Below, in pieces: positions 1 through 64,000 of a stretch of 64,000 nt of DNA. Position numbers and translations under genes: made by a program. The first letter of the stretch is position 1, and the number at the start of each line of letters is the position of its first letter. The DNA lies in IMG/VR virus record IMGVR_UViG_2882707223_000001. The stretch is one strand, 5' to 3'. The notes beneath the pieces are model-generated. The model made no database searches, was not told where the DNA came from, and saw nothing but the letters and a program-made list of their open reading frames with translations. The DNA comes from an uncultured virus (IMG/VR IMGVR_UViG_2882707223_000001). Lineage: Duplodnaviria > Heunggongvirae > Uroviricota > Caudoviricetes.

Positions 1-669
1 ATGAATAAAGTAGGAAGCTATGATGCGTATGTGAATAGCTATCAGAATTACGGGACACAGTCCAGGACCCAGAGAGGATCGGCGGCGGGAAAAGCGAATG
101 AGACTGCATCCGCAAAGCCGGTGGAACTGAGTCAGGATGCGAAGAATCTGTTGAAGGAATTACAGCATAAGTACGGCAATATGGACATCATTGTCGGGAA
201 TTTTGAGACGGAAGAGGACGCACAGGCTTATCTTGACCGCGGGACAAAAGATTACAGCGTTCTGATCGGGGTGGAAGAGCTGGAGGAGATGGCGAAAGAC
301 AAATCCGTGAAGAAAGACTACATGGATAAGATCGAGAGGGCCAGGGACCAGCTGGCTTATCTGCAGACGCAGCTGGAGGATTCCGGTGAAAACGTGAAGA
401 AGATGGGAGTTGTCTTTGAGAAGGATGGCACCAGCACACTTTTTGCATCCCTGGAGAAGTCTGGAGAGCAGCAGAAGGAGCGGATAGAGGAAGCCAGAGA
501 GGCAAAACGGGCTGAGAGAAATCAGGTTTCATACGGCAAGACAAAGCGGACGACCGTAAAGGCAAAGACGACGGAGGAACTGCTTGAAAAGATAAGAAAT
601 GTGGACTGGAGCAAGGTGGAAGAAAGGGATATACCTAAAACCGGCGGCAAATTTGATTATTTTGGGTAG
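1..669 (+). CDS. Host hypothetical protein (possibly DUF6033-like)
   Basis: 222-aa ORF with a charged coiled-coil, followed by an intrinsic terminator; family guess is from recall only. Confidence 0.6.
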   Translation: MNKVGSYDAYVNSYQNYGTQSRTQRGSAAGKANETASAKPVELSQDAKNLLKELQHKYGNMDIIVGNFETEEDAQAYLDRGTKDYSVLIGVEELEEMAKDKSVKKDYMDKIERARDQLAYLQTQLEDSGENVKKMGVVFEKDGTSTLFASLEKSGEQQKERIEEAREAKRAERNQVSYGKTKRTTVKAKTTEELLEKIRNVDWSKVEERDIPKTGGKFDYFG

Positions 670-693
670 GGATATATAAAATAAGGAAAGCTG

Positions 694-727
694 AAAGCCA
701 TATCAGAATGTCTGATATGGCTTTTTC
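694..727 (+). terminator. Intrinsic terminator
   Basis: AAAGCCATATCAGA-atg-TCTGATATGGCTTT followed by a T-run. Confidence 0.85.
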
Positions 728-768
728 ATATATTAAATAACAAAGCGGGAGTCAGAAGGAAAAACCGA

Positions 769-1420
769 ATGAAAAGAAAGAACCTTTATGGCCTGTTGAT
801 GCGGGTGGGGGTAATGCTGGAGGCAGCTGCGCTTATCTGCCTGATCGCTACCGGAGTTACGTCAAGAAAGGGAAAAGAGGAGGAGACAAAACAGACAAGC
901 GCGGGCGGCATCTGGGAAGTACTGGAAAAGCATCAGAGAGGGGAGATCGTGGAGACACAATCCGGCGATTATATAAAGTGGGTGGATTTCACGGTTCCGG
1001 CGGATGCCATGACAAAGGCCTATCAGTATGACGTTGACAGTTACGGACAGGAGATCCATCTGAACTGGATCGAATTGTTGGCATATGCGGCTGCACGGCA
1101 GGGCGGCGATTTTGGGAAGGCGGCTATGAAAAACATTGACGAGTGTGCAGACGAACTGCAAAAGGGCAGGACCATGGAGATTCTGACGGAGAAGCTGAAA
1201 TACTATCCCTATTATCTGGAGGCGTACACGGCGGTGTTGGGCGGCTTTGTGGGAGAGTATGAGATGGATGGAGAAAAGCGTTATGGTTTAAAGGCCTACT
1301 CTCCGATCGCGGCGGGTTTTTATTATACGGATTATGATGATTTTGGGGCATCCAGGAGCTACGGTTATGCGAGACCTCATCTGGGGCATGATATGATGGG
1401 ACAGATCGGTACGCCGATCG
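769..1420 (+). pseudogene. M23-family metallopeptidase, 5' part, interrupted by prophage 1
   Basis: N-terminal TM helix and DDFGASRSYG...HLGHDMMGQIGTPI (M23 HxxxD motif); the frame then runs into the integrase 3' end and lacks the C-terminal HxH motif. Confidence 0.8.
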
Positions 1421-1443
1421 AAATAATATGCGGAACCTGCGCA

Positions 1444-3000
1444 TCAAAAAATGATGTGCAGGTTTTCGCCTTCTAAGACGCATTTCTTTATGATCTTTCG
1501 TATCAACTCATTTTTTCCAGTATATTCTATAGAATCAAAATTGTCCAGCAAATAGCAGATATTCTGATAAATAAAGCGCTCAGTCTCCTGGATTGTGCGG
1601 ATGGAGGCGTTCCGGAGCTCCGCCTTGCGCAGCTCTGTTTCCAGGGCTTTTTTCTGTTTATCCAGCTCTTCTATTTTAGAGACGATATAAGCGGCCGCGG
1701 GGGAATCTGTTGCGCTCATCAGGGCGGCGGTAAGGTTATCGATGGCGGCGCCGGTCTGCTTTAATTCTTCTTTGATGGAGGATACGCTGTGGAGGGAGCC
1801 GCCGGCGTCTGGCCGGAGTTTAAAGCCGTCCGGGTTAAAACGGATCCGCCGGAGCTGTCTCAGAAATGCCTCCTCCACCTGCTCTGTGCGTATGTAACCC
1901 GTATTGCATTTGCCTTTGCCCTGCCGCATCATATCCGTACAGCAGTAGTAGGAGAAGATGTGCCCGCTCTTCTGATAGGTTCGCACATCCATCCTGGCGC
2001 CGCAGCGGCACCGCAGAACGCCCTTTAAGATGCCGCAGTCATATTTGGCACTGCGGATCATCTTATTGATGCCAAGGCGGTTCTGGGCGGCGATCCACTG
2101 GTCGGCCGGCATCACAGGCTCATGGATGCCGACGGCGATCGTCCAGTCGGACTTATCCTGTTTCTTTTGGGCTGCCTTTCCGTTTTTGGTCTTGCCGTAG
2201 CCGATCAGGCCCTTTTTGCCGTCAAAGAGATCCGGATCCGGCAGGCTGCAGCCCTGATCGTGAAAATAGTAGTAGGCCTCCATGCTGTTCTGACAGTAGA
2301 CAGGGTTGGTGATGATATTATAGATCTGGGAGGTGTTGAGGAACTTCCCGCTCTGGGTCCTGATGCCGTGATCCCTGCAGTAACGCTCCGCCGCAGTAAT
2401 CGTATAACCGTCGAGCAGGAGCTTATAGAGCAGTTTTGGGAGCCAGATCTTCTCCGAATCGATGACGAGGAAGGAGTGCTCTTTGTCGCCGCATTTCTGT
2501 CGGATGGATTTCATGCCGCTGGGAGATCTGCCGCCGGTCCATTTCCCGGAAGTGCCCAGGGCGTGCATGTTGTCAGCTACGCGCTCGGAAGTGTTTTCCC
2601 GTTCCAGCTGCGCAAATGCGGCAAGGATGTACATTACCGTCCTGCCCATGGGCGTGGTGGTGTCGAAAGATTCCTTTACGGAGACGAAAGATACGTTGTG
2701 CTGTTGGAATATCTCATACATGGCAGAAAATTCCTGCACATTGCGGCTGATCCGGTCCAGCTTGTAGACCATCACCACATCCAGCATATCTTTTTTGACG
2801 TCGCTCATCAGTTCCTGGAAGCCAGGGCGGTTCGTGTTTTTCCCGGAGAAGCCTTCGTCCTGATCATAGATCCGGAAGGTGATATCCTTGTCCTTGAAGA
2901 TGACGCCGGCGTAGTCCCTGCAGAGCTGGATCTGCACGTTGACAGAATCGCTGTTGTCGCGGTATACGGATTTGCGCGGGTAGATCCCTACGGTGAACAT
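1444..3000 (-). CDS. Large serine recombinase (integrase)
   Basis: YPRKS catalytic Ser, DEGFSGKNTNRPG, VYKLDRISRN, recombinase domain, Zn-ribbon CRCG...CC...C and coiled coil. Confidence 0.95.
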   Translation of the reverse strand: MFTVGIYPRKSVYRDNSDSVNVQIQLCRDYAGVIFKDKDITFRIYDQDEGFSGKNTNRPGFQELMSDVKKDMLDVVMVYKLDRISRNVQEFSAMYEIFQQHNVSFVSVKESFDTTTPMGRTVMYILAAFAQLERENTSERVADNMHALGTSGKWTGGRSPSGMKSIRQKCGDKEHSFLVIDSEKIWLPKLLYKLLLDGYTITAAERYCRDHGIRTQSGKFLNTSQIYNIITNPVYCQNSMEAYYYFHDQGCSLPDPDLFDGKKGLIGYGKTKNGKAAQKKQDKSDWTIAVGIHEPVMPADQWIAAQNRLGINKMIRSAKYDCGILKGVLRCRCGARMDVRTYQKSGHIFSYYCCTDMMRQGKGKCNTGYIRTEQVEEAFLRQLRRIRFNPDGFKLRPDAGGSLHSVSSIKEELKQTGAAIDNLTAALMSATDSPAAAYIVSKIEELDKQKKALETELRKAELRNASIRTIQETERFIYQNICYLLDNFDSIEYTGKNELIRKIIKKCVLEGENLHIIF

Positions 3001-3053
3001 GCTTTATCCTCCTGTACAGTTTACTGGCAGCAGGGCATAAAAATGCCCGGCAC

Positions 3054-3165
3054 TTGCGTTTTTGCCGGGAGGATGATATAATTCACTTGCTAAAGGCGAG
3101 TTATATCGGTACTCCCGGTATAGTTCCGATCCGCTCTGGTGTTACCAGCACTGGGGCGGATTTAT
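3054..3165 (+). ncRNA. Putative small RNA upstream of and opposite to the integrase
   Basis: TTGCGT-17-TATAAT with extended TG (3054-3082) and a GC hairpin at 3129-3161 followed by TTT. Confidence 0.45.
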
Positions 3166-3388
3166 GCATAAAATTATCATATTTACGAATGATAAAGTTT
3201 AAAAAAATTAGTGATGTTTCCAGTGTTTACTGAAAAATGTTCATTAGCTTTTTTTGTATAATTTTCTGCATAATCAGTTTTTTATACTATGTATCCTTTA
3301 ATAAAAAGTGATTGAGAACTTATTTATGCTTTTTTATAAAATAAAAAAGTGGCTCAATTTTTTTTATGTCAATTTAAAAATAAAGTTT

Positions 3389-4531
3389 TTAATAAAAAAT
3401 TTTGAGATAGTTCCAAAGAACAAATATTCTATTTCTGGAATATCCAGTTAATTCATATAAAATATGAGCATTTTTATCACTTAAACGTTTTATAATATTG
3501 TCTGTTGTAGGTTGAGATAAACCGGTAATATTTGAAATTTGTTTGCTGTTTAAAATAGGGTTATCATAAAATGCACGGATAACTTTCAGAGTATTGTCTG
3601 ACCGTCCGCCAAGTGAAACAGCAAGCGTTTCAAGAGTGTGAACGTATGCAGTTACCTTTTTAAATTTATCTTTAGCAGTTAACGCAGTGCTGATAACTGC
3701 CTGCAAAAAGAATTTGATCCATCCTATTAAATCGTTGTGTGTTCTTACCCTATTTAAGGAATCATAATATTCTGTTCGGTGACTCTCAAAGTAGTCAGAA
3801 ATATAAAAGCAAGGTTTGGAAAGAATTCCTTTACTCAATAGATATAAAGGAATTATTAAACGCCCAATTCGCCCATTTCCGTCTAAAAAAGGATGAATGG
3901 TTTCAAATTGATAGTGTAAAATAGCTATTTTTATTAGATGAGGCACATTACAATCATCATTATTTATGAATTTTTCAAAATCAGATAGTAATTCTGGAAG
4001 ATCCAAAATACTGGGGGGTACATATGCAGCATTAGAAGGTTTAGAACCTCCTATCCAATTCTGCGATTTTCGAAATTCACCTGGAGTTTTATATTTTCCA
4101 CGAACTCCTTGAAGTAATAGCTGGTGAACTTCACAAATTAATCTGTTGCATAACGGAAAGTCATCCTGTAATATTCGGGAAATCCCATAATTTAGTGCAT
4201 TGATATAATTGTGCACTTCTTGATAATCATTGCGTTTTTCTGGTGAAATATCTTCGAGAGGCATTAAGTCTTCTTCAATAGTAGTCTTCGTTCCTTCGAT
4301 TTTGTTAGACTTGTTTGCTTCAGTTTTTATGTGCATTTCAATATAAATATCTACATTTGGAATCAAATCTGAAAAGGCATTCAGGCTTCCTAACTCACTA
4401 CTGGCCTTTTCTAATAACACATTAAGTTCAGAATCTGACCATTTCCAAGAATGATCGATTAAAGTGGGCAAAAATGTGTAATAGTCATTTTGTGCACGCT
4501 TAGTTCCGGAAGAAAAAGTGTTTATATTCAA
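3389..4531 (-). CDS. Fic-domain protein (class II, with inhibitory motif)
   Basis: HPFLDGNGRIGR Fic motif, N-terminal SNKIEG inhibitory motif, C-terminal wHTH. Confidence 0.92.
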   Translation of the reverse strand: MNINTFSSGTKRAQNDYYTFLPTLIDHSWKWSDSELNVLLEKASSELGSLNAFSDLIPNVDIYIEMHIKTEANKSNKIEGTKTTIEEDLMPLEDISPEKRNDYQEVHNYINALNYGISRILQDDFPLCNRLICEVHQLLLQGVRGKYKTPGEFRKSQNWIGGSKPSNAAYVPPSILDLPELLSDFEKFINNDDCNVPHLIKIAILHYQFETIHPFLDGNGRIGRLIIPLYLLSKGILSKPCFYISDYFESHRTEYYDSLNRVRTHNDLIGWIKFFLQAVISTALTAKDKFKKVTAYVHTLETLAVSLGGRSDNTLKVIRAFYDNPILNSKQISNITGLSQPTTDNIIKRLSDKNAHILYELTGYSRNRIFVLWNYLKIFY

Positions 4532-4742
4532 AATGAGTTCTCCTCTCTACTACAATGTATTTATTGATTTTTAGGTATTTTAGGTTCTATTACTATGTTT
4601 CCCCACAACTCTTCCCATACACAGAGAGTCCTCTGTAAGTGGAATGCCATCATATCCTTTTTATCTCTTCGGGGATACATTCAAAGTCATTCAGTGTTGG
4701 TAGCAGTGGGCGGATTTAAAATGTTAACAATTTGTAAGCAAT

Positions 4743-5141
4743 TCACTGATTAGATACCTTCTGGATCAGCGCATCCTGGAGAACCTGTGAAAAGTTGATG
4801 TTCATGGATACGGCAGCTTCATTCAACCATTCCGGGATCGTAAGCGTTTTCTTGACGGCTCTGGAATTATGTTTCTTCTGGTAGGAGAGAAGATCAAACT
4901 CGATCACAACACAGAAAGAATCCGGTTCCTGGGAAATGGCATACGGTTCAGAGGGAACAGGGAGTGCTTTCTGATTTTCCTGACGGCTGACAATGGCAAG
5001 GCCGAGAGCGTCAGAAGCCATTTCATAAGCGTCCTCCATATTGTCACCCTGCGTCATACATTCAGGGAGATCCGGGAAAGTGATCCAGAAGCCACCTTCC
5101 TCTGCTTTATGAAAAAGAGCCGGATAAAATAATTTTTTCAT
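4743..5141 (-). CDS. hicB: HicB-family antitoxin
   Basis: YPALFHKAEEGGFWITFPDLPECMTQG and KKTLTIPEWLN...NFSQVLQDAL; GGAGG RBS before ATG 5141. Confidence 0.9.
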   Translation of the reverse strand: MKKLFYPALFHKAEEGGFWITFPDLPECMTQGDNMEDAYEMASDALGLAIVSRQENQKALPVPSEPYAISQEPDSFCVVIEFDLLSYQKKHNSRAVKKTLTIPEWLNEAAVSMNINFSQVLQDALIQKVSNQ

Positions 5142-5327
5142 GTCATACCTCCATTGGTGGCGGCTAAAGTTGCGACGTCGCAACTGGTTATAATTTATCA
5201 ACTACCCGCCCCATGCAAAGAGAGTCCTCTGAAAGCTGGATAATTATTGGATTTGTTCTATTTCCCCAGTATCAATATTGACATGATACTCACTGAGGAG
5301 AGTTCCAGAGCAGGCTAATTTGGCATT

Positions 5328-5860
5328 TTAAATTTGTCGGGCAATCTTTTTGTAAGTATTTGCACAAATCAAAAAGAAAACACCTAAAGCAATAAATAAT
5401 ATTCCTATCGGCAACAAAGCAAAACCAGATAAGATAATGATCCATCCACATATAATAAAAAATAAGCGAAACCTCATTATAGTTTTTGGGGTGTAGAATT
5501 TATTCCCAATTTTGGCTTTTCCATCTTTTACAATAATATTAGAGTTTGTATTCTTATTAGGAGATATTGAAGTCGTAGTGCTCTTTTTATTTGTAGTTGC
5601 TTTAGCATTTGTCTGGCTTTTTTGAGTAGTCCCTTTTTTAGCGGAGGACTGGGAAGCTGCCTTTTTAACAGAAGCTAATCCATCAACTGTAGTTTTATTA
5701 TATACTTTGTTATACATGGCTTTTTGAGGATTTTTAATAAGTCCTGCGCCCTTTTTACCATATGTTGGGTTAATTGCACGTTTTGCGGCTCGTTTATATT
5801 TACCAACGGTTCTGGCTTTAAAGCTTTTTTCCAAATTTGGTGTTCTTAAACCTATTTTCA
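5328..5860 (-). CDS. Basic phage membrane protein of the immunity region
   Basis: Lys-rich N-terminus (MKIGLRTPNLEKSFKART...) and two C-terminal TM helices; lies just downstream of the repressor. Confidence 0.65.
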
Positions 5861-5894
5861 TTAGAAATTTCCTCCCCAAATCGTATTTTTATAT

Positions 5895-6512
5895 TTAAAA
5901 TTTTCTACGAAGTTCTACTACTTTACCGATAATTTTAACTGGCTTATCAATTATTTCCTGATTAGAGAAGTCCAAAGGATCATATGAAGGGTTATTTGCA
6001 ATTAACTCAATCCCATCCTTATATTTTCTGAGGCGCTTACAGGTGGCATCTGTACCATTGACTGTAGCAATGACGATATCTCCGGTTTCAGCATCGTCCT
6101 GTTGCCGGACAATAACTACATCACCATCACAGATATTAGGTATCATACTGTCTCCGTGGATCTGTAGACCGAAAAAGTCACCGGTGCGGGCAAGTTCTTC
6201 TGTAATCTCTTCCGTATCAATGACATTCTCAATAGCCTCTATCGGGATGCCAGCAGCTACACGACCGAGGACGTTGATGGTAACGCCTTTTGAAAAAGGC
6301 GAATGACTATTATCCCATCCAACAAGTTCTCGAGAAGTAGTGCCTAATGCTTTGGCAAATAGTTCTATTTTAGACTGTTGTAAGTCTACCTGACCTTTTT
6401 CAATCTTAGTAATAGAAGAACGATCAGTATATCCTGTAAGTCTGGCAAGAGCATCTTGCGACAATCCTTTTTCTTCCCGCAAACGTTTAATATTTTTATA
6501 TAATTCTAGCAC
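5895..6512 (-). CDS. CI/LexA-like repressor (HTH + S24 peptidase)
   Basis: XRE HTH, VAAG cleavage site, GDSM catalytic Ser and TCKR Lys. Confidence 0.93.
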   Translation of the reverse strand: MLELYKNIKRLREEKGLSQDALARLTGYTDRSSITKIEKGQVDLQQSKIELFAKALGTTSRELVGWDNSHSPFSKGVTINVLGRVAAGIPIEAIENVIDTEEITEELARTGDFFGLQIHGDSMIPNICDGDVVIVRQQDDAETGDIVIATVNGTDATCKRLRKYKDGIELIANNPSYDPLDFSNQEIIDKPVKIIGKVVELRRKF

Positions 6513-6547
6513 TCAATCACCTCCCGTAAGGAAATAGTATCATTAAT

Positions 6548-6624
6548 GTGAAAAAAATTCAACAAATTTATTAAAAAATGTTGACAGTAATTCACGAGGG
6601 TGATATAGTGAATTTAAATCAGCA
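6548..6624. promoter_or_regulatory. Lysis/lysogeny switch: three operators and a rightward promoter
   Basis: GTGAA-N6-TCARCA at 6548-6564, 6579-6595 (reverse) and 6608-6624; TTGACA-17-TATAGT at 6581-6609. Confidence 0.8.
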
Positions 6625-6637
6625 AAGGAGGTGTGAA

Positions 6638-6850
6638 ATGACAGATATTAGTGCATTGAGAAAATGCATAGAAGAAAAGGGAATGTCAATAACATTTGTT
6701 GCGGAAAGAACTGGAATATTAAGAGAAACGCTGTATAATCGGATGAAAACTGGAGATTTTAAAATTTCAGAAATTAGTGCGCTGTCACAGCTGTTGAATT
6801 TATCCAGGGATGAGCGAGATACTATTTTTTTTGCCATGAAGCGTGAATGA
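6638..6850 (+). CDS. Cro-like HTH regulator
   Basis: Divergent from CI; short HTH protein; AGGAGG RBS before ATG 6638. Confidence 0.8.
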   Translation: MTDISALRKCIEEKGMSITFVAERTGILRETLYNRMKTGDFKISEISALSQLLNLSRDERDTIFFAMKRE

Positions 6851-6919
6851 TATTCAACAAAGAATAAGAAGAAGTAATGAAATTTATGGCATTACAGACA
6901 AAACAGGAGCAGAAAGGGG

Positions 6920-7123
6920 GTGAGGGAGATAACAGTATTTGATGCAGTAAAGCAGTTAGATCTGAATGTTTTCTGCGAGGTAATGTTTGGGATCGTAAAA
7001 GATGTTGCTATCCAGAATGAACTTAAGGAAGCATTACAGACAGAAATAACAGAAGAAGCGCTGCAACAGATCAATGAAGCAGCGCTGCGGGAAGGGCATC
7101 AGCCATTGTCGTGTTCAGGCTGA
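6920..7123 (+). CDS. Phage hypothetical protein
   Basis: ORF with purine-rich RBS in the early operon. Confidence 0.5.
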   Translation: MREITVFDAVKQLDLNVFCEVMFGIVKDVAIQNELKEALQTEITEEALQQINEAALREGHQPLSCSG

Positions 7124-7329
7124 CAGTAGAAGCAGCCGTTCGGAGAGGGACAATGATTCGATTGAGCGTAAAGAAGACAGCCCATATAAGAATCTCCTGC
7201 ATAAATATGGTCTGAGCTGATGTCATTGATATGGCAAAGTTCTGTTTCTCTGTCCAGATCATGGATTTCGCCGGTGTTCTTATTTAGTACATAACGGTTG
7301 CCGTTAAATGGTGGATTAAATTTACGCAT
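7099..7329 (-). CDS. Small Cys/His-rich accessory protein
   Basis: MRKFNPPFNG...CHIN...CPSPNGCFYC; own promoter and AAGGAG RBS. Confidence 0.65.
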   Translation of the reverse strand: MRKFNPPFNGNRYVLNKNTGEIHDLDRETELCHINDISSDHIYAGDSYMGCLLYAQSNHCPSPNGCFYCQPEHDNG

Positions 7330-7537
7330 AGGATTCTCCTTTCTTTCGTACTCGGGTATGCCAGTACTCTGTATGAAAAGTATAGGAGAGAAGAGCGGAA
7401 ATAGCAAGGGATTTGCAGAACAAGAAAATAGAATGAGAGGGGGTGAGGAAAGATGTTGAGAAAAATATATAAAGAATTAGTGGCAATAAGGAAAGAGCTC
7501 CAGGCCATTCGGAGCAGCTTGGAGTCTCTTCCGGAAA

Positions 7538-7798
7538 TCACTTTTGATAGGGTTCCCTATGGGAGAAGCTATCATGTGTCTCTGAAGCTGCCATATAAAG
7601 ATCGATAGCAGCAGATAACGTCCTGTGGACAACCTCGTTTGGAGTGCGGCTTTCAATGTACTTCATTAGAGCATTTTTATCGGAACTATCAGGAAATGTA
7701 CTATCCTTTTTAACGTCCTTGGATAAATCTCCCAGATTTGTATCCGTATCAATAAAGTTTAAGAGCCATTCCTTAAAAGAGGGATCGTGAATTGTCAT
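7538..7798 (-). CDS. YozE-like (SAM-like) protein
   Basis: SFKEWLLNF...LGDLSKDVKKDSTFP resembles YozE; own promoter and RBS. Confidence 0.7.
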   Translation of the reverse strand: MTIHDPSFKEWLLNFIDTDTNLGDLSKDVKKDSTFPDSSDKNALMKYIESRTPNEVVHRTLSAAIDLYMAASETHDSFSHREPYQK

Positions 7799-8041
7799 AA
7801 GTATTCTCCTTTCTTTCGTACTCGGCGCTAGGGGGAGCCTGTATGAAAAGTATAAAGGGGATTTAGGAAAAGGACAAGCCTATTGAGTATTTTCTGGAAT
7901 GAGGAGGTGAGGGGAAATTGTGAAAATAGGAATAATAGCGCTGATAATCGCGGTAAGTTATTTAGTTGGCAAGAACTTTGGAATCGGAATAGGTACTGCA
8001 ACGTATTCAGTTTTACTAATTCTTTATAAAAAGATTAGTTG

Positions 8042-8668
8042 CTAAATGTGTTTTTCCATATATTTAAGAAATGCCAATGCGAAAACTGAGAACAATAGTG
8101 ACATTATAAGTTTGTTTGTATCATTTGCATTTTCGTATATCAAATACAGACAAGCCACGAGACACAAAAATACAAACAAAGAGAAAACAAGAGCGATAGC
8201 CCATAAAAAGGTTGATGCCAATACATAAAAAAGAAAATAACTCCAATGCTTGTATTGGTGCCGGGCAATACGATAGGAAAAGCTTCTGATTTTTAAACCT
8301 AATTTTCGGCAGGCTTTATCGTATAGTTTATCAACATAGGAGCAGAGCTGATTGAAATTTTGCTGAGTAGGGTTTTGTGAACAATAATAAAAAAGTTCCA
8401 GCAATTTGCCATCTGCAAGGCTTTTATTTCTGTCAATAATTTGTAAGGCTTTCTCGAAGTATTCAGGTTGAACTTGTTGATATAAAACAGGTTCAAGTAA
8501 GTTAAATAATGGAAATATCAATTTTTCATACCGCTCTTTCGTGAAAGAAATGGAAGTTTCCTTTTTGAAAATGTAGAAGGTAAGGATTGCAGTACAAAGA
8601 ATCCCTATAAAGTTTAGTAAATCTGAATTTGTTTGTAAGTTATTTGATAATAAATCAGAAAAGTGCAC
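8042..8668 (-). CDS. AT-rich accessory membrane protein
   Basis: 208 aa with several hydrophobic helices; own promoter and RBS. Confidence 0.65.
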   Translation of the reverse strand: MHFSDLLSNNLQTNSDLLNFIGILCTAILTFYIFKKETSISFTKERYEKLIFPLFNLLEPVLYQQVQPEYFEKALQIIDRNKSLADGKLLELFYYCSQNPTQQNFNQLCSYVDKLYDKACRKLGLKIRSFSYRIARHQYKHWSYFLFYVLASTFLWAIALVFSLFVFLCLVACLYLIYENANDTNKLIMSLLFSVFALAFLKYMEKHI

Positions 8669-8912
8669 AAAGAGTTCCCTCCTTTCTTTTGTACTCGGCT
8701 TGACAGAGCCTGTAAGGAAAGTATAAGGGAGAAGGAAGAAAATGGCAACAAAAAAAGACCCGGCGGTACGGGCATACCAACCGGGGATCTACAACAGTAG
8801 AAATTCTTAACAATTCCACTATAGCATTCCTTCCGCGGAAAATCAATGAATTTTGGCGAAAAAGGACATGCAGTGGTACATAGGATTAACAAAAAGGGCA
8901 GGAGGTGCAGGC

Positions 8913-9065
8913 ATGAAAAAACAAAAAGAGATTGAATGCACCGTGGAATTTACAGAAGGTGCGATAGACAGGATCACGGATGCCTTTGTGGACCTGTACT
9001 ACCAGATAGAGGACGGGATCTACAAGGGTCCGCAGCTTCCGAAACAGACAGAAGAAACCGCGTAA
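8913..9065 (+). CDS. Phage hypothetical protein
   Basis: GGAGG RBS before ATG 8913. Confidence 0.55.
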   Translation: MKKQKEIECTVEFTEGAIDRITDAFVDLYYQIEDGIYKGPQLPKQTEETA

Positions 9066-9103
9066 GCGGTTAATAAGAGGACAAGCATATCAAGGAGGCA
9101 GTT

Positions 9104-9292
9104 ATGGAATATAAGATTGAGTATGTGGGTGGGAAGTGCTGCAATTATGCAAACGGCAGAAAAGATCTGCTGGAATGGCTTAAATTGCTCAAGGACGAAA
9201 CCATATCAGACATCCGGAAGCTGTATAAAAGCGGTGTTTCCGATTCTGTTATGGAGAAATATAGAAAATACCTGAGAAAGGAGAAAATTTAA
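9104..9292 (+). CDS. Phage hypothetical protein
   Basis: AAGGAGG RBS; 62 aa. Confidence 0.6.
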   Translation: MEYKIEYVGGKCCNYANGRKDLLEWLKLLKDETISDIRKLYKSGVSDSVMEKYRKYLRKEKI

Positions 9293-9293
9293 A

Positions 9294-9473
9294 ATGTGTG
9301 GATTGGAAGCAGAGCGGCTGCAGGAGCGGATCCGGGGGATGACGACAGACCAGCAGAAAGTAGTGGCCGCTGCTCTGCCGGATGAGATACTCTGGGAGGC
9401 GGTTTACGGCAGGTTTTTATACCTGCAGGAAAAAGTAACAGGGGTTCGCCTGCTGATAAACAGCAGGGGTTAG
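9294..9473 (+). CDS. Phage hypothetical protein (59 aa, below the ORF-track cutoff)
   Basis: AAGGAG RBS; MCGLEAERLQERIRG... fills the gap between neighbouring genes. Confidence 0.5.
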   Translation: MCGLEAERLQERIRGMTTDQQKVVAAALPDEILWEAVYGRFLYLQEKVTGVRLLINSRG

Positions 9474-9490
9474 GAAAGGAGAAAAATTAA

Positions 9491-10795
9491 GTGGGAACTG
9501 TAAAGATCAATAAGCTGGAGATAGAGAATGTCAAACGGGTAAAGGCGGTAAAAATGGAACCGTCAGCAAACGGCCTTACTATTATAGGTGGAAACAACAA
9601 TCAGGGAAAAACATCTGTACTGGATGCAATCGCGTGGGCGCTTGGCGGAGATAAGTTCCGGCCTTCCCAGGCTCAGAATACAGAATCGGTAATACCGCCG
9701 CATCTCCGGGTGGTCCTGAATAATGGCCTCATTGTTGAGAGAAAAGGGAAAAACAGCGATTTAAAAGTGACGGATCCGGAGGGAAATAAAGCAGGCCAAC
9801 AGCTTTTAAACGAGTTTGTCGAGCAGCTTGCCTTGAACCTTCCCAGATTTATGGAGGCAGGAAGCAAGGAAAAGGCAGAAACCCTTTTAAAGATCATTGG
9901 TATTGGAGACAGGCTGCATACATTGGAACAGCGGGAGCAGGAGCTTTTTAATGACCGGCGTGCCATCGGGCGTATTGCGGATCAGAAAGAGAAATTTGCA
10001 AAAGAACAGGTATATTATTCTGATGCTCCGCAGGACATTATTTCTCCGTCAGAACTGATCCAGAAACAGCAGGAGATACTCGCGAGAAATGGAGAAAACC
10101 AGAGAAAGCGGAAAAGAGTGGAGGATTATAGACGGATTGCAGATTTACTGACACAGAAGATTGAAAGCATAAAAGAGCAGCTGGAGAAAGAACAGAAGAA
10201 ACTGGAAGAGACAAATAAGTCTCTGGAGATAGCGGAAAAAGATGCAAGAGATCTTCAGGATGAGTCTACAAAGGAGCTGGAAGAATCTATCTCCAATATT
10301 GAAGAAATTAACCGGAAAGTCAGAGCGAACCTGGATAAAGGGAAAGCGGAGGATGATGCACGGGAGTACCGGCGCCAGTATGATGAATTCACCACAAAGC
10401 TGGAGGATGTCAGGAATCAGAAAGAAGACCTGCTCAACTCCGCGCCGCTTCCGCTGCCGGAGCTTTCAGTGGAAAATGGCGAGCTTATATATAAAGGGCA
10501 GAAATGGGACAACATGTCGGGATCTGATCGGCTGAAGGTTTCTACAGCTATTGTACGGAAGCTGAATCCCAGATGCGGTTTTGTGCTTCTGGACAAGCTG
10601 GAACAGATGGATATGGCCACGCTGACAGAGTTTGGACAATGGCTGGAGTCCGAAGGCCTGCAGGCGATCGCCACGCGTGTCAGCACCGGAGGCGAGTGCA
10701 GCATCCTGATCAGCGATGGATATTCTTATGGTCAGGATGATATACCGGCGGAAAAAGAGAATAAAAAAGTCACATGGAAGGAAGGAGAGTTTTGA
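9491..10795 (+). CDS. SMC/Rad50-like AAA ATPase
   Basis: Walker A GNNNQGKTS, long coiled coil, MSGS signature and LLDKLE Walker B. Confidence 0.85.
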   Translation: MGTVKINKLEIENVKRVKAVKMEPSANGLTIIGGNNNQGKTSVLDAIAWALGGDKFRPSQAQNTESVIPPHLRVVLNNGLIVERKGKNSDLKVTDPEGNKAGQQLLNEFVEQLALNLPRFMEAGSKEKAETLLKIIGIGDRLHTLEQREQELFNDRRAIGRIADQKEKFAKEQVYYSDAPQDIISPSELIQKQQEILARNGENQRKRKRVEDYRRIADLLTQKIESIKEQLEKEQKKLEETNKSLEIAEKDARDLQDESTKELEESISNIEEINRKVRANLDKGKAEDDAREYRRQYDEFTTKLEDVRNQKEDLLNSAPLPLPELSVENGELIYKGQKWDNMSGSDRLKVSTAIVRKLNPRCGFVLLDKLEQMDMATLTEFGQWLESEGLQAIATRVSTGGECSILISDGYSYGQDDIPAEKENKKVTWKEGEF

Positions 10796-11904
10796 TGGAA
10801 ATTATCAGAGGGAAAATTGTGCATGCCAAAAAGACCATAATCTACGGTCCCGAGGGAATAGGGAAATCAACGTTTGCCTCAAAATTTCCGGAACCTCTTT
10901 TTATCGATACGGAGGGCAGTACGAAGGAAATGAACATCTCGCGCCTGCCGGAACCGTCTTCCTGGGAAATGATACTGGAAGAGATCGCATATGTAAAAGG
11001 GAATCCGGATATCTGCCGGACACTGGTCATCGACACAGTTGACTGGGCGGAGGCGATGTGCATCGAACATGTCTGCTCAAAGCACCAGAAAGATGGACTG
11101 GAAAGTTTTGGATATGGCAGCGGATATATTTATGAAAAAGAAGAATTTGGACGGTTTTTAAACAGGCTGGAAGAAATCGTCAAGGCAGGAGTTAATGTCG
11201 TGATGACCGCCCACGCCCAGATGCGGAAATTTGAGCAGCCGGATGAGATGGGAGCTTATGACAGGTGGGAGCTGAAACTGGGTAAGAAGACTACGTCCCA
11301 GATATCGCCGCTGATAAAGGAATGGGCGGATATGGTGTTATTTGCGAATTATAAGACCTATTCCGTTGCGGTGGATGATAAGGGGAAGAAACATAAGGCG
11401 CAGGGCGGATCGCGCGTCATGTACACGACACACCATCCATGTTGGGATGCAAAGAACCGGTACGGACTTCCGGAAGAGATGCCCTTTGACTATGCAGGCA
11501 TTTCCCATCTCTTTGGGACTACGGGAGTTCCTGTGGCTTCCAGACAACATGACGAGGGGGATGTGCAGTATGGAGATCCTTCCGGGAAGGAAAGGGAAGA
11601 GTCCACCGGACAACTGCCGACAGACTCCGGAAATGAAAAATCTGCACCGAAAACTGATATTGGAAAACTGATCACGGAGAGCAATCCGGACAATCTGCCG
11701 CGGGCGTTGAAGGATCTGATGATAGAACACAGTGTATCAGAATGGGATATCCAGAATGCCGTGGCATCGAAGGGATATTATACCAGTGATACGCCTGTCG
11801 AAAAGTACGATCCTGGATTTATTCAGGGGGTTTTGGTCGGGGCATGGCAGCAAGTATATAGAATGATACAGGAAATAAGGGATAAGATGGAGATCCCGTT
11901 TTAA
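10795..11904 (+). CDS. Sak4-like AAA_24 ATPase / recombination protein
   Basis: IYGPEGIGKST, FIDTEGS, TLVIDT, EWADMVLFANY. Confidence 0.85.
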   Translation: MEIIRGKIVHAKKTIIYGPEGIGKSTFASKFPEPLFIDTEGSTKEMNISRLPEPSSWEMILEEIAYVKGNPDICRTLVIDTVDWAEAMCIEHVCSKHQKDGLESFGYGSGYIYEKEEFGRFLNRLEEIVKAGVNVVMTAHAQMRKFEQPDEMGAYDRWELKLGKKTTSQISPLIKEWADMVLFANYKTYSVAVDDKGKKHKAQGGSRVMYTTHHPCWDAKNRYGLPEEMPFDYAGISHLFGTTGVPVASRQHDEGDVQYGDPSGKEREESTGQLPTDSGNEKSAPKTDIGKLITESNPDNLPRALKDLMIEHSVSEWDIQNAVASKGYYTSDTPVEKYDPGFIQGVLVGAWQQVYRMIQEIRDKMEIPF

Positions 11905-11919
11905 TAAGGAGGAATTATT

Positions 11920-12375
11920 ATGGATAACAATAACGCAGTGGAAAGAGAGTTTGCCTGGGACGATACGATAACGAAAGATTCCGGCGAATATGTCCTTTTG
12001 CCGGAAGGAGACTATAATTTCACGGTAGAAAGCTTTGAGCGTGGCAGGCATGCCGGGAGTGAGAAACTTCCCGCATGCAACAAGGCAATTCTGACATTAA
12101 ATATTGAGGCGTCGGAGGGGACAACCAAGATCACACACAACCTATTCCTGCATTCAAAAACGGAAGGTCTGCTCTCGGCATTCTTCTCCAGCATCGGTCA
12201 GAAGAAAAAGGGGGAGCCCTTAAAGATGAACTGGCAGAAAGTTCCGGGATCCTCAGGAAAGTGTAAAGTGGGTGTACATACTTATACAAAAGATGGAGAA
12301 ACGAGAAAGAGCAATGACATCAAGAGGTTTTACCCGAAAGAAGACGGGCCGGCATATAAGGAAGGTGAATTTTAA
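11920..12375 (+). CDS. DUF669-type single-stranded DNA-binding protein
   Basis: LLPEGDYNFTV motif, acidic/aromatic C-terminus, position after Sak4. Confidence 0.75.
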   Translation: MDNNNAVEREFAWDDTITKDSGEYVLLPEGDYNFTVESFERGRHAGSEKLPACNKAILTLNIEASEGTTKITHNLFLHSKTEGLLSAFFSSIGQKKKGEPLKMNWQKVPGSSGKCKVGVHTYTKDGETRKSNDIKRFYPKEDGPAYKEGEF

Positions 12376-13967
12376 TGGTAGAGCTCAGGCCATATCAGGC
12401 GGAAGCAAAGCAGAGCATATTTGATGAATGGGACAAGGGCATATTGAAAACGCTCCTGGTCCTTCCCACAGGCTGTGGCAAGACGATAGTCTTTGCCAAA
12501 ATAGCGGAAGAATGCGTAAAAAACGGAGAGCGGGTACTGATACTCGCCCACCGCGGTGAGCTCTTGGAGCAGGCGGCAGATAAGATCTTTAAGGCTACGG
12601 GGCTTGGGTGCGCCACCGAAAAAGCGGAAGAAAGCTGCCTTGGCAGCTGGTTCAGGGTTGCAGTCGGCTCAGTACAGTCTCTGATGAGGGAGAAACGCCT
12701 TTCCCAATTCTCAGAAGATCATTTTGATACGATCATCATAGATGAGGCGCACCACAGCATCTCGGAGAGCTACCAGAAAGTCGTGAGACATTTTCCGGGG
12801 GCAAAGGTGCTCGGTGTTACCGCGACGCCGGACAGAGGAGATATGAAGAACCTGGGGGAGTATTTTGAGTCGCTGGCATATGAGTATACACTGCCGAAGG
12901 CGATAAAGGAAGGATATCTGGCACCGATCAAAGCGCTGACCGTACCGCTCAAGATGGATCTGTCAGGCGTTGGGGTGCAGGCAGGAGATTTTAAGAGCAG
13001 CGATATTGCGGGCGCACTGGACCCGTACCTGCGCCAGATCGCCGGGGAGATGGCGAAATACTGCAGGGGCAGGAAGACCGTGGTATTCCTTCCGCTGGTC
13101 AAGACAAGCCAAAAATTCAGGGATATTTTAAACGACAGCGGGTTTTCCGCAGCGGAGGTCAACGGAAACAGCATGGGCAGGGCGGAGATATTGAGGGATT
13201 TTGAAGCCGGCAAATACAATGTATTGTGCAATTCCATGCTGTTGACAGAAGGATGGGACTGCCCGTCGGTGGACTGCATCGTGGTGCTGCGCCCGACAAA
13301 GGTGCGAAGCCTATATTGCCAGATGGTGGGACGCGGCACACGCCTGTCGCCGGAGACAGGGAAAGAACACCTTCTCCTGCTGGATTTTCTCTGGCATACC
13401 GAACGGCATGAACTGTGCCATCCCGCTGATCTGGTCTGTGCAGACCATAACGTGGCGCAGCAGATGACGAAGAACTTGGAGGATGCCGCGGGCACGGCCG
13501 TGGATATAGAGGAAGCGGAGAGCACCGCTTCAGAAGATGTGGTAGCACAGCGTGAGGAGGCGCTCGCCAAACAGCTTGCGGAGATGCGGCATAGAAAGAG
13601 TAAACTGGTAGACCCGCTCCAGTTTGAGATGAGCATACAGGCGGAAGACCTCTCGGGCTATGTGCCTACATTTGGATGGGAGGCGGCGCCGCCCTCCGAT
13701 AAACAGAAAGCGACGCTCGAGAAGCTGGGGATCCTGCCGGATGAGATTGAGAATGCGGGGAAGGCAGCAAAAATACTGGACAGACTGGATAAAAGAAAAT
13801 CAGAAGGGCTGACTACGCCGAAACAGATCCGCTTCCTTGAGAGAAAAGGTTTCCAGCATGTCGGCATGTGGCAGTTTGAGACTGCAAAAAAGCTGATTGA
13901 CCGCATCGCGGCAAATGGCTGGAAGGTGCCGAGTGAGATAGATCCGTGGGAATATAAAGGAGCTTGA
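12375..13967 (+). CDS. SF2 DEAD/DEAH-box helicase
   Basis: LPTGCGKT, IIDEAHH, TATP, LTEGWD, QMVGRGTR. Confidence 0.93.
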   Translation: MVELRPYQAEAKQSIFDEWDKGILKTLLVLPTGCGKTIVFAKIAEECVKNGERVLILAHRGELLEQAADKIFKATGLGCATEKAEESCLGSWFRVAVGSVQSLMREKRLSQFSEDHFDTIIIDEAHHSISESYQKVVRHFPGAKVLGVTATPDRGDMKNLGEYFESLAYEYTLPKAIKEGYLAPIKALTVPLKMDLSGVGVQAGDFKSSDIAGALDPYLRQIAGEMAKYCRGRKTVVFLPLVKTSQKFRDILNDSGFSAAEVNGNSMGRAEILRDFEAGKYNVLCNSMLLTEGWDCPSVDCIVVLRPTKVRSLYCQMVGRGTRLSPETGKEHLLLLDFLWHTERHELCHPADLVCADHNVAQQMTKNLEDAAGTAVDIEEAESTASEDVVAQREEALAKQLAEMRHRKSKLVDPLQFEMSIQAEDLSGYVPTFGWEAAPPSDKQKATLEKLGILPDEIENAGKAAKILDRLDKRKSEGLTTPKQIRFLERKGFQHVGMWQFETAKKLIDRIAANGWKVPSEIDPWEYKGA

Positions 13968-13970
13968 TAA

Positions 13971-16244
13971 ATGTCAGAAGGATATGACCTCTTAGAAATA
14001 ATGAATTATTTAGATCCTTCAAAACTGAATTACCAGGACTGGTGTGTAGTGGGGATGGCGTTAAAGGAGGAAGGCTTCGCACTGGCAGACTGGGACGAAT
14101 GGAGCCGGCGGGACCATGCTCGCTACCACTCGGGGGAGTGCCTGCGGAAATGGAATAGTTTTAACGGCACCAACAATCCTGTGACGGGCGGAACGATTGT
14201 GCAGATGGCAAAAGAACAGGGATGGATCCCGGAGCGTGATCCCGGGCATGAACTGGACTGGAACGACGTTATAAACAGGGACGAAAAAGTAATCATAGAT
14301 TCCGGCTGGCTGGAGGGAAAAGAAATACCGGAGCCGGTTGACTGGGATCCCCGGAAAGAGCTGATCCGATATCTGGAAGTGCTGTTTGATTCTACAGAGA
14401 ATGTGGGATATGTCACCCGTTCCTTTGAAAAGGATGAAAAGCATATGCCGACCAAAGGTGTCTGGGACAGAACAGCGGGACAGCTCATACAGGAGCTAAA
14501 CAGATGCAGCGATATGCTGGATGTCATCGGTGACTACAATAAAAAAGCAGGAGCGTGGATACGCTTCAACCCATTGGATGGAAAAGGGATAAAAAATGAA
14601 AATGTTACAGATTTTCGGTATGCGTTAGTGGAATCGGATTCTGTAGAGATTGAGAAACAGAATGCTGTCATCAGGGAACTGGAACTGCCAGTAGCATGCT
14701 TAGTCCATAGTGGAGGCAAGAGCTTACACGCCGTTGTGCGCGTAGATGCAGCAGACTATCAGGAATACAGAAAAAGAGTAGACTATTTGTACAATATCTG
14801 TAATAAAAACGGTTTTAAGATCGATGTCCAGAATAAAAATCCGTCCAGACTGTCCCGGATGCCAGGGATCATGAGAAACGGCCATAAGCAGTTTCTCGTG
14901 GATACCAATATAGGAAAGGCGTCATGGAGTGAGTGGTATGAATGGATAGAGAGCGTCAATGATGACCTTCCGGAACCGGAATCACTGCATGATGTGTGGG
15001 AAAACCTTCCAGAGCTTTCGCCGCCATTAATAGAGAACGTGCTGCGGCAGGGACATAAGATGTTGATTGCAGGGCCGTCAAAGGCAGGAAAATCTTTTGC
15101 GCTGATAGAATTATGCTGTGCTATCGCAGAGGGGCGTTCCTGGCTCGGCTGGCAGTGCTCTGAGGGCAAGATCATGTATGTCAATCTGGAACTTGACAGA
15201 GCAAGCTGCCTGCATCGGTTTAAAGATGTGTATGCTGCCCTCGGCTGGCGGCCGAATCATCTCGGCAATATCGATATTTGGAATCTGAGAGGGAAATCCA
15301 TCCCGATGGACAAGCTGGCACCAAAGCTGATCCGGCGGGCGGCAAAGAAAAATTATATCGCTATCATTATAGATCCGATCTATAAGATCATCACAGGTGA
15401 TGAGAACAGCGCGGACCAGATGGCGAATTTCTGTAACCAATTTGACAAGGTATGCACGGAGTTGAACTGTGCCGTAATCTACTGCCACCATCACTCAAAA
15501 GGGAGCCAGGGAGGAAAGCGGTCTATGGACAGGGCTTCTGGATCCGGGGTTTTTGCCAGGGATCCGGACGCGCTGCTCGATCTGATTGAACTGGAGCTGA
15601 CAGATGACATTTTAAAGCAGGAAGAAAACAAAGCTGCTTGTGATACCTATATTGATTATTTAAACAAGTACTTTGATGACTGGGAAGATGATGTGTCCCA
15701 AGATGCAATGTGTAGCCGGACACAGATGGAAGCATTCTGCAAAAAGAAGCTGGCAGCCAGGCAGTACAGTGAATTGGAGGCTCTGATAGATGCTACAGAG
15801 AAAAAAGTGCACAAGTATACTGCGTGGCGCATTGAGGGAACGTTGCGCGAATTTCCGAAATTCCCGCCGGTCAATCTCTGGTTTGATTATCCGGTGCACC
15901 GTGCAGATCCGTCGGGCGCATTGGGGGATATCCAGCCGGAGGCGGAAAAGCCATATTGGCAGAGGGGAAAAGATGCTCGTAAAAAGCAGGGGGAAACGCA
16001 GCGGAAAGATAAGCAGGCAAAATTTAATATGGCGATCGAAAGTTTTCGGTTCGGTCATGATGATATGTATCCGACAGTAAAAGAGTTGTACGAACAAATG
16101 AAAAGCGATGCGGAGGCAGTGGGTGAGAAATATCCGGCGGAGAAAACTATCTGGAATTCTTTGAAAAGGATCGGGTATACGACGGATAAAGATACAAAAA
16201 GAATAGTCCCGCTACCAGAAAAAACGGGAAACGGGAATGAGTAG
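13971..16244 (+). CDS. Primase-helicase (PriCT-2 + primase + AAA_25)
   Basis: PriCT-like N-terminus, HSGGKSLH, GPSKAGKS Walker A, IIDPIY, HHHSKG. Confidence 0.88.
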   Translation: MSEGYDLLEIMNYLDPSKLNYQDWCVVGMALKEEGFALADWDEWSRRDHARYHSGECLRKWNSFNGTNNPVTGGTIVQMAKEQGWIPERDPGHELDWNDVINRDEKVIIDSGWLEGKEIPEPVDWDPRKELIRYLEVLFDSTENVGYVTRSFEKDEKHMPTKGVWDRTAGQLIQELNRCSDMLDVIGDYNKKAGAWIRFNPLDGKGIKNENVTDFRYALVESDSVEIEKQNAVIRELELPVACLVHSGGKSLHAVVRVDAADYQEYRKRVDYLYNICNKNGFKIDVQNKNPSRLSRMPGIMRNGHKQFLVDTNIGKASWSEWYEWIESVNDDLPEPESLHDVWENLPELSPPLIENVLRQGHKMLIAGPSKAGKSFALIELCCAIAEGRSWLGWQCSEGKIMYVNLELDRASCLHRFKDVYAALGWRPNHLGNIDIWNLRGKSIPMDKLAPKLIRRAAKKNYIAIIIDPIYKIITGDENSADQMANFCNQFDKVCTELNCAVIYCHHHSKGSQGGKRSMDRASGSGVFARDPDALLDLIELELTDDILKQEENKAACDTYIDYLNKYFDDWEDDVSQDAMCSRTQMEAFCKKKLAARQYSELEALIDATEKKVHKYTAWRIEGTLREFPKFPPVNLWFDYPVHRADPSGALGDIQPEAEKPYWQRGKDARKKQGETQRKDKQAKFNMAIESFRFGHDDMYPTVKELYEQMKSDAEAVGEKYPAEKTIWNSLKRIGYTTDKDTKRIVPLPEKTGNGNE

Positions 16245-16480
16245 AAATGCTTCCCGCAACCAGTAAATTACTGGTGCCGGGAATTGGGAAATGCATTCCC
16301 GCCACCATGGTCGCGGGAGTCGGGAACATTCCCTCCCGGCACCTATATATACTACGTATATATCCCTTTCGGGAACGGGAATGTGCGGGCACCCCCCTAA
16401 CGTGTGGGGCGATATAAGCACGCCCCACACACGGGAGGGAGCCCACCCAGCACAACCGCGCAGGAAAGGAATTAGAGAAA

Positions 16481-16879
16481 ATGGGAAATATGATTGAATT
16501 TTTTATGGCTATGGATCCTCCGACCTGCACGCATCAGGAAAAGCAGGTAGCAATCGTAAAGGGAAAGCCGGTATTTTATGATCCACCGGAGGTAAAGAAC
16601 GCTAAAAGCAAATTGACAGGGCATCTGATACGTCACAAGCCTAAAAAACCCTATAATGCGGGATGTCGCCTGATAACAAAATGGTGCTTCCCTACGAAGA
16701 GTCACAATGACGGGGAATACCGGATCACAAAGCCTGATACAGATAATCTGCAAAAAATGTTAAAGGATTGCATGACAATGTGCGGTTTCTGGAAGGATGA
16801 TGCGTTGGTAGCATCGGAGATTGTTGAAAAGTTCTGGTCGGAAGTACCGGGCATTTATATCAGGATTGAAGAATTATGA
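16481..16879 (+). CDS. rusA: RusA-like Holliday junction resolvase
   Basis: KPDTDNLQKMLKD...WKDDALV motif. Confidence 0.88.
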   Translation: MGNMIEFFMAMDPPTCTHQEKQVAIVKGKPVFYDPPEVKNAKSKLTGHLIRHKPKKPYNAGCRLITKWCFPTKSHNDGEYRITKPDTDNLQKMLKDCMTMCGFWKDDALVASEIVEKFWSEVPGIYIRIEEL

Positions 16880-17097
16880 GAAAAGAGCATGCTTATAAAG
16901 TTTTTGTGGATATATGGAGACTGATATGTAAATACCGTTTTCAGAAACTGGATGATACTGAATGGGGCAGTTTTGTTTCCGATGGCGAGCGACTGTTACA
17001 GAGATACAAAGGAACGGATGTTGAATATTTGTACCGGCAGCTTCTCTTGGCAGTATCAGCAGTATATGAGCAGTTTGAAAAAAATAAAATGGATTGA
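16876..17097 (+). CDS. Phage hypothetical protein
   Basis: ATGA overlap with the rusA stop. Confidence 0.6.
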   Translation: MRKEHAYKVFVDIWRLICKYRFQKLDDTEWGSFVSDGERLLQRYKGTDVEYLYRQLLLAVSAVYEQFEKNKMD

Positions 17098-17111
17098 GGA
17101 AGAAAGCATAG

Positions 17112-17228
17112 ATGGGAAATTTTCAGGATACAGATAATGCTGTGCAAAAAATGGAATACGATGCGTTGAACGGGGAAATAAAGCGGACGATGAGAAGGTC
17201 TGCGAGGGACATGGTGCAGATAGGATAG
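17112..17228 (+). pseudogene. Truncated phage gene at the element junction
   Basis: GAGGA RBS; MGNFQ...RDMVQIG* stops exactly where base composition turns AT-rich. Confidence 0.5.
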
Positions 17229-17280
17229 CCAAAAAGTTCAAAAGTCAACTAAAAAAAGCCCTCTTTCGGGGGCTTCTTCC

Positions 17281-17676
17281 TTAGTATATGGTCATATCTT
17301 CATCTTCATTCTTTCTGTTGTATATTCTTATATGGAAATAGTTTATATTTTTCTCCTCTATGTTTTTATTATATTCTTTAAAAATAGGGGGTGTTTCGTA
17401 TCTTCTATCGTATTCTAAATAATCATATAATTTGTTTTTTAAATAATATACTGATGTATTACTTTTTATCAATATAGAAACTGAATAATATTCATATCCT
17501 TTTTTATCTCCTTTATACATATATCCTATTATTAAGTCATTCGTTATGTAATCAGTGTCTATACCTATGGTTTGTATAAAGCCATTTTGCATTAACCACT
17601 TGTGCCAGTCTATTAGAGATGTTCCTGTTTCTGGTAATCTATCAATAAGTTTTTGAAATCTTTTTGTTCTTGCCAT
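17281..17676 (-). CDS. Hypothetical protein of the AT-rich element
   Basis: 131 aa; AAGGGAG RBS; terminator hairpin at 17251-17275. Confidence 0.65.
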   Translation of the reverse strand: MARTKRFQKLIDRLPETGTSLIDWHKWLMQNGFIQTIGIDTDYITNDLIIGYMYKGDKKGYEYYSVSILIKSNTSVYYLKNKLYDYLEYDRRYETPPIFKEYNKNIEEKNINYFHIRIYNRKNEDEDMTIY

Positions 17677-17764
17677 TTTGGGCGGCTCTCCCTTCTCTAT
17701 AAATTATTTATAAAGTATACCATATTTAGCGCATATGTGCTAGCCCTCATTTAAAGGCGGTAAA

Positions 17765-18510
17765 CTCGGCGGCTGTCAAGTGCTAGGGTGGAGATTTTTT
17801 TGAATGTATTTCTCAAAAAAATACTACCCGATCTTGACTGCCTTACAACCTAAAAGATAATAGGAACAGAGGAAAAACCACAAAGGGGCTTTTCCTCTTA
17901 GGTGCTATGTTTTTCTTTCCAGTCTGTCAAGAAAGTATATTTTTTGTGGTAAATGATGATTTTTTAAAAAAAATGAAAAAATGCGTGATTTTTTTTGAAT
18001 TTCAAAAACCCTCTGGGGAAAGTGGGGAAACTGGGGAAAATGGGGAAAAAATATAATGATAAACCTTTAAAAATGGCTTAAATACGGCATTTCTCTTACG
18101 CGCACACACCGACAAGGGCTTGTGTCGGTGTGTGTGGGGTAAACTGGGGAAAGTGGGGAAAGTGGGGAAAAAAACACGCCTAAAAGTGGGGAAAATGGGC
18201 TTTTAAAGTGGGGAAAGTGTTTCACTTACCCCTCTTTCCACAGTTTAGCCCTCAATTCACATACGAACAAGCGGCAAAAAACGAAGTTTTTTGAAGGCTA
18301 ACCCGCCCGCTTGTGAGGTCGTAAGATTTTCGGTAGAAAATCGAGCGTAAAAAATACAAAAAGTTTTACCCCTTCAGGGGTAAAATGTTCACGCCCTTAT
18401 AAAAACAAGTATAAAATATTAAATTCACTTAGGTTTTTCCCCTGTTTACTTTTACTTACCCCTGTTTATTTTTCTGATCTGTTGACAAAAGTGGGGAAAG
18501 ATTATAAAAT
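17765..18510. repeat. Putative replication origin: hairpins and TGGGGAAA iterons
   Basis: Long hairpin 17769-17842 containing TACTACCCGA; about ten TGGGGAAA-type copies at 18014-18217 plus one at 18492; hairpins CACACACCGACA/TGTCGGTGTGTG and TTTTACCCC/GGGGTAAAA. Confidence 0.65.
18482..18510 (+). promoter_or_regulatory. Rep-operon promoter with an iteron in its spacer
   Basis: TTGACA-AAAGTGGGGAAAGATTA(17)-TAAAAT. Confidence 0.7.
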
Positions 18511-18634
18511 TATATTATAAAAAATAAATAAAAATCTAACAAGTATAGATTAAATGGAAAAATTAAAGGGCTGAAAAGTCTTTTATTTTCTGTTTAATCT
18601 ATTTTTTTGTTTTATAAGAAAGGATGAAAAAAAG

Positions 18635-18922
18635 ATGAGAGAAATTGCAAAAGATGAGTTTTGGGGAAAACTACCAAAACGCATAAATGAAAAGTCAATT
18701 AATAATGTATCTATGACTTTTTATAAAAATATCAATAATGAATATTTTATGATTTATAGAACCTATAATATGCGTCATAATTATATGATTTCATTGGAAT
18801 ATTTTGAAATATCTTATTATGAATACTTAGAAGAAAATGACGGTTATGATTATAGCTCAAATAAATATGATTCAAGCAATAGTGATTATAAAAAACGCTT
18901 TAACTATGGATATGATGATTAA
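18635..18922 (+). CDS. Hypothetical protein
   Basis: AAGGA RBS; first gene of the rep operon. Confidence 0.55.
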   Translation: MREIAKDEFWGKLPKRINEKSINNVSMTFYKNINNEYFMIYRTYNMRHNYMISLEYFEISYYEYLEENDGYDYSSNKYDSSNSDYKKRFNYGYDD

Positions 18923-18939
18923 AAAAGGAAGGTGAAAAA

Positions 18940-19215
18940 ATGAATAATAAAAAATACTTTAACTGTAAAGATGAAAACGGTTATATGAAAAAAGATCGAG
19001 AATGGATAGATAAGTTTAAGGCTCTTTATAATAATTATACGGCTGATGAACTTATAGCCTATGAAAAGGAAATATATTCAATGGGTAATGATATAAGGGG
19101 CTTAGAGCATAAGGTGCATTTTATAAGTATTATTCTATATAATAATTACGCTCTTTTTACTGCTATTGAAGAACTTATAAAAGAAAAAACAGAAAAAAAG
19201 GGCGGTGATGTCTAA
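18940..19215 (+). CDS. Hypothetical protein
   Basis: AAGGTG RBS; stop overlaps the inferred Rep start. Confidence 0.6.
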   Translation: MNNKKYFNCKDENGYMKKDREWIDKFKALYNNYTADELIAYEKEIYSMGNDIRGLEHKVHFISIILYNNYALFTAIEELIKEKTEKKGGDV

Positions 19216-20915
19216 TCAATGAAAAAGAAAAAACAGTTATAAAGGCGAAAATCTTTGAAATAGTGCAATATGAAAAGAATCCCAAAACTGGAGAAGATTT
19301 ACATTTTAATGAAGAAGTTATAAAAGATGGATTAGACCACAAAACTATTAAGCGTTTCGCTTATATCAAACATAATAAAGATCCTTATACCTTAGAAGAA
19401 GAAAAACAAGGGAAAGGAAAAGCGGGTGAGTTAAAAAATGACCACTGGCACGTTGTCCTTGAGTGCCCTGGCAAGGTTGATATAAAATATATTGCTAAGT
19501 GGTTTAATGTTCCTGAACAATATATAGAACTACCTAAAGGGCGTGGGGCTTTTCTTGATAAGGTGGCTTATTTAACACACGAAAGCGAAAAGGAACAAGC
19601 AAAAGGTAAAGCCCTCTATGATGATGATGAAGTTATAGCAAATTTTGACTGGCGAAAAGAACTCATTGAAAGAGAAGAAAATAAACTAAAATATGGCGGG
19701 GATTTATGTCCAAAAGATCGTATGCGTTATGATGTAAGATATTTGGGTAAAACTTTGAAAGAATGTCAAGACGAAGATAAAAAAATGTATATGGATAATG
19801 AAAAAGATCTTACATATTTAAGACTGCGTTATATAAATGAGTTAAAACCTCCAAAAGAAAGAATTAACATTTATATATCTGGTGAAGGTGGAAACGGTAA
19901 AGGCTTAATGAGTAAAGCAATAGCAAGAAGCCTATTCCCTGATATAGCAAATGAAGAAGATATATATTTTTGTGTAGGTGCTGAAGGTGCTGAATTTATC
20001 GGTTATGACGGACAACCTATTATTATTTGGTCTGATAAAAGGTCTTGGGAACTTTTAAAAGTTTTAAAAGGTAGGGGAAACGCTTTTGAAGTTTTAGATC
20101 CTCATCCTGATAGAAAAAACCAAAATGTTAAATATGCTTCAACTAATTTATGTAATAAAATAAATATAATAAATAGCGTTCAAGGTTGCTCTGATTTTTT
20201 AGATCGCCTTGCGGGGGAATATACAGATAAGCAAGGAAATAAACAAGAAGCGGAAGATAAAACACAGAGTTATAGAAGATTCCCTCTAACAATTACAATA
20301 AATGATAATTCATATGATTTAAAAGTAAATAAAGGTTATAAAGACAATACAAAAGATTTTTTAAATTATTATGAGTATTTGAATATTGATTGTAATTTAC
20401 AACAAATAAGGGTTATGTGTGGCGATAATGAAGCATTGGCAAAAGAACTTGAAAAGCAAGCAATAGAACCTATTTTAAAAGAATATAATGAAATTGTAAA
20501 CAGAGAAAAACCACAATATACTGAAGCTGAATTAAGAGAAATGTTTAAAAATGTAGGCAAGGTAAGAACACAAGAACCTGTAAAAGAAAGTATAAAAAAT
20601 AAATCTGAACTAGGTCATATTTATACTACTAATTGTGAGTATTATTATACATACCCTTGCGCTGATATTGAAAAGCCTGATTTTGATTATAAAAAATGTG
20701 TTGTTCCTTCATATTTGAATGAGTATGAATGTAAACAAAATTTAAAAGAATTTGAAAAAATACATAGAGAACTTGAAGCACAAAAAACAAAAGAAGAAAA
20801 AGAAAAAGAAGCACAAAAACAACAAGAAGCACAAGAACAAAAAGACGCTGATTTATTAGAAATGGCACAAGATGATTTTTACAATGAACCTGATAATAAT
20901 GATTTTTTTAATTAA
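19215..20915 (+). CDS. rep: Rolling-circle Rep: HUH endonuclease (Rep_2-like) fused to an SF3 helicase
   Basis: YIKHNKD, HWHVVL (HUH), YLTH (catalytic Tyr), GEGGNGKG Walker A, GYDGQPIIIWSD Walker B; frame open back to ATC 19215. Confidence 0.85.
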   Translation: MNEKEKTVIKAKIFEIVQYEKNPKTGEDLHFNEEVIKDGLDHKTIKRFAYIKHNKDPYTLEEEKQGKGKAGELKNDHWHVVLECPGKVDIKYIAKWFNVPEQYIELPKGRGAFLDKVAYLTHESEKEQAKGKALYDDDEVIANFDWRKELIEREENKLKYGGDLCPKDRMRYDVRYLGKTLKECQDEDKKMYMDNEKDLTYLRLRYINELKPPKERINIYISGEGGNGKGLMSKAIARSLFPDIANEEDIYFCVGAEGAEFIGYDGQPIIIWSDKRSWELLKVLKGRGNAFEVLDPHPDRKNQNVKYASTNLCNKINIINSVQGCSDFLDRLAGEYTDKQGNKQEAEDKTQSYRRFPLTITINDNSYDLKVNKGYKDNTKDFLNYYEYLNIDCNLQQIRVMCGDNEALAKELEKQAIEPILKEYNEIVNREKPQYTEAELREMFKNVGKVRTQEPVKESIKNKSELGHIYTTNCEYYYTYPCADIEKPDFDYKKCVVPSYLNEYECKQNLKEFEKIHRELEAQKTKEEKEKEAQKQQEAQEQKDADLLEMAQDDFYNEPDNNDFFN

Positions 20916-20928
20916 GGGGTGAAAACAA

Positions 20929-21096
20929 ATGAGAGAAATAGAAGAACAAGATTTTAAAAGTAGATACTTACTATTTTATGATAATTATAAAAAGGGCAAT
21001 TATATTTTAAGTGTTTATATTGATAAAGATTTAAACAAGTTTATAAATGTCTTAGACTTAGACTTGATGGAAAATGCATATTATATTGAAAAATAA
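20929..21096 (+). CDS. Small hypothetical protein (~55 aa)
   Basis: AAGGGGTG RBS; MREIEEQDFKSRY... Confidence 0.45.
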   Translation: MREIEEQDFKSRYLLFYDNYKKGNYILSVYIDKDLNKFINVLDLDLMENAYYIEK

Positions 21097-21121
21097 AAAT
21101 ACAAAAGAAAGGAAGAATAAA

Positions 21122-21469
21122 ATGAAAGAAAAAATGATAATTGATAGAATGGAAGATTTAAAAGAAATGATTAAAATTGAAAAGAGAAGAATAAAGGATC
21201 TTGAATATGATTTTGAATTTGGTTTTTCTTATGAACTTGAAGCAATTACTATGAATTTAATGGTGGCATATAGAATATTGGCGTATCTTCAAGGCGAATA
21301 TATAGAAGTTTTAGAACCATATAGACCTAAAAAAGAAATACCTTTAAAAACAAATCTTGATGATTTATTAAATGAGTTTGATTTAGAAGAACCATTAGAA
21401 GATCCTGAATTTATTAAGGAAAATATTGAAAATAAAAAGGAAGGAGAACAAAAGAAATGGATACAATAA
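21122..21469 (+). CDS. Hypothetical acidic coiled-coil protein
   Basis: AAGGA RBS before ATG 21122 within the listed ORF. Confidence 0.55.
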   Translation: MKEKMIIDRMEDLKEMIKIEKRRIKDLEYDFEFGFSYELEAITMNLMVAYRILAYLQGEYIEVLEPYRPKKEIPLKTNLDDLLNEFDLEEPLEDPEFIKENIENKKEGEQKKWIQ

Positions 21470-21618
21470 TAAAATTTTATATAAAAAAATATCTTTATAA
21501 AAAATTAGATGAAATACAAAAACAAAATAATGAAGATACTTCTGTAAATGATATTTTATATGACTGGGTTAATTCTTCATCTGTTGAATTTTAAAAAATA
21601 TGATGATATAATTATCTA

Positions 21619-21800
21619 AGAGAACGGGAAACTCTTAAACAATCCTAAAAATTGCTTAACAAAAAAATCCTACACTCTTAACAAAACACATCGGGTAAGT
21701 GTATAAAAAGCCTGTAGACTTAACTTATGATTATTTGATGGAATAAATCTAATAACTTTATTAAATAGCCTTTACTGCTAAATGCGGTAAGGGCTTTTTT
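21619..21800 (+). ncRNA. Candidate ~180-nt small RNA
   Basis: TTGAAT-17-TATAAT with extended TG (21584-21612); terminator AGCCTTTACTGC/GCGGTAAGGGCT plus T-run (21768-21800); no ORF. Confidence 0.55.
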
Positions 21801-21844
21801 GATCTGTTGACTTCTGATATGTAAAAATTATAAAATCAAATTAT

Positions 21845-22538
21845 AAGTTATTTATATATATCTTTATACAGATATTAAAAGTTTTGATGAACTAGCGTTC
21901 CTTAAGTATTCGCCTTTTGTATATTAGGTAATAAAAAATATATATTCTTTTTGGGAAGTTTAGAATTAAAAACAAACTTGTAAGTTTAGGAATTGGTATT
22001 TATTACATACTATTAAGAAGTAAAAAAGAGTATAAAAGTTTAGGTGATATGGCAATGTAAAAGTTGCTAATATTTTTAAAACTTAGTTATGTAACAACAA
22101 GAAGAAGTTGTTATTTTTTTGGTAGAAAATCACTCCTGTAATAAGGGGTCTTGGTTTACAAAATGCTTTGTCATTTTGGTTTAAAATCTCCTTTTATTAC
22201 AAAAAGAAATCTTATGATTTTTTATAATATTTAAGACAGTGAAGAAAACACTTTATCTAAAAAATTACAAAAAGGAAAAAAACCTTTTAAAAAAATACAT
22301 CTAACTTTTTAGAATTTTAGCGTATTACGCTTTAAGAGAAAAAAGCAAAAAATACGCTTGATCGGGTTGTGGTATCTGATAGCAAGATGAAACCGCCGAT
22401 CCTCTTTTGCTCTGGCTATTGTAAAAGCCTTTGCTAATTCTAATGCTTATATTGCTATATGTAACTAATAACCACGTAATTAATTATAAGATATAACATA
22501 AATAATCGTGTATTTGATGGCGAAAACGCCTTTTTTTC
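21845..22538 (+). ncRNA. Candidate large (~660-nt) structured non-coding RNA
   Basis: Promoter 21807-21836; 5'/3' closing helix 21848-21864 with 22488-22505; many nested long-range helices; terminator GGCG-AAAA-CGCC-T7; no ORF of 60 aa or more on either strand. Confidence 0.65.
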
Positions 22539-22648
22539 TTACTATTCTATGTCTTTTATCTACATTGAGGGGAAAAACTTGTTTTTCCCCGCTCAATGTA
22601 GATAAAAATGGGTTGAGTAAGAATTGAGAAGGTGATCTATTTCTTGAT

Positions 22649-22815
22649 TAATACGTATTAATTTTGCTAATACGTATTAAATTGCTAATACGTCTTTAAT
22701 ACGTATTAATTTGCTAATACGTATTAATTTTGCTAATACGTATTAATTTTGGGGAAATCCTAAAAAATAATACGTATTAATTTGCTAATACGTATTAAAT
22801 TGCTAATACGTATTA
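22649..22815. repeat. Array of 12-bp palindromes TAATACGTATTA
   Basis: 8 perfect copies and 1 imperfect copy, mostly at 18-19 bp period, in blocks of 6 and 3. Confidence 0.95.
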
Positions 22816-22915
22816 ATTTTATATATAGCCCGCCTACGGGCGGGGGCTGAAAAAAAGATTATGAGAATAAAAACAATAAGAATAAAAATTTTGATTTGAA
22901 AGGAGAACAAAAACA

Positions 22916-23410
22916 ATGAAAAAATACTTTTTAATAATACAACCTGATAACTTTAAAAAACCTAAAAAGGTGGAAAGAATAATTATATTTGATAAAGATA
23001 AAGCCTTAATTTTTGATTGTGAAATGACACGAATTTCTTATATGTATATAAAAAAATTAATGTCTGAAAACGCTCTATTTATTACATACAATGGTGAACT
23101 TTTAAAAAATATGTTATGGCAATTTTTTGGCTTTTGTGAATATAAAAACATTATTGATTTGATGGAAAACTTTGCCGTTGTATATGGAAAATATAAAGAC
23201 TGGGAAACAGAAGAAGGCTCTTTATATATCTGGCAAAAATTAGAAACTGCTTTAAATTATTATAAAGATAGGGGCTATAAAATACCTAATTGTAAAATTA
23301 ATATTTATGAACCTCTGGACGTTATAAGCGGAACAATTATATTATATGACTGTATGAAAGACTGGGAAGAAAAACAACTACAAAAAGAAATTAGAAAGGG
23401 GGTGATTTAA
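22916..23410 (+). CDS. Degenerate DEDDh/DnaQ exonuclease-like protein
   Basis: DLMENFAVVYGKYKDWE...YIWQKLETALNYY resembles the exonuclease at 36803-37330, but the acidic catalytic motifs are absent. Confidence 0.55.
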   Translation: MKKYFLIIQPDNFKKPKKVERIIIFDKDKALIFDCEMTRISYMYIKKLMSENALFITYNGELLKNMLWQFFGFCEYKNIIDLMENFAVVYGKYKDWETEEGSLYIWQKLETALNYYKDRGYKIPNCKINIYEPLDVISGTIILYDCMKDWEEKQLQKEIRKGVI

Positions 23411-24351
23411 TCCGTAATATAAATCAACAATTAAATTATGCTATAAGTAAATCTTTAAAAATTGGTGAAAGTAAACACTCTGCTAAAAAGAACGGCACTT
23501 ATAGAGAAGGTAATATTTATAGCAATAATACATTACAATCTTATAAAGATACCGCTAAAAATTTAAGTAATTGGCTGAAAGAAAAACATCCTGAAGTAAA
23601 AAATGTTGTAGATATAAAACAAGAACATATTCAAGAGTGGATCAATGACAGGGGTAAAAACTGGTCGCTTAGAACGCTTGAAAATCATATGACTAAAATA
23701 AAATATCTTGAAGAACAATCAAAAAAAGTCTTTGGGCGTGATAATGTAAATTTCTATAATAAAGATTATGAAAAACCTAAAACAAAAGAATCAACAAGGG
23801 ATAAAGCCTTTACTCCTGATGATTTAAACAGATTAAGGGAAACAATGAAAAATAGCCGCTCTTTTGCAAAAGAAGCAATAGAAATTACAAGCCGCTGTGG
23901 ATTGCGTATTGATGAAGTAGCACATTTAAAAAGAGAAGATATAAACATATCTGAAAAAACTATATATGTTGATAGAGAAGGGGCAAAAAACGGTAAAGCC
24001 CGTGTTGTTCCTGTTCGTGATAAAGATATAAATTATTTTAAAGAATTATTAGAAAAATATCCTGAAAGGGGCTATTTTACAAAAACTGACGCTAAAAGCA
24101 TAAGTAAAAGCATACGCCGCTATATGGATAAGACACAAGACAGGGAAGGCGTGTTATTGTCTAAAAAATATGAAAAAACAACCGATCACGCTATAAGAAA
24201 ATTATACGCCACGGAAAGAATGAAGGAACTTAGGGGCAATGAACCTTTAAGCAATAACAAGGAAGAAATGAAAAACTGGAATATAGTTTCTAAGGAATTA
24301 GGACACGGTGAAGGTAGAAAAAATTTATATAATACATATTGTAAGGGATAA
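23410..24351 (+). CDS. Tyrosine recombinase/integrase
   Basis: CGLRIDE (R), AKNGK (K), HAIRK (HxxR), LGH, terminal TY; frame open upstream to ATC 23410, encoding a SAM-like N-domain. Confidence 0.88.
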   Translation: MRNINQQLNYAISKSLKIGESKHSAKKNGTYREGNIYSNNTLQSYKDTAKNLSNWLKEKHPEVKNVVDIKQEHIQEWINDRGKNWSLRTLENHMTKIKYLEEQSKKVFGRDNVNFYNKDYEKPKTKESTRDKAFTPDDLNRLRETMKNSRSFAKEAIEITSRCGLRIDEVAHLKREDINISEKTIYVDREGAKNGKARVVPVRDKDINYFKELLEKYPERGYFTKTDAKSISKSIRRYMDKTQDREGVLLSKKYEKTTDHAIRKLYATERMKELRGNEPLSNNKEEMKNWNIVSKELGHGEGRKNLYNTYCKG

Positions 24352-24415
24352 TATAAACCAACTGGAAGATGAAGCAAGCCCTGTCTTTGGGCTTGGTTCA
24401 TCTGTAAGGCGGTAG

Positions 24416-24439
24416 CAAGCCGAAAGGCTTGTTTTTTTT
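24416..24439 (+). terminator. Intrinsic terminator after the recombinase
   Basis: CAAGCC-GAAA-GGCTTG-T8. Confidence 0.85.
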
Positions 24440-24608
24440 GACTTTTTTATAATTGCTTATTATTTTATACATATGGCGTATGTAATCTATACATAACTTA
24501 TGGTGTATAGAATATGTATAAAACGCCTTAAATGCGCTGTAATTGATTTTAAAATCCTTTAATGACTGTTTACCCTCTGGAAGTATTTAAAAATGATTCT
24601 GGGGCATT

Positions 24609-24836
24609 TTACGGCTTTTGTGGCGGCTCTGGTGGCGTGTCTGGTAAGAAAATAACAACACTCTCGGCTTGGCACTGTAAAATTTGGCATAACTTTTCTA
24701 ATGTGTGCATTGTAATGCTCTTATTGCGTTTTAAGTTGGTTATGGTGTAAGGGCTGAAATTGTGCTTGTATATAAGCGTATATGTTGTTATCCCTTGCTT
24801 TTTCATTGTTTTCCACAATGGCTCATAAGAAATCAC
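24609..24836 (-). CDS. XRE/Cro-C1 HTH regulator
   Basis: MISYEPLWK...TLEKLCQILQC is a typical short HTH; divergent from the early operon. Confidence 0.85.
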   Translation of the reverse strand: MISYEPLWKTMKKQGITTYTLIYKHNFSPYTITNLKRNKSITMHTLEKLCQILQCQAESVVIFLPDTPPEPPQKP

Positions 24837-24897
24837 AAGATCGCCCCCTTCCTACTGGTTTTTTGAATATTTTTATTATCTTATAGCAAAGTTTTAA

Positions 24898-25001
24898 AAT
24901 TAAATGCGAAAAGAGTTGAATAAACTCTATCGCATTTATTTTTTTATCCATGAAAAACATAGATAAAATGCGGTGGAGCCGAAAACTCTACCGCATTTTT
25001 T
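24898..25001. promoter_or_regulatory. Two related inverted-repeat operators between divergent regulators
   Basis: AAATGCGAAAAGAG...CTCTATCGCATTT and AAATGCGGTGGAG...CTCTACCGCATTT. Confidence 0.65.
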
Positions 25002-25036
25002 ATTTTACCCAAAAGACGAAAAAGGAGGCGTTGGGC

Positions 25037-25234
25037 GTGAGAAAACCGTACAAAAAATTAACCTATGCAGACCGGCAGACAATAGAACGCATGAGCGGGC
25101 AGGGGATAGCGGCAAAAGCGATAGCATTAGAAACCGGCGTACACATTGCAACCATTTACAGAGAGATGCAGCGGGGAGCCGATGAAGAAGGACACTACAA
25201 AGCAGAATTAGCACAGCAGGCTTTATTCAGTTAG
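25037..25234 (+). CDS. Small HTH protein (IS30-type HTH_38)
   Basis: YKKLTYADRQTIE...GVHIATIYREMQRG; AAGGAGG RBS. Confidence 0.75.
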   Translation: MRKPYKKLTYADRQTIERMSGQGIAAKAIALETGVHIATIYREMQRGADEEGHYKAELAQQALFS

Positions 25235-25246
25235 GTGGGGGGCAAA

Positions 25247-25630
25247 ATGAAAGTTGTTAATTTCGATGAAGTGAAAGCGGGCGATTTAGTACAAGTGCCA
25301 CGTACTCAATTTGCGCCGCAGCGGTACGGCTGGAATGGTTGGCTATTCAGCGAGGCAATAGTTATAAGAAAAGGGATCGGGAGAAAAAGCAATAAGCCAG
25401 TAATAACGGTTGAAATGCGTACACCGAAAAGCACGAACGATTACGGAACGACAGAAAGAACATTTCGCGCTAATTGTGTGTTTCTAACAAATGGAGTAGA
25501 GATCGCAAGAAAGTTTTTAAAAGAGGACGGAATAGAAAGCAAGGAAGAATTTGAAAAAGCTATAAAGAACGAAGAAATAACGGGGGCTGATTGGATCAAA
25601 TTTTTGGTAGATAAGGGTTTCTTGTTTTGA
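25247..25630 (+). CDS. Phage hypothetical protein
   Basis: ORF with RBS in the early operon. Confidence 0.6.
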   Translation: MKVVNFDEVKAGDLVQVPRTQFAPQRYGWNGWLFSEAIVIRKGIGRKSNKPVITVEMRTPKSTNDYGTTERTFRANCVFLTNGVEIARKFLKEDGIESKEEFEKAIKNEEITGADWIKFLVDKGFLF

Positions 25631-25968
25631 GTGTGGGCGGCACCGGAAAAACCGCACGCGCCCTATTCGTGGGAAAACCGCAAAGCGGCGGGGCAGGTTC
25701 GGCACCTGCAGGGCGTATTTGTAGCGAGGTTGGCAACCTTGCGGCAGATGCAGCAGGCAAATAGCTGTTATCTGTATACTGTGAAAAAATTGCAGCGGTC
25801 ACGCCTGCTAGAAAGCGTGTAGACGGTCAACAAGTTTTCAGTTGCTTTTTAATGTGAAAAGCAGCCCACACAGTAAATTATAAGCCGATGCGGGATTATA
25901 TGAAGAAAGAGAGGGATCCGCCCTAAAAAGGGCAGCAGGAGCGTTACATAGAACCTAAAAAAGAATAG

Positions 25969-26033
25969 AAAAATAGCCGTTGCGTTGGCAGCGCAGCGGC
26001 TAAAGAATTGGTGCAAATGCAATAACTCAATCT
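25969..26033 (-). ncRNA. Putative counter-transcribed RNA in the rep leader
   Basis: Minus-strand TTGACG-17-TATAAT with extended TG (26068-26040); hairpin 25974-26002 followed by a U-tract. Confidence 0.55.
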
Positions 26034-26171
26034 AAGAAAATTATACCACTTATTGCGTTTGTCGTCAAGCCAAAACACCGGCAAACAAGCCGGTTTCGGG
26101 CTTGTTCAAGCTATTAACTTTAGGATCATATATGGCAAAAAGAATATGACGCAGAAGAAGGTGTAATTAAG

Positions 26172-26909
26172 ATGGGATATTTTAAAACATCAGTAGAGGC
26201 AGGGGCAACGATTGAGGTAACAAAAAGTTATACAAAGCGGGTAGGGGTAAAGGCAAGAGGAGGGAAGGAGAAACCGACAGCAGAGGAAATAGAAAAGGTT
26301 AATCAGATGAACGCAGAGAGAACCCTCCGACTAAAGATAAATAATAATTTCGGTGTAGACGATCCGTTTATCACTCTGACATACCGGAAGGACGAAAGAC
26401 CGGAACCGGAAAAGGCAAAGAAAGATATTAAAAAGCTGATAGACAGATTACGGAAAGAGTTTAAGAAGGTAGGGGTGGATCTGAAATGGGTATGCGTAAC
26501 AGAGTACCTAAACAAAGCAATACATCATCATTTATTGATTAACCATATCGAAGGGCAAGATGTTTGCAAATGGGTACGCAGGTTGTGGAAATATGGCAGA
26601 CCGGACTTTAAGTATTTGGACGATACCGGACAATATAAAGACCTTGCGGCGTATCTGATAAAAGAAACATCAAAGACATACAAGGCAAAGGACGGAGCGA
26701 AGAAACAAAGATACAGTTGCAGCCGTAATTTGGTAATGCCAACACCGAAAACCGAGATTATCAAAAAGGCGAAAAAGTGGTTGCCGGATCCAAAACCGAT
26801 AAAAGGCTACTACATAGACAAAGACACAGTATATAACGGCGTAGATCCCTTTACTGGCAGGGCATACCAAAAGTATACAATGGTTCGTATTTCCGGTAGT
26901 GGCGGTTAG
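26172..26909 (+). CDS. HUH rolling-circle-type replication initiator
   Basis: FITLTY (motif I), IHHHLLIN (motif II), LAAYLIKE (motif III). Confidence 0.8.
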   Translation: MGYFKTSVEAGATIEVTKSYTKRVGVKARGGKEKPTAEEIEKVNQMNAERTLRLKINNNFGVDDPFITLTYRKDERPEPEKAKKDIKKLIDRLRKEFKKVGVDLKWVCVTEYLNKAIHHHLLINHIEGQDVCKWVRRLWKYGRPDFKYLDDTGQYKDLAAYLIKETSKTYKAKDGAKKQRYSCSRNLVMPTPKTEIIKKAKKWLPDPKPIKGYYIDKDTVYNGVDPFTGRAYQKYTMVRISGSGG

Positions 26910-26989
26910 CTTGTGGATATGTGGATAACTCATAAAGAAAATGCCGCGCCGTCAAGTAATTACTGGACAAAAAGGCAGATTGGAGGAAG

Positions 26990-27424
26990 GTGGATAAGTT
27001 GGAGGTGGGAATATACGTTAAATGTCATTTCAGAGGAAACCCAAGAGGCGCGGGAGAGGCGGCAGCGGTCATAGAGTACATAGACGGCACCGGAAAAAGT
27101 CACACAAGAAAACAGCAGATCCGGATCGAGCATGACACGAAAAACGCCCTAAATCTGAAAATCTGTATAGCGGCAATGCGGATATTATTAAAGCCTTGCC
27201 ACATTACAATTTACACAGCTTGCGACTACATGGGGAACGCCTGCCGGTTGGGGTGGGTGGAGAAGTGGCAGCAGGACGGTTGGAAGAAAGCAAACGGAAA
27301 GCCGCCCGCCAACGTGGAGGACTGGAAACAATTCTTTATGCTGACACAGATCCACACCGTAACATTTGCAGAGTATGACAGCCGACACGATGAAGAATTA
27401 GAAAAAGATTTAAGGGGGCAATAG
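26990..27424 (+). CDS. RNase H-like protein
   Basis: GNPRG...KPCHITIYT...WQQDGWKKANGKPPANVEDWK is RNase HI-like; the canonical acidic residues look altered. Confidence 0.7.
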   Translation: MDKLEVGIYVKCHFRGNPRGAGEAAAVIEYIDGTGKSHTRKQQIRIEHDTKNALNLKICIAAMRILLKPCHITIYTACDYMGNACRLGWVEKWQQDGWKKANGKPPANVEDWKQFFMLTQIHTVTFAEYDSRHDEELEKDLRGQ

Positions 27425-27428
27425 CGGC

Positions 27429-28163
27429 ATGGTTTACATGGGATCGAAAGCCAAAATAACAGATTACATAGTGCCGGTTATACAAAGTCATATAGCCGTA
27501 AGCGGCAGCAGAACATATATAGAACCGTTTTGCGGCGGCTGCAATGTGATAGACAAGATAAAGGCAAATAACCGGATTGCGGCAGATAAAAACGAATATT
27601 TGATCGCACTCTTTAAACACCTGCAAAGCGGCGGTAAGCTGCCCGATGCAGTACCGAAGGAAGAATACGACAGAGTAAGAGCAGACAAAGAAAGTTTTCC
27701 GGCGTGGTATGTTGGGGCGGTCGGTTTCCTTGCATCATTTAACGGCAGGTTTTTTGATGGAGGCTATGCGGGCATCGGGTACGACAGAGGCAGAAAAAGG
27801 GATTATTTCAGAGAAAACAGCAGCAACATTTTAAAACAGATGCAGCGCGGCGGCATCGCGGGTATAGATTTCATGGTAAAGGATTATCGGGAGTTTTGCC
27901 CGAAAGGTTGTGTTGTATATTGCGATCCGCCGTATGACGAAACGAAAGAGTACGGCATTGCAAAAGCATTTAACCGGTTGGAGTTTTGGCAGATTATGAG
28001 GGATTGGAGCCGATGCAATACGGTTTTAATTTCAGAGCAAAAGGCACCGGAGGATTTTATAACCGTTTGGGAAAAAGAAATAGATCGCACGATGAAAGCA
28101 AAAGAACATTTCAGAGTGACAGAAAAATTATTTGTATGGGGGGGTAGCGGTAAAAATGATTAA
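27429..28163 (+). CDS. DNA adenine methyltransferase (Dam/D12 class)
   Basis: YMGSK, YIEPFCGG, YCDPPY. Confidence 0.9.
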   Translation: MVYMGSKAKITDYIVPVIQSHIAVSGSRTYIEPFCGGCNVIDKIKANNRIAADKNEYLIALFKHLQSGGKLPDAVPKEEYDRVRADKESFPAWYVGAVGFLASFNGRFFDGGYAGIGYDRGRKRDYFRENSSNILKQMQRGGIAGIDFMVKDYREFCPKGCVVYCDPPYDETKEYGIAKAFNRLEFWQIMRDWSRCNTVLISEQKAPEDFITVWEKEIDRTMKAKEHFRVTEKLFVWGGSGKND

Positions 28164-29154
28164 GTGCGGCGAAATAAAGATACTTGAATTATTTGGCGGC
28201 ATTGGATCGCCACGATGCGCCCTGCGAAATATCGGAATACCGGTTAAAGCCATTGATTATGTGGAGATAGACGAAAAAGCCGTAAAATCATACAATGCAA
28301 TGTTTGAAAGCGAATTGCCGTATACAATACAATCCGTTGTGGGTTGGAATTTAAAGCCGGATATTCTGATACATGGATCGCCCTGCCAAGATTTCAGCAT
28401 TGCGGGGCATCAAGGAAAAGCAACGGCAGCAGGTGACAGAATAAACCGAGGAAAAGGCGCAGATAAGGGATCCGGAACGCGGTCAAGTCTTATGTGGGAA
28501 ACCATAAACATAATTAAGCAGATGGGGGAATGGAAACCGCGTTTTATCATTTGGGAAAATGTAAAGAATGTTACATCAAAACACATGATCCATAATTTTA
28601 ACCGGTATCTATCAGAAATGCAGAGATTGGGGTACATAAACAGTTTTCAAACATTAGATGCGCGGGAGTTTGGATTGCCGCAGGCGCGGGAAAGAGTTTT
28701 TACAATATCTGTTTTGGGCGGGGATCCGTTTAATTTCGATGATCTGATAAAAACGCCGATGCGGAATATTGCGGAATTTTTAGAAAACGATGTGCCGGAA
28801 GTATACACCGTAACACAACCAAGCGTATATAACGCAATAGGGCAAAAAGGAATACGAAGGGCAACAGTCATAAAAGATTACGCATATACCATAACGGCGC
28901 GGCAGGATAGGACACCGGCGCAGGTTATAGATTTAGGCGGCGGAAAATATCGCTATTTGACAGAGCGTGAATGTTGGAGGCTGCAAGGTTATAGCGATGC
29001 AGATTTTGAGGCGGCAGCAGCAGTACAAGAGAAAAATGGACGGTACGCAATGGCACTTTATAAGCAGGCGGGTAACAGCATACCGGTAACGATATTTGAA
29101 AGCATATTCAGAAAAATTATTTTAGGACAGACGAACGAAAGCGGGGGCGATTAA
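28156..29154 (+). CDS. DNA cytosine-5 methyltransferase
   Basis: LELFGGIG, GSPCQ, WENV, PQARER, QAGNS. Confidence 0.93.
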   Translation: MIKCGEIKILELFGGIGSPRCALRNIGIPVKAIDYVEIDEKAVKSYNAMFESELPYTIQSVVGWNLKPDILIHGSPCQDFSIAGHQGKATAAGDRINRGKGADKGSGTRSSLMWETINIIKQMGEWKPRFIIWENVKNVTSKHMIHNFNRYLSEMQRLGYINSFQTLDAREFGLPQARERVFTISVLGGDPFNFDDLIKTPMRNIAEFLENDVPEVYTVTQPSVYNAIGQKGIRRATVIKDYAYTITARQDRTPAQVIDLGGGKYRYLTERECWRLQGYSDADFEAAAAVQEKNGRYAMALYKQAGNSIPVTIFESIFRKIILGQTNESGGD

Positions 29155-29484
29155 ATGGTATTGAATTATAACAAAATGCCGGAACCGGCAGTAAGATTGA
29201 CAGATGAAAAGTTGATAAACCAAATTTACGATACGATGACAGACTTTTTCACATTCTGCATTTTAGAGCATGAGAGTAGGCAAGTATTTTACGAAAAGGA
29301 CAACATTTATAGCGGCACATTTAAAATTCGTATCTTTTGGATCAATAAGGAAAAGGGGTTAGGGTACGGCATCGCGGAGGACTGGAAAGCCGGAAAGATA
29401 CAAGTATACCGGTTTGGAACCGCCGAGAACTGGCAGACCTTTAAAAACAGTTTTGCGGCACAGATGCGCGGTGACAATTCATAG
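29155..29484 (+). CDS. Phage hypothetical protein
   Basis: Abuts the preceding stop; RBS present. Confidence 0.6.
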   Translation: MVLNYNKMPEPAVRLTDEKLINQIYDTMTDFFTFCILEHESRQVFYEKDNIYSGTFKIRIFWINKEKGLGYGIAEDWKAGKIQVYRFGTAENWQTFKNSFAAQMRGDNS

Positions 29485-29495
29485 AGGGGCAAATA

Positions 29496-30419
29496 ATGAA
29501 GGTAGAACTTATAGACGTGGACGGTCACAATTTCCCAAATTTGCCACTTATGAAAATATCAGCATACCACAAAACAAAGGGCGATAGTGTAAGATGGCAC
29601 AATCCGTTGACCGCATGGACAGATCCTCCGGATCGGGTATACATGAGTAAGGTTTTTACATTCACACCGGAATACGAATACCCAATAAATGCAGCAGAGA
29701 TCATAAAAGGCGGCACCGGCTATAACTACCCAAACGGCGGCGAACCATTGCCGGAAGAAATAGAACATATTTACCCAGACTATGGATTATACGGAATTAC
29801 AAACACCGCATACGGATTTTTAACAAGAGGTTGTCCGCGAAATTGTGATTTCTGCATCGTAGGGAAGAAAGAAGGGCTATGCAGCAGGAAAGTGGCAGAT
29901 TTGCGGGAGTTTTGGAAAGACCAAAAAGAAATTAAGCTATTGGATCCCAATATTTTAGCGGCGAGGGAACACAAGGAACTATTAGAACAGCTTGCATCAT
30001 CGGGCGCGTGGGTAGATTTTACGCAGGGTTTAGATGCAAGGCTTTTGACAGAGGAAAACATAGAGATCATAAAGCGGATCAAGCTGAAAATGGTACATTT
30101 CGCATGGGATAACATAGCAGATGAAAAATTGATTGTACCAAAGCTGCAATTATTTAAAGAGAAAACCGGAATAGACAAGCGGAAATGTACGGTTTATGTG
30201 CTGACAAATTTTAATAGTACACTGCAGGAAGATTTGCACCGGATTTATAAAATACGCGATTTAGGAATGGCACCGTTTGTAATGGTTTATGAGAAACAGA
30301 CGGCACCAAAGGAAATAAAGGATCTGCAAAGGTGGGTAAACAACCGCATTATTTGGTATAGCACAGAAAAGTTTGAGGATTACAGTGGCGACACAAAGAC
30401 AAGGAGGCAAGGAAAATAA
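29496..30419 (+). CDS. Radical SAM protein
   Basis: RGCPRNCDFC (CxxxCxxC). Confidence 0.85.
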   Translation: MKVELIDVDGHNFPNLPLMKISAYHKTKGDSVRWHNPLTAWTDPPDRVYMSKVFTFTPEYEYPINAAEIIKGGTGYNYPNGGEPLPEEIEHIYPDYGLYGITNTAYGFLTRGCPRNCDFCIVGKKEGLCSRKVADLREFWKDQKEIKLLDPNILAAREHKELLEQLASSGAWVDFTQGLDARLLTEENIEIIKRIKLKMVHFAWDNIADEKLIVPKLQLFKEKTGIDKRKCTVYVLTNFNSTLQEDLHRIYKIRDLGMAPFVMVYEKQTAPKEIKDLQRWVNNRIIWYSTEKFEDYSGDTKTRRQGK

Positions 30420-30905
30420 TGGATAAAGTACACTTTAGCACCGGAAAGGACGATTGGGGAACACCGCAGGATCTTTTCGATGCACTCAACAAAGAATTTG
30501 GTTTTACATTGGATCCATGTGCCGATGATAATAACCACAAATGCGCCAAGTATTACACGGTGGAGCAGGACGGTTTGGCGCAATCATGGGCGGGCGAAAC
30601 GGTATTTTGCAACCCGCCGTATAGCCGGAAAACAAAATCAAATGCCGGTCAAATTGCATGGGTGGAAAAATGCTATAAAGAGGCGCAGGGGGGGGATCAT
30701 CGTGGTTATGTTGATACCCGCCCGCACAGATACAAAAATGTTTCACGATTTCATTTTAGGCAAAGCAGAAATACGGTTTATCAAAGGGCGGCTTAATTTT
30801 GAGGTAGACGGAGAGAAAAGCAAGGATCCGGCACCGTTCCCAAGTATGATCGTAGTATTCAGAGGCGGGCAACCCACAAATGAAGTAAAGAGTATAACGG
30901 CATAG
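30419..30905 (+). pseudogene. Phage N6-adenine methyltransferase, frameshifted at a G8 tract
   Basis: DDWGTPQ...LDPCA...FCNPPY in one frame and VVMLIPARTDT...APFPSMIVVF in the next; switch at G8 30688-30695. Confidence 0.85.
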
Positions 30906-30919
30906 CGGAGGGGTATACG

Positions 30920-31201
30920 GTGGAACTTTTGACACGCGAAATAGCTAATACATACAGAGATAGAGCGAAAGCCCTGCCGTATAACGGTATGCAGGACATA
31001 GGGGAGCGCAGGGCATTGCGGATAGAGTTGCAGGAGCGATGCGGCGTAACGGAATTAGAGGCAATCAATATTATAAACGGTTTCCACATTGATATTTATT
31101 GCATGAAATATCTGATAAAGGCGCGAGAGGCGGCAGAGGGAACACAGGAACCGGCAAAGAAAAAGCGGCGCAAGCAGTACGACAGAAGGGAATTTTATTA
31201 A
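30920..31201 (+). CDS. Phage hypothetical protein
   Basis: GGAGG RBS and GTG start. Confidence 0.6.
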   Translation: MELLTREIANTYRDRAKALPYNGMQDIGERRALRIELQERCGVTELEAINIINGFHIDIYCMKYLIKAREAAEGTQEPAKKKRRKQYDRREFY

Positions 31202-31222
31202 AAAGCAGAAAGGCGGCAGATT

Positions 31223-31519
31223 ATGGGAAAAACAAAAAGCATTGTAACAGAGCATGAAAAAATGTGTTTCTTTTGCGGCAGACCGGCAGAGTGCGAGCAT
31301 CATTTATTATTCGGCAGCGGCATTAGAGAATTGGCAGAGCAGGACGGCTTGAAAGTACCCGCCTGCAATAACTGTCATAACATGGGCAGGACAACCGAGC
31401 GCGTACATGATAACCCTATGGCTGAAAAGCTGTCAAAGATTTTAGGGCAGGCGGTGTATGAGGCGAAGATCGGCAGCAGGGAGGAGTTTCGGGCGCGTTA
31501 TGGCAAGTCTTATTTGTAG
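31223..31519 (+). CDS. Zn-binding HNH-like phage protein
   Basis: CFFC...EHHLLFG...CNNCH. Confidence 0.7.
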   Translation: MGKTKSIVTEHEKMCFFCGRPAECEHHLLFGSGIRELAEQDGLKVPACNNCHNMGRTTERVHDNPMAEKLSKILGQAVYEAKIGSREEFRARYGKSYL

Positions 31520-31529
31520 GGGGCATGGT

Positions 31530-31826
31530 ATGGCTATGACAGAGATCATAAAGCAGCTTGAAAAAGAGATTTTGCAGCAGCGGGAAGATGAACAGAGGAT
31601 CCTAAACGAGATCGCGGCGGTAGCATCTTTAGATTTCGCACAGCGGGCAGCAGGCGTATTGGATCCGAAAAAGCACTTTTACGGTTTCGAGGCGTATTTG
31701 ATATTGCTTGACAATCTGGAAGTGCTGTTATATGCGGGTATGCCCGATGATTTGGCACTTGAAAGCGTACAGTGTGGGTATGATGCAGAAACAATTTTAG
31801 CAATGTGGAGGTTATCGAAAGTATGA
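31530..31826 (+). CDS. Phage hypothetical protein
   Basis: Fills the operon gap; start uncertain. Confidence 0.5.
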   Translation: MAMTEIIKQLEKEILQQREDEQRILNEIAAVASLDFAQRAAGVLDPKKHFYGFEAYLILLDNLEVLLYAGMPDDLALESVQCGYDAETILAMWRLSKV

Positions 31827-32218
31827 ATAAATGTCATTTCATGGGGCGATTGGTACGCGATCCCGAAATTCGTTACACACAAAGCGATCAGCCGGTGCCG
31901 GTAGCGCATTACACTTTAGCGATTGATCGTAGGATAAAGCGGCAGGGTGAGCCTTCGGCAGATTTTTTAGACTTTGTTGCATACGGAAAAGCGGCAGAGT
32001 TTACAGAAAAGTATTTAAAGAAAGGCATTAAAGTTGTGGTAACGGCGCGTTGCCAACGCCGCAATTATGAAAAGGACGGCAGGAAAATCTATGTAATTGA
32101 ATTTATCATAGAGGATCAAGAGTTTGCGGAAAGCAAGCGGGCAGCAGAGGGCGAACCGGAAAGCAATGATTTTATGCAGATACCGGACGGCGAGCAGGAC
32201 GAATTGCCATTTAATTAA
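31823..32218 (+). CDS. ssb: Single-stranded DNA-binding protein
   Basis: MNKCHFMGRLVRDPEIRY...ADF; acidic ELPF tail. Confidence 0.92.
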   Translation: MNKCHFMGRLVRDPEIRYTQSDQPVPVAHYTLAIDRRIKRQGEPSADFLDFVAYGKAAEFTEKYLKKGIKVVVTARCQRRNYEKDGRKIYVIEFIIEDQEFAESKRAAEGEPESNDFMQIPDGEQDELPFN

Positions 32219-32238
32219 AATTCAAGGAGGTTAAGCAA

Positions 32239-33021
32239 ATGCAAACAATTTCGATCATCAGCTTAAAAGGCGGCGTGGCAAAGACCACAACGGCGGTAAA
32301 CATGGCGTACATACTGGCAGCAGTACACAAAAAGAAAGTGCTTGTTATCGACAATGACAAGCAGGGTAACGCCTCTAAAGCGTTTGACCGGTACGACACC
32401 GAGGACGAGAACACCATAGCGCGGGCAATGTTGGAAAGAAATTTTGACGTTTCCGAGATTATCAAGAAAACAAATTACGAGGGCATCGACATTATAACCG
32501 CAAACATGGATCTACTGGAGGCGAACCTTAAAACCGTAGTAGACGCGGGCAGGCAGCAACAGACGCGATTTAAAAAGGCACTGGCAGCAGTTAGCGGCAA
32601 TTATGATTTCTGCATCATCGACAACGCGCCGGATATTAACATGAGTATCATTAACGCGCTTGTAATGACGAATGATGTGATTATGCCGATCTTTATGGAT
32701 CAGTATTCATTTGACGGCTTAAATATTCTGTTAGAGCAGATCGCGCAGGTGCAGGAAGATTTTAACGGAACACTAAATTTTGCCGGTTGCCTTGTGACAC
32801 AGTACCAAAACAACGATGTGAATAATTTGAACATTGAAAAGCTGCAAGCGCGGGGGTTGCCGATGTACGCGCAGAGGATCCGCAGAACGGAAAAGAAAGT
32901 AAGCGAAAGCACATTTGCGAAAATGCCGCTTGTGGAATATTCGGTAAGATGCGGAGCGGCGCAGGATTATAAAAAGTTTGTCGTAGAGTATTTAGGGGGT
33001 GCGGATTATGCAGATGCTTAA
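32239..33021 (+). CDS. parA: ParA/Soj ATPase
   Basis: KGGVAKTTT deviant Walker A, IDNDKQGNAS, IIDNAP. Confidence 0.92.
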   Translation: MQTISIISLKGGVAKTTTAVNMAYILAAVHKKKVLVIDNDKQGNASKAFDRYDTEDENTIARAMLERNFDVSEIIKKTNYEGIDIITANMDLLEANLKTVVDAGRQQQTRFKKALAAVSGNYDFCIIDNAPDINMSIINALVMTNDVIMPIFMDQYSFDGLNILLEQIAQVQEDFNGTLNFAGCLVTQYQNNDVNNLNIEKLQARGLPMYAQRIRRTEKKVSESTFAKMPLVEYSVRCGAAQDYKKFVVEYLGGADYADA

Positions 33022-33217
33022 ATTTAAAGCCAAATGCCCTTATGAGATAGGCGATCGAGTACGGTTTGAAAAGGGCGGCGAAATGCAGGTAATGGAAATT
33101 ACGGATATTATCACGCAGATCAGCGCAAAGACCGGACATATTAAATTTATTTTGGAGTTGGGCGGTTGGTATAAATTAGATACCGATTTACACGCGGTAG
33201 ATGTGCCGCGCACTTAG
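33008..33217 (+). CDS. Phage hypothetical protein
   Basis: Small ORF between parA and parB. Confidence 0.55.
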   Translation: MQMLKFKAKCPYEIGDRVRFEKGGEMQVMEITDIITQISAKTGHIKFILELGGWYKLDTDLHAVDVPRT

Positions 33218-33266
33218 TAAATACTGGACGAGTACCCAAATAGGGTACAAGGCAAAGGAGGCAATC

Positions 33267-34745
33267 ATGGCTTTTGATATGAGAAATTTTTTAAATGCCG
33301 AAAGCAAGAAAGATATTAACAGCGATTGGAAACCGGTCAAGGTAAATGTAAGGAAATTAAGACCGGCACCGGATAAGAAAAACTTTTATCACGCAGAGGA
33401 CAAGGAAATTAAGGACATTGCGGAAAGTATAGAGTTAATCGGTTTGCAGCAGTACCCAGTGATTAAGCCGGTAGAGGGTACGGACGAATACGAGGTTATA
33501 GCCGGACACAAACGGCGGCTTGCGATTTTGCGGTTACTGGACGAAGGCAAAACTGAATATGAAATGATCCCTTGCAAGATAGAAACGCCGGACGACATAA
33601 AAAATGAGTTGATTTTAATTTTCACAAACTCAACGCAGCGGGAAAGAACGGACTATGAAAAGATGCGGGAAATTGAGCGGGTGCGGGAACTTTTAACCGA
33701 GTATCAGAAAACCCATGAATTGACCGGACGGCGGCAAAATATTATTGCCGAGATTTTGGGAACCAACAAAACCAAAGTAGGAACACTGGATAACATCAAC
33801 AATAATCTGATCGCGCCGTTTATGGAAGAATTTGCAGCGGGGAAAATCAGCACAAGCGCAGCGAATGAGATCGCCGGTTTGGAGCCGGACGCGCAGCAGG
33901 CACTATACGAAACATACAAGGCAACCGGATCACTGATCGCAAAGGACGCGAAAGCCCTTAAAGAAGTATTTCCCGATGATTTACCGGAAGAACTGAAGGC
34001 AGAGGTAAGGCAGTACGCGGCAGAAACTGGCATCAGCTTAGAAGATGCAGCAGGCGTTATAACAGAACGCCACAAGAGAGCGCGGGAAACGCCGCAGGAG
34101 CCGCCGAAAGAGGCAGAGGCGATAGAAAACACGCCGGAGCCGGAAAAAGGGCAGGAAACGGCGCAGGACGCGCCGGAAAGTGGCTTTATGAATGAGCCGG
34201 AAACCAAAGTAACCTATAACGCGCCCATGCCGGACAATACAGACCGTAAAAGCCTTATCATTAACGGCAAAATCAATATGCACAAGGAATATAACGGCAT
34301 GGCGGTTAATTATTTCATGGGCGCGGTGATCGGTTCGGATCTTTTCGGCGTGGAGTTTTGGCAGGGGTGGAAAAAGTGCGTTACTGAAAATTACGAAAAC
34401 CCGAAAGAATTATACATAGCAGATTATGCCGGAACCGCAACCACATACACCGTACAGACCGACACAACCGAGAAATGCAAGGCGGTTTTAACTAACACCG
34501 GTTTAGAAGTTTTGCGAGAGGCAGCAGGGCAAACGGCGGTTATCAGCTATGAAGAACTGGCAGAACTGATCGACATTATGATCTATACGAAAGTAATTGA
34601 GATTAAAACCATTGAAAGCGACTTGAAGTATTGGGCGGCGTGTACTGTTAAGGAGTTGGCACCGGTAAGCAATTATTTAACCGAAAATGAAATTTATATG
34701 TTGCAGGATCTTATGATGCGCTGCAAGGAGAGGGCAGGAAAATGA
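33267..34745 (+). CDS. ParB-like protein with long C-terminal extension
   Basis: SIELIGLQQYP, YEVIAGHKRRLA; AAGGAGG RBS. Confidence 0.85.
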   Translation: MAFDMRNFLNAESKKDINSDWKPVKVNVRKLRPAPDKKNFYHAEDKEIKDIAESIELIGLQQYPVIKPVEGTDEYEVIAGHKRRLAILRLLDEGKTEYEMIPCKIETPDDIKNELILIFTNSTQRERTDYEKMREIERVRELLTEYQKTHELTGRRQNIIAEILGTNKTKVGTLDNINNNLIAPFMEEFAAGKISTSAANEIAGLEPDAQQALYETYKATGSLIAKDAKALKEVFPDDLPEELKAEVRQYAAETGISLEDAAGVITERHKRARETPQEPPKEAEAIENTPEPEKGQETAQDAPESGFMNEPETKVTYNAPMPDNTDRKSLIINGKINMHKEYNGMAVNYFMGAVIGSDLFGVEFWQGWKKCVTENYENPKELYIADYAGTATTYTVQTDTTEKCKAVLTNTGLEVLREAAGQTAVISYEELAELIDIMIYTKVIEIKTIESDLKYWAACTVKELAPVSNYLTENEIYMLQDLMMRCKERAGK

Positions 34746-35107
34746 GCGTATGGCATAGAGGAGGGGCGGCGGGCTTTATCCCTGCTGCCCGAAAAGAAAA
34801 TAAATTAGCTTATATATGCAGCCCATACAGAGGCAACGCATACAAGCGGATCCGCAACATTGCATACGCAAGGCATATAACCCGCGTAGCGTTGGAATTG
34901 GGCTATACACCGATTGCCACGCACTTATATTTACCGCAGATATTAAACGATGATATACCAGCGCAGCGGCGGCGCGGCTTGAAAGCCGGTAAAGACATTC
35001 TGAACACCTGCGGAACAATCATTATAGGCGCAAAATACGGTATCAGCGAGGGCATGGCATCAGAGATAGAGGCGGCAACCGGAAAAGATACCATTATCAT
35101 AATTTAG
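34742..35107 (+). CDS. DUF4406/nucleoside deoxyribosyltransferase-like protein
   Basis: AYICSPYRG...PIATHLYLPQ...ISEGMASEI. Confidence 0.7.
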   Translation: MSVWHRGGAAGFIPAARKENKLAYICSPYRGNAYKRIRNIAYARHITRVALELGYTPIATHLYLPQILNDDIPAQRRRGLKAGKDILNTCGTIIIGAKYGISEGMASEIEAATGKDTIIII

Positions 35108-35117
35108 GGGGGGCAGA

Positions 35118-35447
35118 ATGGGGAAAAGGCAAATAACCGCAACAATTCCATATTTTTACGAGGAACATATTGAGAACGAGAAAAGAGTGATAAAAAGGAA
35201 ACTGATTTATGAAATAGCCGAGGAACTGGAAGAAAATAAAAAATATGCTATTGAAATAAAAACGGTTATCGAGGACGAGTGTTGCGTAGGGGGTTATAAA
35301 ATCACAGTAAGCGCAGAAATAACAGAGATACAGCAAATAGAAGTTGAATTTATACCGCAGCGGAAAACATTACAACCGGCACCAAAGGCAAAAAAGAGTA
35401 TATTGCAAAAAGTAAAAGAGTTTTTCAGAAGGGAGGGTAGCTTATGA
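35118..35447 (+). CDS. Phage hypothetical protein
   Basis: Operonic ORF. Confidence 0.55.
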   Translation: MGKRQITATIPYFYEEHIENEKRVIKRKLIYEIAEELEENKKYAIEIKTVIEDECCVGGYKITVSAEITEIQQIEVEFIPQRKTLQPAPKAKKSILQKVKEFFRREGSL

Positions 35448-35749
35448 TCCATGCACTGAAAACAGAACCGGCATATTTTGAGGCATCGGCAGCAGGCATA
35501 AAAGGGTTTGAGGTAAGAAAGAATGATCGCCCATATAGCCCCGGCGATTATGTGGCATTGAATGAATGGAACGGCGAGCGTTACACCGGAAAATGCACGT
35601 TGCATAAAATTGTTTATATTCTGTCTGATCCGGAATATTGCAAAGAAGGTTATATAATTTTAGGGTTGGAACCATGCGCGATCAGAACGCGGGGAGAAAT
35701 GCAGGAACCTATTCCATGCAATAGAGGGGTGCCGGTATATGAAAGATAA
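35444..35749 (+). CDS. ASCH/PUA-like (DUF3850) protein
   Basis: IHALKTEPAYF...KGFEVRKNDRPY..GD...LNEW. Confidence 0.8.
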   Translation: MIHALKTEPAYFEASAAGIKGFEVRKNDRPYSPGDYVALNEWNGERYTGKCTLHKIVYILSDPEYCKEGYIILGLEPCAIRTRGEMQEPIPCNRGVPVYER

Positions 35750-35945
35750 TAAAGCAGAGGGGAGCCTGCGGGAATTGTTAAAGGGAGATCCGGAGCTGAA
35801 AGTAGCATTTAAAGAAACCATAGAGGAAATGCAAAAACCGGAAAACATAGAAAAAGCAGCAAATTCCATAAGCGGCGTTATGGCAGCAGTACAAAGAAAA
35901 ATTAAGGAATTAAAGGAGGACAGCGACAAATGGCAAAAGGTTTAA
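35739..35945 (+). CDS. Phage hypothetical protein
   Basis: Operonic ORF. Confidence 0.5.
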   Translation: MKDNKAEGSLRELLKGDPELKVAFKETIEEMQKPENIEKAANSISGVMAAVQRKIKELKEDSDKWQKV

Positions 35946-36178
35946 AGCTGAACAGAGAACAGTATAAAGGGGTTAAGCGCATGGATCATAAGCAAATGGA
36001 AGATTTCATTTGCAATATGTATAACGAGGGTTACGCAGACGGCAAGGCAGCAGCAGAGCCGAGGATCAAGCCCTCCGACATTGCAACGGTTTTAGTTGAG
36101 ATTAGAGGCGTAGGCACGAAGAAAGCCGCCGAGATCATGGCGGCAATAAACAAATTATATGATAAGGGAGCGGAATAA
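35930..36178 (+). CDS. Phage hypothetical protein with HhH-like motif
   Basis: IRGVGTKKA motif; AAGGAGG RBS. Confidence 0.6.
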   Translation: MAKGLKLNREQYKGVKRMDHKQMEDFICNMYNEGYADGKAAAEPRIKPSDIATVLVEIRGVGTKKAAEIMAAINKLYDKGAE

Positions 36179-36350
36179 TGAGAAAAAGGCATATAACGGC
36201 AGAATGGAAAGTAAAGCAGGGTGCGGGCGGTTGGGCGATAGGATATTTTGTATGTAGTAATTGCGGGTATAAATCGGGAGAAGATGCGCCGGTATGCCCG
36301 CAATGCAAAGCAAACATGAAAAAGATTAAATGATATTAAGGAGGCGTTGC

Positions 36351-36791
36351 ATGATGTTATATGAGCAGGTGGAGAAAAGGGAAAAAGAGGCTTGCGGGGG
36401 GGGAGTTACGACAGTAACCGGCAGTTGTAAATTTTGCGGGCAAGTGGCAACGCGCAAAGCATTAGAGGAATGGAGCGGGGAGGAAATAGACGAACTGGCA
36501 ACCGAAACTTGCGAATGTGTGGACGCGCGGATCTATGCACACAAAAAAGGACAGAAAGAAAGAGCCAATGCCCGCATTGATTTGTTATTCGGCAAAGACA
36601 ATAAAAGTGTTACGGTTCCCGATGCAGCAGTAGACCTGCTGCATAAAGCCGTTTATCCGGTATGTGAAGGTTTTATACAAAGTATGACCGTAGACATTGG
36701 AAACGGCGTTAAGGGAAAGATCAATATTACATCAAAGGGAATTATTAAGGTAGCACGTACAAAGACAGATACAAGCACATACGAGGCATAG
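36351..36791 (+). CDS. Phage hypothetical protein (Cys motifs)
   Basis: CKFCGQ...CEC; AAGGAGG RBS. Confidence 0.6.
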   Translation: MMLYEQVEKREKEACGGGVTTVTGSCKFCGQVATRKALEEWSGEEIDELATETCECVDARIYAHKKGQKERANARIDLLFGKDNKSVTVPDAAVDLLHKAVYPVCEGFIQSMTVDIGNGVKGKINITSKGIIKVARTKTDTSTYEA

Positions 36792-36802
36792 GGGGCGTTA
36801 AA

Positions 36803-37330
36803 ATGCGGAAGGGCAGGATAATCTGCATAGACATTGAAACAACCGGATTAGACCGCATAGAGGACGAGATCCTGCAAGTGGCAATCATAAACGGCAGAGG
36901 GAGAACGCTTTATAATTCCTACATCAGACCGAACACAAAAAGAACGTGGCAGCAGGCAGAGGCGATCAATAAAATTAACTGGCAGGCGGTAAAAGATGCG
37001 CCGACAATCCGGCACGAGAAAAGAAAGATTGAAAGAATATTAAAAAGAGCCGGTTTGATCGTTGGTTACAATCTGAAAGCGTTTGATTTGCCGTTTATGG
37101 CAGCAAAAGGCATCAACACAGCAGTAAAGGCGCAAATATGCGATGTGATGTTAGAATTTGCGCCGGTGGCGGGAGAATGGGATCGGGAGCGCGGAGGCTA
37201 CAAATGGAAGTCATTAAGATTTTGCGCCGATTGGTACGGCTACACAAATTATAAGCCGCATGATGCGCTTGAAGATGTGCGGGCAACGCTGCATTGCTAT
37301 TATGCGATGCGGAAGGGAGGCAGGCGATGA
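36803..37330 (+). CDS. DEDDh 3'-5' exonuclease (DnaQ-like)
   Basis: DIETTG, GYNLKAFD, HDALED. Confidence 0.9.
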   Translation: MRKGRIICIDIETTGLDRIEDEILQVAIINGRGRTLYNSYIRPNTKRTWQQAEAINKINWQAVKDAPTIRHEKRKIERILKRAGLIVGYNLKAFDLPFMAAKGINTAVKAQICDVMLEFAPVAGEWDRERGGYKWKSLRFCADWYGYTNYKPHDALEDVRATLHCYYAMRKGGRR

Positions 37331-37683
37331 ACAGACGGCAGAAAAAGAAAGCATTTAAAAAGCGTTTCGGTTTCAACCCGCCGCGTGGCATCAGCATAAG
37401 GACGGCAACGCGGATCATGGAACACAAGGAAACAATCATAGCAATATTTGAACGGCTGAAAGCTGCAATACTGAACTTGTGGGAGCAGGTAAAGAAACCG
37501 GCGTTAGAACTGGGAGAGGTACTAAAGGAAATTCACACAGCTTTTATTACACCGGCAGAGAAACGGCGCAGGCAGTATATAGCGGTTGAGGATTTCCGAA
37601 CAAAATTATTATTGCGGCAGCAGGAAAGCGAGGCGAAACGGATTGAAGGCAATTCTGACATACACAACCATGATAGACGGTAA
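37327..37683 (+). CDS. Phage hypothetical protein
   Basis: MNRRQKKK start overlapping the exonuclease stop. Confidence 0.55.
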   Translation: MNRRQKKKAFKKRFGFNPPRGISIRTATRIMEHKETIIAIFERLKAAILNLWEQVKKPALELGEVLKEIHTAFITPAEKRRRQYIAVEDFRTKLLLRQQESEAKRIEGNSDIHNHDRR

Positions 37684-37924
37684 GGCGGTAGAACAGACAA
37701 GGCTTTTTGACACCACAAAGGCAAAAAAGATTTGTGATGTAAAAAACGGTTTCAATAACAAGGTGCAGGAAATATACATAACCGATAAAGGCGTGGTATT
37801 TCTGTATACCACAACCGGCAAAGGGAAATTAGAGGTTGCAGACCAAAAGAGCGTTAAGGAATGGATAGGCGAGAATGAGCCGGACAAATATATTAAATTT
37901 TTCGGAGAAGTGGAGGAAGGCTAA
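37586..37924 (+). CDS. Phage hypothetical protein (start uncertain)
   Basis: Fills the gap before the late regulator. Confidence 0.5.
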   Translation: MRISEQNYYCGSRKARRNGLKAILTYTTMIDGKAVEQTRLFDTTKAKKICDVKNGFNNKVQEIYITDKGVVFLYTTTGKGKLEVADQKSVKEWIGENEPDKYIKFFGEVEEG

Positions 37925-37925
37925 C

Positions 37926-38498
37926 ATGGCGGTATCAAAAGAGGTAAAGGAAACCATAGTAACAACCATTGATGAAGTGTTTCGGAAAATGAATAGCATA
38001 TCATGGTTGGAGCGGCAGAAGGCAATGAAGGACGAGGCTTTTAAAAATACCGAAAAAATCCTTTATTGTTTCAGCATCTTAAAAGAACACGTTGCAGACG
38101 AGGAGGCATATTTAGGCATGATCGGAAAGAAGAAAAGCGGCAGCGTGGTTAGATACTCTAAAAACAAGGTGGCAAAGCCGGACGAAGATCAATTATTGGA
38201 GGATCGTATTGCATCATACCGGCGCAGTAAAAACGATGTGGAGCGTATAGAAAAGGCATTGAAAAAGATTGAGGGCAAAAAGGGTTATGAGGTTATACAG
38301 ATGCGCTATTTGCAGCGCAAGAAGATAACCGAGAACGGAAAGCAGACGGAGGAAGTTTACACGTTCGAGGAAATAGCGGATATTTTGAGCGGGCAGCAGG
38401 GATATAATGATAATCTGAATGAAAAGACCGTGAGGAACTACAAAAATGCGCTTGTCCGCGATATGGCAATTTTTTTATTCGGATCCGATGCGGTATAG
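37926..38498 (+). CDS. RinA/ArpU-like late transcriptional activator
   Basis: IEKALKKI...VIQMRY...TFEEIA HTH; last gene before the packaging module. Confidence 0.7.
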   Translation: MAVSKEVKETIVTTIDEVFRKMNSISWLERQKAMKDEAFKNTEKILYCFSILKEHVADEEAYLGMIGKKKSGSVVRYSKNKVAKPDEDQLLEDRIASYRRSKNDVERIEKALKKIEGKKGYEVIQMRYLQRKKITENGKQTEEVYTFEEIADILSGQQGYNDNLNEKTVRNYKNALVRDMAIFLFGSDAV

Positions 38499-38703
38499 CA
38501 TGGGCGGCGAAAAGCGCGTATTTGCGGCGCATACAAGGCGCAGGCGGGCAGAAAAGGGGATTGACAACACGCCCGATTTGCCGCCCTTCACAAGTCCGTT
38601 TAACTATGTTATAATCTTTACAATTTCAAAACTATGCAGATTAAAGCGCGGCGGTTTCCGTTTGGGATCATGCCGCGCTATTTCTATATTCGGAGGCGGG
38701 CGC

Positions 38704-39156
38704 ATGGGGTTAATGAAGTATTGCAATAGAACCGGCTGCAATCGTTTAGTACCGCAGGGCGTTAAGTATTGCGCGGCGCATACGGTAGGAAAGACAGCAG
38801 AGAACCGGCAGAGGCATAAAGAATATGATGCACATTGCCGCAACCAAACAGCGAAAGACTTTTACAATAGCACGGAATGGAAAGCAGCAAGGGCGCGGGC
38901 GTTGGCGAGAGATACCAACATAGATATTTATTTGTATATCATGGAGGGCAGGATTGTACCGGCTGACACAGTACATCATATTGTGGAGTTAATGGAGGAC
39001 TATTCCAAGCGGTGCGATATGGATAATCTTATAAGCATATCAGAGGCAACGCACAGCATGATAAGCAAGGCATACAAGGACGCTGCAAGGAAGGCAGCGA
39101 TGCAGCAGACACTAAGGGAGTGCATCAGGGAGTATAAACGGAGGCTTGCGGGGTAG
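38704..39156 (+). CDS. Terminase-associated HNH endonuclease
   Basis: FYNSTEWKAAR...VHHIVEL...NLISIS..TH. Confidence 0.85.
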   Translation: MGLMKYCNRTGCNRLVPQGVKYCAAHTVGKTAENRQRHKEYDAHCRNQTAKDFYNSTEWKAARARALARDTNIDIYLYIMEGRIVPADTVHHIVELMEDYSKRCDMDNLISISEATHSMISKAYKDAARKAAMQQTLRECIREYKRRLAG

Positions 39157-39260
39157 GGGGTGCAAAAAAGTTTTGAACCGTTCCTGCTAAGACCGCAGCC
39201 CCCCTAAATTTACGCAAAAACTCCCTAAATGGACATTTTTCAGAAAGGGGGTTGCAGGGC

Positions 39261-39770
39261 ATGGCAAGACCGAGGCAACCGATCGACTTGATCGCAGCAA
39301 AAGGGCGAAAACACTTGACGATCGAGGAATACACAGAGCGCAAACAATCAGAGATTACGGCACCGGCAGACGATATAAAACCGCCCGCATTTTTATTGAA
39401 AAAAGAGCGGGAAAAATTCGAGGAACTGGCAAAACAGTTAATCGAATTGAAAATCATGTCAAATTTGGATTGTGATGTACTGGCAAGGTACATAAGGGCA
39501 GAAACGGAATACATCAAGGTTACAAAGCAGTTGCAGAAAATAAAGTTTTTGCCGGATAAGAAAAGCATGGTTACGGAAGATGCACAGCTTGCGGAACAAT
39601 ACGCGCAGTACAATTATCTTTCCAAAATTCAAAATAGGCTTATGAAAGCCTGCAATGAGAACGCAAGGGAATTAGGCTTGACAATTTCAAGCCGGTGCAA
39701 ATTAGTGATACCGAAGGAAAAAGACGATAAGCCCGAAAACAAGTTTATGAAACATACGAAACGCGCATAG
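39261..39770 (+). CDS. Terminase small subunit (P27 family)
   Basis: MARPRQP...ELGLTISSRCKL. Confidence 0.9.
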   Translation: MARPRQPIDLIAAKGRKHLTIEEYTERKQSEITAPADDIKPPAFLLKKEREKFEELAKQLIELKIMSNLDCDVLARYIRAETEYIKVTKQLQKIKFLPDKKSMVTEDAQLAEQYAQYNYLSKIQNRLMKACNENARELGLTISSRCKLVIPKEKDDKPENKFMKHTKRA

Positions 39771-39774
39771 GCGT

Positions 39775-41550
39775 ATGGCAAGGGTATTAAAGACAACGGA
39801 TCACGTATCACAGTTTGCAGAAAAAAACCTAAAGAATAAAAAAGAGTTTGGAGAAGATGCGCGGCTTGCGTTCAAGAGGCATCTAAACGATCTGAAAAGA
39901 GCGGAAAAGAGCGATCCGGCATTTCCGTATATTTTCGTACCGGAAAAGGCAGAGGACATAATAGAACTTGCGAACAAATTAACGATTGCAGAGGGCGAGG
40001 GGGATCAAGAGTTTACCTGCGCCGGTTTCCAAGAGTTTATTTTAGGTTCGCTTTTCGGTTGGGTACATAAGGAAACTGGAAAACGCCGGTTTACTGACAG
40101 CTATGTGCAGGTGGCGCGGCAGCAGGGCAAAAGCGTTTTAAATGCCATTTTGGGGATCAAGTGCAGCAATTTCGACAATTACAATTACGGTCAAATATAT
40201 TGTACCGCCACAAAATCAGATCAAGCGCGGATTGTTTTAAATGAAATTTCAAAATTCATAAATGCAGATGCAGACCTGCAGGAATTGTTTGATATAAAGG
40301 ACTACAAAAGCGAGATAACCGGAAAAATTACAAATACGGTCATTCGGGCGTTGGGGAGAGATACAAAGTCAATAGACGGTTTCAGACCGTATTTGGGCAT
40401 AGTGGACGAATACCACGCGCACAAGGATAACCAAATGTATAAGCTGCTAAAGGGCGGCACAAGGAAATTAAAACAATCGCTTATTTCGGTTATCACAACG
40501 GCGGGTTTCAACTTGAACGCGCCCTGCTATGAGTTATTCAAGTATTGCCGCCGAGTGTTAAGGGGAATTGACACAAACGAGCGGCAATTTATTTATATAG
40601 CCCAAATGGACGAAAAAGATAACATTTGGGATCCGAAAAACTGGATCAAATGCTGCCCGCTGACCGGACACGATCCGGAATTGGTTTCGCAGATGCAGGA
40701 AGATGCAAAGAAAGCCAAGTCAATGGGCGGCGAGGAATTACGCGATTTTATGACAAAATCGCTAAACATTTGGGTAACGAACGCGGAAACCGCGTTTATT
40801 GATTTGGCAGAATGGGAAAAGTGCGGCTGCAAAAAGACACTGGAAAATTTCAGAGGAAAGAAAGCAATATGCGGTTTGGATCTGTCAAGCGGCGGCGATC
40901 TTACATCGCTTGTTTTGGAATTTCCCTATGAGGACGAAAAGACCGGCGACAAGAAATATTATATCTATTCCCATTCATTCATACCAAAGCGGCGTATGCA
41001 GGAACACATGGATCAAGAGGACAACGCGCCGTATGTGATTTGGGAGCAGGAAGGGCTACTTACAGTGACGACAGCGGCGGCGGGCATAAAGACCGATTAC
41101 AAAACGATTTTAGCGCACCTGCATACATTGGTTGACACATACGAGATAGATTTAACGGCGATCGCATACGATCCCCACAATGCGAGCGCGTTTTTACTGG
41201 ATCTTGAAGATTTCGGTTGTGATTTGGTGGAGATAAAGCAGAGCGCAAGGAGCCTAAACGATGCAACCATAGATTTCCAATTAGAGGTAAAGGCGCACAA
41301 TATAGAGTATGACGAGCGCAACAAGCTATTAACAAGATCCATGAATGACGCTATTTTATCAGAGCCAAACAGTTTTGGCGAAATAAAGATAGATAAAATG
41401 TTACAGAAAAACCGGATAGATCCATGCGATGCAACCGTTTGCGCCCACAAGGTAGCAATGGGCGTAGAGGTTGAGGAAATAACAACAGATCAAAGCGTAG
41501 AGGCGTATTTAAAAATGTTTGAGAAGGAGGCAGGTGCAAGTGGCGAATGA
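39775..41550 (+). CDS. Terminase large subunit
   Basis: VARQQGKS, IVDEYH, ITTAG, GLDLS, RIDP. Confidence 0.95.
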   Translation: MARVLKTTDHVSQFAEKNLKNKKEFGEDARLAFKRHLNDLKRAEKSDPAFPYIFVPEKAEDIIELANKLTIAEGEGDQEFTCAGFQEFILGSLFGWVHKETGKRRFTDSYVQVARQQGKSVLNAILGIKCSNFDNYNYGQIYCTATKSDQARIVLNEISKFINADADLQELFDIKDYKSEITGKITNTVIRALGRDTKSIDGFRPYLGIVDEYHAHKDNQMYKLLKGGTRKLKQSLISVITTAGFNLNAPCYELFKYCRRVLRGIDTNERQFIYIAQMDEKDNIWDPKNWIKCCPLTGHDPELVSQMQEDAKKAKSMGGEELRDFMTKSLNIWVTNAETAFIDLAEWEKCGCKKTLENFRGKKAICGLDLSSGGDLTSLVLEFPYEDEKTGDKKYYIYSHSFIPKRRMQEHMDQEDNAPYVIWEQEGLLTVTTAAAGIKTDYKTILAHLHTLVDTYEIDLTAIAYDPHNASAFLLDLEDFGCDLVEIKQSARSLNDATIDFQLEVKAHNIEYDERNKLLTRSMNDAILSEPNSFGEIKIDKMLQKNRIDPCDATVCAHKVAMGVEVEEITTDQSVEAYLKMFEKEAGASGE

Positions 41551-42854
41551 GGATATTTGACAAAATCATAAAATTTTTTAATAAAACAATAAGACCGGCA
41601 GCAGGCGCAGATGATGAGCGGTTATTAGAATGGTTGGGAATATCGGGAACGCCGAAAAAAGTTTTAGGAGAAGTAACCTATTTTACCTGCCTTAAAATGT
41701 TATCCGAAACATTGGGGAAGATGCCGATCAAATTCTATCAGCAGACGGAGCGGGGGATCGAGGAGGCGGGCGCAAATACGGCGTATAATCTGTTAAGGAC
41801 GCGCCCAAACCCGCAAATGACACCAACGACATTTTGGGGAACGGTGGAAAACAACCGGAACCATTACGGAAACGCTTATGTATGGATCCAAAGGGAATTT
41901 AAACGGAAAAAATACGGCGGCGACATAGAAATAAAAAATTTATGGATCATGCCGTCAAGCGATGTAACCGTAATAGTAGATGATAAGGGCGTATTTGGTG
42001 CGGCGGGCGATGTTTACTATTGGTATACGGATAAATACAGCGGCGAAAGCTATTGTTTTCCGTCAAGTGATGTGATGCACTTTAAAACATCAATGTCATT
42101 TGACGGACTGACCGGCGCACCGGTGCGGGATATTCTGAAATTGACAATAGAGGGCGGTTTAGAAAGCCAAAACTTTATGAACAACCTTTATAAAGGCGGC
42201 TTGACGGCGCGGGCGGCGTTGCAGTATACCGGCGATTTATCCCCGAAACTGGAAAAACAGTTGATCGCAAGACTGGAGGAGTACGCCAACGGCGCGAACA
42301 ATGCCGGTAAATTCATACCGATACCGATCGGAATGAAGTTAGAGCCACTCAATATCAAGCTGACAGACAGCCAATTTTTCGAGTTGAAAAAGTATAGCGC
42401 GTTGCAGATTGCGGGTGCGTTCGGTATCAAGCCGAACCAAATAAACGATTACGAAAAAAGCAGCTATGCCAACAGCGAAATGCAGAACATTTCTTTTTAT
42501 ATTGACACTGAATTATATGTTTTAAAGCAGTATGAGGAGGAAATAAACTATAAGTTGTTGGAGCCGAGCGAAACGGCAGCAGGGAAACACTTTAAATTTA
42601 ATGAAAATGTGATCCTGCGTACCGATGCAAAGAGCCAAGCAACAATTTTAACCGGATATGTGCAGAATGGCATATACACGCCAAACGAGGCGCGATCATT
42701 TATGAATAAGCCGCGCATGGAAGGCGGCGATAATCTGATATGCAACGGAAATTATATCAAGGTTGCGGACATTGGAAAAGACCAAGAGGAAGGGGGCGGC
42801 GAAAGTGGCGAAAATTTTAAAATTACAAAAGAAAGACAAAAACAACCGATATAG
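41547..42854 (+). CDS. HK97-family portal protein
   Basis: RPNPQMT, YGNAY, GIYTPNEAR. Confidence 0.93.
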   Translation: MRIFDKIIKFFNKTIRPAAGADDERLLEWLGISGTPKKVLGEVTYFTCLKMLSETLGKMPIKFYQQTERGIEEAGANTAYNLLRTRPNPQMTPTTFWGTVENNRNHYGNAYVWIQREFKRKKYGGDIEIKNLWIMPSSDVTVIVDDKGVFGAAGDVYYWYTDKYSGESYCFPSSDVMHFKTSMSFDGLTGAPVRDILKLTIEGGLESQNFMNNLYKGGLTARAALQYTGDLSPKLEKQLIARLEEYANGANNAGKFIPIPIGMKLEPLNIKLTDSQFFELKKYSALQIAGAFGIKPNQINDYEKSSYANSEMQNISFYIDTELYVLKQYEEEINYKLLEPSETAAGKHFKFNENVILRTDAKSQATILTGYVQNGIYTPNEARSFMNKPRMEGGDNLICNGNYIKVADIGKDQEEGGGESGENFKITKERQKQPI

Positions 42855-43647
42855 GGAAGTTGGCAGCATTGAGATCCGCAACGAAACGGAAACGGCGGCG
42901 GATCTTTGCTTTTTCGGGGATATAAACAGCGAGAGTTTGGGGGAATGGCAAAAGTATTATCCCGAAGATAAAGCCCCGAAAGACGTGCAGGACTTTTTGG
43001 ATCAGCTTGACGGCGTTTCAAAAATCAATGTGCATATCAACAGCGGCGGCGGATCGGTATTCGGCGGCATCGCCATTTACAATATCTTAAAGCGGCACAA
43101 TGCGGAAATAACCGTTTATGTTGAGGGGTTGGCGGCGAGCATTGCAAGCGTTATAGCAATGGCGGGAGATCGGATCATTATACCGGCAAACGCGCAGATG
43201 ATGATCCACAAGCCAAGCAGTATCACATGGGGCAACGCGGACGATATGAGGAAGGAGGCAGATGTTTTAGACGGTTGCCAAAAGGTTATTTTAAACACCT
43301 ATATGCAGCATACCAAAGAGGGCGTGACACCGGAACAAATAAATGCGCTGATTGATGCGGAAACATGGAAGAACGGCGAGGAATGGCAGGAATTTTTCGA
43401 TATTGAGGTATCGGAAAAGAGCAATGCGGAAGCCTCTGCAAGTGATTATTTTGAACGGTATAACAACCTGCCGGAAAAGCTGAAAGAACCGCAGGAGCCG
43501 CCTGCGGCTGATATTGACAGTATAGCCGATGCACTGGCAAAGAGGCTTGAAAAAACAATCAAAGATAGCTGCATACCGATACCGGCAGCAGACGAGGACA
43601 AAGAAAAGCAGATAGCGGCAATTTTGGAGGATTTAGATTTTATCTAA
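42805..43647 (+). CDS. ClpP-type prohead protease
   Basis: INSGGGSVF, GLAASIASVI, MMIHKP. Confidence 0.92.
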   Translation: MAKILKLQKKDKNNRYREVGSIEIRNETETAADLCFFGDINSESLGEWQKYYPEDKAPKDVQDFLDQLDGVSKINVHINSGGGSVFGGIAIYNILKRHNAEITVYVEGLAASIASVIAMAGDRIIIPANAQMMIHKPSSITWGNADDMRKEADVLDGCQKVILNTYMQHTKEGVTPEQINALIDAETWKNGEEWQEFFDIEVSEKSNAEASASDYFERYNNLPEKLKEPQEPPAADIDSIADALAKRLEKTIKDSCIPIPAADEDKEKQIAAILEDLDFI

Positions 43648-43686
43648 GTCCTTTTTTAATGCAAAAATAAAGGAGGCATAAATACA

Positions 43687-45057
43687 ATGAATGAAGAATT
43701 GAAAAAGATGCTTGACAGCATCAAGGCGAAAAAGCAGGAAGTGCGGGATCTCTGCAAGGCGGGCAAGATCAAGGACGCGGCAAAGGCAAAGGACGAGTTA
43801 AAAGAGTTGCAGGCACAGTTTGATTTGCTTTATGATTTGGAGCAGGATAAACTGGACGATATGCAGCAGAAAGCAGCAGACGGAACCGCGAAAAAGATTG
43901 TGGATCAGACAAAGAAAATCGCGGGCGCGTTCGTGAACGCAATCAAGGCGGCAGTAGGCAAGGGCGATTTGTCGGCAGAGGATAAAGAGATCCTTAATTC
44001 CATGAATGAGGGCAAGGACGAGGACGGCGGCTTGACGGTGCCGAAGGACATTAGAACGGCGGTTAAAGAGTTGCGCCGTTCGGAGGACGCACTGGAAAAC
44101 CTTGTAAACGTGGAGCGCGTAACCACATTAAGCGGCAGCAGGGTTATTGAGCGGTACGCAGATCAGACACCTTTTGACAATGTGGACGAGGCGGCAGAGT
44201 TTCCGGAGGTTTCAACGCCGCAGTTTGAAAAAATTGATTACAAGGTAAAGAAAAAGGGCGGCATTTTAAAAGTTACGCAGGAACTTTTAAGCGATACCGC
44301 CGAAAACATTATCGGTTATCTGAAAAAGTGGATCGCAAAGAAGGCAAAGGCAACAAGAAACTTTATGATTATTGCGAAAGTCCGCGAGATTACCAAAGAT
44401 GCGGAGGTGCCGGTTGTGGGGTTGGACGATCTGAAAAAGATTTTCAATATTCTTTTAGATCCGGCAATCGCATTAAGCGCGTGTGTGGTTACTAATCAGG
44501 ACGGCTATAACTGGCTTGACACCTTAAAGGACAAGGACGGTAAGTATATCATGCAGCCGGATCCGACAAAACCAATGAGTACACTTTTATTCGGCAAATA
44601 TCCGGTTAAAAAGGTAGGCAATAAGACTATGCCGAGTGTTGCGGTATCGGGCGGCTATAAGGTGCCGATCGTGTGCGGCGATCTGAAAGAGGCGATCACG
44701 ATTTTTGACCGCGAAACGCTGACAATCGACATTTCCAGTACCGCAGGCAAGCTATGGGAAACCGATCAGACCGGTATAAAGGTAAGGGAGCGTTTAGACA
44801 TTCAGAGCGTGGACGAGGAAGCGATCATCATGGCGGAGCATTTGATCGAAACATCGGACGGCGGCGCAGCCGTAGCAAGTATTGAGCCGGAAGAAAAAAA
44901 GATTTATACACAGGCAGAGATCGAAAAGTTGTCACGCGAAAAGATTGTTGCATTGGGAACCCAATTAGGGTACACAATGACAGCAACGGCAGCAGACGAG
45001 AAGGCGGCGGTTGTGGCTGATTTCATGCAGCAGCAGGCAGCGGCGCAGGGCGAGTAA
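43687..45057 (+). CDS. Major capsid protein (HK97 fold) with C-terminal extension
   Basis: Coiled-coil delta domain, DGGLTVPKD, TQELLSD, GDLKEA. Confidence 0.92.
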   Translation: MNEELKKMLDSIKAKKQEVRDLCKAGKIKDAAKAKDELKELQAQFDLLYDLEQDKLDDMQQKAADGTAKKIVDQTKKIAGAFVNAIKAAVGKGDLSAEDKEILNSMNEGKDEDGGLTVPKDIRTAVKELRRSEDALENLVNVERVTTLSGSRVIERYADQTPFDNVDEAAEFPEVSTPQFEKIDYKVKKKGGILKVTQELLSDTAENIIGYLKKWIAKKAKATRNFMIIAKVREITKDAEVPVVGLDDLKKIFNILLDPAIALSACVVTNQDGYNWLDTLKDKDGKYIMQPDPTKPMSTLLFGKYPVKKVGNKTMPSVAVSGGYKVPIVCGDLKEAITIFDRETLTIDISSTAGKLWETDQTGIKVRERLDIQSVDEEAIIMAEHLIETSDGGAAVASIEPEEKKIYTQAEIEKLSREKIVALGTQLGYTMTATAADEKAAVVADFMQQQAAAQGE

Positions 45058-45081
45058 GAAAGCACAAGGAAATAAACAAAG

Positions 45082-45113
45082 ATAACGGCGGCGGGGGTTC
45101 CCGCCGCCGTTAT
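45082..45113 (+). terminator. GC-rich hairpin after the capsid gene
   Basis: ATAACGGCGGCGGG/CCCGCCGCCGTTAT inverted repeat. Confidence 0.65.
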
Positions 45114-45129
45114 GAAGGCGGGGTGCGGT

Positions 45130-45423
45130 ATGGCAATAATAACGCTGAATGAGGTAAAAGAGTATGCAAGGATTGACATTGACGAGGACGATCAGTTATT
45201 GGAAACAATAATTGTTTCGGCGGAGGAATATTTGAAAAATGCAACCGGCAAAGAATACCCCGAAACAGACGAAACCGGTAGCAAGATAAATTATGCGCTT
45301 GAAAAAATCTATCTGCAATTACTTGCAGCTTATTGGTATGAAAAAAGAACGCCTGCGGGGGGAGTTGGGGAAGATTTTAGTTTTATGACAAAATCGTTAA
45401 TGTTGCAATTACAAAATAAGTAG
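45130..45423 (+). CDS. Head-tail connector (gp6-like)
   Basis: ITLNEVKEYARID..EDDQLL...WYEKR. Confidence 0.85.
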   Translation: MAIITLNEVKEYARIDIDEDDQLLETIIVSAEEYLKNATGKEYPETDETGSKINYALEKIYLQLLAAYWYEKRTPAGGVGEDFSFMTKSLMLQLQNK

Positions 45424-45430
45424 GTGGATT

Positions 45431-45784
45431 ATGGATATAGGGCGAACCAACAAACGGATCACATTCTGCAGGTATGAAGAAAAAGAAAACGCATTATCAC
45501 AGACAGAGCAGGCACTGGCAGAAGTAAAGACGGTATGGGCGAGCGTGGAGCCGACAAGGGGCAGAGAGTACCAAGAGGCGCAGCGGGTAAGACCGGAATT
45601 AACATATAAGGTTACAACACGATACCATAAAGAAGTTACACCGGATATGTTTATTAAATTCAAAGGACGCTATTTCAATATTGTTTCTATTATCAACGTG
45701 AAGGAAAAAAACGAGATGTTAGAAATTATTTGTACTGAAAATTTGCAAAAAATAACTTTCAATGCGAATAAAAGGGAGGTATAA
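45431..45784 (+). CDS. Head closure protein
   Basis: GRTNKRITF...VWASVEP..GRE. Confidence 0.85.
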   Translation: MDIGRTNKRITFCRYEEKENALSQTEQALAEVKTVWASVEPTRGREYQEAQRVRPELTYKVTTRYHKEVTPDMFIKFKGRYFNIVSIINVKEKNEMLEIICTENLQKITFNANKREV

Positions 45785-45813
45785 TATAGAAAAACATTTA
45801 GGAGGATCACGCT

Positions 45814-46367
45814 ATGAATGATTTCATTATTACCTTGCTTTTTGGGTGGTTGGGCGTACATAAGTTTATGCAGAAAAAGTACGGTTTAGGCATCTTGTAT
45901 TTTTTCACATTGGGCTTGTGCGGCATCGGTTGGGCGGTTGATACAATCGCGGCATTTATGAGAATGACAACCGGAAAACAACCGGCACCGGCAACACAAA
46001 ACCCGAACACATTTTCGGGGGGGGGGTACGAGCCTCCGGCAAACAGCTTATTAAAAGTTTCGATACGGTGATCGTTGGAACTTTTGCAAAATGCGATTTA
46101 GATCCGGAAAGCAAAAGAGAGGATCTAATATTTTGCGTAAAGCCAAATTGGGAACTATCGTTAAAACATTGGGAATACAAAGGAAACCCCGCGTATTATG
46201 TGTTGCACCCAAACGGCGCAGATTTGGGAAATATAAGAGAGGGGTTAGCAAAGATCCTCTATGATGAATACAGAGATTGCGAGTTTAAAGTATACGCGAT
46301 AAAAAAAGGCTATGACGATGTACACGATTGCGCGACATATAACATCAGAATAGATATATACAGATAG
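45814..46367 (+). pseudogene. Moron: TM2-domain membrane protein fused to a HIRAN-like domain, split at a G10 tract
   Basis: LFGWLGVHKF...FTLGLCGIGWAVD (TM2); the second frame is open from the G10 (46017-46026) to 46367; own terminator at 46371-46401. Confidence 0.7.
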
Positions 46368-46417
46368 TACAAGGGGGCTGCATTGGCGCAGCCCCTTTTT
46401 TGATTGGAGGCGAGCGC

Positions 46418-46861
46418 ATGGCGGCGGGCATGAATTTTGAAATTAGCGGTTTGGAAGAACTGGAAAGGGATTTAACGGCAGCAGTAAGGGCGGCACCGGA
46501 AAAGGCAAAGGAAACCCTGCGGGATATAAGCAAAGACTTTAAAAAGTCTGCAAAGAAAAGGGCAAATTCTGAATTAAAGCCGCATGAGAGAGCGGGCAGC
46601 GAGAAAAACAAGGCGATCAAAAGAAAATTCGGATCAAAAGTCATTGAGGAAGGCATAGGCGCAACGGCTTTGGTGTGGAATAGCGCAAGGCATTTTCATT
46701 TGATAGAAAACGGTCACAACCTTGTGAGAGGCGGCAGGGTTGTGGGATTTGTAGAGGGTAAGCATATCATGGAAAAAACACGAAATGAATATGAAAGCGT
46801 TGTGCCGGAACGGTTTGAAAACATGGTAGATGATATTTTAAAGGAGCGTGATTTAGATTAA
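46418..46861 (+). CDS. HK97 gp10-like tail completion protein
   Basis: ISGLEEL...HLIENGH...FVEGKH. Confidence 0.8.
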   Translation: MAAGMNFEISGLEELERDLTAAVRAAPEKAKETLRDISKDFKKSAKKRANSELKPHERAGSEKNKAIKRKFGSKVIEEGIGATALVWNSARHFHLIENGHNLVRGGRVVGFVEGKHIMEKTRNEYESVVPERFENMVDDILKERDLD

Positions 46862-46892
46862 ACTTGTAGAGATTAAAAAGGCAATCAATGGA

Positions 46893-47297
46893 TTGTTAAA
46901 AGGGAGATACCCGCCGCCACAATACAAAATCTATGGGAAAGAGATTAGGGAGGGATATGATGCACCTTGCTTTTTCACAGAGATTTTAGACAGAGGCAGC
47001 AGGGCAGAAACAAGGAATTTCGCTAAAGGCGGCTTTACGGTTAAAATAACGTATTTCCAAACAGAGAAAAACGAATTAGATCAGCTTGAAAAGGTGGACG
47101 AAATAAAAGACCTTTTCGGGCTGTTTTTTTGTGTCGAGGATCGCAAGCTGACAATAGGCGAATTTTCACATGATTACATCGGGGAGTATCAGGACATTTT
47201 GCAGATCAGTATTGAAATTGACTACAAGGAAAACACGCAAAAGGAAGATGCGGCACCGGTAGCAAGGGAGATAGGCGTAGAAGTTACGCAAGGTTAA
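46893..47297 (+). CDS. Tail terminator-like protein (start probably slightly upstream)
   Basis: Position before the sheath; EIREGYDAPCFF. Confidence 0.7.
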   Translation: MLKGRYPPPQYKIYGKEIREGYDAPCFFTEILDRGSRAETRNFAKGGFTVKITYFQTEKNELDQLEKVDEIKDLFGLFFCVEDRKLTIGEFSHDYIGEYQDILQISIEIDYKENTQKEDAAPVAREIGVEVTQG

Positions 47298-47313
47298 AAA
47301 GGAGGCTGAAAGA

Positions 47314-48471
47314 ATGGGCGCACCAAGTATTGACATTAGTTTTATTGAAAAAGGCATATCGGCAATTAAGAGAGGCGAGCGGGGGATCGTCATGTTGTGG
47401 GTAAAAGACACGTTACCCGCGCCTGCGGTCAATCCGGCAACGGTGGTAACTGAAAGCGATATACCTGCGGGCTTGTCTGATACGACAGTGGAGCAGGTAA
47501 AACTGGCAATGACCGGTTATATAAATGCACCTAAGAAAGTGCTTGTGTATGGCATGGGGATCGCGGAAGATGCAGAAACGGAGGCAGTTGAAACCGGATA
47601 TAGAAAGGCAATGACGGCAGCGGAAACAATCCGTTTTGACTATTTGGCAATCCCGACAGTGGAAACGGACGGAAAAGGGGAGGACATTGCATCATGGGTT
47701 AAAACCATGAGAGAAACCAAGAAAAAGAAGATTAAGGCAGTTTTGCCGAACGTGGCGGCAGACAATGAAGGGATCATCAATTTCACAACCGAAAAGAGCA
47801 TCAAGACGGAAACCGTAACCGGAAAGGGCGGCGCGAAAACAACCGTAGATATGATTTATACGGCTGAACAGTATTGCGCGAGAATTGCCGGACTGATCGC
47901 GGGTACGCCTATGACGATTGCCTGCACCTATGCGCCGTTGCCGGAATTGTCGGACTGTACGAGATTAACGGACAATGACACGCCGATAGACAAGGGCGAG
48001 TTTATTATCTTCTATGACGGCGAGAAGGTAAAGGTAGTAAGAGGCGTTAATAGCTTTATTACAACGATTGACGGAAAGGGCGACAGCTTTAAGAAAATCA
48101 AGATTGTTGAGGCTATGGACATGATAAACGATGATATTGTCAAGACGGCGCAGGATAGCTATTTAGGAAAGTATGCAAATACCTATTCCAACAAGTGCCT
48201 GCTGATAACAGCAATAAGCAGTTACTTTGCACAGTTAAAGCGTGATGATATTGTAAGCAGCTATTCGGTTGGACTGGACGCAGGGGCGATCCGGATCTAT
48301 CTGAAAGGGCGCGGGCTGCAAGCAACACTTGACGATGGAACAATAAAAGATGTTGACGAATGCAGCGATGAAGAAATCATAACCGCAGACACCGGCGCAA
48401 GCGTGTTTCTGACCGGTAATGTAAAGATTTTAGATGCAATCGAAGATATTAAAATGCCGATTTACATTTAA
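47314..48471 (+). CDS. Tail sheath protein
   Basis: MGAPSIDISF...RIAGLIAG...RGVNSF...KKIKIVE (XkdK-like). Confidence 0.88.
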   Translation: MGAPSIDISFIEKGISAIKRGERGIVMLWVKDTLPAPAVNPATVVTESDIPAGLSDTTVEQVKLAMTGYINAPKKVLVYGMGIAEDAETEAVETGYRKAMTAAETIRFDYLAIPTVETDGKGEDIASWVKTMRETKKKKIKAVLPNVAADNEGIINFTTEKSIKTETVTGKGGAKTTVDMIYTAEQYCARIAGLIAGTPMTIACTYAPLPELSDCTRLTDNDTPIDKGEFIIFYDGEKVKVVRGVNSFITTIDGKGDSFKKIKIVEAMDMINDDIVKTAQDSYLGKYANTYSNKCLLITAISSYFAQLKRDDIVSSYSVGLDAGAIRIYLKGRGLQATLDDGTIKDVDECSDEEIITADTGASVFLTGNVKILDAIEDIKMPIYI

Positions 48472-48490
48472 GAAAGAGAGGTAAAAAAGT

Positions 48491-48922
48491 ATGCCGAAAG
48501 AATTTAAACCGGAGCAGGTCATAAATGGAACATGGGGCGAGGCGTGGCTTGACGGCGAATATTTGGCGCAGGTAATGGCGTTAAAAGCAGAGGTTACGCC
48601 GAAGAAAACCGCGATCGCGATGGTACAGAGATTGAATGAGGGGCAGAAAATGACCGGCTTAGAATTAAAGGGAGAGATCAAGCTGCATAAGATCAACAGT
48701 ACCATTATGCGGAAAATGAGCGAGTATTTTAAGCGGGGTAAGATGATGACCTGCACGATCGTTTCCAACGTAAAGGATCCGGACGCTTTAGGCGCGGAGC
48801 GCGTGGCGTTATACAACTGCCTTTTCGACAAACTGATCCTTGCAGATTGGGAGGCGGGGAAAATGGGAGAGGAAAGTTATAGTTTCACATTTGAGAATTG
48901 GGAGATATTGCAGGCAATCTAA
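48491..48922 (+). CDS. Tail tube protein (XkdM-like)
   Basis: INGTWGEAWLDG...DPDALGAER...FTFE. Confidence 0.88.
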   Translation: MPKEFKPEQVINGTWGEAWLDGEYLAQVMALKAEVTPKKTAIAMVQRLNEGQKMTGLELKGEIKLHKINSTIMRKMSEYFKRGKMMTCTIVSNVKDPDALGAERVALYNCLFDKLILADWEAGKMGEESYSFTFENWEILQAI

Positions 48923-48989
48923 GCAAGAAAACCATGAGGCAGAGGGCGCGGGGTGCGCCCTTATTTTTATGTAAAGGAGAATAGAAAAA

Positions 48990-49397
48990 ATGAATTTGGT
49001 TGAAAAGCTGTTAGCAGTAGACAAAAAGGAATTTGACAAGATCGAGCGCAAGGAGATACCGAGCAGGCAGTTATCCAAACTTTTGGGAACCGATGCAAAA
49101 GTAACAATACAGGCGGTGGAAGGCGATCTTTTCGGTGGATTGTCTGCAAGCGGGTTAGACGATAAAGGGGAGGTTGATTATGGCAGGGCATTTTCAACCA
49201 ACGCCAAAATCGCGGCGGCGGGTATCGTGGATCCGGATCTGAAAGACGAGGCTTTATTAAAGCATTTAGGCGTTGCGACACCGGCAGACGCGGCAAAGAA
49301 GATTTTCAAGGGCGAGATCAATAAAATCTCAACGGAGATCGCAAAGTTGAGCGGTTTCAACGATGAAGAAACAACGGATAAAGAAGTAAAAAACTAA
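48990..49397 (+). CDS. Tail assembly chaperone (XkdN-like), with -1 frameshift extension to 49579
   Basis: DPDLKD..L...LSGF; ends in A AAA AAC TAA with the -1 frame open to 49579. Confidence 0.82.
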   Translation: MNLVEKLLAVDKKEFDKIERKEIPSRQLSKLLGTDAKVTIQAVEGDLFGGLSASGLDDKGEVDYGRAFSTNAKIAAAGIVDPDLKDEALLKHLGVATPADAAKKIFKGEINKISTEIAKLSGFNDEETTDKEVKN

Positions 49398-49580
49398 TTG
49401 AAAGCGATAGGGAGGTAAACATGGATTATCTTCACTATCGCTTTAAAAATTGGAAACCGTTTGAATACATGAGCCTGCCGGAAGGACAAAAGCGCGTAGC
49501 GCGGGCGTATATGCGGCAGGAAATGAGGGATAAAGCGGAAGAAAACAAAGAAATACAAAAAGCGATCGGAGGTGGTTAAT

Positions 49581-52500
49581 GTGGGCAGGGTTATCAGTAC
49601 GGCAATACAATTTATTGACGGTTTCACAAGACCTTCAAGGGAAGTCATACAGAGTATGCGCCAAATGGGGAATGAGGCGATAAAAGCCGGAAAGCAGATC
49701 CAAAACGCCGGTAAGACGATAGCAAACGCCGGTGCCACATTGACAAAGGCAGTAACCCTCCCGATCGCGGGAGTAGCAACCGCAGCTATAAAAATGAGCA
49801 ATGATTTTGAAAATGCTATGGCAAAGGTAGGAACCATTGCAGATACAACCAATACGCCTATGACGGCATTGAAAGAGCAGGTTATTGATCTTTCAAATGC
49901 CGTAGGCGTAGGGGTTACAGACATAGCGGAGGCGCAGTATCAAGCAATATCGGCGGGAGTTGATACGGCGGCGAGCGTTGATTTTGTAAGCACAGCAGTA
50001 AAAGCAGCAAAAGGCGGTTTTACAGATACCACAACGGCGGTAGACGGATTGACAACGGTATTAAATGCCTATGGTTTTGAGGCAAGCAAGGCGACAGAGA
50101 TTAGCGATCAGATGCTACTTGCACAAAATTTTGGTAAAACATCTTTCGGAGATATGGCGAGCAGCATGGGAAAAGTAATCCCGATTGCATCAAGCCTTAA
50201 TGTATCAACAGAAGAATTATTTGGCAGTATTGCGGTGCTTACAAAAAACGGTATTGCAACAAGCGAGGCAGTAACCGGATTAAAGGCGGCGTATAGCAAT
50301 ATTCTAAAACCTTCAGCAGATGCAAGCAAAACAGCGCAGCAACTAGGGTTAGATTTTTCATCAGCACACCTGCAAAGCGTAGGTTGGGCTAAATTCCTAG
50401 ATGAAATAAAAGAAAAGACTGGCGGGAACGCCGAAACAATGGCAAAGCTATTTGGATCAACAGAGGCATTAAACAGTGTTACGGTACTTGCGGGAAAAGG
50501 ATCAGCAGACTTTGCTAAAGTATTGGGGCAAATGGGCGATGCGGCAGGAATGACACAAACAGCATACGAAAAAATGTTGACACCAACGGAACGAATGAAC
50601 ATATCGTTCAATAAAATAAAAAATTCACTAATACAGTTTGGCGCGGCATTAACACCGGCATTTGATAAGGTTGCAGGAATTATTGGTAAAGTTGGCGACA
50701 AACTGAATAATTTGAGCGAAGGGCAGGTCAATGCCATTGTAAAATTTGCGGCGATTGCGGCGGCGATCGGTCCGGTGGTAATGGTTTTTGGAAAAGTTGT
50801 TACAGCGGTAGGAACCGCACAGCGGATATTTGGAACAATCACAAAGACGATAGCAAATTTTGGCGGCATCATGGGCGTTATTACAAGCCCTGCCGGAATA
50901 GTGATCGGCGTACTGGCTGCAATCGCATTAGCGGCGTTTCTGATAATAAAGAATTGGGATAAAGTCAAGGACTTTTTGCAGGGCGTTGGAAATTGGTTTA
51001 AAAATGCGTTTGAAAAAGCGGGTTTTTCGGTCGAGGGATTTAAAAATAAGTTTAGATCAATCGGGAACACGATCGGCAGCATAGCGAGGAAGATAGGCGG
51101 CTTTTGCAAGGCGGTAGCAGGAATATTTAAGAAAGAATTTGCGGGCGATATAAAAGCGGGTGCAGCAGAGGCGGGCGGCATACTGGAAACGCTTGTAGGC
51201 GGCACAGTGGCAGCTTTTGACGGTATTGTAACAGCAGTTGACAAAGGACTGCAGGTATTCGATGCGCTGTTAAGTTTCTTTACCGGTGCATTTTCCGGTA
51301 ATTGGGATAATGCGGCACAGGGTTTTAGAAACAGCCTAAAGAACATTTTCCCGCCCGATATAGCGGAAGGGCTGACAAAGGCTTTTGATACCGTATTGCC
51401 GGTAATAAAGGCGGCAGTATCGGGAGTAAAGGCAATGTTTGGCGGGCTTGTGCAAGATGCAAAGAAGATATTCGGGGGAATTACAACGGTATTTAAGGGC
51501 ATCGGCACAATGTTAAAGGGAATATTCAGCGGTGATGCAGAAACCGCCCTAAAAGGGTTTCAGACGGCAGCAGGCGGCATTGTAGATACAATAGGAAATA
51601 TATTTAAGGCAAAGATAAACGCGATCAAAAATTTCGTTGTGGGCGCGTTCTCTACTTTCCTGCCGGAAAGCGTTGTTAAAAAAATTGCGGGCGTGTTTGA
51701 TGCGGTGGCGAGTGCGTGGGATATTGCGATCGGTGCCGCGAAGGGTTACATCAACGGTTTTGTGCAGGCAATAAAACCGCTGATCGAAAACATAAAGACA
51801 ATTTTTAAAGGCGTGGCGCAGTTTGTAAAGGGCGTGTTTACCGGAGATTGGAAGGGCGCACTGAATGGACTGAAAACAATAGCAAGCGGCGCATTATCCG
51901 GTTTGGTAAACATTATAAAGGCACCGTTTAAGCTGATAGCGAACACGGTAAAAGGCGCGGTTAATTCCTTTAAAAATCTGAATATCGTAAAAAGTATTTT
52001 TACGGCTTTAGGAAATGCGATCAAGAACGTGCTAACCAAGTGCGGCGTTGACATGAAGAAATTCAGCGCAACGGTCAACAATATCAAAACGCGGGTAGGA
52101 AGTATCATAAATGGATTAAAAACAATATTTGGCACCGTGTTTAACGCGATCGGGAAAGTGGTTAAAGCACTGGCAACCGTAATAGCGAATATTTTTGGCA
52201 GAAAGGTAAGCAGCACTTGCAGCGCAGCAGGCGCAGTCATTACGGCGTTTAAAGCGGTGGCAGGCGCGGCATTTAACTTTATTGCCGGAGCCATTAAAAA
52301 AGCAATGAATATCATTGTACCGGTGGTAAAGGTTGCGTTTGGGGCAGTAGGGGGCGCAATTTCCGCAGCAGTAAACACTATTACGTCAATCATAAGCGGG
52401 GTACTCACTGTTTTTGATGGGCTGATAACCTTTATTTCGGGCGTATTTACCGGAAATTGGCGGCAGGCATGGGAAGGTGTAAAGAGCATTTTCAAGGGCA

Positions 52501-52946
52501 TTTTTGACACGTTCGCGGCAATCTGCAAGGCACCGATCAACGCAGTTATAGGCATCATAAACGGCGCAATTTCAGCTTTAAATAAAATCAATGTCACAAT
52601 ACCGGATTGGGTGCCGGGGTTGGGCGGGAAGTCATTCGGGATCAATATACCAACAATACCGCAGCTTTACAAAGGTACGAATAACTGGAAGGGCGGCGTG
52701 GCAATGATCCATGACCGAGGCGGCGAGATCGTAGACCTTCCGCAAGGTTCGAGGGTATACCCGCACGATAAAAGCGTGGAAATGGCGCGGAGAGAGGGAG
52801 AACGGAGCGGATCCGGATCTATCTCAATTAACATTCAGAAATTAGCGGATAAAATAGAAGTACGCAGCGATGAAGATATAGACCGCATAGCGGAGGCATT
52901 GGCGTACAAGTTAAAGAAAATAGCACTTAACACCGGCACAACATAA
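49581..52946 (+). CDS. Tape measure protein
   Basis: ~1120 aa, Ala/Gly-rich with FTGDW-type repeats; TP901-like N-terminal region. Confidence 0.93.
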   Translation: MGRVISTAIQFIDGFTRPSREVIQSMRQMGNEAIKAGKQIQNAGKTIANAGATLTKAVTLPIAGVATAAIKMSNDFENAMAKVGTIADTTNTPMTALKEQVIDLSNAVGVGVTDIAEAQYQAISAGVDTAASVDFVSTAVKAAKGGFTDTTTAVDGLTTVLNAYGFEASKATEISDQMLLAQNFGKTSFGDMASSMGKVIPIASSLNVSTEELFGSIAVLTKNGIATSEAVTGLKAAYSNILKPSADASKTAQQLGLDFSSAHLQSVGWAKFLDEIKEKTGGNAETMAKLFGSTEALNSVTVLAGKGSADFAKVLGQMGDAAGMTQTAYEKMLTPTERMNISFNKIKNSLIQFGAALTPAFDKVAGIIGKVGDKLNNLSEGQVNAIVKFAAIAAAIGPVVMVFGKVVTAVGTAQRIFGTITKTIANFGGIMGVITSPAGIVIGVLAAIALAAFLIIKNWDKVKDFLQGVGNWFKNAFEKAGFSVEGFKNKFRSIGNTIGSIARKIGGFCKAVAGIFKKEFAGDIKAGAAEAGGILETLVGGTVAAFDGIVTAVDKGLQVFDALLSFFTGAFSGNWDNAAQGFRNSLKNIFPPDIAEGLTKAFDTVLPVIKAAVSGVKAMFGGLVQDAKKIFGGITTVFKGIGTMLKGIFSGDAETALKGFQTAAGGIVDTIGNIFKAKINAIKNFVVGAFSTFLPESVVKKIAGVFDAVASAWDIAIGAAKGYINGFVQAIKPLIENIKTIFKGVAQFVKGVFTGDWKGALNGLKTIASGALSGLVNIIKAPFKLIANTVKGAVNSFKNLNIVKSIFTALGNAIKNVLTKCGVDMKKFSATVNNIKTRVGSIINGLKTIFGTVFNAIGKVVKALATVIANIFGRKVSSTCSAAGAVITAFKAVAGAAFNFIAGAIKKAMNIIVPVVKVAFGAVGGAISAAVNTITSIISGVLTVFDGLITFISGVFTGNWRQAWEGVKSIFKGIFDTFAAICKAPINAVIGIINGAISALNKINVTIPDWVPGLGGKSFGINIPTIPQLYKGTNNWKGGVAMIHDRGGEIVDLPQGSRVYPHDKSVEMARREGERSGSGSISINIQKLADKIEVRSDEDIDRIAEALAYKLKKIALNTGTT

Positions 52947-52960
52947 AGGAGGCGGCAAAA

Positions 52961-53599
52961 TTGGAAATTTGGTTAAAGCAGGGCAAGACGAACTTTAGAT
53001 TTGCGGTTTTGCCGTCTGAATACGAATTGACGAGCGAAAGCAACAATACGCAGGTAGTTGTCAATTCGTTAGGCGAAATAAATTTGTTAGGGAAAAGGAA
53101 ATTGAAAAATATTTCCTTTTCCTCCTTTTTTCCGAAACAGAAATACAGTTTTTGCGAATACACGACATTCCCGACACCAAAGGAAAGTGTAAAGCTGATC
53201 GAAAAAATGAAAAATAACGGCGTGTTGCGTCTTACAATGACCGGTGCGCCGGTTAATATGGATTGCACGATAGAAAATTTCACATGGGGCGAGAATGACG
53301 GAACCAAAGACATAAATTTTACGTTGGAGTTTAAAGAGTATCGGAAAGTAAAGGTAAAGACCACAAAGAAAAAAGAAAAGGTTACAAAAAAGGTAACGCC
53401 CGCAGCGACACAGCGGGCGGCAAAAGAAGTACAAAGCACCACATACACCGTAGTAAAGGGCGACAACCTAAGTAAGATCGCAAAGAACCTAACCGGCAGC
53501 AGCGCGAACTGGCAGGCGATCTATAATCAAAATAAGGGGGTTATAGGCGGCAACCCAAACTTAATATACCCCGGTCAACAGTTGGTGATTAACGTATGA
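52961..53599 (+). CDS. LysM-containing tail tube initiator (XkdP-like)
   Basis: C-terminal YTVVKGDNLSKIA...NPNLIYPGQ. Confidence 0.88.
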   Translation: MEIWLKQGKTNFRFAVLPSEYELTSESNNTQVVVNSLGEINLLGKRKLKNISFSSFFPKQKYSFCEYTTFPTPKESVKLIEKMKNNGVLRLTMTGAPVNMDCTIENFTWGENDGTKDINFTLEFKEYRKVKVKTTKKKEKVTKKVTPAATQRAAKEVQSTTYTVVKGDNLSKIAKNLTGSSANWQAIYNQNKGVIGGNPNLIYPGQQLVINV

Positions 53600-54594
53600 A
53601 AATAAAATGGATTAGGCACAAAAACGGCTATGTATATACAAGCGACATAACGCAGGCGGTTTCAAGTGTTTCATGGAGCGGATCCGTATCGCAGGCGGCG
53701 CGTACCGCAGAAATAGCGGTTATCAATGCGCCAAATGATAAGAATGTAAATAATTTAAAGCTGAACATCGGCGCGGGGCAGGTAATAAAGCTATATGAGG
53801 GCGGCGATCTAATTTTTTTCGGAGAAGTGCAGAGCGCAAGGAAAACGAGCGAAACCGGCACCGTAACATATACTTGCTATGATCTGTTAAATCACTTGCT
53901 TAAAAGCACCGGCGTTTATAATTTTTCTGACACAACGGCAGAACGGATCACAAAAAAGGTATGCGCCGATTTGGAGATTAAAACCGGCAGCATCGCGGCG
54001 ACAAAGGCGACAATAAAAAAGATGATTATAGACGGCGACACGTTCTATGATATTATTATGAAAGCCTACACAAAAGCGGCAAAACAGACCGGAAAGAAAT
54101 ATATTTGCCGCATGGACGGATCAAAATTGTCGGTTGAGGTCAAGGGAAAGAAAGTTAAAAATTTCGTACTGGCAGAGGAATACAACATCACAAACGCCGA
54201 GTACGAGGAAACAATAGAAAACATGGTAAATGTGGTAAAGATTTATGATGAAAAAGGGGCGCAGGTTGGGGAAGTAAAGAAGGATAAATGGGTAGAGAAA
54301 TACGGTATCTATCAGCAGATTTATAAAAAGGAAAAGGGGATAAATGAGCAGGCGGCGGCTAAAAGTATGTTGCAGGGCGTGGAAAAGCGGGTAACGGTTG
54401 AGGGGATAAACGGCGATCTAAAGTGCGTCGCGGGTAACGGCGTAGAGGTTTACGACAAAGCAACCGGATTAAATGGGCTGTTTTGGATTGACAGCGATAC
54501 CCACACATGGGAGAACGGCACACACATAATGAGTTTGGAGTTAAATTTTAAAAATATCATGGATAGCAAGGAATACGAGGAAAACGAGGAATAG
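53596..54594 (+). CDS. Baseplate hub (XkdQ-like)
   Basis: VSWSGS..QAAR, position and size. Confidence 0.8.
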   Translation: MKIKWIRHKNGYVYTSDITQAVSSVSWSGSVSQAARTAEIAVINAPNDKNVNNLKLNIGAGQVIKLYEGGDLIFFGEVQSARKTSETGTVTYTCYDLLNHLLKSTGVYNFSDTTAERITKKVCADLEIKTGSIAATKATIKKMIIDGDTFYDIIMKAYTKAAKQTGKKYICRMDGSKLSVEVKGKKVKNFVLAEEYNITNAEYEETIENMVNVVKIYDEKGAQVGEVKKDKWVEKYGIYQQIYKKEKGINEQAAAKSMLQGVEKRVTVEGINGDLKCVAGNGVEVYDKATGLNGLFWIDSDTHTWENGTHIMSLELNFKNIMDSKEYEENEE

Positions 54595-54614
54595 AGAGAG
54601 GGGGGGGCGCGGGA

Positions 54615-54920
54615 ATGAACAACCCATACGAGGAAATATTAGGAATAATGAGGAATGAGGGGAAAAAGGACAATACCGCGCCGATCCAAATAGGCGTAAT
54701 GACCGGCGCGGCAAGCTGCAAGATCGGCAAGCTGACATTATCGGGCGGCGATTTGCTGATAGCGGAACATTTAAAAACCGGCTATCATTGTGCGGTTTAT
54801 GATGATACACCGTCAAAAAAAGATAAGAATACATTCGTTGCGCCACTAAAGAACGGCGACAAAGTGGCGGTTTACCGGATCAGTGATGAATTGTATATTA
54901 TTTTGGAAAGGTTGGTGTAG
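54615..54920 (+). CDS. Baseplate spike-like protein (XkdR/DUF2577-like)
   Basis: LKNGDKVAV...YIILER; position. Confidence 0.7.
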   Translation: MNNPYEEILGIMRNEGKKDNTAPIQIGVMTGAASCKIGKLTLSGGDLLIAEHLKTGYHCAVYDDTPSKKDKNTFVAPLKNGDKVAVYRISDELYIILERLV

Positions 54921-54923
54921 CGC

Positions 54924-55361
54924 ATGAATTTATTACCGGCATATATTGAGGACGAGGACGAAATAGAAGAACTGGAGGAAGAAATAAAGCCTCCGAGGGA
55001 ATACGGCATAGACTTTAAAACCGGACAGCTAACCGGCGAAATAGTGGAAGGGAAAGAGGCTATAAAGGTTTGGATATGGCTTGTTCTGCAAACGCCGCGT
55101 TACCGGTACTATATCTATACATGGGATTACGGAAACGAATTTGAGGATCTTATAGGAAAGGGATATACAGAGGAATATATAGAGGCAGAGGCGCAGAGAA
55201 TGACGGAGGATTGCCTGCTTGTAAATGAGAACATACAGAGCATAACAGAATTTAGCGTAAATATGGCGGGCGACACCTTAACCGTATCATTTATGGCAAA
55301 CACCATATACGGCGAAATAGAATTTAAGGACGAGGCGATCGCAAGACCGGCAGCGGCATAA
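54924..55361 (+). CDS. Baseplate wedge protein (XkdS/DUF2634-like)
   Basis: VEGKEAIKVW...RYRYYIYTWDYG. Confidence 0.82.
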   Translation: MNLLPAYIEDEDEIEELEEEIKPPREYGIDFKTGQLTGEIVEGKEAIKVWIWLVLQTPRYRYYIYTWDYGNEFEDLIGKGYTEEYIEAEAQRMTEDCLLVNENIQSITEFSVNMAGDTLTVSFMANTIYGEIEFKDEAIARPAAA

Positions 55362-55373
55362 GGGGGTGATAAG

Positions 55374-56441
55374 ATGTTATTTGATGATAAGACGCAAAAC
55401 AATATTATGATTGACTTGAAAGAGGCGACAGATCCGGACACGAACACCGAGGAAGGAACGCTTATAGATCATTCCTTTAGGGGAGCCGCCGCCGAGTTTG
55501 AGCAGGCATATATTGAATTGGGATTGATAGACCAAAACGGATATGCGGAAACAGCAGACCGAGAGCATTTAATATTAAGGGCAAAGGAAAGGGGCATAGA
55601 ACCGTTTCCGGCATCTAATGCAGTTTGGAAAGCGGAATTTAATATTGATGTGGAATTAAACGCCCGCTTTTCGGCAGGGGAATTAACCTACATATGCGCT
55701 GAAAAGATAGAGCCGAGGAAATACCGGCTTATGTGCGAGCAGACCGGCACAAAGGGAAATATAAAGCAGGAAGAACTGGCACCGATTGAATATATAGACG
55801 GTTTCGACAACGGGGAATTAACGGAACTTTTGAAACCGGCGCGAGATGATGAAGAAACGGAGGCTTTTCGGGCGCGGTACATTTCCATTGTTTCGGCGGC
55901 GCAGGCATTTGGCGGCAATCGCGCACAGTACAAAGCGATGATGCACGAAATAGAGGGAGTCGGAGCCTGCAAAATATACCGCGTGACACAGAAAGAAAAG
56001 AAAATAAAGATATATTTTCTTGACAGCACATATAAAACGCCAAACAATGCCCTTGTATCAGATGTGCAGGAAATCATAGATCCGATTGGCAAGCAGGGCG
56101 AGGGAGAGGGAGAGGCGACAATATTTCATGTAGTGGATATTTACCCCTGCATATCGGAAATGGTAAAAATCGAGGCAGAAATAACGATAGATACCGGCTA
56201 TGTATGGGAGGACTTGTTACCGAGCATACAAGAGCGGATAGACGGCTATTTTTTGGAGTTGGCGAAAGGTTGGGAGAATGAAGAACATATAACCGTAAGA
56301 ATATTAAAGGTAAACGCGGCAATCGCAAGCGTGGAGGGGATTGTAGATGTGCAGGACACAGCTTTAAATGGCAAAGAGGAAAACCTGCTTTTAGATCCGA
56401 ACGCAATACCGGTTAGGGGCGTGATTTTATGCAGACCTTAA
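55374..56441 (+). CDS. Baseplate J-like protein (XkdT)
   Basis: DEETEAFRARY, FGGNRAQY, VEGIVDV. Confidence 0.88.
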   Translation: MLFDDKTQNNIMIDLKEATDPDTNTEEGTLIDHSFRGAAAEFEQAYIELGLIDQNGYAETADREHLILRAKERGIEPFPASNAVWKAEFNIDVELNARFSAGELTYICAEKIEPRKYRLMCEQTGTKGNIKQEELAPIEYIDGFDNGELTELLKPARDDEETEAFRARYISIVSAAQAFGGNRAQYKAMMHEIEGVGACKIYRVTQKEKKIKIYFLDSTYKTPNNALVSDVQEIIDPIGKQGEGEGEATIFHVVDIYPCISEMVKIEAEITIDTGYVWEDLLPSIQERIDGYFLELAKGWENEEHITVRILKVNAAIASVEGIVDVQDTALNGKEENLLLDPNAIPVRGVILCRP

Positions 56442-57409
56442 TATTAAACCATTATCCTCCAGTGATAAAGCAGATCAAGGAAATGCAGCAGATTGCAAAG
56501 GCAGAGGATATAGAGTTTTCAAAGCTGAATGTATCAATCAATGAAGTTATACGAAATATGTTTGTGTTTACGGCAGACGAAACCGGCGTTATGAGGTTTG
56601 AAAAGCTGTTAGGGATAAAACCCAATGCGGCGCAGAGTTTGGACGATCGGAAAATATACATTCTTTCCATGATGAACCGGCGCAAAATGAGTTTGTCGGA
56701 ACTAATGGCGATGTTATCCAATTATTCGGAGGGCATTACGATATTAAACGACATTGCGAACATGGAAATGATCGTAGAGATAAACACCGATGCGGGCAGT
56801 TTGGATATGTTAAACAAAATCATTGACGAGATCCTGCCGTTGAATATTTATTTCATGTTTGCGATGCAGAGGGAAACCGTCATAAAGTATAGAATAGAAG
56901 ATCTAATTTTTATGGCGTTTGAACCGGCAGCAGCCGACACAGAATATTGCAATTTTGATAACAACATAACGGAGAGGAAGGAAACCGGCTACATTCAGAA
57001 TGTGGGCGGCTTTTCTTTTGTGCATGAGGAAAACCCGATCAGCGGGCAGGCAGTTTGCGGCGTAGAATGTTGTTTAGGATTGCAGGCACCGTTTGAGTTG
57101 AAACAAGGGGAAATAACCATAGAAACGGCAGCAGAGAGCATAGAAACGCCGGTTATGCCTTGCAGCGATGATTTAACGGTTATCGGGGAATATGCGCCAT
57201 TTGAAACGCGGGAAAGCGTTATAAGCATAGAAACAGCAGGAAACGGCACCACAACGCCGGTTATAGCTTGCGGCGACAATACCGCAGCCATTGGAACCGA
57301 TCCGCCGTTTGAGATGCAGGAGAGCGCGGCAGCGTTGCAAATGAACACAGAGGCGGCAACAAATGATTTGATGATGTGCGGCACAGATTACGCGAGAGAG
57401 GAGGGCTAA
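56429..57409 (+). CDS. Baseplate protein (XkdU/DUF2313-like) with repetitive C-terminal extension
   Basis: FVFTADETGVMRFEKLLGI...LDDRK; three ~36-aa repeats at the C-terminus. Confidence 0.75.
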   Translation: MQTLILNHYPPVIKQIKEMQQIAKAEDIEFSKLNVSINEVIRNMFVFTADETGVMRFEKLLGIKPNAAQSLDDRKIYILSMMNRRKMSLSELMAMLSNYSEGITILNDIANMEMIVEINTDAGSLDMLNKIIDEILPLNIYFMFAMQRETVIKYRIEDLIFMAFEPAAADTEYCNFDNNITERKETGYIQNVGGFSFVHEENPISGQAVCGVECCLGLQAPFELKQGEITIETAAESIETPVMPCSDDLTVIGEYAPFETRESVISIETAGNGTTTPVIACGDNTAAIGTDPPFEMQESAAALQMNTEAATNDLMMCGTDYAREEG

Positions 57410-57410
57410 A

Positions 57411-57692
57411 ATGTTAAAAGAAAGGCTTTTGCAGTATGCGGAAAGCATAGTAAAAAGGGCGACATATACCATTAACGGAGAGGAAAAAGAAGGAACCATT
57501 GGCAAGGTTACGCGATCCGGCGATAGCATCACATTTTACATTTATATTGATGATGAAACCAACGGAACAATCACAAATGCCAAATTATACGATGTCAATA
57601 ACGAACTTTTGGAAAGCAAGGATTATAACACCAAGAAGGACACACTGGCAACCGCAACTATTGGCATCAGAATAACCATAAAGAAAGAGTAA
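57411..57692 (+). CDS. Small tail/baseplate protein
   Basis: Operonic, beta-rich 93 aa. Confidence 0.6.
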   Translation: MLKERLLQYAESIVKRATYTINGEEKEGTIGKVTRSGDSITFYIYIDDETNGTITNAKLYDVNNELLESKDYNTKKDTLATATIGIRITIKKE

Positions 57693-57707
57693 GGAGGGTA
57701 AAGCGGA

Positions 57708-58220
57708 ATGTATGATCTGATTTTATGGAAAAACCGCCGAACTGAAAAGAGCAACACATACACAATCACGGCAAACATTGATCCCGAAACAAAACAGCCG
57801 GACGGCACCTACAAATTAACGCCGGTTTTCGGGGAAGTGATAGAGGCGGGAACAAGTTTCAATCAGCAGAACATGAACCACATGGAAAGCGGCATCAACG
57901 AGGCTATGATAATTGCCAACATGGGAATTATTCAGTTGAGGCAGCACCAAAGGGAATTAGAAAACACCTATTTTGAAACCGGAACCGCAAAAATAAGCAG
58001 TAATGAAAATTACCCATTCAACAAAGAAAGCGTAACGGTTGCAATGGGTAAAGCCCGCAACACGTTAGATTATATCGTGATTGCGTTTTGCGATGATTTG
58101 CAGCAGGGGCGGGCAATCCGGATCAAGGATAAGCAGTTAAACGGTTTTAAAATCGAGGTTGAGGACTGCCCGAAAACGCCGGTAACTATAAAATATTTCA
58201 TTTTAGGAGGTATGATGTAA
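57708..58220 (+). CDS. Tail fibre-associated protein
   Basis: GTSFNQQNMNHMESGI fibre-type motif. Confidence 0.6.
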   Translation: MYDLILWKNRRTEKSNTYTITANIDPETKQPDGTYKLTPVFGEVIEAGTSFNQQNMNHMESGINEAMIIANMGIIQLRQHQRELENTYFETGTAKISSNENYPFNKESVTVAMGKARNTLDYIVIAFCDDLQQGRAIRIKDKQLNGFKIEVEDCPKTPVTIKYFILGGMM

Positions 58221-58567
58221 TGGGAAAGATCGAGGTTATCGAAAAGAACGCCGGAAAAAAGATCAGTTACGAAATGGACGGCAACACGCTATGGATCGGA
58301 GATGCGATCGCTATGAAGTTGCAGCGGTTACAGACCGATGATGTGGTAAAAAAAGACATTTGCGCGGACAAAGACGGAAATTTGGTTTTTGGTTTGGGCG
58401 AAAATTACGTTGCACAGGTTGAGATCCCGCCACGCGAATATGATTATATCGCAGGGGAGCCGGACGGCGACGGAAAGCCGACAACGGAAAAGGTACAGAA
58501 AAGTTTTGATGTTTCAAGATGCACACTGACATTATGGAGTATTGAGGAGGTATATATCAATGAGTAG
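58220..58567 (+). CDS. Tail-associated hypothetical protein
   Basis: Operonic, directly before the DGR target. Confidence 0.6.
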   Translation: MGKIEVIEKNAGKKISYEMDGNTLWIGDAIAMKLQRLQTDDVVKKDICADKDGNLVFGLGENYVAQVEIPPREYDYIAGEPDGDGKPTTEKVQKSFDVSRCTLTLWSIEEVYINE

Positions 58568-59612
58568 TTACGAAGATTTGAGAGGCGCAGCAGCAAATGA
58601 CGAGATTATTTTGGACGATATGGGGATCCCTTCGGTTATGGTAAAAGTGCCGCTTGTGTATTTGGACGAATTGGGGATCGGATCAGCCCACACGCCACAC
58701 CCTGCATTTATTATCAATGATAAAGTGGTGCCGTATATCTATGTTTCCAAGTACATCAATGTAGTTAAGAACAACCGCGCCTATTCCCTGCCTAATCAGG
58801 ATCCGGCAAACTGCATCACGTTTGATCGGGCGGTTGAAGTTTGCTATAACAAGGGCGCGGGCTGGCATCTTATGACGGCGGCAGAGTGGGGCGTATTGCA
58901 TAATCTCATTACGGCAGCAGGATTAGAGCCGCGCGGTAATACATTGCAGGGCAAGTCGCATATAAAGGCGTATGAAAGGGGCGTGTTAAGCCCGCAGAAC
59001 CCCACCAACGTATACCGGACATTGACCGGCACCGGAGGCAAAAACTGGGAGGCGTTGGGCGTAAATGATATTGTCGGGAATGTGCATAAATGGGTTGTGG
59101 CGCGTTTGGTAAATGGGGAAATTCAGATCGTGCCGAACAATAACGCGGCGATCCACAATACCGATTTGGGCGTAAACAGCGCAGCATGGCGGGCGATTAT
59201 GCCAAACGGTACATTGGTTGCGCCGGGGGCGGCAGGCACACTGAAATTTGACTATACCGGAAATCCTGCAAATGGCACATCGGCATTTCATATCACAACC
59301 ACATTAGAGCATAAGCAGGCAGACGATAACGCGGGGTACGGCGCGAAAGATTTCGGAACACTGACAGCAAAAGCCGGTGTAACAATCCCCGATCTGTTAA
59401 AAGCCCTTGCGTTATTCCCGAACAGCGACAAGACCGGTAGAGGGTTTATGTATTTCCGCAACAATGGGGAGCGGTTGCTTTTTCGTGGCGGTTATTATGG
59501 TGATGGCGGTAGCGCAGGAGAGGCTCACGGCCGTTTCTACTCCCCGCGTTCTCTCTCCTATGTGCATGTGGGGTTGTTTTCCGCTTATGTGGATCCTGCG
59601 CTTTATGCTTGA
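58560..59612 (+). CDS. DGR target protein (Mtd-like C-type lectin/FGE fold, probable receptor-binding protein)
   Basis: GWHLMTAAEW, DIVGNVHKWV, C-terminal FRGG...VGLFSA encoded by the VR. Confidence 0.88.
   Translation: MSSYEDLRGAAANDEIILDDMGIPSVMVKVPLVYLDELGIGSAHTPHPAFIINDKVVPYIYVSKYINVVKNNRAYSLPNQDPANCITFDRAVEVCYNKGAGWHLMTAAEWGVLHNLITAAGLEPRGNTLQGKSHIKAYERGVLSPQNPTNVYRTLTGTGGKNWEALGVNDIVGNVHKWVVARLVNGEIQIVPNNNAAIHNTDLGVNSAAWRAIMPNGTLVAPGAAGTLKFDYTGNPANGTSAFHITTTLEHKQADDNAGYGAKDFGTLTAKAGVTIPDLLKALALFPNSDKTGRGFMYFRNNGERLLFRGGYYGDGGSAGEAHGRFYSPRSLSYVHVGLFSAYVDPALYA
59472..59586 (+). repeat. DGR variable repeat (VR)
   Basis: 115-bp ungapped match to 60095-60209 with 14 substitutions. Confidence 0.95.
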
Positions 59613-59619
59613 TCCTTGT

Positions 59620-59641
59620 GGCGTATGCGGCAGCATACGCC
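59620..59641 (+). promoter_or_regulatory. DGR homing hairpin downstream of VR/IMH
   Basis: GGCGTATGC-GGCA-GCATACGCC: 9-bp stem, 4-nt loop. Confidence 0.85.
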
Positions 59642-59660
59642 TATTTTTTGAGAGGTAAAA

Positions 59661-60068
59661 ATGCAGAGAAATTTTAGATCAACGGCAAAACCGCCCGATC
59701 CGAAGGTGGATCTGCTAATTTTCAAGAAAGCGCGGGAAATGATTGCATACGGAAATGACTGTTTGTATAACAAACAATTCCCGCGCAAGTATCGCGTTGG
59801 AAACGCGATCGGAGCGCAGATCGAAGGGGCGATGTACGACATTTTGGACGGACTGACAGAGGCGGCGACAAAGGAACATAAGAAAACAGCATTGACGCAG
59901 GTAGATCACAAAATACTGTATTTGCGGCAGCTTTTAATAACGGCGGTGGATCCAAAAATGAATACCGCCGCCGTTCTGATACCGCTTGACAGTCAAAGAA
60001 AGTGGTGTGAAATGTTGGAAGAAATGGGTAAAATTTTAGGTAGTTGGCTTAAAAAGCTAAATTCATAA
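59661..60068 (+). CDS. avd: DGR accessory variability determinant
   Basis: FPRKYR..G..I...EMGKILGSWLK four-helix-bundle pattern; lies between VR and TR. Confidence 0.88.
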   Translation: MQRNFRSTAKPPDPKVDLLIFKKAREMIAYGNDCLYNKQFPRKYRVGNAIGAQIEGAMYDILDGLTEAATKEHKKTALTQVDHKILYLRQLLITAVDPKMNTAAVLIPLDSQRKWCEMLEEMGKILGSWLKKLNS

Positions 60069-60094
60069 AGCAAACTATGGGGAATATGCCGTAA

Positions 60095-60209
60095 CGGTTG
60101 CTTATTCGTGGCGGTAATTATGGTAATGGCGGTAACGCAGGAGAGGCTCACGGCGTTTTCAGCAACCCGCGTTCTTTCTCCAATGTGTCTGTGGGGTTGT
60201 TTTCCGCTT
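60095..60209 (+). repeat. DGR template repeat (TR)
   Basis: AAT/AAC-containing copy of VR located between avd and RT. Confidence 0.93.
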
Positions 60210-60378
60210 TTCTCATATAGTCAGATTGTGCCGCAACACGCGGGCGGCGCAGCGTACAGAGAGAAGAAAAGGGGCATATTTCCCTGCCTGCAGGTGCGGG
60301 CAAAACAAAAATTTCCATGAATACGGTTAGTAGCGAAAGCAAAGGGCGTAACGCATGGAGTATTAAGGCAATAAAAAT

Positions 60379-61491
60379 ATGAAAAAATTTAATGTGACCT
60401 ATGAACAGATTACAAGCTATACAAATATTTATGCAGCTTATTTAGACGCGCGAAAAGGAAAAAGTGAACGCAATGAAATTATGCGCTTTTCCGTAGAACT
60501 TGACAGCCATTTAAACAGCTTATACAAGGAACTGGAGGAAAGGCGTTATAAAGTAAGCGGGTACAGACTTATTTATATTTATGTGCCAAAGAAACGGCTT
60601 ATTATGGCGTTGCAGTTTCGGGATCGCGTTCTGCAATGGGCTATTTATAGGGTACTCAATCCACTTTATGAGAAAACCTACATAAAAGACAGTTATGCTT
60701 GTATCAAGGACAGAGGCAGAGAAAAGGCGGCGGCAAGGCTGCAATATTGGTTACGGCAGGTAGGCAGAAAGCCGGTACAATACTATTACTTGAAACTTGA
60801 CATATCGAAATTCTTTTACCGAGTGGATCACGAAATACTGTTAGAGATTTTGAAACGCCGGATCAAGGATCCGAAACTAATAAACCTATTCAGTATAATT
60901 ATAAATTCGGAGAAAAGAGCCTTCGGGTTGCCGTTGGGCGTGGATCCTTGCGAGGTAGATCCGCGCGAAATGCTATTTGATAAGGGTATGCCGATCGGCA
61001 ATCTGACAAGTCAGATGTTTGCAAATATCTATATGAATGAATTGGATCAGTATATAAAGCATGAATTACGCCTAAAGTATTTGATCCGGTATGCAGATGA
61101 TACGGTTATTTTGGTGGAGAGCAAAGAAAAGGCACATTGGGCATTGGGGAAAATAGAAACTTTCCTGCTTGAAAAATTGAAGCTAAATCTTAACAGCAAA
61201 ACCGCCATAAGACCGGTAAGCTGCAATGTTGATTTTGTGGGATATGTGATAAACAAAGACGAAATAAGGCTAAGATCCGCGACAGTTAAAAGAATGAGAT
61301 CCCGCATAAAGTATATTGTAAAAGCATACGAGCGCGGCGAAATGACTTTAAAGGAAGTCAACGCAACCATGCAAAGTTATTTTGGTTTGCTAAAGCATTG
61401 CACAAACGTGGGATTGAAAGAAAACATTATAAACAGTTTTGCGCTACATTGCACCGATGCGGCGCGGGCTAAAGCACTGGAAAGCCGATAG
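60379..61491 (+). CDS. DGR reverse transcriptase
   Basis: FRDRVLQ, LKLDISKFF, GMPIGNLTSQMFAN, RYADD, VDFVGY. Confidence 0.95.
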   Translation: MKKFNVTYEQITSYTNIYAAYLDARKGKSERNEIMRFSVELDSHLNSLYKELEERRYKVSGYRLIYIYVPKKRLIMALQFRDRVLQWAIYRVLNPLYEKTYIKDSYACIKDRGREKAAARLQYWLRQVGRKPVQYYYLKLDISKFFYRVDHEILLEILKRRIKDPKLINLFSIIINSEKRAFGLPLGVDPCEVDPREMLFDKGMPIGNLTSQMFANIYMNELDQYIKHELRLKYLIRYADDTVILVESKEKAHWALGKIETFLLEKLKLNLNSKTAIRPVSCNVDFVGYVINKDEIRLRSATVKRMRSRIKYIVKAYERGEMTLKEVNATMQSYFGLLKHCTNVGLKENIINSFALHCTDAARAKALESR

Positions 61492-61525
61492 GCTTTATTT
61501 TTTTGCAAAGAAAAGGAGGCAGACA

Positions 61526-62080
61526 ATGAAAGAATTTTTTGTAGCAATGAGGACACCGGACGCGGCAGGCTTGAGCGTGTCGGCATTTTTTACGGCAGTA
61601 GCGGCGGCGTTGGGAAAGATACCGGTTATTTTAATCTTATTCATGGCGGCGGTTGCGATTGATTATTTGACCGGTTGGATTAAGGCAAAGTATTTCTTGC
61701 GGGATTGGAACTCTAAAACCGGATTGCAGGGCATCATCAAGAAAGTTATGTATTTCGTGATGATCGGAACCGCCTTTTTAATTGGGTGGGGCATTAAGGA
61801 AATGGGCGCGGGCGCAGGGCTGAATTTAGATTTTGCCCTGCTGATCGGTTGGTATGTTACCGCTGTTATGCTTGTGAATGAACTTACAAGCATTTTAGAA
61901 AACCTTTATGTAATCATGCCGGAGAAGGTGCCGGTTTGGTTGATAAAAACATTAAAGATTGCAGATGAAACGATCGAGGGAAAGATCAATGATTTGGTTT
62001 GCAAAAATCAGAATTGTGACACCTGCGAATTAAAGGATCGTTGCAATCTGAAAAAAGAGGGAGGCACAGATGAAAATTAA
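61526..62080 (+). CDS. Holin (phage holin 4 family)
   Basis: DYLTG...NSK.G..GIIKK...[11 protein letters not shown] helices. Confidence 0.88.
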
Positions 62081-63482
62081 CGAGTTGGCAGTAACGGCGG
62101 CGAGTATCATTTTTGACAATGAAGGCAGCTATGGCAGCGTGAATAAAAATGACAATGGGGCGGTTTCGGTCGGCAAGCTGCAATGGCATGGCGGCAGAGC
62201 CGCCGCCCTGCTTAAAAGGATCATAAACGCGGAGCCGGAAGCAGAAAGCATTTTAGGCGGCGCGCTTTATGGGGAAATTACCGGAGGCGCAAATTGGGCG
62301 GCGCGCATTGTCACCGCAGCAGAGGCGGCAAAGCTGAAAGCGATCTTGACAACCAAAGCGGGAAAGGCAGCGCAGGACGAGCAGGCGATCGCAGATGTGG
62401 AAAGTTACATTAAAAAAGGGCAAAGTTACGGATTAACCGATGCGGGCGCACTGATCTATTTCGCGGACGGCGTAAACCAGTACGGAACCGCCTCCGCATT
62501 ATGGGAAAAGATCGCGGCAGAGGCGTTAAAAGGCGCGGGCGATGTGCGGGCGATGTATGAGGCAACCACGAAAAACACAAACAAATACCTGACACGCCGC
62601 AAAAAGGTATATGAAAAGGTTGAGGCGATGCAGGAAAAGGAGGACACCATGACGGAAAAACAGTTAAGGGAAAAGGCAGTAAATACCGCGAAAGCATGGG
62701 AGGGCTGCAAAGAGAGCAACGGAACGCATAAAAAGATCATTGACCTTTACAATTCTGTAAAGCCCCTGCCGCGCGGGTATGCAGTAAAGTATAATGATGC
62801 GTGGTGCGCGACATTTGTTAGCGCGGTAGGTATCGCGGCGGGATTGTCAAAGGCGATCTTGCGTGAATGTGGGTGCGGCGCAATGATTGATCTCTATAAG
62901 GCGGCGGGGCGTTGGCAGGAAAATGATGCCTATGTGCCGAGTGCGGGCGATGTGGTATTTTATGACTGGCAGGACACCGGCAAGGGCGATAATACCGGCT
63001 ATCCGGATCACGTTGGTTTGGTGTGCGGCGTTTCCGGCAGCACTATTAAAGTGATCGAGGGAAATAAAAATGATGCGGTGGAATACCGCGATTTGCCGGT
63101 AAACGGCAGGTACATCAGGGGTTACGGATTGCCGGACTATAAAAGTATGGCAACGGCAGCAGAGCCGGAAAAACCGACAGCACCGGCAAAAAAGAGCGTT
63201 GCGGAAGTGGCGCGGGAAGTAAAAGCCGGAAAATGGGGTAACAATCCCGAAAGAAAGAAACAGTTAGAGGCGGCGGGCTACAATTACGCCGAAGTGCAGG
63301 CGGCGGTTAATGCCCTTATAAACGGATCCGGATCGGCACCGGAAACATACACCGTAAAGCAGGGCGATACGTTGAGCGCGATCGCAAGGAAATATAATAC
63401 AACGGTTGCCGCCCTTGCAAAGCTGAATAACATTAAAAATGTGAATGTTATCAATGCGGGGCAGGTTTTAAAGTTGAGATAA
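62070..63482 (+). CDS. Modular endolysin: lysozyme-like N-domain, CHAP, Cpl-7, LysM
   Basis: [26 protein letters not shown] and [18 protein letters not shown]...[17 protein letters not shown]. Confidence 0.9.
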
Positions 63483-63492
63483 GGAGGCACAC

Positions 63493-63768
63493 ATGGCAGA
63501 AAACAAGGCAAGCAAGGCGGCAGGAGAGGCGCAGGAACCGCCCAAAAAGGAAAAGACATATAAAGTTACCTGCGGTACATTTAAAGCCCGAAATGAGGCG
63601 TTACAGAGGGCGGCAGAGGCAAAAAGGGCGGGCGTTCATGTATCGCTGAAAATCTGCAAGACAGAGTATAGCCTGCTTTATGCGGAGGATATGACGAAAG
63701 CAGAGGCAGAGGCAGCAAGAAAGGCAATCGAGGCGAAAAAGGTAAATGCCGAGGTTTCCGAGCAGTAA
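63493..63768 (+). CDS. SPOR-like small protein
   Basis: YKVTCGTFKARNEA pattern. Confidence 0.6.
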   Translation: MAENKASKAAGEAQEPPKKEKTYKVTCGTFKARNEALQRAAEAKRAGVHVSLKICKTEYSLLYAEDMTKAEAEAARKAIEAKKVNAEVSEQ

Positions 63769-63790
63769 AGAAATTGTAAATGCAATGTTG

Positions 63791-63823
63791 GGGTATGGCG
63801 CAGGCTATACCCCTTTATTTTTT
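63791..63823 (+). terminator. Terminator of the lysis operon
   Basis: GGGGTATGGC-gcag-GCTATACCCC followed by a T-rich run. Confidence 0.8.
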
Positions 63824-63845
63824 GTGCGCGGAAATATTTTTTAAA

Positions 63846-63891
63846 ATATTACGCAATATGTATTGACATATTGCGTAATATGTAATATAAT
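63846..63891 (+). promoter_or_regulatory. Consensus sigma-A promoter overlapped by a perfect 16-bp inverted repeat
   Basis: TTGACA-17-TATAAT (63863-63891); ATATTACGCAATATGT-attg-ACATATTGCGTAATAT. Confidence 0.85.
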
Positions 63892-63923
63892 GAATATATC
63901 AAATGAAAGAGAGGTAAAACACC

Positions 63924-64000
63924 ATGAAACAGTTGTTAGAGAAATTAAAAGAGGCAGAGAGAAAAGCAGATGCAGCCGATCGGGAATATGAAAACGATCC
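63924..64000 (+). CDS. Partial hypothetical protein running off the window
   Basis: GAGGT RBS; MKQLLEKLKEAERK... Confidence 0.55.
   Translation, partial: MKQLLEKLKEAERKADAADREYEND

Follow-up and report, generated by a model that had tools for sequence, protein, structure and literature searches.

A probable 17-kb integrative rolling-circle plasmid of the pCRESS type, split by a phage, in the genome of an uncultured caudoviricete

RESULTS

Gene content of the locus

The window, by which we mean the whole stretch of 64,000 nucleotides analyzed from an uncultured virus of the Caudoviricetes (IMG/VR record IMGVR_UViG_2882707223_000001), contains a block with a GC content of 0.23 to 0.34, against about 0.45 in its flanks, that lies between the truncated start of prophage gene X and a phage designated P1 (Table 1). 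The Rep, recombinase, two ORF-free stretches, palindromes and degenerate exonuclease-like gene that the original prediction listed here are all real. We refer to the element as E; it lies in two arms, the left at window positions 17226 to 24885 and the right, of 9.4 kb, beyond P1. The left arm is free of capsid, relaxase and resistance genes, as had been stated, and likewise of defense families (Pfam, PHROGs, NCBIfam and PADLOC). E has only a small number of relatives, all of them close (about three lineages, 85 to 98% identical), and six of these were retrieved via the gene for the 164-amino-acid protein, so that the module co-occurrence described below is partly built in. Contigs from an RNA library (run X15) span coding and noncoding parts alike and may be DNA.

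Table 1. Features of the left arm of E and its surroundings, in window coordinates
Feature	Position	Strand	Remarks
Prophage gene X, first 37 codons	17112..17225	+	Truncated by E insertion; frame continues across both flanks
attL crossover dinucleotide TA, left end of E	17226..17227		attL, attR and L049 attP have only TA in common at the switch point
attP right half-site	17228..17250		Terminates in 13-bp arm TCAAAAGTCAACT; identical to L049 attP junction
131-aa ORF, variable slot	17281..17676	-	Unrelated 134-aa ORF here in G001
Putative double-strand origin	18006..18221	+	Hairpin 18103-18134 flanked by 9-bp iterons GGGGAAAnT
Three further conserved hairpins, candidate single-strand origin	18269..18385	+	All cells paired; compensatory changes in 3/4 helices
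Rep-operon promoter (TTGACA, 17 nt, TAAAAT)	18482..18510	+	11/12 consensus matches; one iteron in spacer
Two small ORFs, 95 and 91 aa, heading Rep operon	18635..19215	+	
Rep, RepB-like HUH endonuclease and SF3 helicase fusion	19263..20915	+	YLxH motif; Walker A GEGGNGKG
Small ORFs of 55, 131 and 45 aa	20929..21594	+	Stretch mostly absent from G001 and L048
Terminator-promoter cassette	21767..21836	+	Terminator 21767-21795, then promoter 21807-21836
ORF-free unit 2, left part	21846..22123	+	About neutral rate; G000 vs G001 77.7% identity
Conserved noncoding block (525 nt)	22124..22648	+	G000 vs G001 90.9% identity
Palindrome array	22649..22815		8 exact 12-bp palindromes TAATACGTATTA and one degenerate copy; mostly 18-19 bp spacing
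164-aa DnaQ-fold protein	22916..23410	+	DEDD acidic residues absent
Tyrosine recombinase, 313 aa	23410..24351	+	Read from ATC overlapping upstream stop (TAATC)
178-nt structured repeat	24433..24610	+	Second copy 87% identical
75-aa Cro/C1-type HTH protein	24609..24836	-	HTH_26 at 2.4e-12
15-bp direct repeat TTTTATTATCTTATA, left copy; end of E left arm	24871..24885		Relatives and run X15 pass straight into right arm
Phage P1, inserted in E	24886..64000	+	Continues to C4:96230; 41.4 kb total

Rep and its putative origin

Pfam profiles support the predicted domain fusion in Rep, with matches to Rep_OBD (4e-6) and RNA_helicase (SF3, PF00910; 1e-4, above cutoff). A profile made from 15 Rep homologs matched pMV158 RepB at 5e-4, spanning the HUH and YLTHES motifs, and in an alignment of 15 sequences H61 and H63 (HWH stretch), Y103, L104 and H106 were invariant, as were Walker A residues G207 to K213; the helicase part gave weak profile matches to picornavirus 2C and CRESS Rep helicases (E values of 0.18 to 0.3). 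With an HUH domain that carries its tyrosine in YLxH and a C-terminal SF3 helicase, Rep is assigned on sequence grounds to the HUH-SF3 (pCRESS, YLxH) class. The reverse-strand 131-aa ORF near the left end had no family match.

Two ORF-free units bounded by promoters and terminators had been proposed. Units 1 (17677 to 18634) and 2 (21595 to 22915) are indeed devoid of long ORFs, also under genetic code 4, but unit 1 has no promoter and terminator bounds of the RNA-gene kind; it is the predicted replication origin of Rep. Its hairpin comprises a 12-bp stem and a loop with GGGCTTG, and 7 of the 13 iteron matches in the window fall within the origin interval. In the second Rep lineage (L049 and L051), 7 of the 12 stem pairs are compensated and the iterons become GGGTAAACT, the iteron in the promoter spacer changing with them; an equal promoter layout is present in plasmid L001. 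The GGGCTTG loop sits on four unrelated stems, including those upstream of plasmid Reps 40% and 27% identical. Across 240 cells, the 43 pairs of five helices were 100% paired (42 to 49% in slid controls), and 16 pairs had changed on both sides; none of 500 shuffles attained this. A nick-site hairpin with Rep-specific iterons, seen in both anatomy and covariation, is consistent with a double-strand origin, and the adjoining hairpins, with a single-stranded DNA fold z score of -4.98, are a candidate single-strand origin.

Unit 2 and the module downstream

The cassette at the start of unit 2 recurs twice in the right arm (C4:103542-103615 and C4:100829-100898; 81 to 82% identical). Third codon positions of genes near the 525-nt block have diverged by about 21 to 25%, and the block diverges about half as fast. 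It contains a hairpin with 24-bp arms (22554 to 22607), and 4 of the 170 pairs in its predicted fold show compensation. A search of Rfam 15 across positions 16000 to 26500 returned six matches at E values of 1 or less, all far under gathering scores; within the block the only matches at such E values were miRNA-model noise.

The predicted palindromes directly follow: 0.16 copies are expected by chance, and eight were reached in none of 100 shuffles. An analogous array in G235 adjoins a distant homolog of the tyrosine recombinase. The expectation of a degenerate exonuclease-like gene was borne out. The model of the 164-aa protein (pLDDT 86) aligned over 127 to 146 residues with ExoI, RNase T and Pol III epsilon (Z scores of 10.3 to 12.0), none of the four acidic catalytic residues of the DEDD fold is present, the family (11 sequences, 31 to 52% identity) has no invariant Asp or Glu, and strand 1 has Q9-P10 at the expected DxE, as placed by eye from motifs; the protein is predicted to be catalytically dead. 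The tyrosine recombinase was confirmed, with a catalytic domain (Pfam Phage_integrase, 7e-13), residues 33 to 100 matching SAM-like N-terminal domains, and an R..HxxR..H..Y signature located by eye (RCGLRIDE, HAIRK and LGH...YNTY). Its ORF exceeds the 220 aa expected from an ATG start: the frame is open from 23395, and the ATC at 23410 gives 313 aa.

In L049 and L051, where identity in the Rep DNA is about 69%, segment 21763 to 24885 reaches 91 to 94%, and on this evidence it is a putative separate module moving between Rep lineages. The expected co-occurrence held in part: all seven relatives that extend far enough contain the exonuclease-like gene together with unit 2 and the array (six of the seven having been retrieved via that gene), but the three were absent from all PLSDB plasmids, including 21 with related Reps. 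In its distribution, unit 2 follows the module of array, dead-exonuclease gene and recombinase rather than Rep.

Extent of E, its insertion and the insertion of P1

A self-contained element of about 7 kb at 17228 to 24600 had been proposed. Its left limit holds, the crossover TA being at 17226 to 17227, but its right limit does not: homology with relatives extends to 24885 and resumes in DNA 41 kb further along this genome. The left arm passes directly into the right arm in six of the six relatives that reach the junction (G001, L047, L048, L049, L051 and L052), and likewise in a run X15 contig. P1 is flanked on both sides by the 15-bp direct repeat and carries at its end an IS30-family gene (239 bits; cutoff, 80) with homologs in temperate Clostridia phages, one of them annotated as an integrase. 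Comparison shows that the 41.4-kb P1 split E after E had inserted.

Comparison likewise shows that E here interrupts a prophage gene. The remainder of gene X lies outside the window at C4:105620-106943, the gene is intact across the site in congener G235 (82% identical), and the run X15 contig has a different left flank that begins precisely at 17226 to 17227. In G001, a Flavodoxin_4 gene is split around E into profile positions 79 to 153 and 1 to 84; the two targets have 17 of 24 central bases in common. In metagenome contig L049, the right-arm end (C4:105619) is joined to the left-arm start (window 17220), and the two ends of the contig map about 420 nt apart within the right arm; the L049 circle is deduced from this permuted map, which covers 15,882 nt of a contig 16,440 nt long. 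The attP half-sites derived from attL and attR of this genome equal the L049 junction over 48 bp; the inverted partner of the right half-site lies at C4:105595-105617. E occurs in other samples as one contiguous unit and with a circle-type junction, and the attL and attR that bound it would recombine into a 48-bp near-palindromic attP with crossover at TA. The integrative rolling-circle element that had been predicted is supported by the circular junction, by the two target genes that are split and by an empty site that is intact.

As the integration enzyme, the att anatomy indicates not the adjoining tyrosine recombinase but a large serine recombinase, 80 kb off on the contig. As with enzymes of that type, attL and attR yield attP and attB, the crossover is 2 bp, and an empty site exists. 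The gene adjoining attP (C4:104014-105534) encodes Resolvase, Recombinase and Zn-ribbon domains, and its product matches the phrog_95 integrase at 5e-82 and the NCBIfam models XisF and Ccr weakly, under their cutoffs. The second copy of the 178-nt repeat lies 3' of it (C4:103783-103959). Among the other products of the right arm are a surface protein of 523 aa, which has a signal peptide and an end resembling a sorting signal, a secreted protein of 275 aa, and proteins of transglutaminase-like and DnaJ-domain type. Helper-capsid and packaging hijack families were absent from the 22 E proteins, some of which match no family (Pfam, PHROGs, NCBIfam and PADLOC).

DISCUSSION

Taken as a whole, the evidence makes it probable that positions 17226 to 24885 belong to an integrative plasmid of 17.0 kb, of which they form the left arm, and that a phage later split this plasmid. 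As its att anatomy suggests, E would be integrated and excised by the large serine recombinase near attP, and the excised circle would replicate by rolling circle, with Rep binding the 9-bp iterons, nicking the conserved hairpin loop and repressing its own promoter via the spacer iteron, and with the neighboring hairpins priming the lagging strand. Segment 21763 to 24885 may be the resolution or recombination module of E, in which the array would serve as a res-like recombinase-binding site and operator and the 525 nt upstream as a transcribed leader or regulatory region; the roles suggested for the tyrosine recombinase and for this block draw on position and analogy. A point against this explanation is that the TA crossover, being palindromic, would leave a serine recombinase with no fixed orientation.

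For the 525-nt block, a plausible but tentative assignment is that it is transcribed as the leader of the operon or regulates it, and a free-standing functional RNA is unlikely. The block could instead act at the DNA level, either in trans as an oriT- or pac-like site or as a further single-strand origin serving the 17-kb rolling-circle intermediate, a reading that we regard as possible though rather doubtful. Single-strand origins are needed by rolling-circle replicons; ICEBs1 has more than one such region, according to PMC4595007; the hexamer TAGCGT in the block is the CS-6 consensus of ssoA given in PMC4598088; two of the local hairpins have compensatory changes; and the block is independent of Rep lineage, as expected of a host-primed origin. 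However, an RSB-like partner was not recognized in unit 2, the block has no match in PLSDB, a good single-strand origin candidate already adjoins the origin, a promoter is aimed into the block, and its two strands fold about equally well (z scores of -2.8 and -3.2).

The original prediction saw in the locus a self-contained satellite or integrative plasmid of about 7 kb whose main cargo was an RNA module: one large RNA, one sRNA and a partner with a nuclease fold. The terminator-plus-promoter cassette that opens unit 2, the purifying selection on its right 525 nt, the constant company of the dead-exonuclease gene and recombinase in the relatives seen, and a structured repeat present twice per element are all in keeping with such a module. 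It is nevertheless improbable: E is 17 kb long with a protein-coding cargo arm, unit 1 is the predicted origin, no Rfam family matches and covariation in unit 2 is nearly nil. Nor is there any sign of a phage satellite: packaging and capsid-linked genes were not found and E is also inserted in a flavodoxin gene, a nonphage target, in another genome. Also improbable is an RNA-assisted recombination module in which a conserved noncoding transcript region (about 21846 to 22650), the dead DnaQ-fold protein and the translationally coupled tyrosine recombinase cooperate, RNA or DNA hairpins and the nuclease-fold protein choosing or gating recombinase sites and the array being the landing pad. That the arms are two independent neighboring elements, the left alone being integrated by the tyrosine recombinase, is very improbable. 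Published integrated pCRESS plasmids usually have rep near a tyrosine integrase (PMC6668415), and L011 and L013 carry the Rep module but lack the rest of E. Against this reading, the sole repeat at 24885 is the one associated with the inserted phage, the end of the right arm meets the start of the left arm at attP, the flavodoxin halves in G001 flank both arms jointly, and both arms contain the promoter cassette and the 178-nt repeat.

If E is a single integrative plasmid, it joins a class already described in integrated form, that of the HUH-SF3 plasmids of YLxH supergroup pCRESS4-8, such as the 14.3-kb RumCAG-E1 (Kazlauskas et al. 2019, PMC6668415). Like these, E combines a fused HUH and SF3 Rep with YLxH as motif III, no capsid gene, site-specific integration and free small plasmids among its relatives, and pCRESS4 sequences in the PMC6668415 supplement resemble the N terminus of its Rep when compared by eye. 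The published plasmids are reported usually to have a tyrosine integrase and direct-repeat att sites, whereas the ends of E have only TA in common, its att anatomy suggests a large serine recombinase, and its tyrosine recombinase is interior and paired with a dead DnaQ-fold protein.

With pMV158 and pE194, E shares a Rep N-terminal domain that aligns with RepB structure 3dkx over HUH and YLTHES and an origin in which a hairpin and direct-repeat iterons precede a rep operon that is autoregulated; it differs in its additional SF3 helicase, its 17-kb size and its integrative habit. Its hairpin loop carries GGGCTTG and does not contain the pMV158 nick sequence. Elements moved by large serine recombinases (phrog_95-type phage integrases, XisF and Ccr) resemble E in the Resolvase, Recombinase and Zn-ribbon domains, a gene abutting attP, insertions inside coding genes and a 2-bp crossover; in E, however, the passenger is a rolling-circle plasmid rather than a phage or SCC-type cassette, and the crossover dinucleotide is palindromic.

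In Tn4430-type TnpI/IRS and Xer/cer resolution systems, as in E, a cluster of repeated short binding motifs stands immediately in front of a tyrosine recombinase gene. By functional analogy, the repeat cluster of E could be both a resolution site and an operator, but E has eight to nine identical palindromes, a core site with a 6- to 8-bp spacer was not demonstrated, and its recombinase appears to be translationally coupled to a dead-exonuclease partner.

Extent, ends and nesting of the element

The window corresponds to C4:29916-93915 in a genome of 4.02 Mb (48.9% GC) and is prophage DNA nearly throughout. A block between its two prophage gene sets, with a GC content of 23 to 34% against about 45% around it, had been described in the original prediction as a rolling-circle element of about 7 kb (17228-24600), a phage-associated satellite or integrative plasmid with RNA as its apparent main cargo; every feature listed there is present, but the boundary and the reading as an RNA cargo or satellite did not hold. 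Three close Rep relatives from genome collections, together with six metagenome loci fetched through the 164-aa protein of the block, were mapped onto this genome, and of these nine all six that reach window position 24885 run straight into DNA that lies here about 41 kb further on, outside the window. The block is therefore half of an element, the 17.0-kb integrative plasmid E. Both arms of E share a cassette of terminator plus promoter and also a structured repeat of 178 nt. As read from its translation, the 523-aa protein of the right arm has a signal peptide and TETES repeats, and its C-terminus resembles a sorting signal.

One metagenome locus, L049 (16,440 bp, 15,882 compared), is circularly permuted, with the right-arm end joined to the left-arm start, and its contig ends map about 420 nt apart inside the repeat-rich 523-aa gene. 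The attP junction in L049 comprises 48 bp, with a central TA between perfect 13-bp inverted arms, and the attL and attR half-sites of this genome match it exactly. Probes for the attP and attB junctions found neither in this assembly. In genome G001, a flavodoxin gene is split in two halves by a whole 15.4-kb relative; here E splits gene X of the host prophage, P2, and in the congeneric genome G235 gene X is intact (82% identical), with the target site uninterrupted. These two unrelated targets have 17 of 24 central bases in common. The attachment sites have the anatomy of large-serine-recombinase sites, and the gene for such an enzyme abuts attP; we infer that this is the enzyme responsible. 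E would then supply an uncharacterized recombinase of this class with a naturally occurring attP and with two attB targets. The crossover dinucleotide TA, in the L049 site (4975-5023) as in the window, is palindromic, and going by other serine integrases a palindromic dinucleotide should leave the orientation of integration unfixed.

E is itself split by a phage, P1, which occupies the 41.4 kb between its arms and corresponds to the second phage gene set. On both sides P1 is bordered by the 15-bp direct repeat TTTTATTATCTTATA, of which the relatives carry one copy, and its right end bears an IS30-family transposase (DDE) gene (scoring 239 bits where the cutoff is 80, with a full-length match to phrog_4646). 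Since homologs occur in temperate Clostridia phages, one of them at a genome end and one annotated as an integrase, we infer that this gene encodes the integrase of P1; no clear ends emerged when terminal inverted repeats were sought on either side of it. Chromosome, P2, E and P1 are nested in that order with all four junctions exact, which documents a three-level nest of phage within plasmid within prophage.

P1 is temperate, carries ParA/ParB and a G2P-like Rep, and sits in a divergent promoter region of E. In the right half of P2 (locus L024), a scan of ORFs of at least 80 aa did not find terminase, portal or major capsid genes, so P2 may be defective. A second, partial homolog of gene X (44% identical), elsewhere in the genome, probably belongs to another prophage.

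Coordinates and contents of the features discussed (window positions unless a contig is named)
Feature	Position	Content or remark
Serine integrase	1444-3000	
CI-type repressor	5895-6512	
Replication and recombination module	9491-17097	primase and RusA last
Gene X, first 37 codons	17112-17225	
Crossover TA	17226-17227; C4:105618-105619	
E, left arm	17226-24885	
Unit 1, ORF-free	17677-18634	
Origin hairpin	18103-18134	
Three hairpins next to origin	18269-18385	
Rep promoter	18482-18510	iteron in spacer
Rep	19263-20915	
Unit 2, ORF-free	21595-22915	
Putative resolution/recombination module	21763-24885	
525-nt block	22124-22648	right part of unit 2
Tyrosine recombinase	open from 23395	read from ATC at 23410
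TAATC overlap	23408-23412	
178-nt repeat	24433-24610; C4:103783-103959	
P1	24886 to C4:96230	
Second gene set	~25000 onward	HTH protein, G2P-like Rep, methyltransferases, ParA/ParB, terminase, portal, capsid, sheath, tape measure, endolysin
E, right arm	C4:96231-105619	small proteins without known function, RHH protein, 275-aa secreted protein, 523-aa protein, DnaJ-domain protein, transglutaminase-like protein, 506-aa large serine recombinase
Gene X, remainder	C4:105620-106943	
P2, right half	C4:105620-121000	outside window; HicB, head protein, major tail protein, tape measure, tail endopeptidase, holin, amidase
Partial homolog of gene X	G000:C33:174331-174759	

Rep and the replication origin

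The predicted HUH-SF3 Rep is borne out by Rep_OBD and SF3 helicase family matches that exceed their cutoffs, and a profile of 15 Rep homologs aligns the HUH and YLTHES motifs with those of RepB of pMV158 (E = 5e-4); phmmer with the single Rep sequence found no useful match in the PDB. Relatives in the family number at least 654, most of them evidently small plasmids, since the longest contig exceeds 10 kb in just 11 of 120 among the matches listed. Among PLSDB plasmids, one of 4.5 kb from Leptotrichia ranks first (40% identity), and phytoplasma plasmids come next. A tblastn search of phages with Rep gave no match, and neither Rep nor the 164-aa protein had a relative in scans of viral_contigs. 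At two loci (L011:1-1653 and L013:1-6998), a Rep module 94 to 97% identical from window position 17240 on is attached to a different backbone, in which the attP half-site is absent and CTGTGTAA repeats are present, beside genes for FUR and rubrerythrin; the Rep module thus moves between backbones.

Unit 1, the ORF-free stretch upstream of Rep, was compared among six sequences representing about three lineages. Its hairpin keeps the loop, with GGGCTTG, while 7 of 12 stem pairs are changed on both sides, and the flanking 9-bp iterons switch from GGGGAAAnT to GGGTAAACT exactly in L049 and L051, where the Rep DNA is about 69% identical; the iteron within the Rep promoter spacer switches likewise in the same two loci. 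Five helices are paired in all 240 cells of the alignment, with double changes in 16 of 43 pairs, a degree of pairing reached by none of 500 shuffles and set against 42 to 49% in slid controls. The GGGCTTG loop recurs on unrelated stems upstream of Rep in two plasmids with Reps 40% and 27% identical, one of which also has an iteron in the Rep promoter spacer; distant blastn of the origin against PLSDB gave no match. This anatomy is as expected for a rolling-circle double-strand origin with autoregulation, and GGGCTTG is a candidate family-wide nick-site loop for YLxH-type HUH-SF3 Reps. The three hairpins next to the origin (ssDNA fold z of -4.98) are plausibly a single-strand origin. With unit 1 read as an origin and the right arm encoding proteins, the attractive idea of an RNA cargo is corrected as mostly wrong: in a rolling-circle element, large, structured and conserved ORF-free stretches should be taken as origins first of all.

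Groups pCRESS1 to pCRESS9 were defined by Kazlauskas et al. 2019 (PMC6668415), and, as reported there, 97.5% of Reps outside groups 7 and 9 are in site-specifically integrated plasmids, the YLxH signature marks pCRESS4 to pCRESS8, and rep usually lies near a tyrosine integrase, with att sites that are direct repeats. The Rep of E has this YLxH signature, and E belongs to a kind already described. It differs from the published plasmids (PMC6668415) in its serine-recombinase ends, in having a tyrosine recombinase paired with a dead exonuclease in its interior, and in its nested position.

The putative recombination module and its conserved noncoding block

The palindrome array stands: its 12-mer occurs eight times without mismatch, where chance would give 0.16. 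"Degenerate exonuclease-like" is a fair description of the 164-aa protein, as its model (pLDDT 86) has a DnaQ-type exonuclease fold (Z of 10.3 to 12.0; Foldseek E of about 1e-3) and no acidic residue is invariant among 11 family members at 31 to 52% identity. The family is rare: a set of 1.84 billion proteins contains 38 representatives at E <= 1e-3. The tyrosine recombinase is real and longer than its ATG-bounded ORF: upstream residues of the open frame are conserved in a relative, there is no ATG, GTG or TTG for 98 codons, and reading from the ATC gains matches to a SAM-like N-terminal domain. This ATC overlaps the stop of the 164-aa gene (TAATC) and is preceded by a strong Shine-Dalgarno sequence, AAAGGGGGTGA; the arrangement is conserved in G001 and suggests translational coupling of the two genes.

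Where Rep has been exchanged, the right part of unit 2 still accompanies the array and the genes for the 164-aa protein and the recombinase, at 91 to 94% identity, and we read all of these as parts of a resolution/recombination module. Unit 2 starts with a strong terminator and then a promoter. Between this genome and G001, its left 278 nt are 77.7% identical and its right 525 nt 90.9%; in the adjacent genes, most differences (34 of 48 in one, 79 of 125 in the other) fall at third codon positions, from which a third-position divergence of about 21 to 25% was computed, and against this divergence the 525-nt block is constrained. Neither code 11 nor code 4 gives an ORF in the block (in unit 2 as a whole, none above 55 aa under code 4). 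We read the 525-nt block as a leader or regulatory region of the module; it may alternatively be a single-strand origin, or a free RNA. Local stems and a hairpin whose arms are 24 bp long occur in the right part of unit 2; RNAalifold found compensation in 4 of 170 predicted pairs, in sequences that vary too little, and folding z-scores are about equal for both strands. Rfam at E <= 1 returned noise only. Four sequencing runs (two of them RNA-library), represented by contigs only, cover genes and noncoding parts evenly, so they are uninformative on transcription, ends and strand. No match came from distant blastn of unit 2 against PLSDB plasmids or from megablast searches of phages and plasmids with the island, and the DNA of 21595-23410 had just short matches (<=131 nt) in 400 genomes of the family, the two best being array-like. 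The module singled out here is rare and combines a dead-exonuclease family, a tyrosine recombinase with a putative non-AUG start and a 525-nt block under selection.

The two copies of the 178-nt repeat are 87% identical. The repeat follows a terminator and lies on the 3' side of convergent genes, the HTH gene at one copy and the serine recombinase gene at the other. It contains nested inverted repeats, with one stem compensated in G001; its candidate roles are sRNA, 3'-UTR element and recombination site. In G235 (C10:139821-142901, locus L028), an array of ATGCGTATTA motifs, which point in both directions and are related to that of the array in E, lies some 700 nt away from a homolog of the tyrosine recombinase (23% identical); this array adjoins a gene that, from reading its translation, is ArdC-like.

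Follow-up and report, generated by a model that had tools for sequence, protein, structure and literature searches.

A non-coding promoter-terminator unit with two modules and local hairpins in a Rep-encoding integrative element

Downstream of a replication gene, the 64,000-nucleotide stretch of DNA of an uncultured virus that we analysed (the window) contains a region that appears to be free of genes and that is nevertheless preceded by a promoter and closed by a terminator. What does this region encode? The original prediction, which was made from the letters of the sequence, read it as a single ornate RNA of ~660 nt in which the two ends pair and enclose a set of nested helices. To answer the question we characterized the coding content, the transcription signals, the folding and the homologues of the region. 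It is non-coding, carries a conserved promoter and conserved terminator hairpins, has a two-part architecture and contains only local hairpins. One large, intricately folded RNA is not supported; the region looks like two shorter non-coding units, here called unit 1 and unit 2.

The unit resides in a small mobile element in the DNA of a bacterium from the mouse gut. Small Rep-encoding integrative elements are known from genome surveys and have barely been studied. The left part of the element is distinguished from its flanks by the base composition (Table 1), and homology to six related loci (L036, L037, L038, L056, L092 and L107) ends at ~17240 and ~24885. In other genomes the element continues rightward. 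Here its continuation begins at G000:C4:96219, such that a higher-GC block of ~41 kb with phage-type replication and DNA-methylase genes interrupts the element. At the end of the distal part a large serine recombinase of 506 aa is encoded. Upstream of the unit lies the gene of the Rep protein, whose invariant residues are H61/H63 (HWH), Y103, T105, H106 and G207..G212 K213, with L104 being nearly invariant. The protein thereby shows the HUH motif, the YLTH form of motif III and the Walker A helicase motif of the YLxH supergroup. According to PMC6668415, Reps of this supergroup are found mostly in integrated elements. The expectation of an unusual replicon was therefore correct, in the form of an integrative element that encodes a HUH-helicase Rep.

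Table 1. Coordinates of the unit, its signals and the neighbouring features in the window.
Feature	Position	Strand	Description
Low-GC integrative element, left part	17240..24885	+	GC 22-34% vs 40-50% in flanks
Rep	19263..20915	+	HUH endonuclease and SF3 helicase; Rep_OBD, RNA_helicase
T0, strong intrinsic terminator	21767..21795	+	12-bp stem, then T-run
P2, promoter	21807..21836	+	TTGACT-18-TAAAAT, 10/12 matches
Unit 1, conserved ~280-nt non-coding unit	21843..22120	+	promoter-to-terminator alignment with second element type
Hc, hairpin	21995..22011	+	GGTAT / TTATTAC / ATACT, directly 3' of invariant 18-mer
T1, internal weak terminator	22091..22120	+	GUAACAAC / GUUGUUAU, then U-run; -7.0 kcal/mol
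Unit 2, ~415-nt non-coding part	22123..22537	+	found only in near-identical copies
T2, weak terminator	22519..22537	+	4-bp GGCG AAAA CGCC stem, then U7; -5.8 kcal/mol
Near-perfect long palindrome	22553..22608		just past T2, DNA-level, outside claimed RNA
Repeat array	22650..22820		palindromic core AATACGTATT, spacing ~18-29 bp; repeat families D2, D6
ORF164	22916-23410	+	91-95% conserved
Tyrosine-recombinase-like protein, 220 aa	23689-24351	+	Phage_integrase, E 7e-13

Downstream of the unit the palindrome folds strongly (-29.3 kcal/mol, z -7.9), and weak sub-threshold matches to miRNA models sit on both of its strands. ORF164 gave an RNase H-like match (score 0.88), to be taken as a lead only. 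With a simple scan no plus-strand promoter with more than 9/12 matches was found between 22540 and 22916.

The absence of genes from the unit was confirmed. No ORF of at least 30 aa lies within 21595-22479. Ten ORFs of at least 20 aa overlap 21800-22560, eight of them inside the unit, where each has a length of 21-29 aa and is unconvincing. The differences between homologues include indels of 1-2 nt within homopolymer runs; no reading frame would survive these, such that conserved coding of the unit is excluded. Two small-protein candidates were rejected in the same comparison: in L037 a 14-codon ORF on the minus strand (22135-22179) is truncated, and in L107 a hydrophobic ORF of 21 codons (22431-22496).

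Transcription from the promoter P2 would start near 21843. A promoter scan by itself performs at chance level (18 sites vs 17.7 expected), and P2 is credible due to its conservation and not due to the scan count. Both of its hexamers are invariant in L092, L056, L066, L037 and L107, with the spacer differing in L037 and L107. The TGATCTGTTGAC-17/18-TATAAAAT arrangement also precedes the Rep operon, at 18482-18510 (11/12 matches), where a GGGGAAA repeat is seen within the spacer. Two further copies of this promoter type are found on the same contig in the distal part of the element, resulting in four paralogous copies overall. One of the distal copies (L002, about 1540-1748) is followed by ~150 nt of ORF-free sequence and then a terminator. 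The predicted promoter is thus present and conserved among homologues and paralogous copies, while the scan alone would not distinguish it from chance.

Of the three terminators the one upstream of P2 is by far the strongest: T0 folds with -19.5 kcal/mol and a z-score of -5.7, and 0/200 shuffles fold equally well or better. We annotate it as closing the upstream Rep operon and insulating the unit. The hairpin of T1 (AACAAC/GUUGUU) is found together with its U-run in 9/9 unit-1 sequences, with one stem pair flipped in the element type of L065. At the 3' end, a terminator exists as had been claimed, with a 4-bp GC stem and U7, but it is weak (14/200 shuffles fold equally well), and in L037 its stem is weaker (GGCU GAAA CGCC). 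The unit thus carries both hallmarks of a non-coding transcription unit, a conserved sigma-70-type promoter and an intrinsic terminator with a U-run.

The large-RNA model was examined helix by helix. All listed helices are indeed drawable, since each of them pairs in the window sequence with a duplex energy between -2.9 and -11.8 kcal/mol; at a GC content of ~25%, as found for the unit, nested helices are easily traced by eye in large number. Covariation was tested on five distinct full-length sequences that are 86-100% identical, which provides low power; L066, whose sequence here equals that of L056, was omitted. A compensatory change was found in 0 of the 108 pairs of the claimed structure, while 16 pairs contained unpaired cells among the five sequences, so that the nested helices failed this check, mainly in the two closing helices. 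In the helix that was thought to join the two ends of the unit (21848-21864 with 22488-22505) 6/15 pairs are broken among the homologues, and in the helix 22083-97/22452-68 this holds for 4/10 pairs; all changes in both helices are one-sided. The covariation score of 0.048 compares to 0.050 for shuffles, with 491/500 shuffles scoring at least as high, and the RNAalifold covariation term was +1. Taking the minimum free energy (MFE) fold of the window itself as an unbiased structure provided a similar picture, with 47 variable pairs broken, 19 changed on one side and 2 compensatory. Variable positions were not depleted in stems (78/396 paired vs 65/302 unpaired positions, Fisher p 0.57). A blind pairwise scan returned 497 compensatory column pairs (stacks of at least 3 in 29 cases); these are not evidence, being dominated by differences of L037 and L107 that are coupled through descent. 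Four helices (22309-16/22436-43, 22319-26/22351-58, 22360-65/22396-401 and 22159-65/22172-78) are unbroken in the five sequences and hardly variable. The variation available speaks against the long-range nested fold, and close homologues sufficed to show that the long-range helices are not maintained.

The folding energies revealed a modest excess over shuffled sequences. For the whole unit we obtained z-scores of -2.6 on the plus strand and -4.4 on the minus strand (60 shuffles each; none folded as well on either strand), compared to -2.8 and -6.3 with 20 shuffles. For 120-nt windows inside 21840-22500 the z-scores ranged from +1.2 to -2.7, and the strong local fold signals were those of the upstream terminator and of the palindrome and repeats beyond 22550. 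The excess is uneven over the region: on the plus strand the whole unit beats 60/60 shuffles and unit 2 reaches a z-score of -3.45 (0/100 shuffles equal or better), whereas the 5' 280 nt, i.e. unit 1, fold at chance level (z -0.23, 72/200 shuffles equal or better). The G-U pairs within the helices had been taken as a sign of plus-strand RNA. Since the fold excess is modest and present on both strands, and not larger on the plus strand, this argument is not borne out by energy.

Rfam was searched at gathering level over the 64 kb and permissively (E<=10) over 21300-23000. The sole gathering-level match in the 64 kb was RT-14 at 60208-60358. The permissive search returned 18 sub-threshold matches, the only one inside 21842-22500 being ceN59 on the minus strand with an E-value of 7.7. 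For ROOL, GOLLD, OLE and group I/II introns no match to the Rfam models was obtained between 21300 and 23000 even at E<=10, and the suggested membership in one of these classes is not supported. With ROOL, GOLLD and OLE the unit shares the length class (~600-800 nt) and the Firmicutes setting, and with ROOL and GOLLD also the association with mobile or phage DNA. Unlike these RNAs, it has no Rfam match and no conserved long-range helices, its distribution is very narrow and its 5' part folds at chance level. The unit is not a new giant RNA of the ROOL/GOLLD kind; it is new as a sequence family and ordinary in kind. In the literature searched (ornate RNAs in prophages and Lachnospiraceae; non-coding RNA of pCRESS and integrated plasmids) the unit is undescribed; similar elements may be covered in Supplementary Note 1 and Table 1 of PMC6668415.

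The distribution of homologues divides the unit into its two modules. A search through the neighbouring Rep protein provided 64 loci. Four of them contain the whole unit, namely L092, L056 and L066 (93-95% identity) and L037 (86%), and four further ones (L057, L058, L064 and L065) contain a ~90-nt piece, such that the two modules differ in distribution across loci. A metagenome scan with ORF164 added one copy, L107, with 92% identity. In L092, L056, L066 and L107 the Rep gene has ~70% DNA identity to the window, while from 21763 onward the identity amounts to 91-95%. This jump reveals a mosaic junction at 21763, exactly at the upstream terminator, where variable insertions are found (164 nt in the window, ~480 nt in L107).

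Further searches returned few traces of the unit. A blastn search with 21600-22560 against phage and plasmid collections gave no match, and 61 related genomes gave just two matches of 34-40 nt. Among 401 genomes of the family, 81 matched at E<=0.01; outside the genome of the window itself all of these matches were at most 61 nt long, low-scoring and scattered, and none spanned the unit. In viral contigs no loci were found when sought via Rep or ORF164 singly, ORF164 had no alignment, a 22-mer of unit 2 had 0 matches, and the 18-mer of unit 1 (see below) had 7 matches with no extended similarity. The genomes of five related loci contained no extra copies beyond the promoter, and a whole-unit nhmmer search against the genome of the window itself returned the promoter copies only. 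When one mismatch was allowed, the 18-mer had 2 matches in 13 genomes of the genus (12 and that of the window itself), which were rejected as non-homologous, both lying within coding sequence.

The alignment of unit 1 with L057, L058, L064 and L065, which represent a different element type, runs from promoter to terminator. As a block of promoter, body and T1 with U-run, unit 1 is kept in 9/9 sequences from the two element types, and it retains long invariant stretches although the Reps of these types share only ~50% of their residues. Among its features are an 18-mer that does not vary (21978-21995) and AAGTTTAG, a direct repeat present in three copies (at 21956, 21982 and 22036). Its RNAalifold consensus is nearly empty (9 pairs, -3.9 kcal/mol). 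Pairing is found locally: the hairpin Hc pairs in 9/9 sequences with three different stems (GGUAU/AUACY, GAUAU/AUAUC and GAUGU/ACAUC), the loops of which differ (UUAUUAC, AUAAAAAC and UAAAC) and all end in AC, and a 4-bp helix (21944-47/21963-66) has 3 covarying pairs. In the L065 type the unit-1 terminator lies 150 nt ahead of a gene for a 316-aa tyrosine recombinase, with no promoter-like site found in between. This recombinase is below the Pfam cut-off (23.9 vs 27.1 bits) and has only 25% identity to the 220-aa protein of the window.

Unit 2 carries predicted local hairpins, among them 22132-22149, 22159-22178, 22360-22401 and 22414-22429. With DNA parameters it folds with z-scores of -2.75 on the plus and -3.21 on the minus strand. 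Two local compensatory changes were observed, U-A to C-G at 22137/22144 in L092 and G-C to A-U at 22415/22428 in L107, while the loop positions of these two hairpins vary freely. In the hairpin 22132-22149 the G-U pairs of the plus strand would be A-C mismatches if the minus strand were folded, and one-sided changes that keep a pair number 18-19 on the plus strand vs 5-8 on the minus strand. The G-U pairs of this hairpin and the excess of pair-keeping changes lean to the plus strand, which is statistically not firm. Between 22200 and 22500 the identity to L037 is 91-95%, compared to 77-95% for the neighbouring coding DNA. All known copies of unit 2 are at least 86% identical, which makes any structure assigned to it provisional.

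Expression was inspected in assembled contigs of public runs, in which strand and ends are not readable. In the metatranscriptomes X18 and X19 Rep and the unit are covered at similar depth, which could reflect DNA. Rep and the unit are also covered alike in X16, a doubtful RNA run, and since the genes on the flanks are covered in all three runs as well, these say nothing specific on expression of the unit. In the small transcriptome run X20, contigs within 17000-22640 are found only at 22153-22295 and 22314-22466, i.e. inside unit 2, which provides a weak hint of expression. Overall, this non-coding region of a mobile element is probably transcribed.

One explanation for these observations, which we favour tentatively and to which we assign somewhat less than an even chance, is a non-coding transcript that is driven by P2, carries two weak terminators and serves as a leader for the recombinase module downstream. 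P2 would fire rightwards into a gene-free transcript that T1 and T2 punctuate, which would provide an RNA of ~280 nt (unit 1) and, by readthrough, one of ~700 nt. The transcript would act mainly in cis, with the terminators gating how much of the transcription from P2 reaches ORF164 and the 220-aa tyrosine recombinase. In this model the conserved regulatory part would be unit 1, which contains invariant single-stranded motifs and small hairpins. Partial readthrough fits the weakness of T1 and T2 (-7.0 and -5.8 kcal/mol) compared to T0. From the arrangement of these signals we infer transcription as described, leaky regulated terminators and a dependence of the downstream genes on P2. Against the leader it counts that the fold energy favours neither strand, that unit 1 folds at chance and that the L065 recombinase misses the Pfam cut-off and is distant from the 220-aa protein. 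An alternative antiterminator pairing was sought in the unit and not found. In the window-type element T1 and ORF164 are separated by ~800 nt that hold the palindrome and the repeat array, and this gap could contain a promoter missed by the simple scan.

Leaders with intrinsic terminators, such as attenuators and the antitermination leaders of phages and conjugative elements, as well as ColE1 RNA II, are possible systems for comparison. With terminator leaders the unit shares the promoter, the conserved non-coding putative leader and the weak terminators, followed by genes that seem to lack a separate promoter; for the L065 type the likeness includes the recombinase gene that begins 150 nt past the terminator. 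Unlike in these systems, neither a competing antiterminator structure nor an effector was identified for the unit, and its leader would be unusually long, with ~1.07 kb to ORF164 across the palindrome and the repeat array. If transcription into a leader or a small RNA is true, it would provide a handle on the control of recombination or replication in small Rep-encoding integrative elements of gut Lachnospiraceae.

A bolder interpretation, which we consider rather doubtful, sees in unit 1 (~220-280 nt) a new class of regulatory RNA of Rep-encoding integrative elements. Retained in two families directly ahead of recombinase genes, together with a promoter and a terminator of its own, it would sense an element or host signal to switch the recombinase, and in the window type it would be extended by unit 2 as a new hairpin-rich RNA domain of ~415 nt. 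It is unlikely, in our estimate, that the region encodes instead one or two stand-alone small RNAs that act in trans on a protein or an outside RNA target (the ~280-nt unit 1 and perhaps a second RNA in unit 2), in which case the terminators would do no more than end these RNAs. Such RNAs are suggested by the ORF-free sequence being bracketed by promoter and terminators, by the invariant unpaired motifs of unit 1 (the 18-mer and the three repeats), by the L002 copy of the promoter with its short ORF-free sequence and terminator, and by the X20 contigs being confined to unit 2. However, the terminators are weak, and a search of the genome for complementary targets did not exceed chance, the best matches having 15-19 nt and E-values of 0.56-2.2. 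When the unit-1 core was tested for pairing with each translation start of the element (10 regions), the result was equally inconspicuous (z -0.6 to +1.3). The single ~660-nt RNA with nested long-range helices, whether related to ROOL, GOLLD or OLE or founding a class of its own, is highly improbable. While all of its helices can form, four of them remain unbroken (barely varying) and the whole-unit MFE as well as that of unit 2 surpass all shuffles, it is opposed by the absence of Rfam matches and of compensatory changes, a covariation score no better than for shuffles, the broken closing helices, the predominance of broken pairs also in the fold of the window itself, the chance-level folding of the 5' 280 nt and the division into two modules with different distributions. 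Two of the outcomes that the original prediction had itself named as refuting it, lack of covariation and folding no better than shuffles (the latter for the 5' 280 nt), thus largely apply, and one nested fold is not supported. A mostly functionless AT-rich spacer between mosaic modules that happens to carry promoter and terminators would agree with the low GC content, with the mosaic junction and its variable insertions, and with substitutions being spread evenly over predicted stems and loops. We regard it as quite improbable: in the comparison with L037 the part of the unit between 22200 and 22500 is conserved as much as or more than the adjacent coding DNA, and unit 1 was retained across two element types despite the divergence of their Reps.

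The region may also act as DNA, namely as an origin for the HUH Rep, with Hc and the AAGTTTAG repeats as double-strand origin and/or with a single-strand origin that folds in the displaced plus strand and primes synthesis of the lagging strand, in which case transcription would be incidental or origin-activating. We consider this improbable as well, though it is a serious competitor of the leader and a number of features point to it. The Rep carries HUH, YLxH and Walker A motifs, and a cruciform stem-loop origin model for such Reps is outlined in PMC8780604. Hc is a covarying 5-bp hairpin with loops ending in AC and direct repeats adjacent to it. Furthermore, TAGCGT is found on the plus strand at 21893 and 22318 and nowhere on the minus strand (P(>=2) = 0.009, 5000 shuffles); according to PMC4598088 this is the CS-6 motif of ssoA origins, which PMC5703833 describes as folded, orientation-specific DNA of ~160 nt. 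The fold excess on both strands, persisting with DNA parameters, is in agreement with structured DNA. In contrast, a stem-loop origin of a HUH Rep would be expected to keep a nick motif in its loop beside Rep across relatives; we found three different loops, and the 18-mer beside just 8/64 Rep-relative loci, being absent at 56. Furthermore, in most of the Rep relatives the Rep gene is not followed by a large gap. The loop of Hc differs among close relatives and does not track the Rep type: L107, L056 and L092, with ~70% Rep DNA identity, have the loop of the window, whereas L037 with an 89%-identical Rep has a different one. Of the two TAGCGT copies, the first reads TAGTGT in the L065 type and has been deleted from L037, and the second (22318-22323) is located in a predicted MFE stem and not in a terminal loop. 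Finally, a conserved promoter-terminator block around unit 1 would be unexpected for a bare origin.

Known origins were compared with the unit in the same manner. Like ssoA and ssoU of rolling-circle plasmids, the unit is non-coding, strand-specific and hairpin-rich, belongs to a HUH-Rep replicon and has two TAGCGT motifs on the Rep strand. Unlike for ssoA, its predicted MFE fold shows no single ~160-nt hairpin with CS-6 in the loop, and one TAGCGT copy is not conserved. With the stem-loop origins of HUH Reps in the pMV158 family and in CRESS-DNA viruses it shares a short hairpin on the Rep strand and adjacent direct repeats; it differs from them in that the Hc loop is unconserved in close relatives and most Rep relatives lack the motif nearby. 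In the window the loop of Hc reads TTATTAC, which we take to resemble the TATTAC end of the CRESS nonanucleotide.

The low-GC integrative element is split by a higher-GC block of ~41 kb, the genes of which include phage-type replication and DNA-methylase genes. At three loci of related elements (L092, L056 and L037) the element is unbroken across the junction TTATCTTATA. In the genome to which the window belongs it picks up again ~41 kb beyond the junction, with a 506-aa serine recombinase at its end. Two additional terminator-plus-promoter cassettes are found in this distal part. At one of them (L002) an ORF-free stretch of ~150 nt separates the promoter from a terminator further 3'; this stretch is possibly another small non-coding unit.

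Features of the element and of the block that interrupts it (G000:C4, contig with the distal part of the element; L002 and L003, loci in this contig; L107, locus of a related element; T0, terminator upstream of non-coding unit 1)
Feature	Location	Context or basis
Terminator-plus-promoter cassette copy	L002 1500-1750	G000:C4:~103.5 kb
Terminator-plus-promoter cassette copy	L003 1480-1800	G000:C4:~100.8 kb
9-bp GGGGAAANT repeats (two clusters) and Rep-operon promoter	window 18006-18221 and 18482-18510	one repeat copy in the promoter spacer
Variable insertion site	window 21599-21762; L107 2364-2846	just 5' of T0
Palindrome, repeat array, GC-rich hairpin	window 22553-22850	directly ahead of ORF164
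Higher-GC block, ~41 kb	window 24886-64000, on to G000:C4:96219	GC content; homology to other loci
RT-14 RNA motif and reverse transcriptase	window 60208-61491	Rfam match; RVT_1 domain

Compared with L056, L092 and L107 the Rep gene (window 19263-20915) is only ~70% identical at the DNA level, whereas the modules flanking it are 91-95% identical. This difference points to one element family with either module exchange or fast divergence of Rep. Since the spacer of the Rep-operon promoter holds one copy of the 9-bp repeat, the repeats can be considered a putative operator, which suggests control by a regulator that the element itself would encode.

The variable site carries a 164-nt insert in the window, which brings with it a promoter-like site (21584-21612) and contains a 43-nt match to the sequence following unit 1 in L064/L065, the second element type. 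The insert of L107 is unlike that of the window; it measures ~480 nt, has an ATG at its start and may encode a small protein.

Ahead of ORF164 (window 22916-23410) the palindrome has a 25-bp stem (-29.3 kcal/mol) and is followed on its 3' side by ~9 repeats with the palindromic core AATACGTATT and then by the GC-rich hairpin (22829-22850). This arrangement looks like a protein-binding array, i.e. an origin, a partition site or an operator. ORF164 itself had no match in Pfam or PHROG. The protein atlas gave an RNase H-like (YprB-type) lead with a score of 0.88, which is under the trust level, and FDCE and YNGE motifs were seen when reading the sequence by eye.

Within the phage-like block lies an RT-14 motif (72.4 bits in the Rfam search, gathering score 48.1) with a 370-aa reverse transcriptase immediately 3' of it (RVT_1, E 1e-23), which is an already known RNA-RT pairing.
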